From NCBI GenBank assembly GCA_963791835.1, contig CAWBTV010000007.1, positions 941,807 through 1,005,806 of the forward strand: a DNA stretch of 64,000 nucleotides, read 5' to 3'. The stretch comes from an uncultured Chloroflexia bacterium. GTDB lineage: Bacteria; Chloroflexota; Ktedonobacteria; Ktedonobacterales; Ktedonobacteraceae. The notes under the pieces were generated by a model. The model saw only the letters and a program-made list of their open reading frames with translations, did not search any database and was not told where the DNA came from. The position numbers and the translations under genes are program-made. Within the stretch, counting starts at the first letter, position 1, and each line of letters starts with the position of its first letter. Below are positions 1 to 64,000 of the stretch, piece by piece.

Positions 1-133
1 CAGAGATTAGGCCATAGCGTTGACCTCTTTGCAATGTACGTTGAATGCACAAAATACTCATAGGGCCAACAGCCGCCGCGATAGAGAGGCCAATGAAGAG
101 ACCTCGCAAAAAGAAACTTCCATCCATCAATAC
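1..133 (-). CDS. LysE/RhtB-family amino-acid exporter, N-terminal fragment (gene runs off the window start)
   Basis: Reverse-strand ATG at 131-133 preceded by AAAGGAG. The translation MDGSFFLRGLFIGLSIAAAVGPMSILCIQRTLQRG resembles a LysE/ArgO N-terminus. It is absent from the ORF track because it is truncated by the window edge. Confidence 0.5.
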
Positions 134-162
134 GCTCCTTTTTGAACTGCAATAAAACACAA

Positions 163-205
163 AAAAGTCGCCAGACCTAATGTTTAAGGTCTGGCGACTC
201 GTTGC
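163..205 (-). terminator. Hairpin (11-bp stem) followed on the minus strand by TTTTTTGTGTTTTATT; lies in the leader of the LysE-like gene
   Basis: GTCGCCAGACC...GGTCTGGCGAC inverted repeat followed by a T-tract, read on the minus strand. Confidence 0.5.
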
Positions 206-282
206 GTCTGCTTTTATGTAATCAGAGACATGCAAAGGAAACCATACCTGTGATAGGCTGGCTTTGCTGTTGACTTTCGCCT

Positions 283-311
283 GTTATAAGAAAATGGTAG
301 TGCATATGCAA
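283..311 (-). promoter_or_regulatory. Putative sigma70 promoter for the LysE-like gene (-35 TTGCAT, 17-bp spacer, -10 TATAAC on the minus strand)
   Basis: The reverse complement of 283-311 reads TTGCAT-N17-TATAAC, about 150 nt upstream of the LysE start. Confidence 0.45.
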
Positions 312-394
312 TCTCTTTGCTTTTCTGATAGAACATTATCATACCAGATTTTCAATGAAAAGGGAACGTTATGGAAAATTGCCTCTCAAAAGGC

Positions 395-425
395 TTGAGC
401 ATGACGTAACGTCATCCTTTATACT
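395..425 (+). promoter_or_regulatory. MerR-type promoter: -35 TTGAGC (395-400), 19-bp spacer containing perfect palindrome ATGACGT-A-ACGTCAT (401-415), -10 TATACT (420-425)
   Basis: The 19-bp spacer with a centred inverted repeat is the hallmark of MerR-family-controlled promoters. It is followed by AAAGGAGG and a GTG start at 448. Confidence 0.6.
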
Positions 426-447
426 CTTTACAGAAAGGAGGAACACC

Positions 448-1257
448 GTGGATCGCCGATTTTATCATACCAGCGAGTTCGCACAGAAAGCGTCTGTCTC
501 GGTACGCACGTTGCGCTACTACGACAAAGTGGGGTTGTTGTCGCCCTCGACCTATACAGAGAGTGGTTATCGGCTCTATACAGATACCGACCTGCTACGG
601 TTGCAACAAATCCTGGCCTTGAAATTTCTTGGTTTCTCGCTACAAGAGATTCAGCAATTTTTAGCGGCTGAACCACTGCTCCTACAAGAGTCGTTGGCGC
701 AACAGAAGGCCATGATGCAAGAGCGCAGAAGCCAGCTGGATACGGTTATCCAGGCTATAAGCGAGACAGAAGAGTTGTTACAGGCCAACAAACTTAACTG
801 GGAGTCTATTATACGGGTGATCCAGGTGATTCAAATGACACAAAATAACGAATGGCAAGACAAGTACTTCACGCCAGAACAACGCCAGCAGATGGAAGAC
901 TTGAGCAAGAAACATTATTCCGAAGAGCAACGACAACAGATAGCCGAGTGGGGTAAGAATTGGAGTGAGGAGGACCAACGCATTGTAAGCCAGAAATGGG
1001 ATGTCCTCTTTGCGGAGCTAAAGCGTCTCGTCTCAACTGGGCAGAACCCGGATGGGCCAGAGGCACAGGCACTCGTGTCACAATGGAAGGCTCTTGTAGG
1101 CGAGTTCACACACGGCGACTCAGGTATTCAACAAGGCTTGAACGGCATGTGGCAGGATGTTGGCAACACACCTGCCGAACAAAGGCCCTTCGCTATGCCA
1201 TATACACCGGAGGAGGGAGAATTTCTGCTCAAAGCGATGAAGATGCAGAACATCTAA
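448..1257 (+). CDS. MerR-family transcriptional regulator (N-terminal HTH, long C-terminal effector domain; possibly TipAS-like)
   Basis: HTH motif YHTSEFAQKASVSVRTLRYYDKVGLL. GTG at 448 with RBS AAAGGAGG. The ORF-track ORF 355..1257 is trimmed to the RBS-supported start. Confidence 0.75.
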   Translation: MDRRFYHTSEFAQKASVSVRTLRYYDKVGLLSPSTYTESGYRLYTDTDLLRLQQILALKFLGFSLQEIQQFLAAEPLLLQESLAQQKAMMQERRSQLDTVIQAISETEELLQANKLNWESIIRVIQVIQMTQNNEWQDKYFTPEQRQQMEDLSKKHYSEEQRQQIAEWGKNWSEEDQRIVSQKWDVLFAELKRLVSTGQNPDGPEAQALVSQWKALVGEFTHGDSGIQQGLNGMWQDVGNTPAEQRPFAMPYTPEEGEFLLKAMKMQNI

Positions 1258-1317
1258 AAAAGTGTCTACAGGAAATGCGTTGCATTTCCTGTAGACACTT
1301 TTTTAGATGTTCTGCAT
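1243..1317. repeat. 75-bp perfect palindrome (36-bp arms, 3-nt centre) spanning the stop codons and last 4 codons of two convergent genes; bidirectional terminator-like
   Basis: Left arm 1243-1278 is the exact reverse complement of right arm 1282-1317. The arms include ATGCAGAACATCTAA (MQNI*) of both flanking ORFs, with an A-tract and T-tract inside. Confidence 0.85.
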
Positions 1318-2992
1318 TACCAATTCTGCCACAATTTTGCCTGACAACATCACCAATGGCACACCACCACCGGGATGGGTGCTTCCTCCTACAAAGTAGA
1401 GATTACATATTTCGGATGTGTTGCCAGGGCGTGTGAAGGGTGCCATACGTGAGTTCGAGGAGAGGCCGTAGATTGAACCTGCATTCGCACCATATTTATC
1501 ATAGAAGTCCTGGGGGGTGAGCATAGTCTCACAGACAATATGCTCTCGCAGGTCGCTCAGGTCTACTTGTTTATAACTTGCGAGCAGGTCGAGAATACGC
1601 TCACGATATGCGGGTGCTTCGCGTTGCCAATCGCTTTTTGATGTGAGATAGGGCGCGTTGACCAGCACAAACAGGTTTTCGTGTCCTGGGGGTGCCTGTG
1701 TCGGGTCGCTACGCGTGGTAGCACAGACATAGATCGTTGGATTGTTCAAGGGTACATGGCGTTCAAACAGGTCGTCAAACTCGGCGTGATAGTCGTCGGA
1801 GAAAAAGATGTTGTGATGCGACAATTGCGGATACTGCTTATCGAGACCGAGCAGCAAGACAAAGCCAGAGCAGGACGGCTCTAGCTGTTCCAGGCGTTGC
1901 ACACGTCTTCTGTTGCGTATCGCTGGCGATAGCAGTTCGCGATGCGTTGTCACGACATCGCTATTGGCGATCACGATATCACTCCGTAGCACACGCCCGT
2001 CTGCCAGCACAACACCACGAGCAGTATTTCGCTCCACAAGAATACGCTGTACATTACAGCATGTCTCAATCGTGACATCCAATTCACGCGCAACTCGTTC
2101 TAATGCCTGTGCTACCGCATAGATACCACCACGCGGATACCAACCACCATCGGCAAGCTCAACATAGGGAATGATGCGATAGACTGAGGCAACTTGATAT
2201 GGTGAAGACCCGTTATAGGTTGCGTAACGATCAAACAACTGACGTAAGTGCTCATCCTCAAAAAAGTTGTGTACACTCTCATCTAAGGTCTGTGGTGAAA
2301 GGGCGGCAAGGACAGCTTTTAGACGCGAAAGGAGGGTGGAGGGGGGTATATTATTCGTAGGGACCAGATTTATCGCGTCCGTAGGCGATTTATCGCGCGA
2401 GATGCCTTCATGTTCATGTCGTTCTTTGTGTGATCTATAGGCGATAAATCGCCTACGGACGCGATAAATCTGGTCCCTACGACCATCTGGATGTCCTCGT
2501 AACACATAACGTACAAACGTCCTCAAAACATTCGAGCGGACTACCTAAGCTATGATAGAGAAACGGGTCTGCCGCAGCTTGAAAGATGTTATAAGCCGAA
2601 TCAAAGAAGTGCAAGAAGGTGGTGCCATCATGTAGATTGAGTTGTGCAAACTCCTGGGCTAGTCGCTCGTGGTCACGCCATGCATTGAGTATCAGGCCGT
2701 CATGATAAAAGTAACGGCATGTGATGTCGAGCGGAATCAGATCAAGATAGTCTTTGAGATTGCGTTGAGCCGATTGGAAGAGGTCTTCGAGGACGTAAGG
2801 CATGGTGATAAGTGATGGACCTGTATCGAAGCTAAAGCCGTCTATCTGGATAGAATTAAGTTTTCCGCCAACCTGTGCCTGTCGCTCTAAGATGGTGACA
2901 TGATGACCCTGTGCTGCTAAGCGAATGGCTGCTGAGAGACCACCAATACCCGCTCCTATGACGATAATGCTCTTATGTTTGGATGTAGACAC
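1303..2992 (-). pseudogene. CrtI/CrtD-family FAD-dependent carotenoid desaturase split into two ORFs by a 124-bp MITE (2357-2480)
   Basis: N-terminal fragment (2481-2992) has the Rossmann motif IIVIGAGIGGLSAAIRLA. The C-terminal fragment (1303-2356) has CrtI-like GGWYPRGG and a C-terminal GGSTHPGGG. The fragments are in different frames. Deleting exactly 2357-2480 restores one 521-aa ORF. Confidence 0.7.
2357..2480. mobile_element. MITE-like palindromic element, family A (GTAGGGACCnnTTTATCGCGTCC terminal inverted repeats), nested inner repeat
   Basis: Terminal inverted repeats gtagggaccagatttatcgcgtcc / ggacgcgataaatctggtccctac. The same termini recur at least 9 more times in the window. Confidence 0.75.
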
Positions 2993-3065
2993 GCTTGTTT
3001 ATACCTCGTTTGTTTTCGTTATTATAGTGATGTTATTATAGGTGATAAATGGGTAGGGGGTTTAT

Positions 3066-3818
3066 ATGATACCTGCACACAAATTTCCGCTCGGCGAATA
3101 TCTCGTCGAGGGCTTGATAGATGGCTCGTTCCGCAAATATTTTGACCGCATCCATTATCGGCAATATGGGACATATACGGATGAGCAACGGGCGTTACCG
3201 ATGATTATCTGTGCCAATCATTCGACATGGTGGGATGGCTATGTGGCGTTACTGGTGGCGCGTCAACTTGGTGTTGATCCGTATTTGATGATGGAAGAAG
3301 CACAGTTGCGCCGCTATTTCTTTTTTCGCTGGATTGGCTGCTTTTCGGTAGACCGACAGAATGCACGCTCAGCTATGCAGTCTCTGCAATACGCAGCCCG
3401 TATGCTTAAAGAGAAACAAGGACGTATGGTTTGGCTCTTTCCGCAGGGCGAGATTTCACCAAATGATCGTCGTCCGTTTGAATTTTTTACGGGTGCGGCA
3501 CATCTCGCACGCCTGACCACGACGAGTCTTGTTTATCCGCTTGCGATACGCATCGAATATCTCGCCGAACAACGACCTGATCTTTTTATTAGCCTCGGCG
3601 AACCCTTATGCGTTGATGCAGAGATGGCGCATACTCCTGGTTTCCTCAAACATTGTACGCATCAGCTAGAGGGTATGGTGACAGCCGAACTCGACCAGTT
3701 ACGTAGTGACATTGTAGCAGGGGATTACTCGTCCTTCACGTTGTTGATGCGTGGCACATCTTCGACAAACAGGATATTCGACTCGCTCTTACTGCGGAAA
3801 CAGATTGGCAGGCAGTAG
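3066..3818 (+). CDS. Lysophospholipid/PlsC-family acyltransferase (CruD-like carotenoid-glycoside acyltransferase candidate)
   Basis: HX4D acyltransferase motif NHSTWWD. Strong RBS GGGTAGGGGG upstream. Context with the CrtD-like and GT2 genes. Confidence 0.7.
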   Translation: MIPAHKFPLGEYLVEGLIDGSFRKYFDRIHYRQYGTYTDEQRALPMIICANHSTWWDGYVALLVARQLGVDPYLMMEEAQLRRYFFFRWIGCFSVDRQNARSAMQSLQYAARMLKEKQGRMVWLFPQGEISPNDRRPFEFFTGAAHLARLTTTSLVYPLAIRIEYLAEQRPDLFISLGEPLCVDAEMAHTPGFLKHCTHQLEGMVTAELDQLRSDIVAGDYSSFTLLMRGTSSTNRIFDSLLLRKQIGRQ

Positions 3819-3820
3819 AG

Positions 3821-5143
3821 ATGATGAGATTGTTCATAGAAAATGCCTGTAGGGGTCTAATTCATCACACCCTGTTGGCAATGAACCATGCCGGAGAATA
3901 TGGAAAACGTTTAATCAATATCTCACAAGTTTGTTTATCGCCAATAGGGTGTAATGAATTAGACCCCTACAGATACGTTGCCGCACTCGTACTTTGTATT
4001 CTTATCATCCTATTCGCTATCCTCATCATCAACCTGTTCACGTTTTATCGTCTACGACCTCATATTGAGACACAAAACACAGAACAGCCGCTTGTCTCTG
4101 TCCTGGTGCCAGCACGGGATGAAGCGCAATCTATCGAGCGATGTGTGCGTTCGTTGGTAGCCCAAACATATGAGCGATTAGAGATACTTGTATTGGACGA
4201 TCATAGTAGTGATGCGACGGCAACAATTGTGCAGAGCATCATGGATGAATTGCCTGTACAGCAACAAGGAAGGGTACGACTGTTGCAAGGCGAGGAGTTG
4301 CCGTTGGGATGGGGTGGCAAAAACTTTGCATGTCATCAACTGGCACAACACGCGACAGGGAACTATTTGTTTTTTACGGATGCTGATACTGTTCACGACC
4401 CTAAGATGATTGCATCCGTAGTTGATTGTATGCAAATCCGTAAGGTTGCATTGCTCACAGCACAACCAACCTATGAACTTGATAGTATAGGAGAACGTCT
4501 TGTCGTACCGCTCCTCACCTTTACCATTATGACGCTGCTTCCTGTGGCCCTTATTCCTGTGCGACCGGAGCCAAGTCTTGCTACGGGTAATGGACAACTG
4601 TTGTGTTTTGAACGTTCCGCATACGAACATATTGGTGGACATTCGTCGGTGAAGAATCGCATTTTGGAAGATGTGTTACTGGCACGTGCGGTCAAGGCGG
4701 CAGGCTTGCGTATGATTTTTGTGGATGCACAAGACCTTGTGCGTTGTCGCATGTATCGCTCGTTCGCGGAGGTCTGGTCGGGCTTCTCGAAAAACCTGTT
4801 CGCGTTTTATAACTATGCGTTACCCTTCGCGCTTATCGGACTTGTGCTAAATATCCTACTTTTTATTGTGCCAGCATTGCTCATTTTATCAGCCCTATTT
4901 ATACCATTCTCGTTTCCGACATTGCTTTTGGCGACAGGTGCCTATGCGCTTCCTGTCGTGATGCGCATGTTATTAACGCTGCGCTTTACACAGACGCAAC
5001 GAGGGTTGATGCTTTTGCTGTGTCTGCTGCATCCCGTTTCGATTGCGCTTGAATGCCTGATTTTGCTCAATTCGATACGCTGGCATTATCGTAAAGAGGG
5101 AACGGTGTGGAAGGGTCGGCAATATGTGACTTATCAGAAATGA
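3821..5143 (+). CDS. Family-2 glycosyltransferase with C-terminal multi-TM domain (CruC-like); true start uncertain because a MITE occupies the 5' end
   Basis: GT2 motifs VLVPARDE...LVLDDHSSD...FTDADT. Residues about 9-50 of the ORF are encoded by MITE D1, which contains an in-frame ATG at 3881. Confidence 0.7.
   Translation: MMRLFIENACRGLIHHTLLAMNHAGEYGKRLINISQVCLSPIGCNELDPYRYVAALVLCILIILFAILIINLFTFYRLRPHIETQNTEQPLVSVLVPARDEAQSIERCVRSLVAQTYERLEILVLDDHSSDATATIVQSIMDELPVQQQGRVRLLQGEELPLGWGGKNFACHQLAQHATGNYLFFTDADTVHDPKMIASVVDCMQIRKVALLTAQPTYELDSIGERLVVPLLTFTIMTLLPVALIPVRPEPSLATGNGQLLCFERSAYEHIGGHSSVKNRILEDVLLARAVKAAGLRMIFVDAQDLVRCRMYRSFAEVWSGFSKNLFAFYNYALPFALIGLVLNILLFIVPALLILSALFIPFSFPTLLLATGAYALPVVMRMLLTLRFTQTQRGLMLLLCLLHPVSIALECLILLNSIRWHYRKEGTVWKGRQYVTYQK
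3848..3969. mobile_element. MITE-like element, family D (GTAGGGGTCTAATTC terminal inverted repeats)
   Basis: gtaggggtctaattcat...atgaattagacccctac. Related copies at 15983-16130 and a remnant at 10963-10997. Confidence 0.7.
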
Positions 5144-5155
5144 ACACACGCTGAC

Positions 5156-5578
5156 CTAATTCTTCGTTCCATGAAGATGTTGTATCTCCTCTCGAATCTG
5201 GAAGTTCGCAAGCCGTGATTCTTGAAGCATAAAGTAAGCTCCTGCGAGTATCATACACATTCCGAGAATCGTTAGACTCACTGGAAGCCAGGTAAGCATA
5301 TCAGCAAAGTAGCGGTCTACTGCGATAGAGAGACAATCTAGTACCAAGATACCTACCGCGAGAAAGAAAGCGGTCACTGCTCGCTCTGCCAGCAGTGACC
5401 GCGAGGCATACCGATCAAGCCAACGTTTCGACATATCTTGCGTCCAGCCAAGCTTTCTCGTTTCCTCGTCAGACAATTGCAACATTGCTCTGGCACGATC
5501 AATAGCTCGTGCCAGTCGTTGAAGTGCCGTCGCCACAAGGGATGCAGAACCCAGAATCAAAAGAGCAGGTGTAATCAT
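5156..5578 (-). CDS. Small membrane protein (DUF2721-like), start uncertain
   Basis: ORF 5156..5803 trimmed to the internal Met (MITPALLILGSA) downstream of the preceding same-strand gene. Three predicted TM segments. Confidence 0.45.
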   Translation of the reverse strand: MITPALLILGSASLVATALQRLARAIDRARAMLQLSDEETRKLGWTQDMSKRWLDRYASRSLLAERAVTAFFLAVGILVLDCLSIAVDRYFADMLTWLPVSLTILGMCMILAGAYFMLQESRLANFQIREEIQHLHGTKN

Positions 5579-5624
5579 CGCGGATATGATGATGAGAGCA
5601 GGGGAATTTGTGTTATTCAACACC

Positions 5625-6206
5625 TCATTCTCCGCTAACCATATCAAAGAGAATTCCGATGGCCTTTTGTGCTGTTGGTTGCGAGAAATCGCCAGCCAAC
5701 TCTCCCGAAAGCGTTGCAATGGAGACGGTAGATGCTCCCACTTGCACAATACGACGAAGCGCAGCATCTTCCGTACGCCCACTAATTCCCGCGACTGCGT
5801 CAATCACAATAAACACACGATAGCCTAAATCGGAACCTGAAAGTGCAGGCAGTTGTACGGCAACTTCAGTTGCAGCCCCGGCAATCAAAATGGTTTTCCT
5901 CCCCGTCGCCTCAACAGCCTGTTTGATAGCCTGATTCTCGAATGAGTCGGCAGTGGTGCGATAGTAAATCGGCAGTTCTCCCAACCCCTGCGCGATTTCC
6001 GGCATAATCTGTGCCGGACTTCCGTCTTGCCCCTTGACTGCTGAAACAATCGCAGGCATTCCAAACAAATGTGCGAGCCGTGAAAGCGCAAGAACGCCCT
6101 TCTGTAACCTTGCATAGGGAACAGTGAGTGGCAGGTCGGCGATGCCTGCTTGCAAATCTGCGAACAGAACGAGTGTATCATTAACTTCTATTTTTGACTG
6201 CTTCAT
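5625..6206 (-). CDS. Isochorismatase-family cysteine hydrolase
   Basis: Isochorismatase-like fold signature (VLFADLQAG...ILIAGAATEVAVQ). ATG at 6206 preceded by AGGAGGAG. Confidence 0.7.
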   Translation of the reverse strand: MKQSKIEVNDTLVLFADLQAGIADLPLTVPYARLQKGVLALSRLAHLFGMPAIVSAVKGQDGSPAQIMPEIAQGLGELPIYYRTTADSFENQAIKQAVEATGRKTILIAGAATEVAVQLPALSGSDLGYRVFIVIDAVAGISGRTEDAALRRIVQVGASTVSIATLSGELAGDFSQPTAQKAIGILFDMVSGE

Positions 6207-6372
6207 ATTAATACTCCTCCTAGAATTAGAGATAAATCGTGGTCTACCTGTCATATCACCATCGCTCATCAAGCGATTGGTAAGAGCGATACTGCTGTAG
6301 ACATTCGTCATCGCGCACTTACATGATTATAGAATGAGGAAGACAAAGGCATCTTGGAAAAAGATGCTCTTT

Positions 6373-7248
6373 TTATGAGGAAATTGGTAAATTCTTGCTA
6401 TTCTGGCGCAGAAGCGTTTGAGGCGTTACACCAACTACGCGCTTGAAATAACGAGTAAAGTGGCTCTGATCAAAAAAGCCGACCTGCAGTGCAACTTCTG
6501 CAACGGACAATTTCCCTTGTAGCAACAAGCTCTTCGCGCGTTCAATTCGTGTATGCAGTATGTATTGATGAGGTGCCATACCAGTTGCTTGCTTAAAGGT
6601 GCGCGCAAAGTGGTAAGAACTCAGATTGGCAATAAAAGAGAGTTCCGCGAGGGTTAACTGATGGGCAAGGTTATCGTGAATGTACTCAATGACACGCTGT
6701 ATCACAATTCTTGAAGGATGACCTATTGCATCATCAATATTATGCTTCTGAACAGCATAACGACGTAGTACATGTGCCGATAATGCCGTTGCAAGTGCTT
6801 CGGCGTAAAGAGCAGAAGAGGCGACCATACCTGCATCAAGTTCTGCCTTGAGTGCCAACGCTATATGCTGTAATGAGGGATCTCGAAATTCCTTTTTACT
6901 TTCCATAATCTCGATAGGGTCGTAGCTTCCAAGGCTTTCTCCAGTCTGAGCTACAAGTGAGGGGTCGAGAAAGAGAAGTAAAAATTCTGTCTCATCCTGC
7001 CAACGTATCCAATGACGTGAAGATGCAGGATAGATCATCGCCTCGCCTTGTCCAGCATAACTGCTATACAAAGGACCACCATTTACACGCTTCTCAGTAT
7101 GAGACTCGTTGAGAAAAATACAAAAGGTATACTGTGGCGAGTAAAGTTCGCACTCCGCTGGCGGTTGACGATGATGCTCAATACTGATACCATTCCAGGT
7201 AGCACTTTGGGGCAATACAAGTGGTAACTGTTCATTCAGAGCCTGCAT
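6373..7248 (-). CDS. AraC-family transcriptional regulator
   Basis: C-terminal AraC HTH (SYHFARTFKQATGMAPHQY...FFDQSHFTRYFKRVVGVTP). Start set at the Met with upstream AGGA. Confidence 0.7.
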   Translation of the reverse strand: MQALNEQLPLVLPQSATWNGISIEHHRQPPAECELYSPQYTFCIFLNESHTEKRVNGGPLYSSYAGQGEAMIYPASSRHWIRWQDETEFLLLFLDPSLVAQTGESLGSYDPIEIMESKKEFRDPSLQHIALALKAELDAGMVASSALYAEALATALSAHVLRRYAVQKHNIDDAIGHPSRIVIQRVIEYIHDNLAHQLTLAELSFIANLSSYHFARTFKQATGMAPHQYILHTRIERAKSLLLQGKLSVAEVALQVGFFDQSHFTRYFKRVVGVTPQTLLRQNSKNLPISS

Positions 7249-7369
7249 ATTCCTGTATCCATTCTTTTCGTTGTGCTTCTGCACTGCCTTGCTATTTGCA
7301 GCAACTTCATCCTTGAACATCTCCGCAGGCTCCTTAGTGAATATAGCCACAAGGATGACGCAATCAACC

Positions 7370-7780
7370 TTACTTGGTATTCCGTTCTACGCTCGTACAC
7401 CACAAGGCCCATGAGATAAACACGGCTTGAAAGGGCAAGCGTCCCCACATGTAAATCGGTGAGTTCATGAAGCCACCTAGCTTGATATTTGCGACAGCTT
7501 GATAGACGTTGGCAGGAAAAATTCCGACAAGAAGCGCGACCAGGCCCCATGCCGATGCGCGTTGTACTTTGCGGTTGGGGATGAATAGGCCAACACCACC
7601 GAGAAATTCAAGGACACCTGTAATATAGAGTGCCTCACGCCGAAAAGGTAAGAACGGTGGAATGATTTTCAATTCCGCTTCACGCGCCGTAAAGTGCATG
7701 GTAGAGGCAAGAATAAAGAGAATACCCATTGTGAACCGTGCAAGTGTTTTCCATAGACGGGGTGAAGAGAGGTTACGCAT
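7370..7780 (-). CDS. DoxX-family membrane protein
   Basis: Four TM helices and DoxX-like sequence pattern. Confidence 0.6.
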   Translation of the reverse strand: MRNLSSPRLWKTLARFTMGILFILASTMHFTAREAELKIIPPFLPFRREALYITGVLEFLGGVGLFIPNRKVQRASAWGLVALLVGIFPANVYQAVANIKLGGFMNSPIYMWGRLPFQAVFISWALWCTSVERNTK

Positions 7781-8645
7781 ACAATTTTTTCCTTTTTATA
7801 AAAGATAATCCCACTAGAACCAGTCCAGCAAGTATACCAAGCAGTGCGGCCCAATAATAGCCGTGCGTGATATCGACCAGCCCAAACATAAAGAGGCTTG
7901 CGCCAAAGAGAATACGTGGCGTTAATAAAACAAGTCTATAAAATGGCAGGGAGACCGCAAGGGTCTCCCCTGCATTTTCGCGATACCCTCCATATAGGGG
8001 AGACCCTTGCGGTCTCCCTGTTTCCCGAAGTACTCTATCGACGAGTAAGAGTAGTATGAAGGCGACGACGAACCATGCCGCGAAATTTGCTAATGGCACA
8101 GCATAATAGTTGATAGGTCCGGGGGCAAGCCACTCCCAGTAGTGTTCCAGGTGGGCGGCGACAGGCTCAATTTCTAAGTCCAAGAGTGTCGCGAGTGCAG
8201 CACCCAATAATGCACCAGATACGCCAAGAGGCCGCTTTTCCGCACGTATCCAACCATAAGCCCCGAACACAATCAGTACCCACGCGAACATGACAGCCAT
8301 TGGGACTCCAACCGGCAGGCTGGGAAAAAGTACATCGGTATAACGATAAAGGCCAAAGGGAAAGCCTGTTCCTACCCCTATGGCCTCAACGATGTAAGAG
8401 AGAGTGATAACAAGCAAGCCTGCACATACACCACGCAGCCAACCATACTGTAAGCTTGCCGCCACAATGAGTAACATGCCTTCGAGGAAAAGCAGCGCAC
8501 TTCCAGCCCATGCCAGCGAAAAGGGCGGATGCACATCAAAGGCAACACCAGTTACAGCTATCGGATACGCAATACAAAATATGCCGAAAAGCACGAGAAA
8601 GATGCGTGGCCCCCATTTGAAGGTTGAATGTTGCTCAAATGTCAT
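7773..8645 (-). CDS. Polytopic membrane protein, possibly carotenoid 1,2-hydratase CruF-like (DUF422); contains an in-frame MITE (family E) insertion
   Basis: Seven or more TM segments. Sits in the locus with CrtD-, CruC- and CruD-like genes. Residues RETGRPQGSPLYGGYRENAGETLAVSLPF are encoded by repeat 7946-8019. Confidence 0.5.
   Translation of the reverse strand: MTFEQHSTFKWGPRIFLVLFGIFCIAYPIAVTGVAFDVHPPFSLAWAGSALLFLEGMLLIVAASLQYGWLRGVCAGLLVITLSYIVEAIGVGTGFPFGLYRYTDVLFPSLPVGVPMAVMFAWVLIVFGAYGWIRAEKRPLGVSGALLGAALATLLDLEIEPVAAHLEHYWEWLAPGPINYYAVPLANFAAWFVVAFILLLLVDRVLRETGRPQGSPLYGGYRENAGETLAVSLPFYRLVLLTPRILFGASLFMFGLVDITHGYYWAALLGILAGLVLVGLSFIKRKKLYA
7946..8019. mobile_element. MITE-like element, family E (two inverted copies of GGGAGACCGCAAGGGTCTCCC hairpin flanking a 24-nt spacer), translated in frame
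   Basis: Left 7946-7971 and right 7996-8019 are reverse complements. A single-hairpin relative lies at 52685-52749. Confidence 0.7.
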
Positions 8646-10033
8646 ACATTGCCACCCTGCACGGCTGCAATTCCTCGTGCATAGGCTGCTGTTTTTGTAA
8701 TGAGTGCAACTGCACCGTTGCTTGTGTCCAGAGCATAGAGCATACCATCAGAGTAGAATGTCGCAGTAGAGTTGCTAATCCAGGCTCCTAATTCAACAAA
8801 AAGGTCCGTCGAGTTTGCAAGCAATTGTGGCTTTCCCACAATTGGCTGTCCAGCAGAACTCCCGGTATGCACCATGTATACGGCATTGTGACGGTCAAAA
8901 GGAGTTTGGGCATCGCTCGAAAACACAATGTATAAGAGCGAGTGACTATCGGGTGCAAATGTCGGCGTTGTCACCCAATGATAGGCTGCGTTGTTACTAA
9001 GATCGTGCTGTTCGGGCAAAATCATGGATGTGTTTTGCAGTACAGGGTGATTAGCATCCGAAGAAACACCGATATGTGCAAGAGAAAGACTGTTTGCATA
9101 GTTGAGTGCCGAGATATCGCGTGGCACGCTTGAGTCATCGGTCGCAGGAACAACATCTTGCTTGGTCGAGTATAAAAGCGTCGTGCTATCAGGAGAAAGT
9201 GCCAATGGCCCCTGTGATGCATCGTCCGCAAGCAGTTCGAGTGGGTCTTCGAGAGGGGTAGTGGTGAGGCTCAGGCTCCACAAGCCATAATGTACAGCTT
9301 GATGGTCGCCTCGATCATCGGTAAGTAACAACGTCGAGTTTGGCTGTACCCCTTTGCCTTGCCAGAACGCAAAGACACGATAGCAGGGACAATCTGCTGC
9401 ATTATGTTGGTAAATTGGTGCGGATTTTTCTAACGGACCAACATAGAGCGTATTGTTACCAATCCCGTTCGCGGGTTCAGTACTCCATGCAACCGTTGTG
9501 CCATCGTTACTCAATATCATTGAAGTAATCACCTGCCCTGCTGGTAGCGTTGCAATTTGTTTCGGCATACCATTAAATATATCGGTGAGCCAGAGACCAT
9601 TGCCACTATAGAGAAGTTGACCCGAAGGCGTAATAAGTGGTGGGGCTGAGAGATTATAGATATAGCCAGGAGTTGTCAACACTGTCGCAAGTCCACCTGC
9701 AAGCGGAACAATAGAGATATTTTTAGGTTGCTGGTATACAACATATTTGTCCGTGGGAAGTGTAAGTTGTGGTGCTGCTGCCTGTCCAGGTGGGAGTAAA
9801 GGTCCAACATCTTTATCTGAATTGACAGTTGGCGTTGGACGAGGCACGGTACTCGTTCTGCGTGCTACCACCTGGGACAAGTTCCAGAATAACTGACCTG
9901 TAAAAAGCAAGAAAAGCATTCCAACAAGCACAAGTAACACAAATATTGCCTTTTTAGAAACAGGGCTTGAATGTGGTGATAATGGGAATGAAGCCTGTTC
10001 TGATGGAGGAGGGTTTTGTACTTGTTGTGTCAC
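8642..10033 (-). CDS. Membrane-anchored protein with TolB/PD40-like beta-propeller repeats
   Basis: N-terminal TM (IFVLLVLVGMLFLLF) followed by repeats such as LYSGNGLWLTD and TTLLYST. 4-nt overlap with the upstream gene. Confidence 0.5.
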   Translation of the reverse strand: MTQQVQNPPPSEQASFPLSPHSSPVSKKAIFVLLVLVGMLFLLFTGQLFWNLSQVVARRTSTVPRPTPTVNSDKDVGPLLPPGQAAAPQLTLPTDKYVVYQQPKNISIVPLAGGLATVLTTPGYIYNLSAPPLITPSGQLLYSGNGLWLTDIFNGMPKQIATLPAGQVITSMILSNDGTTVAWSTEPANGIGNNTLYVGPLEKSAPIYQHNAADCPCYRVFAFWQGKGVQPNSTLLLTDDRGDHQAVHYGLWSLSLTTTPLEDPLELLADDASQGPLALSPDSTTLLYSTKQDVVPATDDSSVPRDISALNYANSLSLAHIGVSSDANHPVLQNTSMILPEQHDLSNNAAYHWVTTPTFAPDSHSLLYIVFSSDAQTPFDRHNAVYMVHTGSSAGQPIVGKPQLLANSTDLFVELGAWISNSTATFYSDGMLYALDTSNGAVALITKTAAYARGIAAVQGGNV

Positions 10034-10058
10034 ACTACGTTCACTTTCTTCGCTTGGT

Positions 10059-10862
10059 TTATGCGGTCTGGTCGCCTTGAGCAGCCTGTTCTAGCTTCTG
10101 GACATGATGTTGCACAAAGGCAATCGTTTTGGCAAAGACCTCTTCGCGGTCATGGTCTTTCATGATGACATGATACGAACGATGGAATGTTACCAGATGT
10201 TTCTCTTGCGAACCGAGGAGACGGTAAATCGCGCGTCCATCTCGTGCAGGCACCACATGGTCACGCACCGAGGCCATGACGAGGGCAGGTGCGGTAATCT
10301 GTCTCAACTCGTTACGCAACCGAGGCAAGAAGCGAAGCATACTTTCAACGGGAGCCATCGGGGTCCAGCGATAGACATCGCGCGTATAACGACGCCGTGC
10401 CTCCGGGTCGCGTACATCTTCGCGCAATGTTGGTAACAAGGGAGTTACACGTTTCGCGAGTTGAATCATGGGCATCATCCATGGATGCATCGTGATGGGA
10501 GCACACATGGTCACAATACCGGCCACCTCTTCGTGTGCTGCGGCATGGAGACACAGGGCACCACCGAGGGAATGTCCGATCAGAAAGACAACATCACAGC
10601 GTTGCTTGAGTGCATGCAATTCTTCGCGTACCGCCTCAGCCCATTCAGGCCAACCAAGTGGCAACATATCCCGTACATGGCTTCCATGACCGGGTAGCAA
10701 GATATTTTCTGTCACCATCCCCTGTGCATAAAAAAGATCATTGAGTTCTTCCATATCATGCTTGCTTCCATTCAGCCCATGCACAAGCATAACACCAACT
10801 TTTAGCTTTGTGTTGGATGTCGTCTGTTGCTCCGTCTGTTGTAGTGGGGATGTGTTACCCAT
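10059..10862 (-). CDS. Alpha/beta-hydrolase (carboxylesterase/monoacylglycerol-lipase-like)
   Basis: Nucleophile elbow GHSLGG, with the HG oxyanion motif VMLVHGLNGS. Confidence 0.75.
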   Translation of the reverse strand: MGNTSPLQQTEQQTTSNTKLKVGVMLVHGLNGSKHDMEELNDLFYAQGMVTENILLPGHGSHVRDMLPLGWPEWAEAVREELHALKQRCDVVFLIGHSLGGALCLHAAAHEEVAGIVTMCAPITMHPWMMPMIQLAKRVTPLLPTLREDVRDPEARRRYTRDVYRWTPMAPVESMLRFLPRLRNELRQITAPALVMASVRDHVVPARDGRAIYRLLGSQEKHLVTFHRSYHVIMKDHDREEVFAKTIAFVQHHVQKLEQAAQGDQTA

Positions 10863-10962
10863 TTTCGTGTTCCCTTGTGTTTACATATCCGCCGCTATTC
10901 TATCTTATAGCATACCATATTGGATGCGTGAAATGCCCACTAGCCGCATACGATAATTAACG

Positions 10963-10997
10963 AATTGTAGGGGTCTAATTCATTAACCCCTACAATT
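10963..10997. repeat. Family D MITE remnant (solo terminal repeat gaattgtaggggtctaattcattaacccctacaattc)
   Basis: Shares the GTAGGGGTCTAATTCAT terminus with D1 and D3. Confidence 0.55.
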
Positions 10998-11112
10998 CAC
11001 GATCCATTCGTTACAGGAATAATTCCGCGTACATTTTTGGTTACATTAGTATGAACATCAGTCCTTATTTGTTGTACTTTTTCAGACAGAATGCTATATT
11101 TTTCCCATCCTA

Positions 11113-11182
11113 TAGGGACCGAGTTATCGCGTCCTTATAACACATGCAAGAACAGACAAGGACGCGATAAATCGGTCCCTAC
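11113..11182. mobile_element. MITE-like element, family A
   Basis: tagggaccgagttatcgcgtcc...ggacgcgataaatcggtccctac. Confidence 0.7.
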
Positions 11183-11213
11183 ATTTGACGCGCTCATTCT
11201 ATTAGGAGTTATT

Positions 11214-12350
11214 ATGAAATTTTCGACGAAAGCCATTCACGCGGGGCAAGAGCCAGACCCATCAACGGGCGCGATTATGACCCCCATTTATCAGACATCA
11301 ACCTATGCTCAGACGGGGATGGGAGAACATAAAGGGTTCGAGTACGCCCGTACAGGGAATCCAACACGGAGCGCATTGGAAGCATGTATCGCGGCCCTAG
11401 AGAACGGCACACATGGTCTTGCATTCGCAAGTGGTATGGCAGCCGAGAGCGCGGTTTTGAGCTTGTTGAGTGCTGGCGATCATATGATTTCCTGCGACGA
11501 CCTGTATGGTGGCTCATATCGTATCTTTGAACGCATCATGCGGCGTTATAATGTCGAAACGAGTTATGTTACGGCAGGCAACGTTGCGGAGTACGAGAAG
11601 GCTATTCGTCCCAACACCAAACTTATCTGGTTAGAGACTCCTACCAACCCACTACTGCGGCTTGTGGATATTCGTGCGGTGGCAGAGATAGCTCATCGCC
11701 ACAATCTGCTGCTCGTCGTAGACAACACCTTTTCAAGCCCCTACTTTCAGCAGCCCCTTGAACTAGGTGCGGACATCGTGTTGCACAGTACCACAAAATA
11801 TATCAATGGACATAGCGATGTCGTTGGTGGTGCTGTAGTTACCAGCAATGAAGAAGTCTATGAGGCTCTCAAGTTTCATCAAAATGCGGCTGGCGCGGTT
11901 CCTGGTCCTTTCGATGTGTGGCTCACCATGCGCGGTATCAAAACACTTGCGGTACGGATGCGTCAGCATGAAGAAAACGCGTATTCTGTCGCACGCTTCC
12001 TGATGGAACATAAGCGTGTAGAAAAAGTATATTATCCAGGCTTGCCATCGCATCCCGATCATGAGTTAGCCAAACAGCAGATGAGTGGCTTCGGAGGTAT
12101 GGTCTCCTTTCAAATCAAAGGAACGCTTGCCGATGTAGAGCAAGTGGTACGCCGTTTCAAGGTCTTCACCTTTGCCGAGAGTCTTGGCGGTGTAGAGTCG
12201 CTGGTATGTCATCCCGCGACCATGACGCATGGTTCCATTCCAAAAGATATTCGTGAAGCTCGTGGACTTGGTGACACCCTGCTACGCCTGTCTGTCGGTA
12301 TCGAGGATATCGAGGACATTTTGGGCGACCTTGAGCAAGCTTTAGCGTAA
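11214..12350 (+). CDS. Cys/Met-metabolism PLP-dependent enzyme (cystathionine gamma-synthase/beta-lyase family)
   Basis: MKFSTKAIHAGQEPDP...STTKYINGHSDVVGG (PLP lysine motif). The long ORF 11091..12350 is trimmed because its first 40 codons are encoded by MITE A2. Confidence 0.85.
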   Translation: MKFSTKAIHAGQEPDPSTGAIMTPIYQTSTYAQTGMGEHKGFEYARTGNPTRSALEACIAALENGTHGLAFASGMAAESAVLSLLSAGDHMISCDDLYGGSYRIFERIMRRYNVETSYVTAGNVAEYEKAIRPNTKLIWLETPTNPLLRLVDIRAVAEIAHRHNLLLVVDNTFSSPYFQQPLELGADIVLHSTTKYINGHSDVVGGAVVTSNEEVYEALKFHQNAAGAVPGPFDVWLTMRGIKTLAVRMRQHEENAYSVARFLMEHKRVEKVYYPGLPSHPDHELAKQQMSGFGGMVSFQIKGTLADVEQVVRRFKVFTFAESLGGVESLVCHPATMTHGSIPKDIREARGLGDTLLRLSVGIEDIEDILGDLEQALA

Positions 12351-12361
12351 GCAAATCCCTG

Positions 12362-12420
12362 TGCCAAAAAGCTATTGACTCAGCGTACATGTTGTACGCT
12401 GAGTCAATAGCTTTTTGGCA
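12362..12420. terminator. 59-bp perfect palindrome (28-bp arms) downstream of the PLP-enzyme gene
   Basis: tgccaaaaagctattgactcagcgtaca-tgt-tgtacgctgagtcaatagctttttggca. Confidence 0.7.
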
Positions 12421-12550
12421 TACTTCGTTACTTTTTGCTGATCAAACCGATGTATAATACAAAGGAACTATAATCTTTTCTTTCTACTATACTTTTCTAT
12501 TTCTAACTATCTTATTGACCCGTCTATATTCACGAGAGGCTCTTTCTCTA

Positions 12551-14260
12551 ATGATACAGCCCATCTTTCTTTCTACAAAGGGCATACGTCGATTGGTGCC
12601 AACCGCACTCACGATACTACTCTTGGGACTCGTCTTAAGTGCATGTGGTGGCAATGCTCAACTCCAACAACAAGCGACCACAAATAAAGCGTCACTTGAT
12701 ACGGCACTGACGCACGCAAAAGACATTGGTATACCGGACACGATGTTGCAACCCATTGTGCGTCAGGAGATGCAACTGAGTACGACCAATGCACCTGTCA
12801 CCTTGTTTAGCGATCAACCTGCGACGGACTATTATTCCAATCTTTCGCAGCGTTACCATATGCTCGCCATTCAAGTAAATGGCTTGATGACGCAGGCCAC
12901 CCAGCAATTTGATTATCAATCAACACTTGATTTGCAAGCATTCGAGAGTGTACTGGCAAAGCGTCAGGGGCAAGGATTTGTCGAGGCGAAGACATTTGCC
13001 GACCAATTGACCCAGGACCAGAAGTTACAGGCAAAAGCGCAGTATCCCAAAGATTACCTTGCCATTAGCGCAAGCGCGAAAAGTTCAGCACAGGCATTAC
13101 GACTGATGGGACCTGCCTTTGACAAACTCACGACACTGCAAAATACGATCAAGCAATTGCAATCCTCGCATCTCGATGTAACGGCGTTGAACCAGGAATA
13201 TCAGCTTGACGTTCAGCAGTTTCGCACGGCAACGAATTCAGATGGTTTTACACAAATTATTGACCAGTTGAATGCTCAGCTTCAAGAAACAACGACATTC
13301 TCAACGCAAGCCATTCCTTACGTTGGGGCCGCAAAGCTCAAACAACTCGGTAATAGTATTGACCAGATGAAGCAATATGGGCAAGATGTCAGCAGCTTCC
13401 AGAAAATGCTTACGACCGACCAAACAGCATTGAGTACCGCAAAGTCTCTCAGCGATTACCTGAAAGTGTCGGCGCAAATTGACACTGATGTTGCCTCTAT
13501 TCAAACACCGCTTATTAAAGGGCAAGCGAACTATCTCTTGACACAATTCCACCAAGAGGTTACAACGTGGGGCAATGCTCACCTGTATCATAATGCATTT
13601 GATAATAAAAACTACACTCAGGATTATGAATACGATCAGGCTGAGGGTTTCGGCTCCGATGCAGATGTAGCCGTGCAGTCAGCACAAACACCTGACGATT
13701 ATCAAGCCGCGATTGACCTGATTAACAATGACATGATGCATCTCAAAGCGATGGAAGCGGACTTAGCGGATACCACTCCCTGGAGTAAATCACATGCTAC
13801 TGATGTGCAATTGATGCAGCATTATGGCGTTATGACAGGTCCAACGGTTGTCATCTCGCTCATTGAGCAGACACTACGCTTTTATCAGGATGGTCAACTT
13901 GTCAAGGCTTATCAAATCACCTCCGGGCAATTCGATAAGCCATCACCTCCAGGCTTCTGGCATATCTTTGACCGCGAGTCACCTACGAAGTTCAAATCAA
14001 GCGAGCCAAAGGGATCGGCGTTCTGGTATCCAGACACAAAGATCAACTTTGCGATGGAATATCACGATGGCGGCTACTTTCTGCACGATAGCTGGTGGCG
14101 TGTGAACTACGGTGTGGGCACCAATTATCCACACTACGATACAGGTGGTGATGAGTCGTTTGCAGGAACTGGCAGTCACGGCTGTATCAATATGCAAGAA
14201 GATCAGATAGCATGGCTCTATGCCCATACGGGTTACGGCATGGCTGTTGTTATCTACTAA
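12551..14260 (+). CDS. L,D-transpeptidase (YkuD-domain) lipoprotein with long N-terminal domain
   Basis: Lipobox LVLSAC. C-terminal YkuD catalytic motif GTGSHGCINM. Confidence 0.75.
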   Translation: MIQPIFLSTKGIRRLVPTALTILLLGLVLSACGGNAQLQQQATTNKASLDTALTHAKDIGIPDTMLQPIVRQEMQLSTTNAPVTLFSDQPATDYYSNLSQRYHMLAIQVNGLMTQATQQFDYQSTLDLQAFESVLAKRQGQGFVEAKTFADQLTQDQKLQAKAQYPKDYLAISASAKSSAQALRLMGPAFDKLTTLQNTIKQLQSSHLDVTALNQEYQLDVQQFRTATNSDGFTQIIDQLNAQLQETTTFSTQAIPYVGAAKLKQLGNSIDQMKQYGQDVSSFQKMLTTDQTALSTAKSLSDYLKVSAQIDTDVASIQTPLIKGQANYLLTQFHQEVTTWGNAHLYHNAFDNKNYTQDYEYDQAEGFGSDADVAVQSAQTPDDYQAAIDLINNDMMHLKAMEADLADTTPWSKSHATDVQLMQHYGVMTGPTVVISLIEQTLRFYQDGQLVKAYQITSGQFDKPSPPGFWHIFDRESPTKFKSSEPKGSAFWYPDTKINFAMEYHDGGYFLHDSWWRVNYGVGTNYPHYDTGGDESFAGTGSHGCINMQEDQIAWLYAHTGYGMAVVIY

Positions 14261-14267
14261 TTTCCTA

Positions 14268-14321
14268 GAAAACATGGTATTGGTTGGTGCGTGAAGCACG
14301 TCAACCAATACCATGTTTTCT
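14268..14321. terminator. Palindromic terminator (20-bp outer stem plus inner gtgc-gtgaa-gcac hairpin)
   Basis: agaaaacatggtattggttg...caaccaataccatgttttct, directly after the ldt stop. Confidence 0.65.
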
Positions 14322-14332
14322 GTCCTATTGAT

Positions 14333-14362
14333 TTGACATATGAAGCGCATTTCTGCTATAAT
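14333..14362 (+). promoter_or_regulatory. Consensus sigma70 promoter for rpsT (-35 TTGACA, 18-bp spacer, -10 TATAAT) with about 90-nt structured leader
   Basis: TTGACA at 14333-14338 and TATAAT at 14357-14362. The leader contains hairpins ccgacggttcgtcgg and gcccggaacacgggc. Confidence 0.6.
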
Positions 14363-14450
14363 CGTTTGGCACTCAAGACCGACGGTTCGTCGGCATTTTT
14401 ATACAGAAAAGCCCGGAACACGGGCCGATTTCGGGGAGGATTTCTACCAC

Positions 14451-14717
14451 ATGCCCAATAATGCAGCCGCTGAAAAGCGCATGCGCCAGGAACAAACACG
14501 CCGCGCACATAATCGCAGCGTCAAAACGATTGTAAAAACGCAGATCACAAAGGCACGCACCGCCATCACAGCAAAAACAGTCAGTGCGGAAGATGCCGAG
14601 ACGGTAGTACGTGCGGCTGTTAGCGAACTTGATCGCGCCGCCAAAAAAGGTGTTATTCACAAAAACAATGCTGCTCGCCGCAAGTCGCGCTTGATGAAGC
14701 AGCTTAACGCAAAATAG
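14451..14717 (+). CDS. rpsT: 30S ribosomal protein S20
   Basis: MPNNAAAEKRMRQEQTRRAHNRSVKT. RBS GGGGAGGA. The ORF-track ORF is trimmed to this Met. Confidence 0.9.
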   Translation: MPNNAAAEKRMRQEQTRRAHNRSVKTIVKTQITKARTAITAKTVSAEDAETVVRAAVSELDRAAKKGVIHKNNAARRKSRLMKQLNAK

Positions 14718-14789
14718 GTTTTTGCGTCCATTGCTCTCCGGCCTATTCTTCGTTCGCCGAGCACTGAGCGCATTAGGAGGATTTTAGGG

Positions 14790-15311
14790 ATGGCTGATAA
14801 AGCTGACAACAAGGTTATCACGAAGCCAGCAGGTCATGCATTGATTGCTGCTGTCGAAAGCGCTCAGTTACGCAAAGATGTTCCAGAGCTTCGTTCCGGT
14901 GATACAGTACGCCTACAAATTAAGGTTGTTGAGGGAACGCGTGAGCGACTCCAGCCATTTGAGGGCGTGGTTATGCGTCTTCGTGGTGGTGGTATGAGCC
15001 AGAATTTCACCGTTCGGCGTATCACGAATGGTGTTGGGGTTGAACGTACATTTCTCATCAACTCTCCCCGTATCGAGAAGATTGAAGTCTTGCGTCATGC
15101 ACGCGTGCGCCGCCAGCAACTGTACTACCTGCGTGGCTTGACGGGTAAAGCGGCTCGCTTGAAGGAACTACGCCCGTTGACAGCAAAGCAGGTTGCCGCG
15201 AAAGAAGCTGCAAGGATTGCGAGAAACGCCGCAGCACCAACGCCAATCGCCAACACAACACCGACAACTGCACCGGTAGTACCAACACCAACAACGAATG
15301 CTGGCGAATAA
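14790..15311 (+). CDS. rplS: 50S ribosomal protein L19 with about 55-aa Ala/Pro/Thr-rich C-terminal extension
   Basis: L19 core [27 protein letters not shown]...[11 protein letters not shown]. Low-complexity tail. Confidence 0.9.
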
Positions 15312-15975
15312 AAAATACTCACCAACATTGGAAGAAGAAATGGCCCTGTATGAACAGGGCCATTCTTGTATCGCTGGCCTCGATGAGGCTGGTCGTGGTT
15401 GTCTTGCTGGTCCTGTCGTCGCGGCAGCTGTCATTCTTCCTCTTGATGCAGATACACTCACACGTTTCGCAGGTGTCAACGACTCAAAACAGTTGACAGC
15501 GCAGACGCGTGAACGCCTCTATGATGTTATTTATCAACATGCGCTTGCCGTTGGTGTCGGCTTTGGCTCTGTCGAACTGATTGACGAACGCAACATTCTA
15601 CAGGCCACAAAACAAGCGATGCGTAACGCCCTCGCACAGCTTTCTCTCGCGCCACAAGCCCTGTTGCTTGACGCCATTCTGCTAAAAGATATCGCCTTAC
15701 CACAACGTTCGCTCATCAAAGGCGACTCACGTAGCCTCTCCATAGCAGCCGCCTCGATTATTGCCAAAGTCACGCGTGACCGCTTCATGCTACAACTGCA
15801 CGAGCAATACCCCCTCTATGGTTTCGCCCAACACAAAGGGTATGGTACTGAGATGCATCTTGCCGCCCTACGCGAACATGGGGTCACGCCACATCATCGC
15901 CGCAGTTTTGCACCCGTTCGGGAGCGTGTGGAGCAGCTGAGTATGTTTGCAGGTGACGGAGATACATCAATTTGA
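15298..15975 (+). CDS. rnhB: Ribonuclease HII
   Basis: [17 protein letters not shown]...DSKQLT. The rplS-rnhB gene order is conserved. Confidence 0.9.
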
Positions 15976-15982
15976 TGCAATA

Positions 15983-16130
15983 AATACGAAACGTCCGTAG
16001 GGGTCTAATTCTATTACACCCTTGTGGCAATGAACAATCTTGGAAGAGAATGAGAATTGTTACAACATCCTCCCAAATTGTATATTGTTTACAGGGTGCA
16101 ATAGAATTAGACCCCTACGGACGTTTCGTA
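15983..16130. mobile_element. MITE-like element, family D with extended terminal repeats (ATACGAAACGTCCGTAGGGGTCTAATTC)
   Basis: Outer 28-nt terminal repeats are perfect reverse complements. The internal sequence is related to D1. Confidence 0.75.
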
Positions 16131-16137
16131 TCCTAAT

Positions 16138-16494
16138 TTAGCTATCGAGCGATGTTGAAAGATGTTCAAACAAACGCTCTCGGTCAGCATAATTCTTGAC
16201 AACAACTACTTTGTCCTTATACTTTTCGAGATGTATACGCACGAACTCCGCAGTAATTGGTATCTCAAGCATACACTTTTCAAGACGTGCCACTAAAATT
16301 GGTGAGTCAGGGAGTTCAGCATCCTCTGCTTGCTCAGCAAGATATACCTGTACTGCCTCTGCTACAGGTGTAGTGGGACGGATAGTGTCTTTATAGTAGT
16401 GACGTGTGAACTGCAGAAAGTTGAAGAGCGTCTTTACACCAGAATAGGGATTCGTGCCGTCACCAGGACCTCCAAGAATGTGTATTTTTACCAC
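16138..16494 (-). CDS. Hypothetical protein
   Basis: 118-aa ORF ending immediately after MITE D3, with no recognisable motif. It is divergent from tetR. Confidence 0.4.
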   Translation of the reverse strand: MVKIHILGGPGDGTNPYSGVKTLFNFLQFTRHYYKDTIRPTTPVAEAVQVYLAEQAEDAELPDSPILVARLEKCMLEIPITAEFVRIHLEKYKDKVVVVKNYADRERLFEHLSTSLDS

Positions 16495-16540
16495 CGTTTT
16501 TCCTTTTGGTGTTATTGACTTTTCTTTATTATATTATACA

Positions 16541-16557
16541 ATGAATGAGGTTCATTC
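16541..16557. promoter_or_regulatory. Putative TetR operator 1 (TGAATGA-GGT-TCATTCA) in the tetR promoter region
   Basis: Perfect 7-bp inverted repeat overlapping the TACAAT -10-like hexamer. A second, longer copy lies upstream of the P450 gene. Confidence 0.5.
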
Positions 16558-16578
16558 AAAGGTGAAGGAAAAAGAGAG

Positions 16579-17196
16579 ATGGCAGAGCGGATAAATGAAG
16601 AGACACGACCAAAACGAGAACTTATTCTCGCGGCGGCACGCGACCTTTTTGTGAACAGAGGATACGAGGAGACAACGATTGCCGATATAGCTCGGGCGGC
16701 TGGGGTCGCGGTTGGGACGGTTTATCTCTACTTTCGTAACAAGCACGAGGTCTATACAGGAGTTGCGCTTGATGTAAAGGCGATGATTGCAGGTGCATTT
16801 CAAGCACCCTCAATGCTTAACCTACCATTTGAGCAGATACCAGCAGCAATGATTGCAGCTTCGTTTCGTGTATGTCGCGAGCACAAAAATCTGGTCTCAC
16901 TCTTACAAATAGATATGCAATCTTCAGAAGAAATACTTCTGCATAAGCAATCAGAAGAGCGTGTCACGGAAGCCATTGACACTGTATTACGCATTGGTAT
17001 TGCTCAAGGGCATCTCGCTCCATTTAATACACAGATGTATGCTAGAATGCTTAATTTGTCTGCAAGTAGTGTTTTTCATCAATGCTACGCAGTTGAAAGA
17101 GGTGAGCGAGAGGACGTGTATCAAGAGTATCTAACAGAATTTGTTGAACGTCTCTTTTTTGGACCATCACTTCAAGAGGGCAAAAAAGAGTTGTAA
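16579..17196 (+). CDS. TetR/AcrR-family transcriptional regulator
   Basis: N-terminal HTH (AAARDLFVNRGYEETTIADIARAAGVAVGTVYLYFRNKHEV). Confidence 0.85.
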   Translation: MAERINEETRPKRELILAAARDLFVNRGYEETTIADIARAAGVAVGTVYLYFRNKHEVYTGVALDVKAMIAGAFQAPSMLNLPFEQIPAAMIAASFRVCREHKNLVSLLQIDMQSSEEILLHKQSEERVTEAIDTVLRIGIAQGHLAPFNTQMYARMLNLSASSVFHQCYAVERGEREDVYQEYLTEFVERLFFGPSLQEGKKEL

Positions 17197-17242
17197 TATG
17201 TCTAACCTAAGACATATTACAAACGTATACAGTGTAGTCTTT

Positions 17243-17263
17243 AATGAATGAACTTCATTCATT
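17243..17263. promoter_or_regulatory. Putative TetR operator 2 (AATGAATGA-ACT-TCATTCATT) upstream of the P450 gene
   Basis: Shares the TGAATGA/TCATTCA half-sites with operator 1. Located 70 nt upstream of the P450 start. Confidence 0.5.
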
Positions 17264-17334
17264 TTAATAAAGCTTACTTCTGAAGATGTTGTTTCAAGAT
17301 AAAGGATGCTAGCAACAAAGAAAGGTTGCAACCT

Positions 17335-18642
17335 ATGAGTAATGTTTTATCCTATAAAGCTATTCCGACCGTTGCGATTCCGGCGGATTATCAAACAAAT
17401 GTTGGACCGTTTCTCGCGAAGATGTATGAGCAGCATGGACCAATCTTTCGTTCAACGTCGTTTGGTAGTGAGGTTGTCTTCCTGGTCGGACCGGAGGCGA
17501 ACCGCTTTGTGCTGGTCAACAATCGCCAAAAGTTTTCAAACTACGAGGGTTGGGGCAAGATGTTTGGCACACTCGATATGTTTGGGAGGGGTTTGCTTGT
17601 CATGGATGGCAAAGAACATGACGACCATCGGCGCATGATGAACCCGGCCTTTACCATCAGCTATATGAACAACTACCTGCCATTGATGAATCGCATTATT
17701 CGTGAACGAGTGGCGACATGGGCAGAGCAAGGCACGGTAGACATCTATGATGAAGCACGCAAAATCACGTTTGATGTTGCCGCCGAAGCACTCGCCGGAC
17801 TGACTGATGTCGCAGAACGTGACCTGTTCCGTGACCTTTTTTTACGTCTACTTATGACGGGCGCGACGGCAACATCCGAGGAAGACTTTTTTCATAAAGT
17901 CAGTCTCATTCGCGGTGAACTCAACGCCCTGCTCACGCCAAAGATCGAAGAACGTCGTCAGCATCCAACAAACGACCTCTTCGGATTGCTTGTACAGGCA
18001 CGAGACGATGCAGGTAACGCGATGAGCAACGAACAACTGATTGCCCATCTCAACATCCTGCTTGTCGCTGGACATGAAACCTCGACCAGTCTCAGTACAT
18101 GGTTGCTCTACCTCTTAAATCAGCATCAAGACTATACGAAACGCGTGATGGATGAGCAGAATGCATTACTTACATCAGGGGCAGAGCCAACATTAGAAGG
18201 GATTAAACAAATGAAGGTGTTGGATAACGCGTTAAGCGAGGCTGAGCGTATGTATCCACCTGTCGCTAACGGGCCACGTGGTCTTTTTGAAGATGTGGAC
18301 TTTCACGGTTATCACCTGCCCAAAGGCACACCTGTTCTTTATGCTATCGCGGGTTCACACATGATTCCGAGCATTTTCGCGCATCCTGAAAGCTTCGATC
18401 CAGACCGTTTCGCTCCACCGCGTGAGGAACATAAAAAGACACCTTACGCTCTTGTTGGCTTCGGCGGAGGTCCACGTATCTGTATCGGCATCAACTTCGC
18501 GCAAATCGAAATCAAAGCGATGGTCTCGCACATTCTACGCAACTACCAATTAGACTTGATTCCGGGACAGCAAATTCTCCAGTACTATGGCGTCACGGGT
18601 GCGCCAATCAATGGTATTGGTATGCGCGTTACCGCGAAATAA
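17335..18642 (+). CDS. Cytochrome P450
   Basis: Heme loop FGGGPRICIGINFA, I-helix AGHETS, ExxR. ATG at 17335 with AAAGAAAGG upstream. Confidence 0.85.
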   Translation: MSNVLSYKAIPTVAIPADYQTNVGPFLAKMYEQHGPIFRSTSFGSEVVFLVGPEANRFVLVNNRQKFSNYEGWGKMFGTLDMFGRGLLVMDGKEHDDHRRMMNPAFTISYMNNYLPLMNRIIRERVATWAEQGTVDIYDEARKITFDVAAEALAGLTDVAERDLFRDLFLRLLMTGATATSEEDFFHKVSLIRGELNALLTPKIEERRQHPTNDLFGLLVQARDDAGNAMSNEQLIAHLNILLVAGHETSTSLSTWLLYLLNQHQDYTKRVMDEQNALLTSGAEPTLEGIKQMKVLDNALSEAERMYPPVANGPRGLFEDVDFHGYHLPKGTPVLYAIAGSHMIPSIFAHPESFDPDRFAPPREEHKKTPYALVGFGGGPRICIGINFAQIEIKAMVSHILRNYQLDLIPGQQILQYYGVTGAPINGIGMRVTAK

Positions 18643-18681
18643 TATGTAGTCAGGTGCTAGGGTGCCCGCAAGGGGACGCCC

Positions 18682-18746
18682 TGGTCGATGTATCGCGTCC
18701 TTGTTGGCAGTCGATTGCTCAAAAGGACGCGATACATCGGTCCCTA
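18682..18746. mobile_element. MITE-like element, family A (degenerate left terminus)
   Basis: ...ggtcgatgtatcgcgtcc...ggacgcgatacatcggtccctaa. Confidence 0.55.
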
Positions 18747-18781
18747 ATGAATATTGACAACCAAAAACGGGAATTCTTCTC

Positions 18782-18909
18782 GGTAGGGGCAGCAATTCAT
18801 TGCGCCCAATGATGGGGGCGGCGAGGCAACGTGTCGGCAACGATTCACGCTCCCAACGCGAACCCCTCTCGCCCCCATCATTGGGCGCAATGAATTGCTG
18901 CCCCTACCG
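18782..18909. mobile_element. MITE-like element, family B (GGTAGGGGCAGCAATTCATTGCGCCCAATGATGGGGG terminal repeats)
   Basis: 36-nt terminal inverted repeats. The core cgtgtcggcaacg is shared with the family A interior. Further copies at 60254-60383 and a chimera at 46829-46949. Confidence 0.75.
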
Positions 18910-18979
18910 CCATTGCCGTGTTCGATTGTCAAAGTTCATCAGGTGGTAAGATACAAGGAAAAACGTTGGAGGAATTGCT

Positions 18980-20080
18980 ATGTCCGACATACTTTCAGGT
19001 GAATACTTTTTCTTACCACAGGAACATATTGTCTTTGGTTCTGGAAGTCTCACACAACTTGCCGATGAGGTACGACGTGTTGGCGGACAGCGTGCCTTTC
19101 TCATTACGGGCAATTCGCTGGCAACACAGAGCGATGTTGTGACGCGTGTTGAGCAGGCACTTGGCTTTCTGCACGTTGGCACGTTTTCGGGTATCCGACA
19201 ACATTCACCCAAAGGTGATGTGGCACTGGCAGCACAGCAAGCACAAACGCTCAAGGCCGATGTGCTTGTGAGTGTCGGCGGTGGAAGTCCAATTGACGCA
19301 ACCAAAGCTGTTGCACAGGCACTCTATCAGCAAAGTGGGAGCTTATTGCCACATATTGCCATGCCGACAACGCTTTCTGCTGCTGAATTTTCGCATCTTG
19401 TCGGCGTTACTGACGAGAGCGCAAAAATGAAAAAAGGGTTTGCCGATGTGAAACTGACACCACGTAGTGTTATTCTCGATGCCAATCTCACACTTCCAAC
19501 ACCGATGCACCTATGGCTCTCAACGGGTATTCGCTCCCTCGATCATGCCGTCGAGTCGCTGTATGCCCCCGGCACACACCCTATTAACGATGTCTTAGCT
19601 CTGGAAGCCATCCGTAAGCTATTCACCTATTTACCACGTGCAAAGGCACAACCGGACGATTTGGACGCACGGACTGAACTTCAGCTTGCCTCGTGGATGA
19701 GTTTCTTTGGTGAGGTCAATACGCCAATGGGTCTCAGCCACAATTTAGGTAGGCGTATCGGGGCCAGTTATGATGTACCACATGGTATTACATCCTGTAT
19801 TATCTTGCCGCATGTTATGCGTGCCTTCGCGCCAATTTATACACAGCAACTCGGTAGAATAGCACAAGCTCTCGGTCTCATTTCAGAAAATGCAGAGGCA
19901 ACACAACTAGCCCTTTCTGCCGCTGATGCCGTGAGTGGCTTAATTGGACAACTTGCCTTGCCACAACATTTACATGATGTTGGTATTGACGAGAGTGAAC
20001 TACCAAAGATAGCTGCAACAACGCCTAACCGAGAATTTAGCACAGAGGAACTAGAAAAACTGTTACGTGGAATGCTATAA
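18980..20080 (+). CDS. Iron-containing alcohol dehydrogenase family protein (maleylacetate-reductase-like)
   Basis: Fe-ADH motifs GGGSPIDATKA and metal-binding His region. Confidence 0.75.
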   Translation: MSDILSGEYFFLPQEHIVFGSGSLTQLADEVRRVGGQRAFLITGNSLATQSDVVTRVEQALGFLHVGTFSGIRQHSPKGDVALAAQQAQTLKADVLVSVGGGSPIDATKAVAQALYQQSGSLLPHIAMPTTLSAAEFSHLVGVTDESAKMKKGFADVKLTPRSVILDANLTLPTPMHLWLSTGIRSLDHAVESLYAPGTHPINDVLALEAIRKLFTYLPRAKAQPDDLDARTELQLASWMSFFGEVNTPMGLSHNLGRRIGASYDVPHGITSCIILPHVMRAFAPIYTQQLGRIAQALGLISENAEATQLALSAADAVSGLIGQLALPQHLHDVGIDESELPKIAATTPNREFSTEELEKLLRGML

Positions 20081-20369
20081 AAGATAAAATTGAGATCTTT
20101 TTAGACGCGCTCAAGCATACGATCTCCACCATAGATACTCCGTGTTTTGAAAGCAGCAGGGGTCATAACAAGTTGTCTTGCCAGCAGAGCCATTCCACCA
20201 TAGATGCGCAGAAAGCTGTCCAGCGTAACATTTCGAGTGTAGGTGCTAAAGCGATTGGTGTCTCTGCTAACTCTGAATGATCCTCGACAGCAGAACGCCG
20301 CCAATCGTCTAAAAAATCACCAATTGCCACCCATGGACCTGTACCATGAAGAATAAGGAATAACAGTAT

Positions 20370-22199
20370 ATGAGCCTCTCGGTCGCACACAGGCCAAATT
20401 ATGCAACGTACACAAATCTTTTAACAAAATATCTAAAACCACAGTGGCGCAGAGCCGCATTGATGGTGTTCTTATTGCTAACAGGCATTGCTCTACAATT
20501 ACTCAATCCGCAAATCCTGCGCTATTTCATTGATGCCGCCACGACAGGTGTTGCTACGACAACGCTTATGCTCTCTGGCGCATTGTTCGTTGCTATCGCG
20601 CTTGCTAATCAGGTAGTGACGGTAATCGCGACCTACCTTAGCGAAAATGTAGCGTGGACAGCGACAAATAGGCTTCGCGCCGACCTTGTTGCTCATTGCC
20701 TTACGCTCGACATGGCCTTTCACAAAGCTCATACCTCCGGCGAACTTATCGAGCGTATTGACGGAGACGTTGATACACTCTCAACCTTTTTCTCGCAATC
20801 ATTTGTCTACTTGCTGGGAAACTCACTTCTTATTGTCGGCATCGTCGTGTTCTTATTCCTCGCGGACTGGCGCATCGGGTTGGTGATGGGATCATTTACG
20901 CTTATCGCGCTACTGGTCCTGATTCGTCTTCGCTCCTATGCAGTACCATTCTGGGTTCAGGAGCGTCAGAAGGATGGCGAGTTTTTTGGTTTTGTAGGTG
21001 AACAACTCGCGGGTACGGCTGACACACGAGCTAATGGTGCAACGGGTTATGTTATGTGGCGTTTTTATCATCTGCTTCGCGCATGGCTTCCGGCTAGCCG
21101 CAAGGCAAGCATCGCAGGATATGGAATGGTCATGACAACTATCGCCTTATTTGGCGTTGGTAATGCACTCGCGTTTGCCGTTAGTGCTTACCTGTGGAGT
21201 ATTCATGCGATCACGCTTGGAACGATCTATCTCGTTTTCTACTACACAAATCTGCTTGAGCAGCCAATGCAACAGATACGCATGGAGCTACAAAACCTGC
21301 AAAAAGCAGGTGCAGGCATTGAGCGTATCAATCAACTCTTACACACACAGACTGCTATCGACAATGGTGGCGACACAACACTTCCTGCTGGAGCACTTGC
21401 TGTCGAGTTTGAGCATGTCTCTTTTGGCTATACTGCTGCTGAGAAAATCTTACACGACCTGACCTTCACGCTCCAGGCAGGGAAAGTGCTTGGTGTACTT
21501 GGGCGTACCGGAAGTGGGAAAACGACACTCGCACGCCTCTTACTACGCCTTTATGACATACAAGAAGGACGTATTCGTCTCGGCGGTGTTCCTTTACGCG
21601 AAGCACAATTACAGGACATGCGGCGTCACATCGGAATGGTCACACAAGATGTGCAACTTTTTCACGCGTCCGTGCGCGACAATCTCACCTTTTTCAACAA
21701 AAGTATTCCTGATACACGTATCATAGACGTGTTGGACGATCTGGGGCTGACGACGTGGTATCGCTCACTCGCACAAGGGTTGGATACAGAACTTGGATCG
21801 GCTGGTGAAGGCTTATCAGCTGGTGAGGCACAATTGTTAGCCTTCACACGCGTCTTTCTTGCGAATCCTGGTCTGGTTATTCTTGATGAAGCTTCATCAC
21901 GGCTTGATCCAGCGACAGAGCAATTGATCGAACGCGCGGTAAATAAACTCTTTACAGGACGTACAGGCATTATTATTGCTCATCGCCTTAGCACCATACA
22001 ACGTGCCGACGACATTCTCATCCTGGAACGCGGAGGTATGCTTGAGTATGGTGAGAGACTGGCACTAGCACATGATGATACCTCACGTTTCGCTCAACTG
22101 CTGCAAACGGGTTTAGAAGTCTTGCCCATCTATCAAGTAGAGAATAACGATACATCGTCAGCCGTGGATGCGATTTCGCTGAAAGGGATACAAGCATGA
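20370..22199 (+). CDS. ABC exporter, fused permease/ATPase subunit 1
   Basis: Six TM segments, then Walker A GRTGSGKTT, signature LSAGEAQLL, Walker B ILDEASS. Confidence 0.85.
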   Translation: MSLSVAHRPNYATYTNLLTKYLKPQWRRAALMVFLLLTGIALQLLNPQILRYFIDAATTGVATTTLMLSGALFVAIALANQVVTVIATYLSENVAWTATNRLRADLVAHCLTLDMAFHKAHTSGELIERIDGDVDTLSTFFSQSFVYLLGNSLLIVGIVVFLFLADWRIGLVMGSFTLIALLVLIRLRSYAVPFWVQERQKDGEFFGFVGEQLAGTADTRANGATGYVMWRFYHLLRAWLPASRKASIAGYGMVMTTIALFGVGNALAFAVSAYLWSIHAITLGTIYLVFYYTNLLEQPMQQIRMELQNLQKAGAGIERINQLLHTQTAIDNGGDTTLPAGALAVEFEHVSFGYTAAEKILHDLTFTLQAGKVLGVLGRTGSGKTTLARLLLRLYDIQEGRIRLGGVPLREAQLQDMRRHIGMVTQDVQLFHASVRDNLTFFNKSIPDTRIIDVLDDLGLTTWYRSLAQGLDTELGSAGEGLSAGEAQLLAFTRVFLANPGLVILDEASSRLDPATEQLIERAVNKLFTGRTGIIIAHRLSTIQRADDILILERGGMLEYGERLALAHDDTSRFAQLLQTGLEVLPIYQVENNDTSSAVDAISLKGIQA

Positions 22200-24001
22200 G
22201 AACATACTCCTATATGTGGCGCATGATTCGCTATCGTCCCTGGCTGTACACACTAAACGCGATTCTCTGGATCACCATAGCAGTTTTACCTATTGTCCCA
22301 GGTTTAGTAGCCCAACAGTTTTTCAATACGCTTCCGAAAGAGGGGCACCTTACGCCGACGCTCTGGACGCTGATTGTGTTCTTAGTGGTTACAGCGTTTG
22401 CGCGTGTCGTACTTTACCTGGCTGGTGGGTTGGTTGATAACCTGCATCGCTTCTCTATGGCAAGTATTTTGCGTCGCAACTTGTTAGAGCGTATTCTTGA
22501 GCGACCAGGAGCGCGAGCGGTTCCCGACTCGCCTGGAGAGGCCATTAGCCGCTTTCGTGACGATGCAGAACAGGCCGAGAATGCAATCAGTTGGACATTA
22601 GATAATACAGGGGCGGCACTATTCGCTGTCATCGCCGTCCTCATCATGCTCAGAATCGACGTGTTGATTACATTGCTCGTCTTCGTGCCACTGGTGGGCG
22701 TTGTTATAACGGTACAAATCATGAGTACACGCCTGGAAAAATATCGTCGTGCAAGTCGCAAGGCAACAGGTCAAGTGACCAGTGCTATTGGTGAAATTTT
22801 TGGCACCGTGCAAGCTATTCAGGTGGCGGCAGCAGAACCATACATCGTCGAACACTTTCGAGGACTAAATGAGAAGCGACGCGTGACCATGTTGCGAGAC
22901 CGTGTACTTACTCAAGTACTCAATTCGACCTTTGCAAATACCGTTGGTATCGGTACAGGCTTCATTCTCATTCTTGCTGCTCAGGCGATTAGAGCAAAAC
23001 AGCTTGGTATCGGTGATCTCGCCCTGTTCATCTACTATCTGGCCTTTGCTACCGAATTTACGCAGTATTTTGGCGTCTTCCTGGCACATTATAAACAGAC
23101 AAACGTTGCCTTTCGACGCATGAATAAACTACTACAAGGTGCCCCACCAGAACAACTTGTCGCACACAACCCGTTATATCTGAGTGGAAACGTACCTGAC
23201 ATAACCATACACATAAAAACTGATGCACACCACTTACACGTCTTGGAGACAAGAGGGCTAAGCTATCATTATCCTGATACTGGAAGAGGTATTGAAGATA
23301 TTTCTCTACGCTTGCAACGTGGCACGCTGACCGTCGTAACAGGACGCATCGGCTCTGGCAAGACCACTTTTTTAGAGGTCTTGCTGGGTTTATTACCCAC
23401 GGATACAGGCGAAACATTTTGGAATGGACAGCGAGTAGAGGATGCGGCCTCATTCTTTGTCCCACCGCGTAGTGCCTATACCGCGCAAGTACCGCATCTC
23501 TTTAGCGCGACACTGAAAGAAAACATCTTGCTTGGTTTGCCAGAGGATAAGGTGGATATCACAGCTGCTATTCACTCTGCTGTGATGGAGAGCGACCTGG
23601 AAAGCCTGGAGCAGGGCTTAGCTACAACCATTGGCACACGTGGCGTCAAGCTTTCTGGTGGACAGGCACAACGCTCAGCCGCCGCACGTATGTTTGTACG
23701 CGATGCCGAACTCTTCGTCTTCGACGACCTCTCTAGCGCACTCGACGTAGAAACCGAACATATCCTGTGGGAGCGTCTCTTCGCGCAACGCAAAAGTACT
23801 TACCTCGTCGTCTCTCATAGAAGAGCGGTACTGCAGAGAGCTGATCATATTATCGTGCTCAAGAATGGCAGAGTTGATGCAGAAGGGACATTGGAGGAGC
23901 TATTGCGAACGTCACCAGAGTTACAACGCTTATGGTATGGTGATGCAGAGCATACCCTTGACGATGATGAGACAATACAGGTAGCAACACCATCCAATTA
24001 A
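22196..24001 (+). CDS. ABC exporter, fused permease/ATPase subunit 2 (heterodimer partner)
   Basis: Walker A GRIGSGKTT, signature LSGGQAQR, Walker B VFDDLSS. 4-nt overlap with the upstream gene. Confidence 0.85.
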   Translation: MRTYSYMWRMIRYRPWLYTLNAILWITIAVLPIVPGLVAQQFFNTLPKEGHLTPTLWTLIVFLVVTAFARVVLYLAGGLVDNLHRFSMASILRRNLLERILERPGARAVPDSPGEAISRFRDDAEQAENAISWTLDNTGAALFAVIAVLIMLRIDVLITLLVFVPLVGVVITVQIMSTRLEKYRRASRKATGQVTSAIGEIFGTVQAIQVAAAEPYIVEHFRGLNEKRRVTMLRDRVLTQVLNSTFANTVGIGTGFILILAAQAIRAKQLGIGDLALFIYYLAFATEFTQYFGVFLAHYKQTNVAFRRMNKLLQGAPPEQLVAHNPLYLSGNVPDITIHIKTDAHHLHVLETRGLSYHYPDTGRGIEDISLRLQRGTLTVVTGRIGSGKTTFLEVLLGLLPTDTGETFWNGQRVEDAASFFVPPRSAYTAQVPHLFSATLKENILLGLPEDKVDITAAIHSAVMESDLESLEQGLATTIGTRGVKLSGGQAQRSAAARMFVRDAELFVFDDLSSALDVETEHILWERLFAQRKSTYLVVSHRRAVLQRADHIIVLKNGRVDAEGTLEELLRTSPELQRLWYGDAEHTLDDDETIQVATPSN

Positions 24002-24055
24002 ACGCTATAATGCAACGCCAAATGTTGCAAATACTACAAAGACATAAGAAGATAC

Positions 24056-25231
24056 ATGCCACCATTTTCATTTACAATTGACGCCGAATGTCCTGATACA
24101 TGGGCGCGTGCTGGCACCATTCAGACACCACACGGCACGATTTCGACGCCTATCTTTATGCCCGTAGGCACACAGGCAACGGTGAAGAGTGTCGCACCTG
24201 AAGAACTTCATGCAGCCGGGGCGCAAATTATTCTCTCCAATACCTATCACTTAATGCTCCGTCCAGGCTCCGAATTGGTCGCTGATTTTGGTGGTCTCCA
24301 TTCGTTTATGCATTGGGATGGTCCAATTCTGACTGATAGCGGCGGCTTCCAGGTATGGAGTCTGGGCCATTTACGTAAGTTGAGTGAAGATGGCGTGACG
24401 TTTAAATCGCATCTCGATGGTTCAGCCCATACGCTTACACCCGAACGTGTAATGCAGATTGAGGCAGAGCTGGGCGCGGACATCATACTTCCGCTCGACA
24501 TCTGTGCTCCCTACCCATGCGCACCCTTAGAGGCACAGGCCGCGATGGAACGAACGCATCGCTGGGAGGAACGTGCGCTACTTGCCAAAGAACGCTATAA
24601 TCCAGCACAGGCCCTGTTTGGGATTGTACAGGGAGCATTTGAACCTGAGTTACGGAGACAGAGCGCGGAAATCATCGGCAATATGCCTTTTCCGGGTCTC
24701 TCTATTGGTGGGCTTTCTGTTGGAGAACCGAAAGCGATGATGTGGGATATGCTCAATGTCGTCACACCTGCACTACCTCGTAACAAGCCACGTCACCTGC
24801 TCGGTGTTGGTTCACCAGAAGACCTTGTGATAGGTGTCGGGCTAGGTATGGACATGTTTGATTGCGTTCTGCCCACACGCGTTGCCCGACACGGGGGACT
24901 CTTCACGCGTCAGGGTCGTGTTAGTATCAAGGGGGCACGTTTTCGAGCCGAACACAATCCCGTCGAGGTCGGCTGCGATTGCTACACGTGTCGTAACTAT
25001 AGCGCGGCCTACGTCCATCATCTAGCACGTACCGAAGAGCAACTCTATTATCGTCTCGGCAGCATTCACAATATTCGTTTTATGTTGCGTCTCGCGAGTG
25101 AACTACGTGCAGCCATTCTTGCCGGAACCTATACAGCGTTTCGTGATGAGTTCTTAGCAACCTACATGCCCGCATCCGAACAGGTACGCGAGGCGCAACG
25201 CGAAAAATGGAAGATAGCGCGTGGCAGGTAG
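24056..25231 (+). CDS. tgt: Queuine tRNA-ribosyltransferase
   Basis: TPHGTISTPIFMPVGT...LTDSGGFQ...CDCYTCRNYSAAYVHHL (zinc site). The stop TAG lies inside the terminus of MITE A4. Confidence 0.9.
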   Translation: MPPFSFTIDAECPDTWARAGTIQTPHGTISTPIFMPVGTQATVKSVAPEELHAAGAQIILSNTYHLMLRPGSELVADFGGLHSFMHWDGPILTDSGGFQVWSLGHLRKLSEDGVTFKSHLDGSAHTLTPERVMQIEAELGADIILPLDICAPYPCAPLEAQAAMERTHRWEERALLAKERYNPAQALFGIVQGAFEPELRRQSAEIIGNMPFPGLSIGGLSVGEPKAMMWDMLNVVTPALPRNKPRHLLGVGSPEDLVIGVGLGMDMFDCVLPTRVARHGGLFTRQGRVSIKGARFRAEHNPVEVGCDCYTCRNYSAAYVHHLARTEEQLYYRLGSIHNIRFMLRLASELRAAILAGTYTAFRDEFLATYMPASEQVREAQREKWKIARGR

Positions 25232-25330
25232 GGACCGATTTATCACGTCCTGGGGGTGGGGTGGGGCAGCGTGTCGGCGACGATGTGTTTGCCCCACCCC
25301 ACCCCCAGGACGTGATAAATCGGTCCCTAC
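25228..25330. mobile_element. MITE-like element, family A (inner G-rich palindrome); its GTAGGG terminus supplies the tgt stop codon
   Basis: gtagggaccgatttatcacgtcc...ggacgtgataaatcggtccctac. Confidence 0.75.
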
Positions 25331-25344
25331 AGAGGAGATTTCTC

Positions 25345-26166
25345 ATGTCTATAACAACATATCGTTTTGTCAACACAGAACCGTTAGGAGCCGCGTTCAA
25401 CATGGCAGTTGACGAGGCCATCCTGACACATTACCTGCAAGGGTTGGTCCCACCTACGTTACGCACGTTTCGCTGGACACAGACATCTATCACGCTTGGA
25501 CGCTTTCAGAATGTCGAGCGCGAAATCGAGCAGGAACGTTGTCAACAAGAGGGTGTTGCGCTTGTACGGCGTCCTACGGGAGGGCGTGCGGTGTATCACC
25601 GGGACGAGTTCACCTATAGCCTTGTGATTGGCAAACGCGAGCATGTCCCGTCTGGGGTTGTCGCGGCCTATGCCTATCTCGCGCAAGGACTACAGGCAGC
25701 CCTACAACAACTTGGGATTGCGTCTGAACTGAGCGAAGAGCATGTTAGCAAAAACCCATCTGCGGCCTGTTTTGCATCATCGACACAGGCAGATTTGACC
25801 GCGCGTGGCTTCAAAATTATCGGTAGTGCGCAAGTCTGGAAGGATGATGCATTGCTTCAACAAGGATCGCTCCCACTCGATGACCGATCTCAGGAGTTCT
25901 TTTCATTTTTGCGCTTTCCGACTGAGGCCGCGCGTGCCGAAGCACTGGCCCTCTATCAAACAAAAACAACACCGCTTCACACATTTGAGGCAACTATCAC
26001 AAGAGAACAAGTGGGTAAAGCATTTGTTACCGGATTTGGAGAAGCATTACACTCGCAATTCGTACAGGAAGAACTCAGCCAATCAGAATGGGACATGGCG
26101 CGACAACTGGTTGAAGAGAAGTATAATACGCTTGTGTGGATGAAAGAACGCGTCACCCTTCTATAG
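25345..26166 (+). CDS. Lipoate-protein ligase / octanoyltransferase family (BPL_LplA_LipB domain)
   Basis: FRWTQTSITLGRFQNVERE...VRRPTGGRAVYH. The ORF-track ORF 25207..26166 is trimmed because its 5' end is MITE-encoded. Confidence 0.75.
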   Translation: MSITTYRFVNTEPLGAAFNMAVDEAILTHYLQGLVPPTLRTFRWTQTSITLGRFQNVEREIEQERCQQEGVALVRRPTGGRAVYHRDEFTYSLVIGKREHVPSGVVAAYAYLAQGLQAALQQLGIASELSEEHVSKNPSAACFASSTQADLTARGFKIIGSAQVWKDDALLQQGSLPLDDRSQEFFSFLRFPTEAARAEALALYQTKTTPLHTFEATITREQVGKAFVTGFGEALHSQFVQEELSQSEWDMARQLVEEKYNTLVWMKERVTLL

Positions 26167-26274
26167 GATTGCTCAAACAGGTTGAATGATGTACAATAGG
26201 CGCAACGTAGAGGTTCGCCACACACAGGAAAGTCGCCATTTGAATACCGTCACGTTAGAAGGAGAAAACCGGGC

Positions 26275-26982
26275 GTGAGCATGTCTATAGACACAGCGCG
26301 GAAAATATTAGAGGCTAGCAAACAACGCGCTAGAGAATTACGTAGTCCTGTTAGTATTGCGATTGTTGACGCCGGAGGCCATCTGGTCCTCTTTGAGCGC
26401 ATGATGTCTCCCTATGGGTGGGCGACCGGAAATATCAGCATCGCGAAGGCAAGCACCGCTGTTATGTTCAATCAGTCCACAGATGCGGTCGCGCAATGGG
26501 GGGCTGGCATCCCTGGTTTTGCTTCAAGCATGGCAACTATGACTGAAGGAAAATTTATTATGGCGGCTGGCGGTTGGCCCATTCGTGCGGCTGGCGCAAC
26601 CATTGGCGGTATCGGTGTGAGCGGCGGCAACGCTCCGGGACGTGATGATGAAATCGCGCGTGCAGGTATCGCGGCGGTTGATGCTCCTGCAATGCAACCA
26701 GTACAAGCACAGCCAGTGCAGCCACCACCCTCGATTGCATCACAATCGTTACCACCCATTTCTCCTATGCGACCAGTGACGCCATCTTCCTACTCGAATG
26801 TGTTGCCACCATATTATCAACAGGCACCGCAACAGGCACAACCAGACAATACGGCAGGTTCACAGAGCGAGTTTTCAGGTCAGCCACACATCACAAAAGA
26901 TATCGTACCCGATCAGGACGATCCTTATAACGATAACGCGTACAATTCATACAACCCAGACCGTTCGGGAGGTCAAGCATGA
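26275..26982 (+). CDS. GlcG/HbpS-like (DUF336) protein with about 100-aa Pro/Gln-rich C-terminal tail
   Basis: DUF336 core (IAIVDAGGHLVLFERM...GGIGVSGG). GTG start with GAAGGAGAA RBS. Confidence 0.6.
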   Translation: MSMSIDTARKILEASKQRARELRSPVSIAIVDAGGHLVLFERMMSPYGWATGNISIAKASTAVMFNQSTDAVAQWGAGIPGFASSMATMTEGKFIMAAGGWPIRAAGATIGGIGVSGGNAPGRDDEIARAGIAAVDAPAMQPVQAQPVQPPPSIASQSLPPISPMRPVTPSSYSNVLPPYYQQAPQQAQPDNTAGSQSEFSGQPHITKDIVPDQDDPYNDNAYNSYNPDRSGGQA

Positions 26983-27791
26983 GTCAAGAATATTCCAGTA
27001 GCAAACGTACAAGACGGACAGCACGCTCACAACGCAACAAGCCTGTTCTTGTCACAGCTTCAAACAACGACACAGATAATGGCGAGATTGAGAACTCTGC
27101 GGTAAGTACTGCAACGATTGCTGAGCCGAAACCGCTTCTCGTTCCCACACCAGAGCCAATTGAGAAGCCAGCACGCAAGTTACCGGGCTTCTTCTCTACG
27201 GTAAAAAAGAGTGAGCAAGACACAACACCAAAAGAGGCAGAGGTTGTACAAGCACGTCTTGCGCGTGCGACGCGAGGCAAGACACCTGTGGAAGCGACTG
27301 GAACGGTTCCTGCCAAAACGAGTAAAAGTCCCGTTGTTGAAGGAAAAAGCGGTACTTCAACTCCTGCGGCCACCAAACCAAAGGGTTTGTTTAAGACGCG
27401 CTACATCATCGGCATGGGCGTGTACCTGATCGCGGCAGATTTTCTAGGGCTATATGAGCAAAAGTTTTTGCAGTATCTTGGCCTGGAAAAAGAATTGACG
27501 CAGTTTAACCTTTTCGGCGGCACGTTGCACGTAAACACATCAACGATTGTGTTTTTGGCATCCCTCGTCATTATTCTTGTTCTTCTCGCACGCTTCGACC
27601 TCATTCCTCGCAGTCTTGGCGGTGCCACCGCCGCACAAAGACGCGCCGGTCAAACACAAACAAAAAACACTGGTACAACCACGACCGGGGAACGGGTTAT
27701 ACCGCCAACGGTGCGTCAAGGCGTCAAAGGCTCCGACGATACACTTTACCAACAGTATCGAACCAGCCAGCGCCGCCAGAAAAAGAGATAA
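26979..27791 (+). CDS. Hypothetical membrane protein with about 130-aa disordered N-terminal region
   Basis: ATGA overlap with the upstream gene. Two TM helices. Basic low-complexity N- and C-termini. Confidence 0.5.
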   Translation: MSQEYSSSKRTRRTARSQRNKPVLVTASNNDTDNGEIENSAVSTATIAEPKPLLVPTPEPIEKPARKLPGFFSTVKKSEQDTTPKEAEVVQARLARATRGKTPVEATGTVPAKTSKSPVVEGKSGTSTPAATKPKGLFKTRYIIGMGVYLIAADFLGLYEQKFLQYLGLEKELTQFNLFGGTLHVNTSTIVFLASLVIILVLLARFDLIPRSLGGATAAQRRAGQTQTKNTGTTTTGERVIPPTVRQGVKGSDDTLYQQYRTSQRRQKKR

Positions 27792-27792
27792 C

Positions 27793-27857
27793 AAAAGAGC
27801 AGAGAGTGTACATTATGTCCTGATTCTCAGGACATAATGTACACTCTCTGCTCTTTT
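27793..27857. terminator. 65-bp perfect palindrome (31-bp arms) one nt after the stop codon
   Basis: aaaagagcagagagtgtacattatgtcctga-ttc-tcaggacataatgtacactctctgctctttt. Confidence 0.7.
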
Positions 27858-28009
27858 GGAAAATTATACTTGACTTATTTGGAGAGGGTCTCTATAATCA
27901 AAATAGAGACCAAAAAAGATATGGTCAAGAAAGCACACGGACTTATAAAAATGCTCAGCTACAAACAACCAGTACAACAGAATAGCTTTTATTATTGGTT
28001 TAGCCCCCC

Positions 28010-28098
28010 AGCATGATGGTGGGCCTTTTTAGGCTGAGCGACAAACACCACCAGCGTGCTGGGAAAGCAGAGGAAAACAACCTCTGCTTTTTTGTTTC
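28010..28098 (+). promoter_or_regulatory. Structured 5' leader upstream of DAHP synthase: 15-bp long-range stem plus intrinsic terminator (gcagagg-aaaacaa-cctctgc-TTTTTT)
   Basis: ccagcatgatggtgg pairs with ccaccagcgtgctgg (one mismatch, one G-U). The terminator hairpin at 28066-28098 lies about 55 nt before the start codon. Confidence 0.4.
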
Positions 28099-28150
28099 TC
28101 AAAATTTGTACAGGGTTTAACGCCCACAACATGAAAAGAGGATTTATTCC

Positions 28151-29215
28151 ATGATTATCACCATTCGTAGCCAGGCCACAAGCGAAGAACGTACTCAACT
28201 CATGACGCAGGTATGCCGCGTCACAGGCAGTCTACATCCCATCACAACCACTATCATGGATGGACATGAGTTGATCGTCCTTGACGGCACATGCCTTGAC
28301 CGTGAAGCACAGACGCACTTGAGCGAGCAAGCAGCAGTCGAGCGTATCACACGCGTTAAAACAGCCTATAAGCTGGTAAGCCGTGCATTCAAGGCCGAAG
28401 ACACTCGTGTGCTTATCGGTACAGGTCATGACTGCGAGCAGGTGATCATTGGGAACGCAACACCCACCATTATCGCGGGTCCGTGTGCGGTCGAGAACAG
28501 GGAACAGCTTTTACATACCGCTCATGAGGTCAAACATGCAGGTGCGCATGTCCTGCGTGGTGGTGCCTTCAAGCCACGCACTTCACCCTATCAGTTCCAG
28601 GGACTCGGTATCGAAGGGTTGCATCTTTTAGCAGAGGCACGTAATGCAACTGGCTTGCCCATTATCACAGAGGTGATGGAGCCAGATTTGGTTGACGCAG
28701 TTGCTCAGCACGCCGACATTCTGCAAATTGGTAGTCGTAACATGCAAAACTTCCCCTTGCTCCTCGCCGCCGGACGCCATGCCGAGAGACGACCCGTTCT
28801 ATTGAAGCGTGGACTCTCTGCAACGATTGACGAATGGTTATTGGCGGCAGAGTACATTGTCGCGGCGGGCAATCCGAACGTGATTCTATGCGAACGAGGT
28901 ATCCGCAGCTACGATCAGCAAACGCGTAACGTCCTCGACCTCTCCTGTGTTCCCTTGCTCCACGAACTGACACATCTGCCCATCATTGTCGATCCCAGTC
29001 ATGCCACTGGAAAACGTGAGCTTGTGCCTACGATGTCACGTGCAAGTATCGCGGCTGGAGCCAATGGCCTCATCATTGAGGTGCATCAAGACCCCAATAG
29101 TGCGCTTTGCGATGGTCGGCAATCCATCACCCCCGAACAATTGCAAAAAATCGTGCGCGAAACAAGGATGTTGACTGCCATGATGCGCGAAGTAGTCATG
29201 GCGAATGTGGCATAA
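28151..29215 (+). CDS. aroF: 3-deoxy-7-phosphoheptulonate (DAHP) synthase, type I-beta, with about 95-aa N-terminal regulatory extension
   Basis: [28 protein letters not shown] motifs of the KDO8PS-like DAHP synthases. The N-terminal extra domain resembles the Thermotoga-type regulatory domain. Confidence 0.85.
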
Positions 29216-29241
29216 ACAGGCACGTAAAGCGAGTTCACTAA

Positions 29242-29341
29242 CATGACAGGGGCAAGCCCAGTCACTACTATACACGGAACCGCCTGGCTTCGCCCCACAG
29301 GGGCGAACAGTATAGTAGTGACTGGGCTTGCCCCTGTCATG
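29242..29341. mobile_element. MITE-like element, family C (CATGACAGGGGCAAGCCCAGTCACTACTATAC terminal repeats)
   Basis: 32-nt terminal inverted repeats. Further copies at 50119-50205 and 54480-54578. Confidence 0.75.
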
Positions 29342-29482
29342 TTGGCAACATCGGCTTCAACAGCTTTTACATGTCGATTTTCTCTCGACTCATCTTAAAC
29401 AGTATGATATACTCTGTGTACGTAGAGAGGGATTGTTTGTAATACTTGGTCGGGATAGACCAAAGGCTTTGAGGTGAACACG

Positions 29483-30055
29483 ATGCCAACACGGATTATT
29501 ATCGCGGATGATGAGACAATTCAGCGCATGGACTTGAAAGATGTGCTGACCAAGCAGGGCTACCTCGTGGTCGGGGAGGCAGGAGACGGTTTGAGTGCTG
29601 TCAATTTAGCCCGTGAACTACGACCGGACCTGATTATCATGGATATTCGGATGCCCGACATGGACGGCATTGCTGCCGCCGAAACACTCACACAAGAAAA
29701 GATTGCACCAGTGTTGTTGCTCACAGCCTTCGGGGACTTACCTCTTGTTGAACGCGCTAAAGAAGCAGGCGTTGTCAACTATATCGTGAAACCGTTGCGT
29801 GAAAGTGAAGTCACACCAGCTATTGAAGTGGCTCTTGCACGCTATAATGAGTTTCGTGCGCTCGAAGAGAAGACGCGTACTCTCAGCGAACAGCTAGAGA
29901 CACGCAAGATCGTCGAGCGAGCGAAGGGTCTCCTCATGGAAAAGCAAGGCTTATCTGAGTCAGATGCATTCCGTAAGATTCAGCGAGCGAGCATGAACAA
30001 TCGCAAGTCAATGCGTGAAGTTGCGGAGGCCATCCTCCTCACCAACGAAATGTAA
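29483..30055 (+). CDS. ANTAR-domain response regulator (REC + ANTAR RNA-binding antiterminator), no adjacent histidine kinase
   Basis: REC domain (IIIADDE...DLIIMDIRMPDMDG). C-terminal ANTAR (KIVERAKGLLMEKQGLSESDAFRKIQRASMNNRKSMREVAEAIL). Confidence 0.8.
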   Translation: MPTRIIIADDETIQRMDLKDVLTKQGYLVVGEAGDGLSAVNLARELRPDLIIMDIRMPDMDGIAAAETLTQEKIAPVLLLTAFGDLPLVERAKEAGVVNYIVKPLRESEVTPAIEVALARYNEFRALEEKTRTLSEQLETRKIVERAKGLLMEKQGLSESDAFRKIQRASMNNRKSMREVAEAILLTNEM

Positions 30056-30136
30056 AACAATGTATGTGTAGCAATGGTGCTACACATCTTGTAAGGACCG
30101 ATGATACGCTTTGATACATTCATAAGGTACGTCGCC

Positions 30137-30207
30137 TGTAGGGACCGATTTATCGCGTCCTCTTGCGATATCAATTATCGGTGAGGACGCGATAAATCGG
30201 TCCCATT
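30137..30207. mobile_element. MITE-like element, family A
   Basis: gtagggaccgatttatcgcgtcc...ggacgcgataaatcggtccc. Confidence 0.7.
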
Positions 30208-30234
30208 ATATATACAAATAGAGATTGAGCAACT

Positions 30235-31185
30235 ATGTCATTGGCAACGAGTATAGAAAATACCGTGATCGTTACTGGCATTCGTTTCCGTCCTGCTGGG
30301 CGCATCTACCATTTTGATCCGCAGGGCCAAACGTATGCTACAGGTCAGTTTGTTATTGTCGAGACGGTACGCGGTGTTGAGGCTGGTCGTGTGGTGATTG
30401 CCGCAAAAAAAATGGCTGAAAGCGACCTCAGTGACCCACTTAAACCTATCCTGCGCCTGGCAACTGAAGACGAATTACGTATGATGCTTTCCTTCAAAAG
30501 TAAAGAGAAAGAGGCTATCGTGCGTTGTGGTGAGCGTATCGTGCAGCATCAGTTGCCAATGAAGCTAGTCGAGGCCGAATACACGTTTGATGGGAGTCGC
30601 TTGACCTTTTACTTTACAGCCGAAGAACGTGTTGATTTCCGTGCGCTCGTGCGTGATCTTGCGGCGACATTTCGCACACGTATCGAACTACGTCAAATTG
30701 GGGCACGCGATCAGGCCAAGCAACAGGGAGGAGTGGGACCATGTGGAAAAACGCTCTGTTGCAGTTCCTGGATTACAGACTTTGGCGTTGTCTCAATTAA
30801 AATGGCAAAGGAACAAGGGCTACCGCTCAACCCCTCAAAAATATCTGGTGTCTGTGGTCGGCTCTTGTGTTGCCTTTCCTATGAGAACGATAACTATATT
30901 CAGGCGAAACAACAAATGCCACAAATTGGGGCGATGCTTCCAACACCCGATGGGCCGGGGAAAGTTATTTCAGTCAACGTTCCTAAAGATTTAGTGGACG
31001 TAATGCTCGAAAGCGGAGCCATTATTCAAGTACCAGTCAATCCAGCAGTAGTTACAGACTCGGTAGCAAGTAAAGTAGGCGGTTGTGGTTCATGTGGTAG
31101 TGGCGGTTCGTGTGGTAGCGGCGGTTGTGGCACAGGGGGCGGTGGTTGTGGCTCCTGTGGTGTCAAAAAGAAGCTTCAGGTCTAA
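30235..31185 (+). CDS. PSP1-domain protein (YaaT/RicT-like) with Cys/Gly/Ser-rich C-terminal tail
   Basis: PSP1 C-terminal domain pattern with conserved cysteines (GPCGKTLCCSSW...CGRLLCCLSYE). Tail GGCGSCGSGGSCGSGGCGTGGGGCGSCG. Confidence 0.7.
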   Translation: MSLATSIENTVIVTGIRFRPAGRIYHFDPQGQTYATGQFVIVETVRGVEAGRVVIAAKKMAESDLSDPLKPILRLATEDELRMMLSFKSKEKEAIVRCGERIVQHQLPMKLVEAEYTFDGSRLTFYFTAEERVDFRALVRDLAATFRTRIELRQIGARDQAKQQGGVGPCGKTLCCSSWITDFGVVSIKMAKEQGLPLNPSKISGVCGRLLCCLSYENDNYIQAKQQMPQIGAMLPTPDGPGKVISVNVPKDLVDVMLESGAIIQVPVNPAVVTDSVASKVGGCGSCGSGGSCGSGGCGTGGGGCGSCGVKKKLQV

Positions 31186-31217
31186 CAAGAGAAGACGAGA
31201 GAAAGGTATACACGCTC

Positions 31218-32783
31218 ATGCCTTTAGACAGGAAAGACTCAGGCTCTACCTGGCAAGCTCCTCCAACATATAAGAACACTGAGTTTCAGCCAGACGCGCC
31301 CTGGGAACCAGACGACGATGAAATGGATATTCCATCAATTCAGCAGGAACAGGAAATTCCAACGGTTCCAACAGCTATCAATAGCATTCATATTGGAGCA
31401 AACGACCCGGTTGAAAACGAAAGTGAAGAAGCAGTGACCACTGGACGCACTGCACTCATGAGCCAGATTGGTCGTTATTCCTCATTCATCTTGGCCCCAC
31501 TGCTCTTTGCGGGGCTTACCAGTCTGATTGTGTTGCCAACAGTCGCTATTGGTCGTGCCAATTTACCACCGTCAACACTTTTCCCCCTTGCAATTATTAT
31601 CCTGGCGATTGCCCTTGCTCAGGGTGTCGCAACGTATTATACTGATACCACAAGCGGTTTATGGGCTATTTATACTGTTGCAGGCTTTTTCCTTTTTATG
31701 CTTGTCGGCTGTTTCGCGCTCTTTGGTGCCGTTCCGGGTATCATTCTCCTACTCATCCTTGTCGTTCTCTCTATTTTTCTCGCACGACGCTACATTCATC
31801 CAGTGGCAGAGGAATATGTGGATATTGTGCGCTCATTTGGAAAATACAAGCGCACACTCTACCCAGGCTTCAATATCCTGTTGCCGTGGGAGCAAATTTC
31901 GCATCATCTGAGTACGGCTGAAACAATTTGGAAAACGCCTATACAGCGTGTGCAGATGACACGTGACGAGGATGTTGTATTGCGTGGCAGTATGAGCTAC
32001 CAACTATTGCCAGAAGATGCGTATCTTGTGACAGGTGTAAAAAACTGGGAAGAGAGTTTACAAGACATTTTCGTCGCATCACTACAATTAGTTGCGAAGA
32101 CCTTTACACCCGAAGATTTCATTGCATGGCCTCAGGGGATGTATACTCGTCCTACACACGGAAGCGCGATGCCCCTTTCTGAGGGTGAAACTCGCTGGGA
32201 ACAGGTCAATGGGCAAGTCTTGCAGCGAGTGCGAGACCGTGCCGCACTTTGGGGTGTGCAGATTAACGAGGTTCGCCTCTATGATATTGCTCTTGCTCCA
32301 CATGGGCATGGATTACAAGATGAAATAACAGAGCCAATCGCACCAAAAAAGGGAGGAGCGGCGATTCCTCAACAGGCAGCGCCTGCGTTTCAGCCAGTTC
32401 CTCATCCTCAGCCAGTAGCGGTACAGCCACCACAACCCAAGCAGCCTACACCACCACAGCAAGCGGTAGCGAATGTCCAGGTTCCAAAGGGGCTAAAAGA
32501 AGAGACGTTACGTAAAGCATACACCGAAGTAAAGAATGGGAATATCAAAGAACCGGAAACCATTCGCAACCTTGCGGCCCAATTTGAAGCCGTTGCCAAT
32601 AATCCAGAACTGAATAACGCGTTTACCTTTGATGCAAGAAGAGCGGCGATTAACTTGTATGCGGAGGCAGATAGACGACAGGAAGAGGAAGAAGCCAATG
32701 CTGGTACGCTCTTCACGGATGAAACAAAAGTTGATTGGCCCAGACGCCGTGCGACCGATGAAAATATCATGAGTGGGGGGTAG
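31218..32783 (+). CDS. SPFH/band-7 domain membrane protein with Pro/Gln-rich C-terminal region
   Basis: N-terminal TM helices. SPFH-like VRDRAALWGVQINEVRLYDI. Start set at ATG 31218, downstream of the preceding gene's stop. Confidence 0.6.
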   Translation: MPLDRKDSGSTWQAPPTYKNTEFQPDAPWEPDDDEMDIPSIQQEQEIPTVPTAINSIHIGANDPVENESEEAVTTGRTALMSQIGRYSSFILAPLLFAGLTSLIVLPTVAIGRANLPPSTLFPLAIIILAIALAQGVATYYTDTTSGLWAIYTVAGFFLFMLVGCFALFGAVPGIILLLILVVLSIFLARRYIHPVAEEYVDIVRSFGKYKRTLYPGFNILLPWEQISHHLSTAETIWKTPIQRVQMTRDEDVVLRGSMSYQLLPEDAYLVTGVKNWEESLQDIFVASLQLVAKTFTPEDFIAWPQGMYTRPTHGSAMPLSEGETRWEQVNGQVLQRVRDRAALWGVQINEVRLYDIALAPHGHGLQDEITEPIAPKKGGAAIPQQAAPAFQPVPHPQPVAVQPPQPKQPTPPQQAVANVQVPKGLKEETLRKAYTEVKNGNIKEPETIRNLAAQFEAVANNPELNNAFTFDARRAAINLYAEADRRQEEEEANAGTLFTDETKVDWPRRRATDENIMSGG

Positions 32784-32846
32784 CTATCGACGCAATAAAA
32801 TACGCGTGTGCTTTGGCACACGCGTATTTTATTGCGTCGATAGCTA
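32781..32846. terminator. 66-bp perfect palindrome (31-bp arms) running exactly from the TAG stop of the + gene to the CTA (TAG) stop of the convergent - gene
   Basis: tagctatcgacgcaataaaatacgcgtgtgc-tttg-gcacacgcgtattttattgcgtcgatagcta. Confidence 0.8.
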
Positions 32847-33365
32847 CTTTTTCACAAGTGTCGAAGCAACCTTTTCGGCGTTCCCTTCGTCCATCGTGCG
32901 GAGAGCGGCAACGGCTTCATTCGAGATAACTTTGCTTACTTCGGGATCAAACACCACGTCGTCACGCTTGCAATAGCGAAGTTTGTTCCAGGCAGCCGTA
33001 GCACGATCCCAGGCAGGGAAACGCTCTGTTGCCTCGGCATCACCCTTGACGACCCGTTGGAAAGCGTTGTAGGAAACAACAAGCGCGGTCACAATACTGA
33101 TGAATGTTAAAGCGACAAGCACAATCATCCAGAATGGATTCAGGCTTGCTTCCAACCCTCCAATCAGCACAATGATAAGAAAGATGCAAATACCTACGAG
33201 GACGCCACACGCGATGATATATGGCATCATTGATATGTTTCTTGTTGGCATATCTGGTGGCGCAGCACGCGACACACCTGATTCATATGCGGCCTGCATC
33301 GTCATGACCATATCATTTTGATGACATACAGGACAGGTTGGTTTTTCTGCTTCAGTCGTTGCCAT
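32844..33365 (-). CDS. Hypothetical membrane protein with N-terminal CxxC zinc-ribbon-like motif
   Basis: CPVCHQ motif. Two TM helices. No known family recognised. Confidence 0.5.
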   Translation of the reverse strand: MATTEAEKPTCPVCHQNDMVMTMQAAYESGVSRAAPPDMPTRNISMMPYIIACGVLVGICIFLIIVLIGGLEASLNPFWMIVLVALTFISIVTALVVSYNAFQRVVKGDAEATERFPAWDRATAAWNKLRYCKRDDVVFDPEVSKVISNEAVAALRTMDEGNAEKVASTLVKK

Positions 33366-33592
33366 AAAAAAATATACCTCCCTTATAGATGATACATACT
33401 GCTCGAACTGCTGATGAATATGTGGAGCAAAAGTTGCTCTGTTTTTCCTCTATCAAAGGTAGCATAACACGTTGTTGCGTTTTCGACAATGCTTTCTCTT
33501 CTCTGTGAAAGCTTGACAAGGGCAAAAAGATGTACTAGTGTACGCGTAGATGATAAGAACAAATGTTTGTTTGAAAAGGATGGCACGCTGGC

Positions 33593-35626
33593 ATGACCCT
33601 TCCGTCTTACCTCTTTTGTGATACGTGTGGCGCGGCAAATCGTGTACAGGCGACCTTTTGTAAGGCTTGTGGGCAATCTCTGCATATATCTATAACGAAT
33701 GGGACAACCAGTTCCTCTACACAGACAGGGCTTCTTTCACATCAACACGTGTTAAAACAACGCTATATAGTGCTCGCGCAGGTGGGACGTGGTGGCTTCG
33801 GTGCCGTCTACAAAGCGGCGGATACACAGTTTGGCAATCGGCTCGTAGCAATCAAAGAGATGAGCCAGAGCAATATGAATGCCCAAGAACTCCTGGAAGC
33901 CACGCTTTCATTCAAGCGCGAAGCCCTCATGCTAGCAGGACTCACGCATCCTAATTTGCCGCGTATCTATGAGCAGTTCACGGATAATGGACGCTCATAT
34001 CTTGTGATGGACTTTATTGATGGCAAGACACTAGAGCATCATCTCGCGGACCTGGGACACGCACGTCTTCCTATCACGAAAACGCTCACTATCGGCATAC
34101 AGCTCTGCGATGTCCTTAGCTATCTGCACTCACGTCAACCACCAATCATCTTCCGTGACCTGAAACCAGCCAATGTGATGCTCACTCTAACAGGCCATAT
34201 CTACCTGATTGATTTTGGTATCGCGCGTCACTTTAAACCCGGACAAAGCAAAGACACAAGCGCACTCGGCTCAACCGGCTATGCGGCACCAGAGCAGTAT
34301 GGCAAGTCCCAAACAACGGTTCGCGCCGACATTTACAGTCTTGGCGCAACATTACATCAGCTTGTTACAGGACATGATCCCTCGGACACACCGTTTACCT
34401 TTGCGCCCGTTGTTCTCAAAGATATGCCAACGTTGACTGGACTGGGTAGCTTGCTAGCAACTATGGTAAGTGTCGATATTAATAAACGACCTGCAACCAT
34501 TCTGGCGGTGAAACAAGAACTTCAACGCATTGCAACGCAACATCAACAAAGCCAATTCCAACCTATACGAAGTTCTCTTTCCGCTATCTATCAAGCACCT
34601 GCAACGCTCCCGAAAATGCCTGAAAAAGCGACAAGGAGTACTGTCGCGCCACAAATACCACCCATGTCGAACATGTTGTACACCTGCTATGGGCACGGGA
34701 GCCGTGTTACCGCGCTCGCATGGTCGCCTGATGGCAAGTGGCTCGCTTCAGCGAGTTATGACAAGACGGTGCGTGTATGGGATGCTATGAATGGCAAATA
34801 CCTCTTGACTTATAAGGAACATTCTGATCGTGTCAACGCTCTTGCATGGTCGCCGGATAGCACAAAACTTGTTTCAGCAAGCGATGATGGAACCGCACGC
34901 GTGTGGAACGCACTTACAGGAACTCCGGTAGTGGCCTATTACGGACATAACGGACCAGTTCATGCCCTTTCGTGGTCGCCAGCACAATCAGCATATGGGA
35001 ATGCACTCCCATCACACATTGCATCAGCTGGAACAGACAAAACGGTACATGTTTGGGAGAGTTCGCAGGGGACCAATCAGTATATCTTCCGTAACCATAC
35101 CGATGTAGTCTATACAGTCGCGTGGTCGCCTGATGGGAAACGTGTAGCTTCGGCAGGTGAGGATCGCGTGGTATACGTGTGGTATCCAGTCAAAGAGCAA
35201 CCAAAGAAGTCCTTTTTTACGACCCTGACCTCCTTGCTCTCCACGCAACGCGACGTACTGAAAATGGGGAGTCACGAAGGGCGTGTAAATGGTCTTGCAT
35301 GGTCGCCTGATAGTAAATATATTGCCTCAGCGAGTAGCGATCATTGGGTTCTTATTCGAGACGCCATAACTGGGACGACAGCGTATTCTTATGGTATTGG
35401 TAGAAAAGGCATGAAAAACTGTGTTGCATGGGCACCGAACGGAAAGCATATTGCCTCTGGTGGCAATGATAAAACGGTCGAGTTATGGAGTTTGGCAACA
35501 AAAAGCTCCAGTTTCGTCTATCATGGTCACATAGGCTATGTTACCTCGGTTGCGTGGTCGCCCGATAGTACGCGTATCGCGTCCGCTGGTGTTGACCGTA
35601 TCATACAAGTGTGGCAAGCAGTATAG
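33593..35626 (+). CDS. Ser/Thr protein kinase fused to N-terminal zinc ribbon and C-terminal WD40 beta-propeller
   Basis: CDTCGAANRVQATFCKACG. Hanks kinase motifs (VAIKEM, HRDLKPANVML, DFGIA, GSTGYAAPE). At least seven WD repeats (AWSPDGKWLASASYDKTVRVWD...). Confidence 0.85.
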   Translation: MTLPSYLFCDTCGAANRVQATFCKACGQSLHISITNGTTSSSTQTGLLSHQHVLKQRYIVLAQVGRGGFGAVYKAADTQFGNRLVAIKEMSQSNMNAQELLEATLSFKREALMLAGLTHPNLPRIYEQFTDNGRSYLVMDFIDGKTLEHHLADLGHARLPITKTLTIGIQLCDVLSYLHSRQPPIIFRDLKPANVMLTLTGHIYLIDFGIARHFKPGQSKDTSALGSTGYAAPEQYGKSQTTVRADIYSLGATLHQLVTGHDPSDTPFTFAPVVLKDMPTLTGLGSLLATMVSVDINKRPATILAVKQELQRIATQHQQSQFQPIRSSLSAIYQAPATLPKMPEKATRSTVAPQIPPMSNMLYTCYGHGSRVTALAWSPDGKWLASASYDKTVRVWDAMNGKYLLTYKEHSDRVNALAWSPDSTKLVSASDDGTARVWNALTGTPVVAYYGHNGPVHALSWSPAQSAYGNALPSHIASAGTDKTVHVWESSQGTNQYIFRNHTDVVYTVAWSPDGKRVASAGEDRVVYVWYPVKEQPKKSFFTTLTSLLSTQRDVLKMGSHEGRVNGLAWSPDSKYIASASSDHWVLIRDAITGTTAYSYGIGRKGMKNCVAWAPNGKHIASGGNDKTVELWSLATKSSSFVYHGHIGYVTSVAWSPDSTRIASAGVDRIIQVWQAV

Positions 35627-35633
35627 ATAATAG

Positions 35634-35990
35634 TCACAGTTCTATCGTGTAGCGAACAGGGCTTACGGACTCGATGAAGACGAACACTTTGTCACCAAGT
35701 TGTTGCTTCGGACGCATCTCTTGTGGCGCACTTTTGAAACTGTAAGATTGCTGCGTTTTCTCATCCACCCATAATGCATTCACAACCCACCCGTCGTGCC
35801 AGGTTGCATCTTCTAGCGTCACATGCGTTACTCTGGCAGGAACACAACCAACACAGGTACGTAACCTGTTCACTTTTCGCTTATGTTTATAGATGGCTCG
35901 GCCCACATAAAAACCAACAACTGGAACCATACTTGCAAGTAGCACAAGCAATGCCGTTGGCACGCCGAAACATAGGCTAGAAATAGCCAT
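35634..35990 (-). CDS. Small membrane-anchored protein (DUF3592-like)
   Basis: N-terminal TM then a beta-rich domain. ATG with AAAGGA RBS. Confidence 0.45.
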   Translation of the reverse strand: MAISSLCFGVPTALLVLLASMVPVVGFYVGRAIYKHKRKVNRLRTCVGCVPARVTHVTLEDATWHDGWVVNALWVDEKTQQSYSFKSAPQEMRPKQQLGDKVFVFIESVSPVRYTIEL

Positions 35991-36045
35991 ATCTATCCTT
36001 TCCGGGGCGAGTAGGAAGATGACGAGCATCTTCCTACTCGCTTAC

Positions 36046-37017
36046 TTATCCTCTTTTTTGAGCTTCGTTTTCTAACGTTGTCGTCATGTGTGCTCTCATT
36101 CGATCGATATGTCGAGACTCCATTAATGTTGTCACCTCGGCACGAAGTCGTTTATTTTCTTGCTCTAACTGCCCCGTTCGCATTAAACGTGTCAGAAGCA
36201 GGTTGAGCGAGTTACCAATTCGCCACAACATATTGTCTGAATTCATGTGAGCGCGAACGCTACGGTCTCCATTAGCAGCCTGCACTAATATCTGTGAAAG
36301 ATGTTGAACACCTTCGTCAAGATGGCGTTGACGCTCGACTTCGCGGTGCTGAAGTTCTACCTCTCGTTGCTGCAGCCGGGCAATCTCTTCCGCGCGGTCC
36401 GCACGTGCCAGAGCAACAAGGGCACTCCGTACCCAGATGAAGGAAACGATAGCCACAACAATTTGCAAGCCGATTGGTTGCGCGATAGCATTGAAACCCA
36501 TGCTAGAAGTTAACACCATGTGCAATTCATCTGTTTTTGGTTGAAACACGAGATCGGCAACAATAAATGTAATATTGCTGAGCGCAACGGGAAAAACGCT
36601 CATCGGAGGCAGGAGAGAGACAGCAATAAGTTCAGACACAATTAGCACATCAAAGGTTGGAAGATCACTTACACCTAACCCCATAGGCGTTGTGAGCAGC
36701 ATCAGACCACATCCAAGGTCTACCACAGCGATCAGAAGAATGCTTACGATCGTGACTTTGCCCATTTGATTGAACAGCAGAGCAATGGCGCACAAGGCTA
36801 GACCCAGGACAACAGTTCCAATGTCAGCTGGACTCTTCATCAGCACGGCCCCAGGCAAATCAATCAGTTGGAACAGCGCAATAACGAGAAGAATAGCATT
36901 CACAACCTGTTTACGATGTACTTGCTCGCGCAGAGTGCCATACATATTACGTGCCGTTGTCAGTGGCGTATACGAGTTCGCAGGAGTCGTGGTACGGTTT
37001 GTGAGTGGTAGTGCCAT
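36046..37017 (-). CDS. Hypothetical polytopic membrane protein with C-terminal coiled-coil
   Basis: Five or six TM helices followed by a REVELQHREVERQRHL heptad-rich region. Confidence 0.5.
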   Translation of the reverse strand: MALPLTNRTTTPANSYTPLTTARNMYGTLREQVHRKQVVNAILLVIALFQLIDLPGAVLMKSPADIGTVVLGLALCAIALLFNQMGKVTIVSILLIAVVDLGCGLMLLTTPMGLGVSDLPTFDVLIVSELIAVSLLPPMSVFPVALSNITFIVADLVFQPKTDELHMVLTSSMGFNAIAQPIGLQIVVAIVSFIWVRSALVALARADRAEEIARLQQREVELQHREVERQRHLDEGVQHLSQILVQAANGDRSVRAHMNSDNMLWRIGNSLNLLLTRLMRTGQLEQENKRLRAEVTTLMESRHIDRMRAHMTTTLENEAQKRG

Positions 37018-37154
37018 GATCTTTCTCCTTTTCTGTATGCTCTGAAAACATATGCAATACTTGCATGTCCTACTTTTGCTGATAGGTTGGCAAAAGTAGG
37101 ATATGTGTTCTCATGTAGAACGTCCACTTTCTTCACGAGAATATGGCTATCCGA

Positions 37155-38696
37155 TTATTGTGCAGTGCCGTTGATGTATGTTTGTGCTTTTGTCCAAGCC
37201 TGTGTAGCGACCTGTTGACCTAATGCTCTACCATCTTCGTCCGCTTGTTGAAAGTGAATACCACCGTAGCGGCGCGACATGCCTGCTTGTACAGCCGAAG
37301 ACGTAAAGCTAGGCCAGGATAATGTGATACTGGTTGCTGGTGTGACCCCAGGTTCAACAAGAGAGGAGCCAGTGGTAGCTGTAAAGGAGTTGCCGAAAGT
37401 ATCACTTCCGACCACTTGTGTCAGAATATAGCCACCTGCTGCACTAAAGGTACTGTGACCCGATACATACTCGGCGAACGCGGGTGTTGGAAGATAACTC
37501 GCCCATTTGCCCCCGTCAAAGGTCTGCGTACCTTTTCCAGAACCGCCCCATGCAGTGATCGGTTGGCCTGTGTAGAGGTAATGAATAGCAGTCACTGGAC
37601 GAACAGAGTCAAAGGCCCGTTTGCAATCCCAGCAGGCAATACTTGCATCAAATATTGCATTGGTAACAGCAAAGAACATCTTGATATCACCATTAATGTC
37701 ATGTTTGTTCTTGTGTGAAACGAACTGTGCTGAGATAATCTGAGAAAAAAGATCCCAGTGACCGGGAGGGGTTACAGTGTGAGGACCATCAGACCAGTAC
37801 TCGGCAATCACTTTACTTGTATCATCAAGGCCAGCACTCAGTTGAAGCACAGCATCGGCCTGACTCTTATAGCCTGGTTGCGAAACGATAGCTGGACCAG
37901 AAGGGCGAAATTGAGAACCGGAGGAGAGCGCAAAAGGTGTTACCTTGCCCCAATGTGGTGTGAGAAACTGTTGTGCGGAGCCGTTTGCAAGCAGCAAAGG
38001 TTGCCAACGGTTAGGATCGTTAATTGTTGTTGGTGTGTTCACAGGAGCATAGCCTGTGTAATCAGAGTAAGCACCCGTATGAAGGTCTCCTAATTGGTTT
38101 GAGCCATCACTATGTCGGTAATTCAGTACAGCCTGTGCCGCAACATTACCGATGCCGCTAGGAGTTGTCGTGTCAGTAGAGGTATCATTTGGATCGTAGC
38201 CCTGGTTACTTAATAAGGTCGTGAAGGTAGATGCCTGTGATGGGAACAAATCAAGCAACGCACGATAGGCCGCGTAGCATACAGCTTCTGTTGCATCTTT
38301 CCATTTGTTTTTGGCGATACGTGTAATGCCATTTGGACGTGTCGGAACTGCGACAACATCCCAGACTGTCCATGCATCATACATACAAGTGTGAGCAATA
38401 GCGAGTGCGCGTGCGCCAATTGTAGGACCTGTTCCAGTTATTGCGATGGCTTGAAGTGCTGCATTGTTCCACTGAAGAACCACGTTATCGGTTCCTTTAT
38501 CATTTTTCGCCAATGTTGTACTTCGGTGCGTTCCTAGCCAGGCACCTACACCCGTTGCCGTTACCGCTAGCCCTAGCCCTGCCTGTACCACAGTACGACG
38601 GCTGATGTGTTGCTCCATTCTTGTCAGCGGTGCATCATGCTTTGTTTGCTCCTCTGATTGTTGCATTGAGCGTTGATACTTCCTTGTGTCCACCGT
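37155..38696 (-). CDS. Tat-secreted PAP2-superfamily protein, vanadium-dependent haloperoxidase-like
   Basis: Twin-arginine signal SRRTVVQAGLGLAVTATG. PAP2/V-HPO motifs KRAFDSVRP, SGHSTFS, SRRYGGIHFQQAD. Start set at GTG with an AAAGGAGAG RBS (uncertain). Confidence 0.65.
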   Translation of the reverse strand, partial: TVDTRKYQRSMQQSEEQTKHDAPLTRMEQHISRRTVVQAGLGLAVTATGVGAWLGTHRSTTLAKNDKGTDNVVLQWNNAALQAIAITGTGPTIGARALAIAHTCMYDAWTVWDVVAVPTRPNGITRIAKNKWKDATEAVCYAAYRALLDLFPSQASTFTTLLSNQGYDPNDTSTDTTTPSGIGNVAAQAVLNYRHSDGSNQLGDLHTGAYSDYTGYAPVNTPTTINDPNRWQPLLLANGSAQQFLTPHWGKVTPFALSSGSQFRPSGPAIVSQPGYKSQADAVLQLSAGLDDTSKVIAEYWSDGPHTVTPPGHWDLFSQIISAQFVSHKNKHDINGDIKMFFAVTNAIFDASIACWDCKRAFDSVRPVTAIHYLYTGQPITAWGGSGKGTQTFDGGKWASYLPTPAFAEYVSGHSTFSAAGGYILTQVVGSDTFGNSFTATTGSSLVEPGVTPATSITLSWPSFTSSAVQAGMSRRYGGIHFQQADEDGRALGQQVATQAWTKAQTYINGTAQ

Positions 38697-39071
38697 TCTC
38701 TCCTTTTTCAAGCCTCATACAATATCGTTATCTCCTTGCTACACAAGATATTGATGAGACTATTTCAAATATTTCCTACGATATTCTATAGAACGAGTAA
38801 TGGAAACAAAAGTAATTCGTTTGATAGGGGAAGTACTTTTGACTATTTAAGTTGAGAAAAATACATTTTGAGTAGTTCCCCAAAAGCTCATCTTTTACAA
38901 ATACACTACGTTTAGCACCGAAATAGCCCTTGTAGGTCATAGATTAAACTTTTCATGTAGCGATACGTCTTTGTAGGCAGAAGAATACTCTATGTGGTGA
39001 GATAGTGTAGTAGACAGGGGATGGTATCATGTAAGAACACGGATACCTGTCTATCATAGAGTAGGGAAAAC

Positions 39072-40028
39072 ATGTTTTGCCAACACTGCGGAACGTTGAA
39101 TAGCGTTGATACAGTTCTTTGTAGTTCTTGTCGTTACATTTTAAAGATACCAGAGCCTCCTGAGATACATTCTACCGTTGCGAATCTCGTCGTAGCGGCC
39201 TCTCAGACGCTTCTTCACGATAGGTATCGTCTTCTTTCCAGCCTCGGTCAAGGTGGTTTTGGGTCCGTTTTCAAAGCTCAGGACATCCTCTCTCACAACA
39301 AGATCATCGCGATAAAAGAGATTAGCCTCACAGGGCTACAACAGCAAGAGGTACTTGACGCCACCGCATCCTTTAATCGAGAGGTACAGGTTCTTTCTGA
39401 CCTGCACCATCCAGGTTTACCAAAACTTTACGACTATTTTACTGATACAGAACATTGGTATCTTGTGATGGACTTTATTGAAGGTGAAACGCTGGAACGT
39501 CACCTGGAACAAACTATTGGAGGACATTTTCTGCATCTGCTTGATGTATTGCGTGTTGGTGCCCAGCTCTGTGACATCCTTGACTATATGCATACACATC
39601 AACCGCCGATCATCTTCCGTGATCTTAAACCCTCCAATGTGATGTTGATTCCGAACGGCAATATACGCTTAATTGACTTTGGTATCGCCCGCTATTTTAA
39701 GCCGGGGCAATTTCGAGATACGATGGCGTTTGGCTCTCCTGGCTATGCCGCGCCCGAACAATATGGGAAAACACAAACCACGCCCTATGCCGATATTTAT
39801 AGTCTTGGCGCACTTCTGCATCAGATGTTGACGGGCAACGACCCCACTGAAACTCCTTTCCGTTTTCAGCCTTTGCACACCTATAATCTTCATCCACAAA
39901 CTGCCGCACTCCAGCTACTGGATCGCTTACTTATGCAAATGGTTGATTTGGACCCTGCTAACCGCCCTGGTAGCATGGCTCATGTGAAACAGCAATTGGA
40001 GTATATCGCCCAACAATGCGTGGTATGA
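39072..40028 (+). CDS. Ser/Thr protein kinase with N-terminal zinc ribbon (no WD40 domain)
   Basis: MFCQHCGTLNSVDTVLCSSCRY. Kinase motifs HRDLKPSNVML, DFGIA, GSPGYAAPE. Paralogous to the 33593 kinase domain. Confidence 0.85.
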   Translation: MFCQHCGTLNSVDTVLCSSCRYILKIPEPPEIHSTVANLVVAASQTLLHDRYRLLSSLGQGGFGSVFKAQDILSHNKIIAIKEISLTGLQQQEVLDATASFNREVQVLSDLHHPGLPKLYDYFTDTEHWYLVMDFIEGETLERHLEQTIGGHFLHLLDVLRVGAQLCDILDYMHTHQPPIIFRDLKPSNVMLIPNGNIRLIDFGIARYFKPGQFRDTMAFGSPGYAAPEQYGKTQTTPYADIYSLGALLHQMLTGNDPTETPFRFQPLHTYNLHPQTAALQLLDRLLMQMVDLDPANRPGSMAHVKQQLEYIAQQCVV

Positions 40029-40048
40029 TGAATGTAAATGTGTTTGTT

Positions 40049-40118
40049 GTAGGGATCGATGTATCTCGTCCTCGCTGGCAGTCGATTTGGCAAGAGGACG
40101 CGATGCATCGGTCCCTAC
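40049..40118. mobile_element. MITE-like element, family A
   Basis: gtagggatcgatgtatctcgtcc...ggacgcgatgcatcggtccctac. Confidence 0.7.
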
Positions 40119-40149
40119 AATAGGCTATATCATATAAAGGATGCCAAAC

Positions 40150-41295
40150 ATGAATTTTGATCTCAACGACGAGCAATCAGATATACGTGACATGGTACGG
40201 CGTTTCACTGCCCATGAGATTACGCCCTATGCGGAAGAGTGGGACGAGACGCACCATTTTCCACGCGATGTGTACGCGAAGATGGCGGACCTCGGTCTAA
40301 TGGGCATGACCACGCCGGAAGAGCATGGTGGCGTTCTGCTCAGTCGTCTTATGGGAGCCATCGTCTACGAAGAATTGGCACAGGGTGAGATGGCAACCGC
40401 TGTAGGACTTTCTGTTCATAACATGGTTACGGGTTCGTTGGCCCGCTTTGGCAATGACGAACAACGGCGGAGATGGGTGGCACGACTGGCAACAGGTGAA
40501 GTGTTGGGAGCGTTTTCGTTGAGTGAAGCCGCATCCGGTTCAGACGCTGCAAGCTTGCAATGTCGGGCAGAACGTGATGGAGATGCCTATATCCTCAATG
40601 GCTCAAAACTCTGGGTGACAAACGGTGGCGAGGCTGATATTTATCTGCTCATGGTGCGCACAAGGCAAGAACAAGGTTCCTCTGGCATCACCTGCCTTGT
40701 TGCGGAGAAAGACACACCTGGCTTCTCCTTTGGCAAGACCGAGCGCAAAATGGGTCTTCATTCTTCACCCACGCGTGAACTCGTTTTCGAGGATTGTAAG
40801 CTTGCCATTGCCAATCGTATCGGTGAAGAGGGGCAAGGCTTCAAAATCGCGCTGGCCTCACTAGATGGTGGACGCATCAACATTGGAGCCATTGCGGTTG
40901 GAGTCGCACAGGCCGCATTCAATACCGCGCGTACTTATGCACAAGAACGCAAGCAATTTGGCAGAGCCATCGCCAGTTTTCAGGGTATTCAGTTTATGCT
41001 GGCGGACATGGCGATGAAGATCGAAGCCTCGCGTCTCCTCGTCTATGAAGCCGCGCACAAACTTGACACAGGCCAAAACGCAGGTATGTATGCATCAATG
41101 GCAAAGTGCTTCGCGACGGATGCCGCAATGGAAATCGCCACGAATGCGGTTCAGATACTTGGTGGTGCTGGCTATGTTCGCGACTACCCCACGGAACGCT
41201 ATATGCGCGACATTAAGGTCTCGCAGATATTCGAGGGCACGAATCAAATACAGCGCGTCGTGATCGCACGAGCATTATTAGGGGAGATACGGTGA
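40150..41295 (+). CDS. Acyl-CoA dehydrogenase (short/branched-chain type)
   Basis: ACAD signatures (GLMGMTTPEEHGG, SEAASGSDAASL, QILGGAGYVRDYPTERYMRD). Catalytic Glu in the C-terminal FEGTNQIQ region. Confidence 0.85.
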   Translation: MNFDLNDEQSDIRDMVRRFTAHEITPYAEEWDETHHFPRDVYAKMADLGLMGMTTPEEHGGVLLSRLMGAIVYEELAQGEMATAVGLSVHNMVTGSLARFGNDEQRRRWVARLATGEVLGAFSLSEAASGSDAASLQCRAERDGDAYILNGSKLWVTNGGEADIYLLMVRTRQEQGSSGITCLVAEKDTPGFSFGKTERKMGLHSSPTRELVFEDCKLAIANRIGEEGQGFKIALASLDGGRINIGAIAVGVAQAAFNTARTYAQERKQFGRAIASFQGIQFMLADMAMKIEASRLLVYEAAHKLDTGQNAGMYASMAKCFATDAAMEIATNAVQILGGAGYVRDYPTERYMRDIKVSQIFEGTNQIQRVVIARALLGEIR

Positions 41296-41452
41296 ATTAG
41301 CGAGAAACTTAGAGGTGGATAGTTCAAACCTCACAATACCGACGAAAAGTAGTGTTGCATGTGTATAGTATTATGTAATCCTTTTTTCTCCATTGTTTTA
41401 TGCTATACTCATCTTATAATCTTTGCTATTTCTCTGTTTGAAGGAGACATAC

Positions 41453-42247
41453 ATGGATGCAACATTAAGAGGGCCGCACGACATTTTTAAATTAGGCTCA
41501 ACAGTAATACAGGTTGGTCGTGCGCCAAACAATCAACTACGGCTGGACGATACTCAAGTTTCCACGTTTCATGCGCAAATTTTTCCTCAAGGACAAGGGC
41601 ACGCCGTTAAAGATTTGGGAAGCAGAAATGGTACCTTCGTGAACGAACAGAGGCTTGTACCCAATAGCCCGCGTCAGCTTACCGCAGGAGATACAATTCG
41701 GTTTGGCAACACGATATTCGATTATACTCTGGATTTAGTTCCTACAACATTGATGAATACAAATACATCACAGAGCGATGTGCCAAACTGGATAAAAATA
41801 GCAGGCGGATTGGCATCACTGGCGACAATATTTGCAGCGATTTGGGGAATTTACATCTATTTGCATCCCACTCCTACGTCCTCCTCCACGTCACTAGTCG
41901 CGACTTCCTCCATACCTGTTCTTGCTCATTTCTATCAAGGAACGATGAATCGAATTAATGATGGTGCTGTGCTTCCATTTAATTTACAGCAACTCAGTGA
42001 AAATTCCAATGATGGGACTTTTACAGCATCCGCAGTTATCAACGGATGTCCAGCTAATGTAAATGGGCAAATAAAGGCGGACAACACGCTTACATTTAAT
42101 GCGACGCAAACTAACGCTGGTGGCTGTAATGGATTTGAAGGCGAATTTAGGGGGGTGTTACAGTCAGATCGTTCAATTAGCGGGCAATGGAACGTACCAA
42201 ACACGCAAGTAGGTGGTTCATGGTCTGCTAAACCTCAAAAAAGTTAG
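41453..42247 (+). CDS. FHA-domain protein with TM segment and C-terminal extracytoplasmic domain
   Basis: FHA motifs (IQVGRAPNNQLRLDDTQVSTFHAQI...GSRNGTFVN). RBS GAAGGAGA. Confidence 0.75.
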   Translation: MDATLRGPHDIFKLGSTVIQVGRAPNNQLRLDDTQVSTFHAQIFPQGQGHAVKDLGSRNGTFVNEQRLVPNSPRQLTAGDTIRFGNTIFDYTLDLVPTTLMNTNTSQSDVPNWIKIAGGLASLATIFAAIWGIYIYLHPTPTSSSTSLVATSSIPVLAHFYQGTMNRINDGAVLPFNLQQLSENSNDGTFTASAVINGCPANVNGQIKADNTLTFNATQTNAGGCNGFEGEFRGVLQSDRSISGQWNVPNTQVGGSWSAKPQKS

Positions 42248-42352
42248 GAGGTATTTTCCAGGTAAAACGTGTACAGATACTTGAATAGCCAGACAGATAG
42301 AGAAAAGTACTCTCATAGTCTTACTCTTCCCTATCTGCTGTTCTCGTTTGGA

Positions 42353-43321
42353 CTACTTTATGGATGCCGTAGCAAATTCACGAATGAGATTGTTGAACTG
42401 AGCGGCCTGCTCATCCTGGACCTGGAAACTGCTCTTGTCAATGATACGTGTCTCGATACGTGGGTTGACGCGTTTGAATGCCTCGGATGACTCTGCCGGT
42501 GTCAAGAGTGCCTCACGACCCCAGACCGCGACTACAGGCATCTGTAGGCGTGCGAATGCCTCATGGACATCAAGTGTCAGGAAGTTGCTGATGAATGATG
42601 CGGCGGCGTAACGGCTATTCGACTGGTGCGCGGACGTGTAGATGTATTCGACCAGTTCATCGGTGATGAGACCGGGATTGTGATAGCCCTGACGGTCATA
42701 GTAGGCACGAATAGCCTGACGTGAGGTCAACAGATTGTAGACGAACTCACCGAGAATAGGAGTGCGTAATACTCCCTTCCATACGGAGTTCAGAGGTCCG
42801 GGCAGGGACTCTTGCAGGATGGTTGGGTTTGGTGCAACAAGGATTAAACGCTCGAACAACTGGGGCTTGCGGAAGGCTGTGGCAATGACATACGCGCTGG
42901 TCAGACCATGTGCGACAACCGTTGTGGGCTTATTGATAACTTCCTTGATGAAATCACTAATCAGATCGGTGAATGTCTCGGCGGTATAATCAATGGCGGG
43001 ACGATCAGAGAGACCGAAGCCGAGCAGGTCGATTACATAGACGCGGTACTGCTCAGCAAGTGTATCGACGTTCTTGCGCCACTCATAGGATGAAGCACCG
43101 GGACCGAAGCCATGAACCAGCAAGAGTGGCTTGGCATCGCGTACACCCTTTACCTCATAGAACATATCGCCATATTTCCAGGGATAGCGGCGCTCTTCAC
43201 CACGAAGGACGGTGTCAAGTTCGCCAGCCATCGACTGCGTTACTTTGTTATACGCAGCAAGTGCGCCAACCGCGCCACCAAGAACGGCAGTGGTTGTAAG
43301 TAGATTTTTCGTAAAACCCAT
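42353..43321 (-). CDS. Secreted alpha/beta-hydrolase fold protein
   Basis: N-terminal signal peptide. HG motif LLVHGFGPGAS. The nucleophile elbow is atypical (VVAHGLTSAY). Confidence 0.6.
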   Translation of the reverse strand: MGFTKNLLTTTAVLGGAVGALAAYNKVTQSMAGELDTVLRGEERRYPWKYGDMFYEVKGVRDAKPLLLVHGFGPGASSYEWRKNVDTLAEQYRVYVIDLLGFGLSDRPAIDYTAETFTDLISDFIKEVINKPTTVVAHGLTSAYVIATAFRKPQLFERLILVAPNPTILQESLPGPLNSVWKGVLRTPILGEFVYNLLTSRQAIRAYYDRQGYHNPGLITDELVEYIYTSAHQSNSRYAAASFISNFLTLDVHEAFARLQMPVVAVWGREALLTPAESSEAFKRVNPRIETRIIDKSSFQVQDEQAAQFNNLIREFATASIK

Positions 43322-43561
43322 TTTTTATCACTCCTACATTGTGTTGTATATTGTACAAAATAGACTTCGAGAGGTTATCTATAGATATTATAACCCCTAT
43401 GAGTAATCAATAAAATCGCTACAATAATTCTCTCCAGAGAATAGGGACAGCACAAAGGCTACTATAGCATGGACGTATGCGAAGTGCAAATAATCCGCAA
43501 GAGGTCATGTTTAGACACTAGTGATATAGTACAGAAGTATGGATGATAACACACATTTTTT

Positions 43562-44494
43562 ATGGACAGAGGAATGATGCAAAATTTTTCAGCACACATC
43601 GTCATTTCGGACGAAGTACAAACCGCGCTACACGAGCAGAGGCCAGTAGTCGCACTTGAGTCTACCGTCATCGCACATGGGCTGCCCTATCCTGATAATG
43701 TCACGGTGGCACAGGCGATGGAGGCAACTATTCGGCGTGAAGACGCAGTACCAGCCACGATTGGTATTTTCAATGGGAAGATTGTCGTTGGACTGGCACA
43801 GGATGAAATTCTACAGCTTGGTACCGCTCCTGTTGTGCAAAAAGTCAGTCGCCGTGACCTTGCTGTCACGCTGGCAACACGCCAACTGGGGGCCACAACG
43901 GTTGCGGGAACGATGCTTTGTGCAAGTATGGTTGATATTCGCTTTTTCGCGACGGGTGGTATTGGTGGGGTTCATCGTGGAGCCGAGACGAGCATGGATA
44001 TCTCAGCCGACCTGATCGAGTTGAGCCAGACGCCTGTACTGGTGGCCTGTGCTGGCGCGAAGTCCATTCTCGACCTCGACCTGACGCTTGAATATTTAGA
44101 GACGCATGGTGTACCCGTTGTGGGCTGGCAGACCGATGAATTGCCCGCCTTTTATGTGCGTCATAGTGGACGCCGCCTGACGCATCGCGTTGATGATGTA
44201 GCTGTAATAGCCGATATCGCACGGACGCAATGGGAACTTGGTCTGCATGGTATTGTTGTAGGCTGTCCCATCCCTGAACAGTATGCAATGGACGCCGTAC
44301 CCTTAGAGCGTGCAACAGAAGAGGCATTGCAACTCGCAAAACAACAGGGTATACAGGGATCCGCAACGACGCCATTTCTGCTCTCACATGTCGCGAAGGT
44401 GACTGCTGGCGAAAGCGTTGAAGCTAACAAAGCCTTGTTGCTCAATAATGCTATGTGGACGGCACGTTTTGCTAACGCGTATTACAACATGTAG
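43562..44494 (+). CDS. psuG: Pseudouridine-5'-phosphate glycosidase
   Basis: Indigoidine_A/PsuG family motifs (VVALESTVIAHGLPYP, ATGGIGGVHRGAE, VLVACAGAKSILD). The stop TAG lies inside the terminus of MITE A7. Confidence 0.85.
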   Translation: MDRGMMQNFSAHIVISDEVQTALHEQRPVVALESTVIAHGLPYPDNVTVAQAMEATIRREDAVPATIGIFNGKIVVGLAQDEILQLGTAPVVQKVSRRDLAVTLATRQLGATTVAGTMLCASMVDIRFFATGGIGGVHRGAETSMDISADLIELSQTPVLVACAGAKSILDLDLTLEYLETHGVPVVGWQTDELPAFYVRHSGRRLTHRVDDVAVIADIARTQWELGLHGIVVGCPIPEQYAMDAVPLERATEEALQLAKQQGIQGSATTPFLLSHVAKVTAGESVEANKALLLNNAMWTARFANAYYNM

Positions 44495-44566
44495 GGACCG
44501 ATGTATCACGTCCTTTCCTTGTCAGCATGTCAATCGCCAAAGAGGACGTGATACATCGGTCCCTAC
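44491..44566. mobile_element. MITE-like element, family A; supplies the psuG stop codon
   Basis: gtagggaccgatgtatcacgtcc...ggacgtgatacatcggtccctac. Confidence 0.7.
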
Positions 44567-44598
44567 CATCGACATATCCAGATTATCTTGTTAAACCC

Positions 44599-44658
44599 CA
44601 TTATCGCGCCCTCCTGGCGTGTCGATTGCCGACGAGGACGCGATGAATCGGTCCCTAC
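44599..44658. mobile_element. Family A MITE, degenerate copy in tandem with the previous one
   Basis: ...ttatcgcgccctcc...ggacgcgatgaatcggtccctac. Confidence 0.5.
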
Positions 44659-44762
44659 CATATTGATTTATTGAGCAAGTAGGACTACAATACGGATATA
44701 CATTCTATTGGCAAGCGTTCGACGTTCTAATTTCTTCACTCCTCGAAAGGAGCTTTATAGCA

Positions 44763-45152
44763 GTGAATAATCCACTAGAAATACGCAAGGTCATTGGCGG
44801 CGTTCTTCTTACGCTTATCTATGTCTGCTGCTTCTTATTTATCAAATCTTCGTTGGTGATAGACTGGGTGGGAGATGGTAGCGTCACCACAAGCCTCATT
44901 CTATTGGTGGCGGTTATTGGCCTTCTTGTCTTGGTCTTCTATCACATTCTCTATCGGTCCAGTCCAGAAACAACAAAATTAAGCCTGACAGCATCACTGA
45001 CACTCTTGTGGCTCGCGCTGATCATTTTTTATCCATTCCAGCCTCTACAGGCAGGTCAGAATGATGGCTCGGTTGGTTTCTTCGCCCTCATCGGCGGTCT
45101 TGCTGTCTGTGTTCTCTGGGTTCGCTTCTTCTCAGACGAGATTATTGCATAA
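44763..45152 (+). CDS. Hypothetical small membrane protein
   Basis: Four TM helices. GTG start with GAAAGGAG RBS. Confidence 0.5.
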   Translation: MNNPLEIRKVIGGVLLTLIYVCCFLFIKSSLVIDWVGDGSVTTSLILLVAVIGLLVLVFYHILYRSSPETTKLSLTASLTLLWLALIIFYPFQPLQAGQNDGSVGFFALIGGLAVCVLWVRFFSDEIIA

Positions 45153-45214
45153 AAGAATAGAACAACAAAGATGCCAACCGCTCGCGGTTGGCATCTTTGT
45201 TGTTCTATTCTTTT
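45151..45214. terminator. 64-bp perfect palindrome (30-bp arms) bridging the TAA stop of the + gene and the TTA (TAA) stop of purH
   Basis: aaaagaatagaacaacaaagatgccaaccg-ctcg-cggttggcatctttgttgttctattctttt. Confidence 0.8.
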
Positions 45215-46769
45215 AATGTCTAAAGTGTCTTTGGCCTGTAAAGATCATCGCGATGGCGTAATGGTTCGCCATACGAATCGTCTCTTCGTCACGAACGGAA
45301 CCTCCGGGCTGAATGATCGCCGTTACACCTGCTTTCGCAGCAGTTTCGACGCCATCAGCAAAGGGAAAGAATGCGTCGGAGGCAAGGACTGCTCCACGAG
45401 CGCGATTAGAGGCTTTCTCAACGGCAATCTGTACGCTGGTGACACGGTTCATTTGCCCCGCTCCCACACCGACAAGTGATAGCTTATGTGCAAGTACAAT
45501 AGCATTTGACTTAACATGGCGCACGGCCTTCCATGCAAACATCAAGTCCGTCACCTCGTCCAATGTTGGTTCGCGCTCACTCACAACATTGTAGGCGGTG
45601 TCACGATCTCCAACTGCGTCAGGCGTTTGGAGTAAGAGACCGCCGCTTACAGAGCGTACATCAAGTTTCCCTGCACCTATTCCCATAGGCTCAACAGGAC
45701 GATGTGTGGCAAGCAAACGGATATTTTTCTTTTTACGAAGTATCTCAAGCGCATCTGCGGTAAACTCTGGTGCAATCACAGCCTCGTAGAATAGTTGGTT
45801 TATCTCTTGCGCAGTTGCCGCATCTATTGGACGATTGCTGCCAATAATGCCACCATAGGCTGAAATGGGATCACCAGCGTGTGCCTTCTTATACGCCTCT
45901 ACAAGCGACTCATCACACGATAGACCACATGGATTGGTATGCTTGATAATGGCAATGGTCGGCGCGGTAAAACTTTGCGCGGCTGCCAATGCACCATCCA
46001 GATCAAGCAGATTGTTAAATGATAACTCCTTGCCGTGCAAGACTTCGGCGTCGGCAACCGTCGCAGTGGTTGCATCGTTGCCTCGTGTACCCGACCAGCG
46101 ATAGAAGGCTGCTTGCTGATGAGGATTTTCACCGTAGCGCAGTGTTTGCGCACGTTCGAGCGGTAGTGTCACAGTCTGTGGGAAGGTTTCAGTTGTAGAG
46201 GAACGCAGATATTCAGCGATAGTCGTGTCATAGCTGGCAGTTTGCTGAAGGGCGATAGCGGCAAGATGACGACGTGTTGCAAGACTTACCTCACCCTGTT
46301 CACGCCACTCCTGCATAACCGCAGGATAGTCTTCTGGACGTGTCAGGATTAGCACATCTTGAAAGTTTTTCGCGGCTGCACGAGTGAGTGTCACGCCACC
46401 GATGTCTATCTTCTCCAATGCCTCCATCAACGTCACATTTGATTGCGCGATGGTTTTCGCAAATGGATAGAGGTTTGAGACCACAATATCAATTGGGACC
46501 ATATTGTGTATGCGCAACTCCTCTTCGTGTGAAGGGAGGTTTCGACGGGCAAGAATGCCACCCAGAATGGCAGGGTGTAATGTCTTGACACGCCCATCAA
46601 GTATTTCAGGGAAATTTGTCAAGACACTTACCGACTCAGCTTCAATGCCACCAGCGTGTAGTGCTTTTAAGGTTCCACCCGTTGCAAAAATAGTTACGTC
46701 ATGACTTCTTAGTTCTTGCGCTAACTCAAGAAGGCCATTGCGATTGTCAACGCTCATCAATGCTCGCAT
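45213..46769 (-). CDS. purH: Bifunctional AICAR transformylase / IMP cyclohydrolase
   Basis: MGS-like N-terminal domain (RALMSVDNRNGLLELAQELRSHDVTIFATGGT) and AICARFT domain. Confidence 0.9.
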   Translation of the reverse strand: MRALMSVDNRNGLLELAQELRSHDVTIFATGGTLKALHAGGIEAESVSVLTNFPEILDGRVKTLHPAILGGILARRNLPSHEEELRIHNMVPIDIVVSNLYPFAKTIAQSNVTLMEALEKIDIGGVTLTRAAAKNFQDVLILTRPEDYPAVMQEWREQGEVSLATRRHLAAIALQQTASYDTTIAEYLRSSTTETFPQTVTLPLERAQTLRYGENPHQQAAFYRWSGTRGNDATTATVADAEVLHGKELSFNNLLDLDGALAAAQSFTAPTIAIIKHTNPCGLSCDESLVEAYKKAHAGDPISAYGGIIGSNRPIDAATAQEINQLFYEAVIAPEFTADALEILRKKKNIRLLATHRPVEPMGIGAGKLDVRSVSGGLLLQTPDAVGDRDTAYNVVSEREPTLDEVTDLMFAWKAVRHVKSNAIVLAHKLSLVGVGAGQMNRVTSVQIAVEKASNRARGAVLASDAFFPFADGVETAAKAGVTAIIQPGGSVRDEETIRMANHYAIAMIFTGQRHFRH

Positions 46770-46828
46770 TTATGTATCCTTTCGTAAAAATCTTATGAAC
46801 ATAACCCGAACACGATCATTCCTCTTGG

Positions 46829-46949
46829 TAGGGACCGATGTATCGCGTCCAAAGATGGGCAGGGAGGGGTCCGCATTGAAGCGAGAAATCGTTGCCGACA
46901 CGTTGCCTTTCCACCCCATCTTTGGGCGCAATGAATTGCTGCCCCTACC
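46829..46949. mobile_element. Chimeric MITE: family A left terminus joined to family B right terminus
   Basis: gtagggaccgatgtatcgcgtcc...cgttgccgacacg...tgggcgcaatgaattgctgcccctacc. Confidence 0.7.
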
Positions 46950-47324
46950 GACCTTTTCCGTTTTCGGGTACTCACATACATTACTAGAAGTGAAAGTTCT
47001 TTCCCAACAGTATACGACATGGAGGTAAAGAAACCTTAACCTACCTGTGGTACTTTCATGCCAATTTACCATGATATATGCCAATATATTGACGCGGATG
47101 TGGTAATATCGCAACCAGAAGCATACAGAGGTGTATCAAAAACAGCATCAAGGAAGGTTACATCTGCTTTACCGGCGTCTTGTGTGGGGAAAACGCTGAT
47201 AGGCAAGTATTCAAACAACTCTATTTGCTCCATATGTAGGAGCCTGGTTTCTTGTACTCATTTTTCTGAGAAAAAGCACAAAATTGGGTACATAGTGTAA
47301 GTATTTGGAAGGAAGAACGTAGCA

Positions 47325-48920
47325 ATGCAAACAGTAACACGTCCACACGTATCGAGTCCAGATAGTCGGCTACCTAAGCCGAGACGAGGCCGACGTTTTT
47401 CACCATTGATGCTCATCGGCATTACCGTGACAGTGCTTGTCGTAGCAGGTGCGGGAGCATTTCTTGTTGTGCAGAAGTTGACGGGTTCACATGCTGCCGC
47501 TGGCGCCGCAGTGAATATGGACTGCACACTCATTGTACCAAATAATCCGCTTACAGCACAGGGCTTAGCCACTCCCTATCAACTTGTTGCCACTGATGCA
47601 AACAACGGACCGTGTAATGAGACAAATGGAAATCAGACAGCGTTTGTCCAGGGAGCGGTCTTCGATACAGAGACAGGTCAGATATCGGCCTACAATCCTC
47701 TTGTTGTTGACAAAGGAACGAAGGCAGCTGTGGCACCCGTCGTACCAACGCTTCCACAAGGGGCAATCGTCGCACTCTGGTTTGGCTTCAATGGCAATAA
47801 CCTGACGCTAAAGGGAAGCGGCAACAGTCTGCGTAGTGGCAAGTGTGTTAACGGGGTGAATGGTTCGATATTTGGGCAGTTTTCGTACTGTAACGCCCCT
47901 GCATTCTTCCAAGCGGCCAAACGCGCAGTCGCGAGTGGACAGCTTGTTCCGCCCGCACTGGGTATTGGCAAAGATGGACAGATATGCCCAACAGTGCGTG
48001 ACTTCTCGGTTGTGGACCAGGATCAGAGCGACAACGTGACAACCGCGTATCTCATCTCAGGAAACAATCAGATTGCTCAATTAACGGCGGCAAATATGGC
48101 TCAGATGCCCACTGCACAAATACTAAAGAATGGTAGTGATAATCGTCTTTTGAGTGTCGCGCTTGATGGTGCTTTAGGGTGTACACCGTGGAAAGTTGCC
48201 GATCTTGCCGACCCCGGTCAGACAGTGACATCACTACCACTCAACGAAATACAAGCGGCAGCATTACAAGCCAAACCAGTCGCAATGGTACCAAACTTTG
48301 ACCCCATGGTTCTTGTCAACAACCAGCGCAATATAAACAAGCTGAACGCGTATCGCGCAGGTGTCAATCAGCCACAAGTAAATAATCCACAGCAGGCGAG
48401 TGGAAGAGCGTATTGCCTCAATCTTATGAATGTTGCGCCCGCACGTCTCGCACTCGACGCACAGTTTACATCAAAATCAGCATCACCGGATGCAGCTGCC
48501 GCGGATAATCTTTTCAACTTCCTGGGTCAGCGTTTCGCCGCTACCTGGACAAACCTCACCTGCCAGCAGTTGACAGGCAAAGCTAGCCCTATCACTGTCA
48601 AGACGGATGCCAACGGCGTTGCCATTGACACGATGATCAATGGTGTCACGATGAATCCACCAGTAGGCAAAGCTTTAAATTGTACCGTTAATGGAACAGT
48701 GATTGCTGGTTGCACAGGTACAACCGTTATCAATGGACAAACATGCTCGTTTGCGATGGATGCAAACACAAATCAGGTCAACATCACCTGTCCAGCGACC
48801 AAGGTTGGTGGTCAACCAGTGGGTCAGCCTACGATAACCAAAACCGAGGTTACAGGGCAACAAGTGCCAACAGACCCGGTTCAAGGTGGTAAGACGCCCA
48901 ATCAGGTCAAAAACCAGTAG
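47325..48920 (+). CDS. Hypothetical secreted/membrane-anchored Cys-containing protein
   Basis: N-terminal TM (LMLIGITVTVLVVAGAGAFLVV). Large extracytoplasmic domain. No recognised family. Confidence 0.5.
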   Translation: MQTVTRPHVSSPDSRLPKPRRGRRFSPLMLIGITVTVLVVAGAGAFLVVQKLTGSHAAAGAAVNMDCTLIVPNNPLTAQGLATPYQLVATDANNGPCNETNGNQTAFVQGAVFDTETGQISAYNPLVVDKGTKAAVAPVVPTLPQGAIVALWFGFNGNNLTLKGSGNSLRSGKCVNGVNGSIFGQFSYCNAPAFFQAAKRAVASGQLVPPALGIGKDGQICPTVRDFSVVDQDQSDNVTTAYLISGNNQIAQLTAANMAQMPTAQILKNGSDNRLLSVALDGALGCTPWKVADLADPGQTVTSLPLNEIQAAALQAKPVAMVPNFDPMVLVNNQRNINKLNAYRAGVNQPQVNNPQQASGRAYCLNLMNVAPARLALDAQFTSKSASPDAAAADNLFNFLGQRFAATWTNLTCQQLTGKASPITVKTDANGVAIDTMINGVTMNPPVGKALNCTVNGTVIAGCTGTTVINGQTCSFAMDANTNQVNITCPATKVGGQPVGQPTITKTEVTGQQVPTDPVQGGKTPNQVKNQ

Positions 48921-48925
48921 TAGGG

Positions 48926-49000
48926 AAAAGAGAAGAGAAAAGGGTGGGGGCAATGCATGAGAATCTCATGCATTGCCCCCACCCTTTTCTCTTCTCTTTT
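48926..49000. terminator. 75-bp perfect palindrome (36-bp arms) between two convergent stop codons
   Basis: aaaagagaagagaaaagggtgggggcaatgcatgag-aat-ctcatgcattgcccccacccttttctcttctctttt. Confidence 0.8.
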
Positions 49001-49003
49001 TAG

Positions 49004-49330
49004 CTATTGACCAGCGACAGCGGTCTGCTCGGCCTCAAAGCTTGCGAGAATTTCGGCGATTGAGGGGCGATTGGGAAACTCTGTCACGATGCTCACATCG
49101 CGATGTTTGCGCGAGTCATGCCCAAACTTGACGTAGCCATCGATCAAGGCAAAGAGCGTATGGTCGCGACCAACACCGACCTTCACTCCTGGCTTGATCT
49201 TCGTGCCACGCTGACGCACAATGATGCTACCAGCGGAGACAAGCTCGCCATCATATTTTTTCACACCAAGCATCTTCGGCTGGCTATCTCGTCCATTACG
49301 AGAGCTGCCCATACCTTTTTTATGTGCCAT
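49004..49330 (-). CDS. rpmA: 50S ribosomal protein L27 (with short C-terminal extension)
   Basis: [48 protein letters not shown]. Confidence 0.9.
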
Positions 49331-49336
49331 AACGTT

Positions 49337-49831
49337 TTATACCTCTGTATTGCTTTCAGTACTCTCATCAGACAAGGTACGACGGCGACGCGTGCGTGTC
49401 TCGGTCTCGGAGGTCTCGTCTACAGGTGCAAGTGTGTCAGCATCAGCGTTTGTTGCGACACCCTCATCCTGTGCGACCACTCTAGCCTGAGGAGCCTCGC
49501 CCGTTATCAGGCTCTTCCCATCAGCTACAATATCGTCGATGCTTAGAAGGGTCAATTCCTGGCGATGACCCTTGCGATGACGAATACGTTTTTTCGGTTT
49601 GTATCGGAAAACGATCAATTTTTCTCCGCGTGCCTGTTTGACCGCAGTTGCGACCACCGATGCATTCGCCACAAATGGTGTTCCCACCATGGCACGTTCA
49701 GCATCGGAAATCAGTAACACTTCGTCGAACAGGACCTGCGCTCCGTCTTCGACTGCGAGTCGATTGACTTCGAGCGTCTGGCCCACAGAAACCTTGTATT
49801 GTCTTCCACCACTTTTAATTACCGCGAACAT
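49337..49831 (-). CDS. rplU: 50S ribosomal protein L21 with about 60-aa acidic/Thr-rich C-terminal extension
   Basis: MFAVIKSGGRQYKVSVGQTLEVNRL...KLIVFRYKPKKRIRHRKGHRQELT. Confidence 0.9.
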   Translation of the reverse strand: MFAVIKSGGRQYKVSVGQTLEVNRLAVEDGAQVLFDEVLLISDAERAMVGTPFVANASVVATAVKQARGEKLIVFRYKPKKRIRHRKGHRQELTLLSIDDIVADGKSLITGEAPQARVVAQDEGVATNADADTLAPVDETSETETRTRRRRTLSDESTESNTEV

Positions 49832-50063
49832 GATTTCTCCTTATATTTTCCTGCCCCACTGCCCCTTTGCATAGCACCAGGGGATACGTGGGAGGCATAG
49901 GTGGAGAGCCATCCAGCACAGTTCCGTGTCCTGATTGCTTACGTGTCTCACATGTTCATTTCGTCATGGGAGACGCATTGAACCGAGTTTCGTGCTTCGC
50001 CTTGTGGCGTAAGGGGTTGCCTACATGCAGATAGAACAGCCGTAGGCATACGGTAGCCACACT

Positions 50064-50092
50064 ATGATAGCAGGATGGGACGGATGTGTCAA
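50064..50092 (-). promoter_or_regulatory. Putative rplU-rpmA promoter (-35 TTGACA, 17-bp spacer, -10 TATCAT on the minus strand) with about 230-nt leader
   Basis: The reverse complement reads TTGACAcatccgtcccatcctgcTATCAT. The leader contains hairpins gcctacggctgttctatctgcatgtaggc and cgccacaaggcg. Confidence 0.45.
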
Positions 50093-50118
50093 GTGTAGCA
50101 CTAATTTAAAAGCGGCGG

Positions 50119-50205
50119 CATGACAGGGGCAAGCCCAGTCACTACTATACAACGCTCTGCCACGCGACCCATTGTATAGTAGTGACTGGGCTTGCCCCTG
50201 TCATG
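50119..50205. mobile_element. MITE-like element, family C
   Basis: catgacaggggcaagcccagtcactactatac...gtatagtagtgactgggcttgcccctgtcatg. Confidence 0.75.
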
Positions 50206-50241
50206 CCGAATATACTTCAATGACCTTTAAATCATCCTATA

Positions 50242-51243
50242 TTAAGTGTAAGAACGTTGCGCCTCACGAATGAAACGATAGGGATAAATGTCTTCTACCG
50301 CACTAGCCTCAGAAAGATGGTGTACCTGCTCCTCGCTTAAGGCCCAATCGACGGCCCCAAGATTGTCGTTCAGTTGTTCGAGTGAACGAGCACCAATAAT
50401 AGGAGCGGTAATGCCAGGAGTGCGCAGTAACCAGTTGAGCGCAATCTGGGCATAGGATTTACCAGTTTCTTTCGAGATAGCATCCATTTCGTCGATAACG
50501 CACCAGTTTTGCTCGGTTGCGCGGCGTTGCCAGTGCTCTTCCAGGCGTTCACCAGCTTGAGCAATGCGTGTGCCTTCTGGTGGTTGCTCTCCCTTTTTGT
50601 ATTTGCCGGAGAGGAACCCACCACCGAGTGGACTCCACGGGAGAACGGCGATATTTTCTTCACGGCACAAGGGCAGTATTTCGTAGTCAAGGTGACGCTC
50701 GACAAGCGAATATTGCGGCTGCAGCGAGACGATACGTTCAAAACTGTGTGTACGGCTCACGTGGAGTGCGTTCATAATTTGCCAAGCGGTAAAGTTTGAG
50801 ACTCCAATGTAGCGTACTTTTCCCTGACGCACAAGGTCGGTGAAGGCCGAAAGCGTTTCTTCCAGGGGCGTGGCAGCATCCCAACAATGCGCCTGATAGA
50901 GGTCGATATAGTCGGTACCCAACCGCCGTAAGCTAGCCTCGCAGCCCTCGATGATGTGCTTACGCGATAAGCCAACATCGTTTGGCCCTTTGCCCATAGG
51001 GAAACGCACCTTCGTTGCTAATACTAGTTCTCTTCGTCTCTCCCGAATGGCACGCCCTGTAATTTCCTCAGAGATGCCCTGTGAATACACATCTGCGGTA
51101 TCAAGAAAATTGCCACCAGCGTCTATAAAACGGGAAATGATGGCTTTAGATTGTTCTTCGTTTGCCTCTTTCCCAAAGGTCATGCAACCCAGACATAGCT
51201 CAGAAACTATAGTGCCTGTCGCACCTAAACGTCGCATTTGCAT
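50242..51243 (-). CDS. Aldo/keto reductase
   Basis: AKR signature (LGCMTFG, active-site [15 protein letters not shown]). Start at MQMRRLG with AAAGGAGAGG upstream. Confidence 0.8.
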
Positions 51244-51497
51244 AGTGTAGTGTCCTCTCCTTTGTCGCACATTTCTCTAATACACACGTTTGAAGCTATA
51301 TTTTCGTTCCTAAATGCCGTCTTTCATGGTTTTGTTTTTCTCTCCACCTTTTTGTGAACTAGCACTTGCAACATTCGAGAGAGTCCTGTTCTTGCAACCA
51401 TTCTGGTATGTATGAGGGCTACCTTGTTACGCAATTGTGTTCAATCCGTTGAGTAAGCAGGGGAAAAAATATTTAATAAGGGGATGCTAAAATATTT

Positions 51498-52673
51498 ATG
51501 AATACACATTCATCAATTTTTGTACACAAAAATATTGGTACTTCACTACGTTTTCTGTTTTCGCTCACTGCTATCGTAATCGCTATGGTAACAGCCTTTG
51601 CCATGCTTGCTAGTGCGCTTCATGCTACAAAGGCGGCATCAAGTTTCCGTGAAATCACTTTACCTTCTTCATATCCGTGGGGTATTGCCTCTGATACAAA
51701 GGGGAATGTATGGGTAGCGGAACCGGGCTGCGATCCGCATCCCTTTGTGTGTAGCAGTACACAGACGGGAAGTATTGCTTTAGTGAATTGTTCCTCGTTC
51801 AGCGTCACCACGAATTTCACGGAACCGTCAGGATTTACTAGCCCATTCTTCCTTATTCTTGATTCATTTGGGCACCTCTGGTTCGCAGAGCCAAATGCCA
51901 ACGCGATTGGCGAATTGATTCCGAACCTGCACAATCCCTCTGCCTCCATATGGCACCAATGGGCTGTTCCAACGTACAATGCTGCTCCATTTCAGGTTGC
52001 ATTTGACAACCGTGGCTTACTCTGGTTCACGGAACCCCAGGCCAATCAGATCGGCTCATTCAACACGACAAAACATACATTCACTGAAACGGCCACACCG
52101 AGTGCTCAAAGCACCCCTTATGGCATCACAGGACCTGATGCAAAGGGTGGCATGTGGTTTACCGAAAATAATTCGGCAGTAGCTCGTGTTGCCAGTTTTG
52201 TACCACCTAAGAAGGGCGCACTTAAAACAGCAGCGATAAGCGAGTATCTCTCGGTCAATCCTAGTGGGGGTACAACGATACACCTCATCACACTTGACCA
52301 TAAGGGTCGCGTCTGGTGGACTGAGGGTTTTGATGGACGAATTGGTAGTCTGACTATCAGTCAGGCAGTGAAGGGAACGTCTAAAGGCGTGCATGAGTAC
52401 TCAATTCCAGCGTGTAACAACTGTGGCACGCACGTCTCTGGTATAGCTGTCGATAATGCAGGAATTGTGTGGTTCGACGACTCGTTAAGAAATTGGGTTG
52501 ACTCTTATAATCCTGCCACCAACACTTTCTCAACTCCATTTCAACTCGCGAACGGAAGTCATCCACATGATGGCTTGATAGTGGCAAGTGACAATAGCGT
52601 CTTCTTTGCCGAAGAGTTTTCGCAGAAACTTGGTCAAATCCCACAAGCCAGTGCAAACAAAAACGAGAAATAA
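51498..52673 (+). CDS. Secreted beta-propeller protein with Vgb (streptogramin-B lyase)-like repeats
   Basis: Signal peptide. Seven repeats of the xWFtE/aE....IGxx pattern (VWVAEPG, LWFAEPNANAIGEL, LWFTEPQANQIGSF, MWFTENN, VWWTEGFDGRIGSL, VWFDDS, VFFAEEFSQKLGQI). Confidence 0.6.
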   Translation: MNTHSSIFVHKNIGTSLRFLFSLTAIVIAMVTAFAMLASALHATKAASSFREITLPSSYPWGIASDTKGNVWVAEPGCDPHPFVCSSTQTGSIALVNCSSFSVTTNFTEPSGFTSPFFLILDSFGHLWFAEPNANAIGELIPNLHNPSASIWHQWAVPTYNAAPFQVAFDNRGLLWFTEPQANQIGSFNTTKHTFTETATPSAQSTPYGITGPDAKGGMWFTENNSAVARVASFVPPKKGALKTAAISEYLSVNPSGGTTIHLITLDHKGRVWWTEGFDGRIGSLTISQAVKGTSKGVHEYSIPACNNCGTHVSGIAVDNAGIVWFDDSLRNWVDSYNPATNTFSTPFQLANGSHPHDGLIVASDNSVFFAEEFSQKLGQIPQASANKNEK

Positions 52674-52684
52674 GCCCTTTTATG

Positions 52685-52749
52685 AAGATAAGAAAATAAT
52701 CGAACAGGAGACCGCAAGGGTCTCCTGTTCGATTATTTTCTTATCTTCT
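52685..52749. repeat. Family E single hairpin (CAGGAGACCGCAAGGGTCTCCTG) embedded in a 65-bp palindrome between convergent genes; terminator-like
   Basis: gaagataagaaaataatcgaacaggagaccgcaagggtctcctgttcgattattttcttatcttc. Confidence 0.7.
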
Positions 52750-52763
52750 TTTGGGTACAACAA

Positions 52764-53516
52764 TTATGTTTTGTTAAACAGCGCGATAGGACGCAAAGGG
52801 GAGCCTGAGCCGCCCTTGATTTTTAGTGGTAGGGCAATGAAGTAGAAGCTTGTCGGAACGTTGGCAAGACCATATAGCCCCTCGATGATAAAGATGCCAT
52901 TGGGCAAAAAATACTTCATATGCCCAAAACCAGATTTTAGTTTCCCGTTGACCTGGGCGATATCACATGCTGCCGTATCGGAACCAACAGCTTTTACACC
53001 GGCTTCGTAGAGAAAACGGCAGGTATCCTCGGCAAGCCCTGGCTCGTTTTGACCCCACCAGTTACGCTCGTGGGGTGCCTTCTTCTCAACATCGACAAGA
53101 TATTTGTCATAGCCAAAATCAATAATCGCGATATCACCCTTCTCAAGCGTGATAGCTGATCTCTGCATGACTTCTTGCACCTTGCTCAACGGCACGAGTT
53201 CACCGGGGGCGTAGTTTTCTTGCGACAAATCAATCTTTTTGGCAACACCTATGAGGGATGTAGCCGGAAAAATATCTATCGTTTGATCGGCTTTATTAGG
53301 CAGCATATGCGCTGGCGCATCAACATGACAGCCACTATGTTCCGGCAAAATCAACGTTTGTAGGAAATAGCCGCTCTGCCCAAAGTTACGCGCGTCTTCG
53401 ATGATCGACACGTCGGGATGTGAGTGCCAGTGGGGCATGTTCGAGTATAACAGAGGCGAAAGATCAACCGCTTCCATACTGCCTAACAAGCTAGCTAATT
53501 CCTGGATTGACGCCAT
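52764..53516 (-). CDS. Cyclase-family protein (kynurenine-formamidase-like metal hydrolase)
   Basis: HxGxHxDxPxH-type motif (SGCHVDAPAHM). Start at MASIQ with a GAGGAG RBS. Confidence 0.65.
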   Translation of the reverse strand: MASIQELASLLGSMEAVDLSPLLYSNMPHWHSHPDVSIIEDARNFGQSGYFLQTLILPEHSGCHVDAPAHMLPNKADQTIDIFPATSLIGVAKKIDLSQENYAPGELVPLSKVQEVMQRSAITLEKGDIAIIDFGYDKYLVDVEKKAPHERNWWGQNEPGLAEDTCRFLYEAGVKAVGSDTAACDIAQVNGKLKSGFGHMKYFLPNGIFIIEGLYGLANVPTSFYFIALPLKIKGGSGSPLRPIALFNKT

Positions 53517-53644
53517 GTTCTTATGCTCCTCTTTGATATTGAAAGAACAATGTTTGTTCTGGAATTGTACAAGTATGGTATCACATGAACGGGCTAAAAG
53601 CGTGCTATGATGTAGCACACACATGTCCGTTGAAGGAGGATGTT

Positions 53645-54454
53645 ATGGAACAGCGAATGCTAGGGAAAACAGGATTGCAAGTACCAGTAGTGGGTATGGG
53701 AACATGGCGCACGTTTGATGTACGTGGCAATGAGGCAAAACGCAATACGCAGAATATTGTCGATACAGCACTGGCATCGGGCGCGAACTTCCTGGATTCC
53801 TCTCCGATGTATGGAGCAGCAGAGCAGGTACTAGGCGAGGCACTACAGGGGAGACGCGATAAGGCATTGATCGCGACAAAGGTATGGACACCAACACGAA
53901 GTGAGGCACAAGCACAAATCAAGCGTGCGCTCTCATTCTTTCAAAATAGAATTGACCTGTATCAAATCCATAATCTTGTCAACTGGTTAGAGCACCTGGC
54001 ATTGTTAGAACGGTTACGCGATGAAGGTAAGGTACGCGCTATAGGGGCCACACACTATAGCAGTTCGGCTTTCAAAGAGTTACGGCAGGTGATGAAGACG
54101 GGTCGTATTACGGCGGTTCAGATACCCTATAATCCACTACAACGCGAGGTTGAGCGCGACATTTTACCACTCGCCGCCGACCTCGGTTTAGGTGTGGTCG
54201 TCATGCGTCCCTTCGCGGAAGGTAGCTTGATGCGTCGTAGTCCTTCACAGGCAGAACTTGAACCCCTTAAACCATTTGGGGTGACAACATGGGGACAGGC
54301 TTTGCTCAAGTGGGTCTTGAGCGATACACGTTGTCATGTGGCTATACCAGCCACAACACGTCCCGAACGTGTAAGCGAAAACGCGCTAGCTGGCAATGCA
54401 CCATGGTTTGGCACAGAAGAAAGAGCGTTGGTAGCAAGATTGGCTGGGGTGTAA
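53645..54454 (+). CDS. Aldo/keto reductase
   Basis: MEQRMLGKTGLQVPVVGMGTW...FLDSSPMYG. Strong RBS GAAGGAGGA. Confidence 0.8.
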   Translation: MEQRMLGKTGLQVPVVGMGTWRTFDVRGNEAKRNTQNIVDTALASGANFLDSSPMYGAAEQVLGEALQGRRDKALIATKVWTPTRSEAQAQIKRALSFFQNRIDLYQIHNLVNWLEHLALLERLRDEGKVRAIGATHYSSSAFKELRQVMKTGRITAVQIPYNPLQREVERDILPLAADLGLGVVVMRPFAEGSLMRRSPSQAELEPLKPFGVTTWGQALLKWVLSDTRCHVAIPATTRPERVSENALAGNAPWFGTEERALVARLAGV

Positions 54455-54479
54455 ATTATTATATGAGAGGCAAAAGAGG

Positions 54480-54578
54480 CATGACAGGGGCAAGCCCTGT
54501 CACTACTATACACGGGTGACGCATGGCAGAGCCACGCTGTGAGGTCAGTATAGTAGTGACAGGGCTTGCCCCTGTCGT
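54480..54578. mobile_element. MITE-like element, family C
   Basis: catgacaggggcaagccctgtcactactatac...gtatagtagtgacagggcttgcccctgtcgtg. Confidence 0.75.
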
Positions 54579-54732
54579 GCTGATAATCAAACAAATGTAC
54601 GCGTTAGTTAGAGTCAATGACATGAATTTCATTCCCTGGAAATTCTCGTGTTGACAACAGAAGAACAAAGTAGGTATACTACGATAGTTGGCTAGCCAAT
54701 TAAAAATAAGTTACAATCCAGGAGAACAAACG

Positions 54733-55644
54733 ATGGAAACATGGCCTGAATTACCCTATGAGGCGTGGAAGGATACGCGCGACACGTTGCATTTAATGAC
54801 GCAAATCGTGGGAAAGGTCAAGCTGGAACTTTGTCCCTTTCTCAATCAGTGGTGGGAAATTTCCTTCCACCTGACAGCGCGTGGCCTGAATACAGGTTCT
54901 ATTCCCTGGCAAGGAGAGAGCTTTGAAATCGACCTTGATTTCATTGACCATCGTCTCTCCATTCGTGTAAGTGATGGCCGTATTGAGGCGATACCGCTTG
55001 AGCCACGCACAGTCGCCGATTTCTATTCTTTGTTCATGCAGACACTCACATCCCTTAGTATTGAAGTGGCGATTTCGACTCAGCCGGCAGAGATGCAAAA
55101 TGGCATTCCATTTGAGCAAGACACGACTCATGCATCGTATGATAAAGATTTTGTGTACCGTTGGTGGCGTGTGATGCTGGCAACGGGGCGCGTCATGGAG
55201 CAGTTTAGAACACCGTTTCATGGCAAGAGTAGTCCAGTGCAGTTCTTCTGGGGTGGCTTTGATTTAGATGCCACACGCTTCAATGGGAAGCGAGCAACGC
55301 CACCATCATACGGGGGACGTATCATGAAATTTGGCGAGAACGAAGAAAACTTCGCGATTGGTTTCTGGCCCGGTACCGACCAGTTTCCGCACGCGGCCTT
55401 TTACGCCTATATGTCGCCCGCTCCCAACAACATCGAGAAAGCTCATATTCAGCCCAATATTGCTCACTTCGACACGACACTCAGCGAGTTCGTTCTGCTC
55501 TATGATGATATGCGGCGTGCATCATCTCCCGAAGAGACACTTGGCACATTTTTTCAAAGTACTTATGAAGCGTGTGCGCTCCTGGCAGGATGGGACCGTG
55601 CATCGCTAGAAGGCAATGTACCAAACTTGACAAGGGTGAAATAG
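54733..55644 (+). CDS. Conserved hypothetical protein (family assignment uncertain; possibly DUF5996-like)
   Basis: ATG with AGGAGAA RBS. 303-aa soluble protein with no recognised catalytic motif. Confidence 0.5.
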   Translation: METWPELPYEAWKDTRDTLHLMTQIVGKVKLELCPFLNQWWEISFHLTARGLNTGSIPWQGESFEIDLDFIDHRLSIRVSDGRIEAIPLEPRTVADFYSLFMQTLTSLSIEVAISTQPAEMQNGIPFEQDTTHASYDKDFVYRWWRVMLATGRVMEQFRTPFHGKSSPVQFFWGGFDLDATRFNGKRATPPSYGGRIMKFGENEENFAIGFWPGTDQFPHAAFYAYMSPAPNNIEKAHIQPNIAHFDTTLSEFVLLYDDMRRASSPEETLGTFFQSTYEACALLAGWDRASLEGNVPNLTRVK

Positions 55645-55667
55645 GAAGATAAGAAAGGAACACTTCT

Positions 55668-56141
55668 ATGTCCGATACAGTACAACCAATCGTCGAGCAT
55701 ACTGGAGAGGGTCATGTCCTCCAATTTAGCCCAAGTGAGAAGCTTATCTGGAAAGCAACGGCGGCTACAACTGGTGGTGTTATGGACCAGTTCGAGTTGA
55801 TAGCTTTGCCCGACCACTTCGGCGCACCAGAGCATGTGCATCACGCCGTCGATGAATTTTTCTATATATTGGAGGGCGCATTCCGCTTCAAAGTAGGGGA
55901 TGAGATACTACTCGCCGAAGCTGGCTCCTTCCTCTTCGTGCCACGCGAGACGAATCACACATGGCGCAATGGAGCGGAGACAACATCGCGTATGCTACTT
56001 ACCTATATCCCCGGCGGTATGGAGCCATTTTTCGAGGAAGTATCGCCATACATGTTTGTCAATCCGCCCGATCAGGATGGTATCGAAAAGATCAATCAGA
56101 AATATAATACAGACGTTGTGGGACCGCCACTACCAGCGTAA
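55668..56141 (+). CDS. Cupin-domain protein
   Basis: Two-His/Glu cupin motifs (GAPEHVHHAVDEFFYILEG...FVPRETNHTWRN). Confidence 0.7.
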   Translation: MSDTVQPIVEHTGEGHVLQFSPSEKLIWKATAATTGGVMDQFELIALPDHFGAPEHVHHAVDEFFYILEGAFRFKVGDEILLAEAGSFLFVPRETNHTWRNGAETTSRMLLTYIPGGMEPFFEEVSPYMFVNPPDQDGIEKINQKYNTDVVGPPLPA

Positions 56142-56293
56142 ACGAATGCATGGACGCCCACAAATCACAACGGACGCCCACAAGGGGCTACCCTTGTGGG
56201 CGTCCTGTCCTTCTCATTCATAAAGCGTTGTCGCAAGCCAGGCGGATGACGTATACTGGTGCATTATTGGTAATAAAGAGAAGGACACAGATA

Positions 56294-56716
56294 ATGGTTT
56301 CCATTCAAGAGACGACAGGCTTTCACCTGGCACTGGTCTGTCGTTCTCGCCGTAACCTGATTGCTACCGCAGTTGAGCCATTCGGATTGTATGTGGGTCA
56401 AGACCTCATTATGGTACAACTGTGGAATGAGGAAGGGTTGACCCAATCACATCTTGCTGAGCGCGTGGGCATAGAGGTTTCCACGATGACGAAGGCTTTA
56501 CAACGCCTGGAGCGGTATGGATTTGTCGAGCGTCGCCAGGATACGCAGGATACACGCGTCTGGCGCGTCTTTTTGACCGAGCAAGGACGCGCTCTTTGTC
56601 CTATCGTGACGGAAAAATGGAATCAAGCGGAGCAATGCACATTCGCAGACTTTACTACTGATGAACAGGCACTTCTTGTCAGCTTTTTACAGCGTATTGA
56701 GAAAAATCTTGCCTGA
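56294..56716 (+). CDS. MarR-family transcriptional regulator
   Basis: Winged HTH (LTQSHLAERVGIEVSTMTKALQRLERYGFVERRQDTQDTRV). Confidence 0.8.
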   Translation: MVSIQETTGFHLALVCRSRRNLIATAVEPFGLYVGQDLIMVQLWNEEGLTQSHLAERVGIEVSTMTKALQRLERYGFVERRQDTQDTRVWRVFLTEQGRALCPIVTEKWNQAEQCTFADFTTDEQALLVSFLQRIEKNLA

Positions 56717-56863
56717 TTCTTTACGTTAGCAACAACACTTGTGTATACTATTCTTGACCATAGGAAGCCTATTCTTGTGTATAAAAGCTTGGTTAACCAA
56801 ATACATAAGCGAAATTACGACCACTTTCAACATCAACAACCAATAATTAAGGAGAAGAGAACC

Positions 56864-57574
56864 ATGGATATACAAAAAGACGAACAGAAACCTATGGAGC
56901 TACCTTCACAACTGGTAACAATCATCACCACGGAACACTATAACCTACAAACGGGCCGCTCAATGACCATCTCAGAGGCGAATGGTCGAGCGAGCTTATT
57001 TCTCTCAACCGTATCAAGTACACTGGTTGCGCTGGCTTTTGTGGGACAAATCGCTCATTTAGGGGTGGCTTTTTTTGTATTCAGCCTTGTTCTGTTCCCC
57101 TCACTCTTATTTCTCGGTCTGGTGACATTTGAACGCGTCTTGCAATCGAGCATCGAAGACACGATCTATGCACGTGGCATCAATCGGCTCCGCCACTTGT
57201 ACCTGGAATATGCACCACAGATGGAGCCATATTTCATTCTTTCGCGCTACGATGATAGCACTGGCATCATGACTAATATGGGTGTGCGTGGCAGTTGGTG
57301 GCAGACGTTTCTCTCGATGCCTGGGATGATCGAGGTAATCAATAGTATTCTCACGGGTGCCTTTGTGGGCTTGTTGCTATACGCCATCTTTCTTGGTGCA
57401 TCCGCAACATTCGCACAAACATCGTTGGCACTGGTAATATGTGCATTAGGTGGAATTGTAAGCTTTCTGATTAGTGTCTTATTACATCAAAGATACCAAC
57501 TTATCCAATGGCAACACGCGGACAAGCATCTTGCTGTACGTTTCCCAAGCCCTGCCATATCAGAGAAAGCATAG
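56864..57574 (+). CDS. Hypothetical membrane protein
   Basis: ATG with AAGGAGAAG RBS. Five or six TM helices. Confidence 0.5.
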   Translation: MDIQKDEQKPMELPSQLVTIITTEHYNLQTGRSMTISEANGRASLFLSTVSSTLVALAFVGQIAHLGVAFFVFSLVLFPSLLFLGLVTFERVLQSSIEDTIYARGINRLRHLYLEYAPQMEPYFILSRYDDSTGIMTNMGVRGSWWQTFLSMPGMIEVINSILTGAFVGLLLYAIFLGASATFAQTSLALVICALGGIVSFLISVLLHQRYQLIQWQHADKHLAVRFPSPAISEKA

Positions 57575-57587
57575 GAGTTATATTCAT

Positions 57588-58259
57588 ATGGATGAGAAAG
57601 AAACTGGACGGGTGGAGGCGTTTAGCGATGGCGTTTTTGCCGTCGCTATTACGCTGCTTGTCTTGAATATTCAACCACCACCCATTACTAATGCTGACGC
57701 ATTTAGAGATGGTGTGCTACGTGATTACGTTTTAGCACAATGGCCTGTGCTTCTGGCTTTTGTCGCCAGCTTTGCCACGATAGGCATCATGTGGACAAAC
57801 CATCATAAGGTGTTTAGCCGTGTCAAATACGTAGACAATAACCTGCTCTTGCTCAACTTGTTGCTCTTACTTGTCATCGTCTTTATTCCCTATCCTACGG
57901 CCCTATTGGCGGAGCAGTACAGAAATTATCCTTCGGGACATGACGCGGCAATACTTTACACTGGTACAAACGTAGTGCTGTCAATCTGTTTTAATTTACT
58001 CTGGTTTTACGCCGCGCATCACCGTCGGCTCTTGCGAGAGGACGCGGACCCAGAGGATACGAAGGCAATCAGCCGACAATATATCTTTGGCCCCATTGTG
58101 AACACTCTCATCTTCATTCTGGCGTGGATCAGTGTGCCTATAAGCATCCTGCTCAACTTGCTCCTCGCATTATTCTTTGCTCTCGCGGGTCGCTCTCCAC
58201 AGCTAAGCAAAGCCAGGGAACCATTGGGGGAGTCTATAAAGGCTGAGGATGCAGTTTGA
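57588..58259 (+). CDS. DUF1211 / TMEM175-like potassium-channel family membrane protein
   Basis: Signature RVEAFSDGVFAVAITLLVL near the N-terminus. Six TM helices. Confidence 0.7.
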   Translation: MDEKETGRVEAFSDGVFAVAITLLVLNIQPPPITNADAFRDGVLRDYVLAQWPVLLAFVASFATIGIMWTNHHKVFSRVKYVDNNLLLLNLLLLLVIVFIPYPTALLAEQYRNYPSGHDAAILYTGTNVVLSICFNLLWFYAAHHRRLLREDADPEDTKAISRQYIFGPIVNTLIFILAWISVPISILLNLLLALFFALAGRSPQLSKAREPLGESIKAEDAV

Positions 58260-58435
58260 GGTTGAACGAATTGTGAGATACCTTGCCCCTTATGAGTGAT
58301 TTGATTCTCATCTTTGTGTTGTATAGTATCAAGTGCATCTGACATTTCATAACCTACGTGACACGAGTGTATGAAAGAAACTACTTGATAGGGTTGGGTG
58401 TGGAAATTTGGAATAGTTATTGAGGAGTATAAAGT

Positions 58436-59473
58436 ATGACTCTTTTCAAGCGTTTACTCCTTTTCGCGGTGCTTCTTGTGCCGTTGGCACTCGCGGTTAT
58501 CGGTTTGCAAGCACATGTTGCATATGCTAAACAGGCAACGCCAACGGGGTCGTGTGGCGATACGGTGGCTGATGATGCACAGTTGTTTGGCAACCGAGTT
58601 GGCGATGTGCTGAATCAGGCACAAGCCATGAATAAGGCGTTACAGGCGGATACAAGGGTCGTAACGGTGAGTCAGACGACACTGGGTGGTAAGAGTTTGA
58701 GCGATTACTATTATTATGTGCAGTCGAAATGCCCGAATTGGGCGGGACAAAATTTCATTGTTTTTGTGGTTGCCAAGGGGTTTGACCCATTTCTACATCT
58801 TGGTAGTTCGTTCAATGGCAAGCTGACAAGTGCCGATTATCAGCAAATGACGCTCGGTGTTCGTTCGCAACTGACGGGCGGCAACTACGCTCAGGGTACG
58901 ATTGACGTGATGCAGCAGGTGCAGAGTAAACTTAGCCCGAACTATACATGGATATGGGTTACACTCGCGGTTCTCGTTGTACTGATTGTGGCAGGAGTTT
59001 TGGGCTTTACGTTTGTGCGACGACGACAGAATGTCGCGGTAGAAGCAAATGTGCGCGAACAAGCGATGGCGACAAAGCAAGCGGCAGTCGATCTCGTGAC
59101 TGCTTTGGGCAAGCAGAGCAAAGAGTTAGCACCACGCGTTGAGGTCTTGCTGGCACTTGTCCCTACAGCGACGGCAAATTCGTTGCGTTCGTTGTTTCAA
59201 ACGGCACAGGGGCAACAGAGTAGGACAGAGGAACACCTGGGCAATTTATTGAGCAGTCTGAATGCACCGCCTAATGGGAGTGGACCACAGGTTGACTATT
59301 ACAGACGGATGCAGTTGAACTATCAGCAGGTCTACAATGAAGCACGTGGACCGCAGAACTTGCTACAGGGTGTCGAAACAGCCGTGACAACGCTTGAACA
59401 AAATCCACAGGCACAGATTAATTTCCGACAGTTAACGATGCTCAATGCACCGCAAGAGGGTATCAGACAGTAG
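58436..59473 (+). CDS. TPM-domain (TLP18.3/Psb32/MOLO-1 family) protein with signal peptide, TM helix and cytoplasmic C-terminal region
   Basis: TPM-like core (VADDAQLF...TRVVTVSQTTLGGKSLSDYYYYV...FIVFVVAKG). Confidence 0.6.
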   Translation: MTLFKRLLLFAVLLVPLALAVIGLQAHVAYAKQATPTGSCGDTVADDAQLFGNRVGDVLNQAQAMNKALQADTRVVTVSQTTLGGKSLSDYYYYVQSKCPNWAGQNFIVFVVAKGFDPFLHLGSSFNGKLTSADYQQMTLGVRSQLTGGNYAQGTIDVMQQVQSKLSPNYTWIWVTLAVLVVLIVAGVLGFTFVRRRQNVAVEANVREQAMATKQAAVDLVTALGKQSKELAPRVEVLLALVPTATANSLRSLFQTAQGQQSRTEEHLGNLLSSLNAPPNGSGPQVDYYRRMQLNYQQVYNEARGPQNLLQGVETAVTTLEQNPQAQINFRQLTMLNAPQEGIRQ

Positions 59474-59507
59474 GGTGTAATGTATATAGGAAAAGGAAAG
59501 GTCTATC

Positions 59508-60234
59508 ATGGAAAACTTAGGACAGAAGGCACGCGTGTTGTCTCTGGCATGGCTCCATCAAGTTGCTGATGCTGCGATCGATGCCCATTCAATTCCGGTT
59601 GTGCAACAATATATTCGTGACCTGGAAAAGGCCATGTCCGATTTACGCGAGGCCCAGGCGACGAATACTGGGAGCCATTGCTGGTCTGAACCGACGCATC
59701 AGTCAGTTGCATCAGCAGCAAGCAACGTTGAATACACAGGCAGACGCGTTGCTACAGTTGAGTCCTCCACGGGAAGATTTAGCGGCTACAGTTGAGCAAC
59801 GACTACAGGTGGTAGAGGGAGACCTGACACCGCTCAACAATGAGCTAGAGAAAGTTCGTGCTATTCAGGGACAGTACGAGCAAGCGATGGATTCGCTTGA
59901 GGCGAAACATTCCACCATGATACGCCAACTGCAATCGCTACAATCTATTGATGCCTCGGCAAACGCGGAAACGCGTGCCGCGCAAGCACTGCATTCGGTC
60001 AATAACGCATTGGGCAGTACAAACTCTATCGACAACATTTCTGGCCGTATTCAAAATCGTGCGGATGTCGCACATGCACGCCTTCAACAAGAACTGAACG
60101 CAGCGACTCCGCCAGAAGATCCCGTTGCCGATGTGTTAGCGCAATCCGAAATGCAACAACGTATCGCCGCCCGTAAAGCACGACTCGGTATTGGCGGTGG
60201 TGGGACGAAGGTGACGGAGGAGCCGCAACAATAA
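59508..60234 (+). pseudogene. PspA/IM30-family gene with apparent +1 frameshift near 59650-59700 (either a genuine pseudogene or a sequencing error)
   Basis: N-terminal part in frame 0 (ORF 59508..59795) and coiled-coil remainder in frame +1 (ORF 59563..60234). Together they give a PspA-like coiled-coil protein. Confidence 0.45.
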
Positions 60235-60253
60235 CAGGGAACACATGCACATC

Positions 60254-60383
60254 GGTAGGGGCAGCAATTCATTGCGCCCAATGATGGGTTGGGAGGGGTT
60301 CGTGTCGGGTGAAGGAATTGTCGCTGATAGATTGCCCTTCCGCCGCCCCCATCTTTGGGCACAATGAATTGTTGCCCCTACCG
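60254..60383. mobile_element. MITE-like element, family B
   Basis: ggtaggggcagcaattcattgcgcccaatgatggg...cccatctttgggcacaatgaattgttgcccctacc. Confidence 0.75.
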
Positions 60384-60410
60384 CCCTTTGCATTTCTGAA
60401 AGAGAACACA

Positions 60411-60905
60411 ATGCATTTCACCTTTACATCGATGAATGAGGAGGATGCAAGGGCCATTCAATCATGGCATTATGAAGAACCATACACTACATATAACATG
60501 GATGAAGGGCCAGATGCGTTGACGGAAATGTTGGACAAGCGTAGCCCGTATTATGCGGTTCGTGATGAGCAGAACGTGCTGGTTGGTTTCTATAACTATG
60601 GTACTTCAGCACACGTTGATGGCGAGATGGAGCCGGGGTTGTTTGTCGAGGATCGCATGGTAACTATAGGACTTGGCTTACGACCAGATATGACAGGGCG
60701 AGGTTTGGGACTGGCATTTGTTCATGCTGGGCTGGATATTGCGCGTAAAGCATTCGCGCCGAAGCGTTTTCGTTTGTATGTGTTTGCGTGGAATGAACGC
60801 GCGATACGGGTCTATGAACGTGCTGGTTTTCAACGCATCGGACCGCGTATTGTGCATCATGCAGAGGGAGACCGCGTATTTATCGAGATGCAACGCGAAG
60901 CATAG
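60411..60905 (+). CDS. GNAT-family N-acetyltransferase
   Basis: GNAT motif A region (RGLGLAFVHAGLDIARKAF). ORF trimmed to the first ATG outside MITE B3. Confidence 0.7.
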   Translation: MHFTFTSMNEEDARAIQSWHYEEPYTTYNMDEGPDALTEMLDKRSPYYAVRDEQNVLVGFYNYGTSAHVDGEMEPGLFVEDRMVTIGLGLRPDMTGRGLGLAFVHAGLDIARKAFAPKRFRLYVFAWNERAIRVYERAGFQRIGPRIVHHAEGDRVFIEMQREA

Positions 60906-61099
60906 TATAGCAACCTGTCCTTTCGTTCAGTGTTTTACGCTTCGGCTTGACATCTACCCTTGCTATGGCATACAACTACGGTGTGGGAAGGAACATACGC
61001 ATACACTTTGCCGAACGACGACGTTTTGTGCGTAGTGATTTACCCAAAGAATAAGAGGGGAACAACCCTCATAGTATAGTCGATTGAAGGAGACGTATC

Positions 61100-61717
61100 A
61101 TGGCCTTTGAATTACCACCACTGCCGTATGACTACAACGCATTGGAGCCATACATTGATACTCAAACCATGCAATTGCACCATGACAAACACCATCAAAC
61201 ATACGTGACGAACCTGAACAATGCATTGAAGGATTCCGAGTTCGCTTCATTGCAACCAGAGCAAGTACTGAGCCGCTTGAATGAAGTTCCCGACGCTGTA
61301 CGCGCGGCTGTCCGCAACAACGGCGGTGGTCATGTCAACCACACAATGTTCTGGCAAATCATGAAGCCAAATGGTGGCGGAGAACCAACGGGCGAGATCG
61401 CGAACGCCATTCAGTCTTCTTTTGGCTCGTTTGATGCCTTCAAGACCGCATTCAATGATGCTGGCGTCAAGCAATTTGGTTCTGGCTGGGCATGGGTTAC
61501 ACTTGGTCAGGATGGCAAGCTCCAGATTAGCTCGACTCCAAACCAGGACAGCCCTCTGCTGAATGGCGTCTATCCTATTCTCGGCAATGACGTATGGGAA
61601 CATGCCTATTATCTCAAGTACCAGAACCGTCGTCCAGAGTACCTCAGCAACTGGTGGAACGTCGTTAACTGGGACGAGATCAATAAACGCTACGCGCAGG
61701 CAAAAGGCGCGAAATAA
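61100..61717 (+). CDS. sodA: Fe/Mn superoxide dismutase
   Basis: [25 protein letters not shown]...DVWEHAYYL. Confidence 0.9.
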
Positions 61718-61739
61718 GCGTTTTTATCAACAAAATGTC

Positions 61740-61807
61740 GTAGGGACCACGTTTACGGCGTCCATAGGCAATTAATTGCCTATGGACGCCGTAAACGTGG
61801 TCCCTAT
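61740..61807. mobile_element. MITE-like element, family A variant (GTAGGGACCACGTTTACGGCGTCC termini)
   Basis: Perfect 68-bp palindrome-like element with the same GTAGGGACC...GGTCCCTA ends. Confidence 0.65.
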
Positions 61808-61813
61808 GACATT

Positions 61814-62047
61814 CTATGCTGCGACGTTTATAACAATAGCTTGCGTGTGTTCATGTTCCTCTGGTACTGGCTCACCATCAGCTATAAGAGACTCTATATA
61901 AAGTTGGATAGCCTCTTTTGCCATTACGGTAGTTTCATCGATAGTATCACCCTCTGTAATACATCCAGGCAATGCGGGCACTGTTACTGTATAGCCACCT
62001 TGTTCTTCATCAGGATGAAGTAGTATAGTATAACGGTATTCACTCAT
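61814..62047 (-). CDS. HicB-like (UPF0150) antitoxin-family small protein, no hicA partner seen
   Basis: YTVTVPALPGCITEGDTIDETTVMAKEAIQLYIE. Its start overlaps the stop of the upstream glucosidase gene. Confidence 0.6.
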   Translation of the reverse strand: MSEYRYTILLHPDEEQGGYTVTVPALPGCITEGDTIDETTVMAKEAIQLYIESLIADGEPVPEEHEHTQAIVINVAA

Positions 62048-63654
62048 GTTTTCTCTTCTCCCAACTCAACCAGCAAGCCCTCATTCTCTCGAAGATGTAT
62101 TTCTGATAATGGGATGGGTCCCACGCGGTCTACATATGTAGAGAGCAAGATACGACCTTGACCCTGTTCTGGCAATATCACAGGTTGGTCGTGTGCTGAG
62201 AAGTTGAGGGTTATCAAGCAACGCTGCCCTTCGTATTGGCGCCGGTAAACGAAACAGGAGGTGTTCTCCTGCTCCACGGTTTGATACGAACCAAGCGTAA
62301 GAGCTGGATGAGAACGCCGAATGTCAAGTAAGGCGCGTGTTAACATCAGGAAGGAGCGCGACTCATGTTGCTCAGCCGACACATTGAAGGTCTGGTAGTC
62401 ATGTGCAATGGGCAACCACGGCTGTACCCCATCAGGACAGAAGCCTGCATTAGCACTGGTATCCCATTGCATAGGTGTACGAACGGGATCACGACCAAAC
62501 TCAGGATAGACCTTTCCGCGTGGATCCTGGATCGCCTCTTGCGGCAACTGAACGTCCTGCATACCCAACTCGTCACCATAATAGCAAGTAGGAGTTCCAC
62601 GCAATGTGAGCAACAACATCTGAGTCAGCCTCGCTTGCTTACGTCCCACGCGTGTAGCAATACGTTTTTGATCATGATTACCCAGGACCCAATTAGGCCA
62701 AGCTCCCTGAGGTAGAACTGCTTCATACCTCTCAACGGCCTGACGAACGGTGCTTGCTTCCCAGATTGGCATGTTCACGAAATGGAAATTGAAGGGGAGA
62801 TGGATTTCATCAAGCTGTTTTCCGTAGTATGACATCAAACGCTCAGTTGGTAGGGAGAGTTCGCCAATAAGGACACGTTGACCATAGCTTTCGGTCAAGG
62901 TACGCATTTCCTGCATAATCTCGTGCATTCCTGGTTGATCTACAGCGTAGATTTCGAGCAGACGAGCGTAGAAGGGATCGGTGGGCTGCCACAGAGGATT
63001 TAGCGGATTATCAAGGAAACGCTCGTCTTTGAGAAGCACTTCGAGCGCGTCCACGCGGAAGCCGTCAACGCCTCGGTCGAGCCAGAAGCGCATACCATTC
63101 AACATCGTCTGACGTACATGAGGGTTACGCCAATTCAGATCAGGTTGTTTTCCATCGTACAAGTGTAAGTAGTATTGCTCGGTCCGTGGGTCAAATTGCC
63201 ATGCGGAGCCACCAAATCTGCTTATCCAGTTATTGGGGGGACCGCCATCAGGAGCAGGGGCGCGCCAGATATACCAGTCACGCTTTTCGCTCATGCGACT
63301 GGAACGCGACTCTTGGAACCACGGGTGTTCATCAGAGGTGTGATTAGGGACAAAATCCAGGATGAGCTTGAGGTTACGCCGATGAGCCTGTTGTAATAGA
63401 GTATCCAGGTCCTCAAGAGTTCCGAAGAGTGGATGAACGTTAGTGTAGTTTGTAATATCGTAGCCAAAGTCAGCCATTGGGGACGGATAGATTGGCGAGA
63501 GCCAGATCGCATCAACACCGAGCCAGCACAAGTAATCCAGCTTATGAGTAATGCCAGGAATATCTCCTACTCCATCGCCATTACTATCGAAAAAACTGCG
63601 TGGATAGACCTGATAAACCACTCCCGTTTGCCACCAGAAATGGGGCTGCATCAT
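62044..63654 (-). CDS. GH13 alpha-glucosidase / oligo-1,6-glucosidase
   Basis: QPHFWWQTGVVYQVYPRSFFDSNGDGVGD...GVDAIWLSPIY...GFRVDA...GELS...LGNHD. Start set at MMQPHF (63654) downstream of palindrome 63688-63753. Confidence 0.85.
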   Translation of the reverse strand: MMQPHFWWQTGVVYQVYPRSFFDSNGDGVGDIPGITHKLDYLCWLGVDAIWLSPIYPSPMADFGYDITNYTNVHPLFGTLEDLDTLLQQAHRRNLKLILDFVPNHTSDEHPWFQESRSSRMSEKRDWYIWRAPAPDGGPPNNWISRFGGSAWQFDPRTEQYYLHLYDGKQPDLNWRNPHVRQTMLNGMRFWLDRGVDGFRVDALEVLLKDERFLDNPLNPLWQPTDPFYARLLEIYAVDQPGMHEIMQEMRTLTESYGQRVLIGELSLPTERLMSYYGKQLDEIHLPFNFHFVNMPIWEASTVRQAVERYEAVLPQGAWPNWVLGNHDQKRIATRVGRKQARLTQMLLLTLRGTPTCYYGDELGMQDVQLPQEAIQDPRGKVYPEFGRDPVRTPMQWDTSANAGFCPDGVQPWLPIAHDYQTFNVSAEQHESRSFLMLTRALLDIRRSHPALTLGSYQTVEQENTSCFVYRRQYEGQRCLITLNFSAHDQPVILPEQGQGRILLSTYVDRVGPIPLSEIHLRENEGLLVELGEEKT

Positions 63655-63687
63655 AGGCTGTTTCTCTCTTCCTCGCACAGGATGTTC

Positions 63688-63753
63688 AGCCAATGAGTGT
63701 AAGTAGGCACCCATTTGAGAACTCAAATGGGTGCCTACTTACACTCATTGGCT
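63688..63753. terminator. 66-bp perfect palindrome (32-bp arms) between the permease stop and the glucosidase start
   Basis: agccaatgagtgtaagtaggcacccatttgag-aa-ctcaaatgggtgcctacttacactcattggct. Confidence 0.75.
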
Positions 63754-63767
63754 AAAACATGCTGGCT

Positions 63768-64000
63768 TTAGCCTTTTACGGCACCAGCCGTCAACCCGGA
63801 CACGATTCGTCGTTGCAAGAACAACACCATAATCACCAGTGGAATGGTGACGATAATCGCAGCGGCACTGACCTCGCCAAAAGCAATCTGATGCTCTCCG
63901 TTAAAGAGAGGAATAGCCACGGTTACTGTCTGTGCATTCGAGTCAGTAGTCAGAGTTAAACCGAACAGGAAGTCGTTCCAGACGGTGATGAAGGACAGGA
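63768..64000 (-). CDS. Carbohydrate ABC-transporter permease (MalG-like), C-terminal fragment running off the window end
   Basis: Reverse-strand translation ...IPLVIMVLFLQRRIVSGLTAGAVKG* is a typical sugar-permease C-terminus. The + strand ORF 63759..63959 in the track is its antisense artefact. Confidence 0.6.
   Translation of the reverse strand, partial: LSFITVWNDFLFGLTLTTDSNAQTVTVAIPLFNGEHQIAFGEVSAAAIIVTIPLVIMVLFLQRRIVSGLTAGAVKG

Follow-up and report, generated by a model that had tools for sequence, protein, structure and literature searches.

Repeats of the REP type that begin with the tetranucleotide GTAG have been described together with their transposases, the RAYTs, and the features that define GTAG-tagged REPs and REPINs have been set out in detail (PMC2817692, PMC3116915, and PMC3733652). 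In the characterised TnpA-REP/RAYT systems, GTAG acts as the recognition element and as the guide for the CT cleavage site (PMC3333891 and PMC8266576). The survey of GTAG- and CGTC-tagged REPs by Di Nocera, De Gregorio and Rocco (2013, BMC Genomics 14:522) covers more than 80 species, the Chloroflexi being represented in its running text by Thermomicrobium roseum. Passages of the same survey state that a flanking ORF often takes its TAG stop codon from the terminus of a GTAG REP and that copies are in some cases located within ORFs.

Here we analyse repeats at gene ends in a 64-kb stretch of DNA from a Ktedonobacteria genome (Chloroflexota); this whole stretch is called the window below. Its Tgt protein shares 96% identity with the best homologue, and Reticulibacter, Dictyobacter, and Tengunoibacter are its named relatives. 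An earlier note had ascribed three TAG stop codons in the window to the terminus GTAGGG of a "family-A MITE". Judged from the sequence, this element is a GTAG-tagged REP/REPIN element of the RAYT type.

Anatomy and Identity of the Repeats

The count of about ten copies given in the earlier note was too low: the window holds ~14 elements with 27 to 28 GTAG-tagged heads (Table 1), and GTAGGG occurs 36 times in comparison with 14.8 ± 3.8 in shuffles of the 64-kb sequence. The heads belong to three subfamilies, A (GTAGGGACCGATTTATCGCGTCC), B (GTAGGGGTCTAATTCATTACACCC), and C (GTAGGGGCAGCAATTCATTGCGCCC), and each consists of a 5′ GTAG(G) tag that stays unpaired and, after it, a small hairpin with a bulge. 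On folding, A and C heads gave an unpaired GTAGG and a bulged stem of 7 to 8 bp (z −2.4 and −2.7, respectively), with compensating differences between the stems of the two subfamilies, and the folding of the family-B head was weak (z −0.25). In 243 of the 259 heads collected from the window and the relatives' loci, GTAG stands 5′ of the hairpin core, and in 245 of them the base 5′ of TA is G. Inverted A–A doublets, with a modal length of 68 to 71 bp, hold 180 of 225 heads (80%), and 27 of the 225 (12%) are solo. By location, 171 REP-A tags were intergenic and 23 at stop codons. Between relatives, REP units at a given site had been gained, lost, or exchanged for others. When one genome per species was scanned for family-A heads, more than 113 stretches were found among the matches listed, all of them in Ktedonobacteria MAGs.

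Table 1. Genes and repeat units of the window, in order of position
Feature	Coordinates	Strand	Remarks
crtD-like gene, C-terminal part	1303..2355	-	Amino_oxidase profile positions 143-442
124-bp family-A REP doublet splitting crtD-like gene	2357..2480	.	inner GTAGGCGATTTATCGC repeat
CrtD/phytoene-desaturase-like flavoprotein, N-terminal fragment, 171 aa	2477..2992	-	NAD_binding_8; Amino_oxidase profile 1-87
Family-B REP doublet	3849..3970	.	
Minimal family-B palindrome (GTAGGGGTCTAATTCATTAACCCCTAC)	10967..10993	.	
Family-A REP doublet, left tag degenerate (ATAG)	11112..11182	.	conserved in relative L040
Family-B REP doublet between convergent genes	15997..16118	.	palindrome runs 13 nt past tags
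Degenerate family-A doublet	18684..18747	.	left tag lost; right tag TTAG
Family-C REP doublet	18783..18907	.	
tgt, queuine tRNA-ribosyltransferase, 391 aa	24056..25231	+	Pfam TGT PF01702, 2e-150
103-bp REP doublet (REPIN-like), tgt/lplA gap	25228..25330	.	near-perfect palindrome GTAGGGACCGATTTATCACGTCC...GGACGTGATAAATCGGTCCCTAC
lplA-like lipoate-protein ligase	25345..26166	+	RBS GAGGAG 3-8 nt past the right end of the REP
Family-A REP doublet, right tag degenerate	30138..30206	.	
70-bp family-A REP doublet, modal size class	40049..40118	.	found in relative L009 too
psuG, pseudouridine-5′-phosphate glycosidase	43562..44494	+	Pfam Indigoidine_A, 9e-118
76-bp family-A REP doublet abutting psuG	44491..44566	.	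same junction in L007, L008, L009
Second REP unit 3′ of psuG	44590..44658	.	GTTAAAC..ATTATCGCGCCC-type left arm; family-A right head 44636-44658 (minus)
Hybrid doublet, left head family A, right head family C	46828..46948	.	
Family-C REP doublet	60255..60381	.	
Divergent family-A-like doublet	61740..61807	.	right tag CCCTAT

The doublet that follows tgt consists of inverted family-A heads at 25228–25250 (plus) and 25308–25330 (minus) with a G-rich palindromic spacer between them. Its 41-nt arms are 100% complementary, and the entire unit forms a single hairpin (−57.9 kcal/mol, z −14.5). A scan for intrinsic terminators around this element found none, and an Rfam search of the window gave no family matches. 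The two units 3′ of psuG form a BIME-like cluster.

The 64-kb window contains no RAYT gene. In a related MAG (L016), a 159-aa ORF matches Pfam Y1_Tnp (PF01797) with 23.4 bits, the cut-off being 23, and the NCBIfam model of the REP-associated tyrosine transposase (NF047646) with 61.6 bits (E 7.5e-17), under the equivalog cut-off of 80 bits. This candidate RAYT is bordered on both sides by family-A doublets (923–1043 and 1607–1719 of that locus), and the Y1 type is the only transposase type found adjoining the repeats. The hairpin heads with an unpaired tag, the subfamilies, the A/C hybrids, the solo heads, and the doublet-flanked RAYT of the relative are the grounds for assigning the repeats to REPs and REPINs. 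In 61% of the heads a T stands just before GTAG, and CT is the commonest dinucleotide directly 5′ of GTAG, found in 32% of the heads uncoupled to a stop codon. By analogy with the characterised enzymes, a CT/GTAG consensus fits the reported CT cleavage site and the guide role of GTAG; going by the published biochemistry of those other systems, the tag would not drift because the cognate RAYT needs it.

Stop Codons at the Repeat Termini

The coordinates given earlier for the three stop codons are correct, and each TAG lies within a GTAGGG that marks the outer boundary of a repeat: 25229–25231 within 25228–25233 for tgt (plus), 44492–44494 within 44491–44496 for psuG (plus), and 2479–2477 within 2480–2475 for the N-terminal fragment of the crtD-like gene (minus). 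Repeats thus supply the stop of 3 out of ~60 ORFs in the window. A fourth apparent case, the ORF at 18904–19305 (minus), is probably spurious, lying antisense to a real Fe-ADH gene. Two further candidates were rejected as not being family-A termini: the one at 59470 (GTAGGGTGTAATG) may be what is left of a family-B arm, and the one at 48920 reads TAG TAGGG and is followed by a different palindrome.

Of the three window cases, crtD carries little weight because one in three ORFs that run into a head would be expected to stop at its TAG. The two parts of the gene lie in frames differing by one, which frame arithmetic reconciles by removing 124 nt, and in the window the C-terminal part has no canonical start codon directly after the REP. 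Homologues of the N-terminal fragment in relatives are 163 to 209 aa long. We rejected the use of this locus as a base-exact empty site, as in the closest relative (L124) a doublet of a different REP subfamily splits the gene at this very position. Read from these frames and from that relative, the crtD doublet either interrupts the gene or is a spacer within it, and the gene is split in the relative too.

The claim that the terminus recurrently supplies stop codons held up in a larger sample. From the window and 894 kb of relatives' sequence we collected 243 GTAG-tagged family-A heads, 217 of them independent by flank similarity, and recorded for each the position at which a reading frame open for at least 80 codons and entering from upstream reaches its stop. 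The TAG of the tag was the stop of such a long ORF in 26 of the 243 heads and in 25 of the 217 independent flank clusters (about 12%). Each of the neighbouring offsets from −30 to −2 held 1 to 4 cases (mean ~1.3), so the spike at the GTAG frame is ~20-fold (Poisson P ~1e-23), and ORFs reading into the REP in the other two frames numbered 6 in total (binomial P 9e-8 for 25 vs. 6 with an expected ratio of 1:2). Spurious frames cannot explain the spike since 23 of the 26 coupled ORFs exceed 150 codons. The coupled genes are functionally unrelated to each other.

The signal is also seen in the composition around stop codons. Among the 726 ORFs of the REP-centred sample, G precedes 48% of TAG stops vs. 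26% of TAA and TGA stops, and GG follows 47 of 248 TAG stops vs. 29 of 478 other stops. The GTAG stops followed by GG belong not only to family A but also to family-B heads and other hairpin-forming variants. Altogether ~40 of the 726 ORFs have a repeat-supplied stop; as the loci were picked around REP-A hits, such fractions are biased upwards as estimates for whole genomes.

Protein Ends in Relatives with and without the Repeat

The relatives sampled are ~82 to 87% identical in DNA over most aligned blocks and ~92% locally at most, which puts base-exact insertion boundaries beyond reach. An automated search for filled and empty sites at 124 loci gave three usable pairs, with ambiguous boundaries and genomes ~80% identical.

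The 120 homologues of Tgt compared are 387 to 409 aa long (mostly 390 to 405; 392 to 393 in the closest), and their conserved core ends in ...QREKWK. The closest ones, 94 to 96% identical, end in ARAKL, ARAKS, ARAKQ, or ARAKQG, and the window protein in ARGR. In the orthologues without a REP (L001, L004, L006, and L127), tgt ends with TAA or TGA at another codon. An ungapped alignment with L127 places its GCC AAA TCG TAA against GGC AGG TAG of the window, from which the window protein is ~1 residue shorter and carries the changes A to G and K to R.

Where the REP is lacking, 19 to 45 nt separate tgt from lplA in L004, L005, and L006, and 97 nt do so in L127. In the latter, a palindromic element of another kind lies 4 nt past the native TAA of tgt, which makes this spacer a recurrent landing place. 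The lplA-like orthologues of L004 to L006 and L127 (273 aa) start at the equivalent Met; in the window, the lplA ORF is open through the REP element, back to an upstream ATG.

The PsuG core ends in ...RFAxAYY and is followed by 0 to 15 variable residues. At the other end of the protein, most orthologues start at the Met of MQNF, 5 codons downstream of 43562. The window tail is AYY+NM before TAG, and the tails of relatives without the REP are AYY+ASSH before TAA (L126), AYY+DDSHR before TAG (L128, a single contig recovered by one of two metagenome scans for the psuG 3′ region, the other yielding none), and AYY+ALL before TAG (L129); the window tail is thus 1 to 3 aa shorter, within a region that varies across the family. 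The junction of psuG and REP is common to the window, L007/L008 (tail KM), and L009 (tail EK) and therefore predates the split of lineages ~86 to 87% identical in DNA. In L010, 4 nt are deleted; the reading frame changes and continues across the head, and the ORF ends ...YYCRDRFITSS*. In L125, an in-frame head comes four codons later (tail AILAHL).

These comparisons bear on the suggestion that the ancestral C-termini of Tgt and PsuG had been replaced. Stops and tails do appear altered in both, and this much of the suggestion receives some, if weak, support; the difference amounts to one to three residues in variable tails and no real loss of C-terminal sequence. The accompanying proposal, that elements insert into gene 3′ ends or that insertions replacing native stops are selected, agrees with tgt and psuG but not with two pairs of loci in which the member without a REP has a G-TAG stop at the same residue. 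The situation envisaged as evidence against replacement, a native TAG at the same residue where the element is absent, does therefore occur. Of these two pairs, L109 reads AAG TAG GG with the same terminal residue as its REP-bearing counterpart L103, and L128 reads CAT CGG TAG G where L125 has CAT CTG TAG GGACC. Both routes, replacement followed by selection and use of a pre-existing G-TAG, seem to exist on this comparison; tgt and psuG of the window fit the former because their relatives without the REP have TAA or TGA at a different codon.

Competing Explanations

We consider it likely that the outer TAG of REP heads becomes the stop codon of adjoining genes, that junctions in the right frame survive, and that some of them arise at a pre-existing G-TAG. 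The strongest competitor, which we nevertheless hold to be rather unlikely, is a choice of target site: the REP would be added immediately 3′ of an existing GTAG, in the way that IS200/IS605 elements insert 3′ of a fixed tetranucleotide, native NNG TAG stops would offer themselves as landing sites, and the protein would stay unchanged. The G-TAG-G(G) ends of L109 and L128 are what it predicts, as is the native TTG TAG stop of psuG in L129, which has no REP. GTAGs outside REPs act as stop codons in 6.1% of non-genic occurrences vs. 11.9% for those of REPs, so the frequency expected from this model has the right order of magnitude. The base 5′ of GTAG is A in 8 of 26 coupled heads vs. 13 of 217 other heads (P 5e-4), an enrichment that looks like the mark of native codons (Lys, Gln, or Glu) and not of REP flank. 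Selection as the sole cause, for its part, needs many insertions into coding ends. Against a choice of target site stand the TAA and TGA stops at a different codon in REP-less tgt (L001, L004, L006, and L127) and psuG (L126) and the presence of the tag at both ends of doublets. Moreover, characterised RAYTs cleave at a CT outside GTAG, which makes GTAG part of the REP (PMC8266576), and the REP-less GTAGG alleles could equally be scars of deletion or excision. Doubtful in our view is an adaptive coupling, in which a hairpin 2 to 3 nt past the stop would be selected for tuning the expression of the upstream gene through ribosome stalling or protection of the mRNA 3′ end. According to passages of PMC12306157, translation in E. 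coli is down-regulated by REPs less than 16 nt away from a stop codon, and by analogy the retention of the psuG junction in three lineages (the window, L007/L008, and L009) could be read in the same sense. The arrangement is dispensable, however, L010 having lost the in-frame stop and L126 and L128 lacking the REP, and the lack of a common function among the affected genes also argues against a shared advantage.

The remaining explanations concern what the repeat is and whether there is anything to explain. Correia, Nezha, and other IS630/Tc1-like derivatives are TA-targeting MITEs of bacteria, and a classical MITE of this kind (IS630/Tc1-mariner-like, with terminal inverted repeats) that begins with G and targets TA would create TAG at both of its ends. 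The long terminal inverted repeats and the TA beside both ends (GTA/GGG...CCC/TAC) resemble such an element, yet we regard the idea as very improbable and rejected the TA-duplication model. The G 5′ of TA is too constant (245 of 259 heads) to be random flank and belongs to the element itself; heads form their own hairpins and are also seen singly, in tandem, and in hybrids of two subfamilies; and the transposase flanked by doublets is a RAYT-type Y1 enzyme, not a DDE enzyme. The crtD frame test points the same way, since deleting the element and one TA (120 nt) leaves the frame broken while deleting 124 nt restores it; neither this nor the conserved G agrees with a duplicated TA target site, and the label "MITE" is not borne out. 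A mere coincidence of stops and repeat ends could be entertained for three window cases, one of them the interrupted gene with its prior of one in three; the spike across the 217 independent heads refutes it, and we give it virtually no credence.

Discussion

The account that we prefer, the outer TAG of REP heads being taken over as a stop codon, would work as follows. With GTAG invariant, every head carries a TAG triplet at its outermost, unpaired edge, and REPs gather immediately 3′ of ORFs. Where a head adjoins a coding end, or reaches a little way into it, and the frame fits, the TAG of its tag would become the stop codon. Junctions in the TAG frame would terminate at once and cost 0 to 3 residues of the tail, and these would survive; those in the other two frames would add at least 8 REP-encoded residues and mostly be purged. 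Some junctions, formed at a pre-existing G-TAG stop, would leave the protein unchanged. In tgt and psuG, a native stop of the TAA type and a few codons of the tail would have been lost, the TAG of the REP taking over.

A bolder reading, to which we assign a low probability, is that REPs are preferentially built at or retained on stop codons. GTAG would then double as a termination signal 2 to 3 nt before a strong hairpin, ~5% of the genes in the sampled regions would share a REP termination context that couples termination to mRNA 3′ structure, and native G-TAG stops would seed new REPs.

The findings reveal no new mechanism, and their consequence at the protein level is one to three residues. 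They do mean that, where Ktedonobacteria are rich in REPs, the repeats supply a measurable share of the stop codons and shape C-terminal tails, the statistics of stop-codon usage (with G in excess before TAG), and the calling of genes nearby, such as the lplA ORF. They also extend GTAG-REP/RAYT systems to another class of Chloroflexota. A repeat that supplies TAG stops is a known phenomenon, stated for other phyla in the 2013 survey and rediscovered here in Ktedonobacteria, a lineage outside the text of Di Nocera et al.; new are its quantification, the demonstration of an effect of 1 to 3 residues on the protein, and the assignment of the element to REP/RAYT systems instead of MITEs.

The repeats resemble the GTAG-tagged REPs of Stenotrophomonas (SMAG), Pseudomonas, and E. 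coli in their unpaired 5′ GTAG, their short stem-loop, their occurrence as singletons and inverted dimers, and their position mostly 3′ of ORFs. They differ from those described in their Ktedonobacteria host, in the extension of the tag to GTAGGG, and in the co-residence of three head subfamilies; long G-rich palindromic spacers are common in the doublets here, such that the whole 70- to 125-bp unit is a near-perfect hairpin. TA-targeting MITEs such as Correia and Nezha are likewise small, with long inverted repeats and TA next to their ends, but the conserved G of the tag, the hairpin of each head, the solo and hybrid heads, and the Y1-type transposase set our repeats apart from them. Like the Rickettsia palindromic elements and other intragenic REPs, one copy lies within a coding region (the crtD-like gene); unlike in these, there is no in-frame read-through, the upstream part being terminated and the gene split. 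The translation study of E. coli REPs near stop codons, reference 17 of PMC12306157, is reportedly that of Liang, Rudd, and Deutscher from 2015. Such REPs, no more than 15 nt away from a stop, place a hairpin immediately downstream of the stop of the upstream gene, as the repeats do here, except that here the stop codon sits inside the REP tag itself. With REPIN-RAYT systems (Nunvar et al. 2010, PMC2817692; Bertels and Rainey 2011, PMC3116915; Ton-Hoang et al. 2012, PMC3333891; NAR 2021, PMC8266576), the repeats share paired inverted REPs, a REP-flanked Y1 (HUH) gene, an invariant GTAG, and a frequent CT on its 5′ side; they differ in that the candidate RAYT is found only in a related MAG, scores under the NCBIfam equivalog cut-off, and is known here from its sequence.

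Stop Codons and Gene Starts around REP Elements

REP heads (a GTAG(G) tag plus a small hairpin) may lie next to a gene whose stop codon is not the TAG of the tag, and in the window all six such upstream genes stopped 22–33 nt 5' of the head. This distance may represent a preferred spacing; in a larger sample of heads the signal was weaker, with offsets -19 and -23 raised only slightly. A trace of the stop-supplying arrangement may persist at ORF 58436–59473, which ends in CAG TAG GGTGTAATG. Past this stop, the bases agree with the family-B inner arm (TAGGGTGTAATGAAT), suggesting a possible relic of a REP that formerly provided the stop of this ORF.

A doublet (two inverted heads) lies between tgt and the lplA-like gene. 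The lplA frame is open backwards across the entire doublet, up to an ATG within the 3' end of tgt, giving an extended ORF of 319 aa (25207–26166) that gene callers may prefer. The lplA orthologues are 273 aa long and start at the Met at 25345.

Spacers and Additional Head Types

The spacers of the longer doublets have one arm rich in G runs and the other in C runs (e.g., GGGGGTGGGGTGGGG / CCCCACCCCACCCCC), with a conserved core resembling CGTGTCGGCGACGAT between them. Such a motif could apparently fold into a G-quadruplex. We also identified an additional REP-like head type, GTTAAAC.GCATTATCGCG.CC, that lacks the GTAGGG tag and is partnered either by another head of its own type or by a family-A head; in the related locus L127, such an element lies 4 nt 3' of the native tgt stop.

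Coordinates of the repeat features in the window and in related loci (L-numbers)
Feature	Locus	Coordinates
G-run/C-run spacers of longer doublets	window	25251–25307; 18808–18882; 60280–60356
G-run/C-run spacers of longer doublets	L016	946–1020; 1630–1696
Heads with upstream stop 22–33 nt away	window	3849; 15997; 16118; 40049; 60255; 61740
Possible REP relic	window	59470–59490
GTTAAAC-type head	L127	2512–2576
GTTAAAC-type head	window	44590–44611
GTTAAAC-type head	L026	~5190–5215
Second repeat family	window	29240–29343; 50116–50208; 54479–54580
25-nt inverted repeat	window	7947–8020
Unique long palindromes	window	1243–1317; 32780–32847; 45150–45215; 27792–27858; 52684–52748; 12362–12420; 48926–49000; 63685–63756

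Other Inverted Repeats and Palindromes at Gene Ends

A second repeat family, unrelated to the REPs, has three copies in the window, with inverted arms CATGACAGGGGCAAGCCC(A/T)GTCACTACTATAC separated by 19–36 nt. A 25-nt perfect inverted repeat (CAGGGAGACCGCAAGGGTCTCCCCT / AGGGGAGACCCTTGCGGTCTCCCTG) lies within ORF 7773–8645, and a similar hairpin, GGGAGAC..GTCTCC, follows a GTAG stop in the related locus L095.

The long palindromes that are unique in the window are located at gene ends and have arms of 28–37 nt and loops of 1–5 nt, the arms matching perfectly in all but 63685–63756 (97%). At convergent gene pairs, the limits of several palindromes coincide exactly with the stop codons of the two genes. 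Both proteins converging on 1243–1317 end in MQNI*, because their last four codons form the two palindrome arms. At the same gene pair in the relative L124, the palindrome differs in sequence and is also perfect; the symmetry at this gene pair is therefore kept while the sequence changes.
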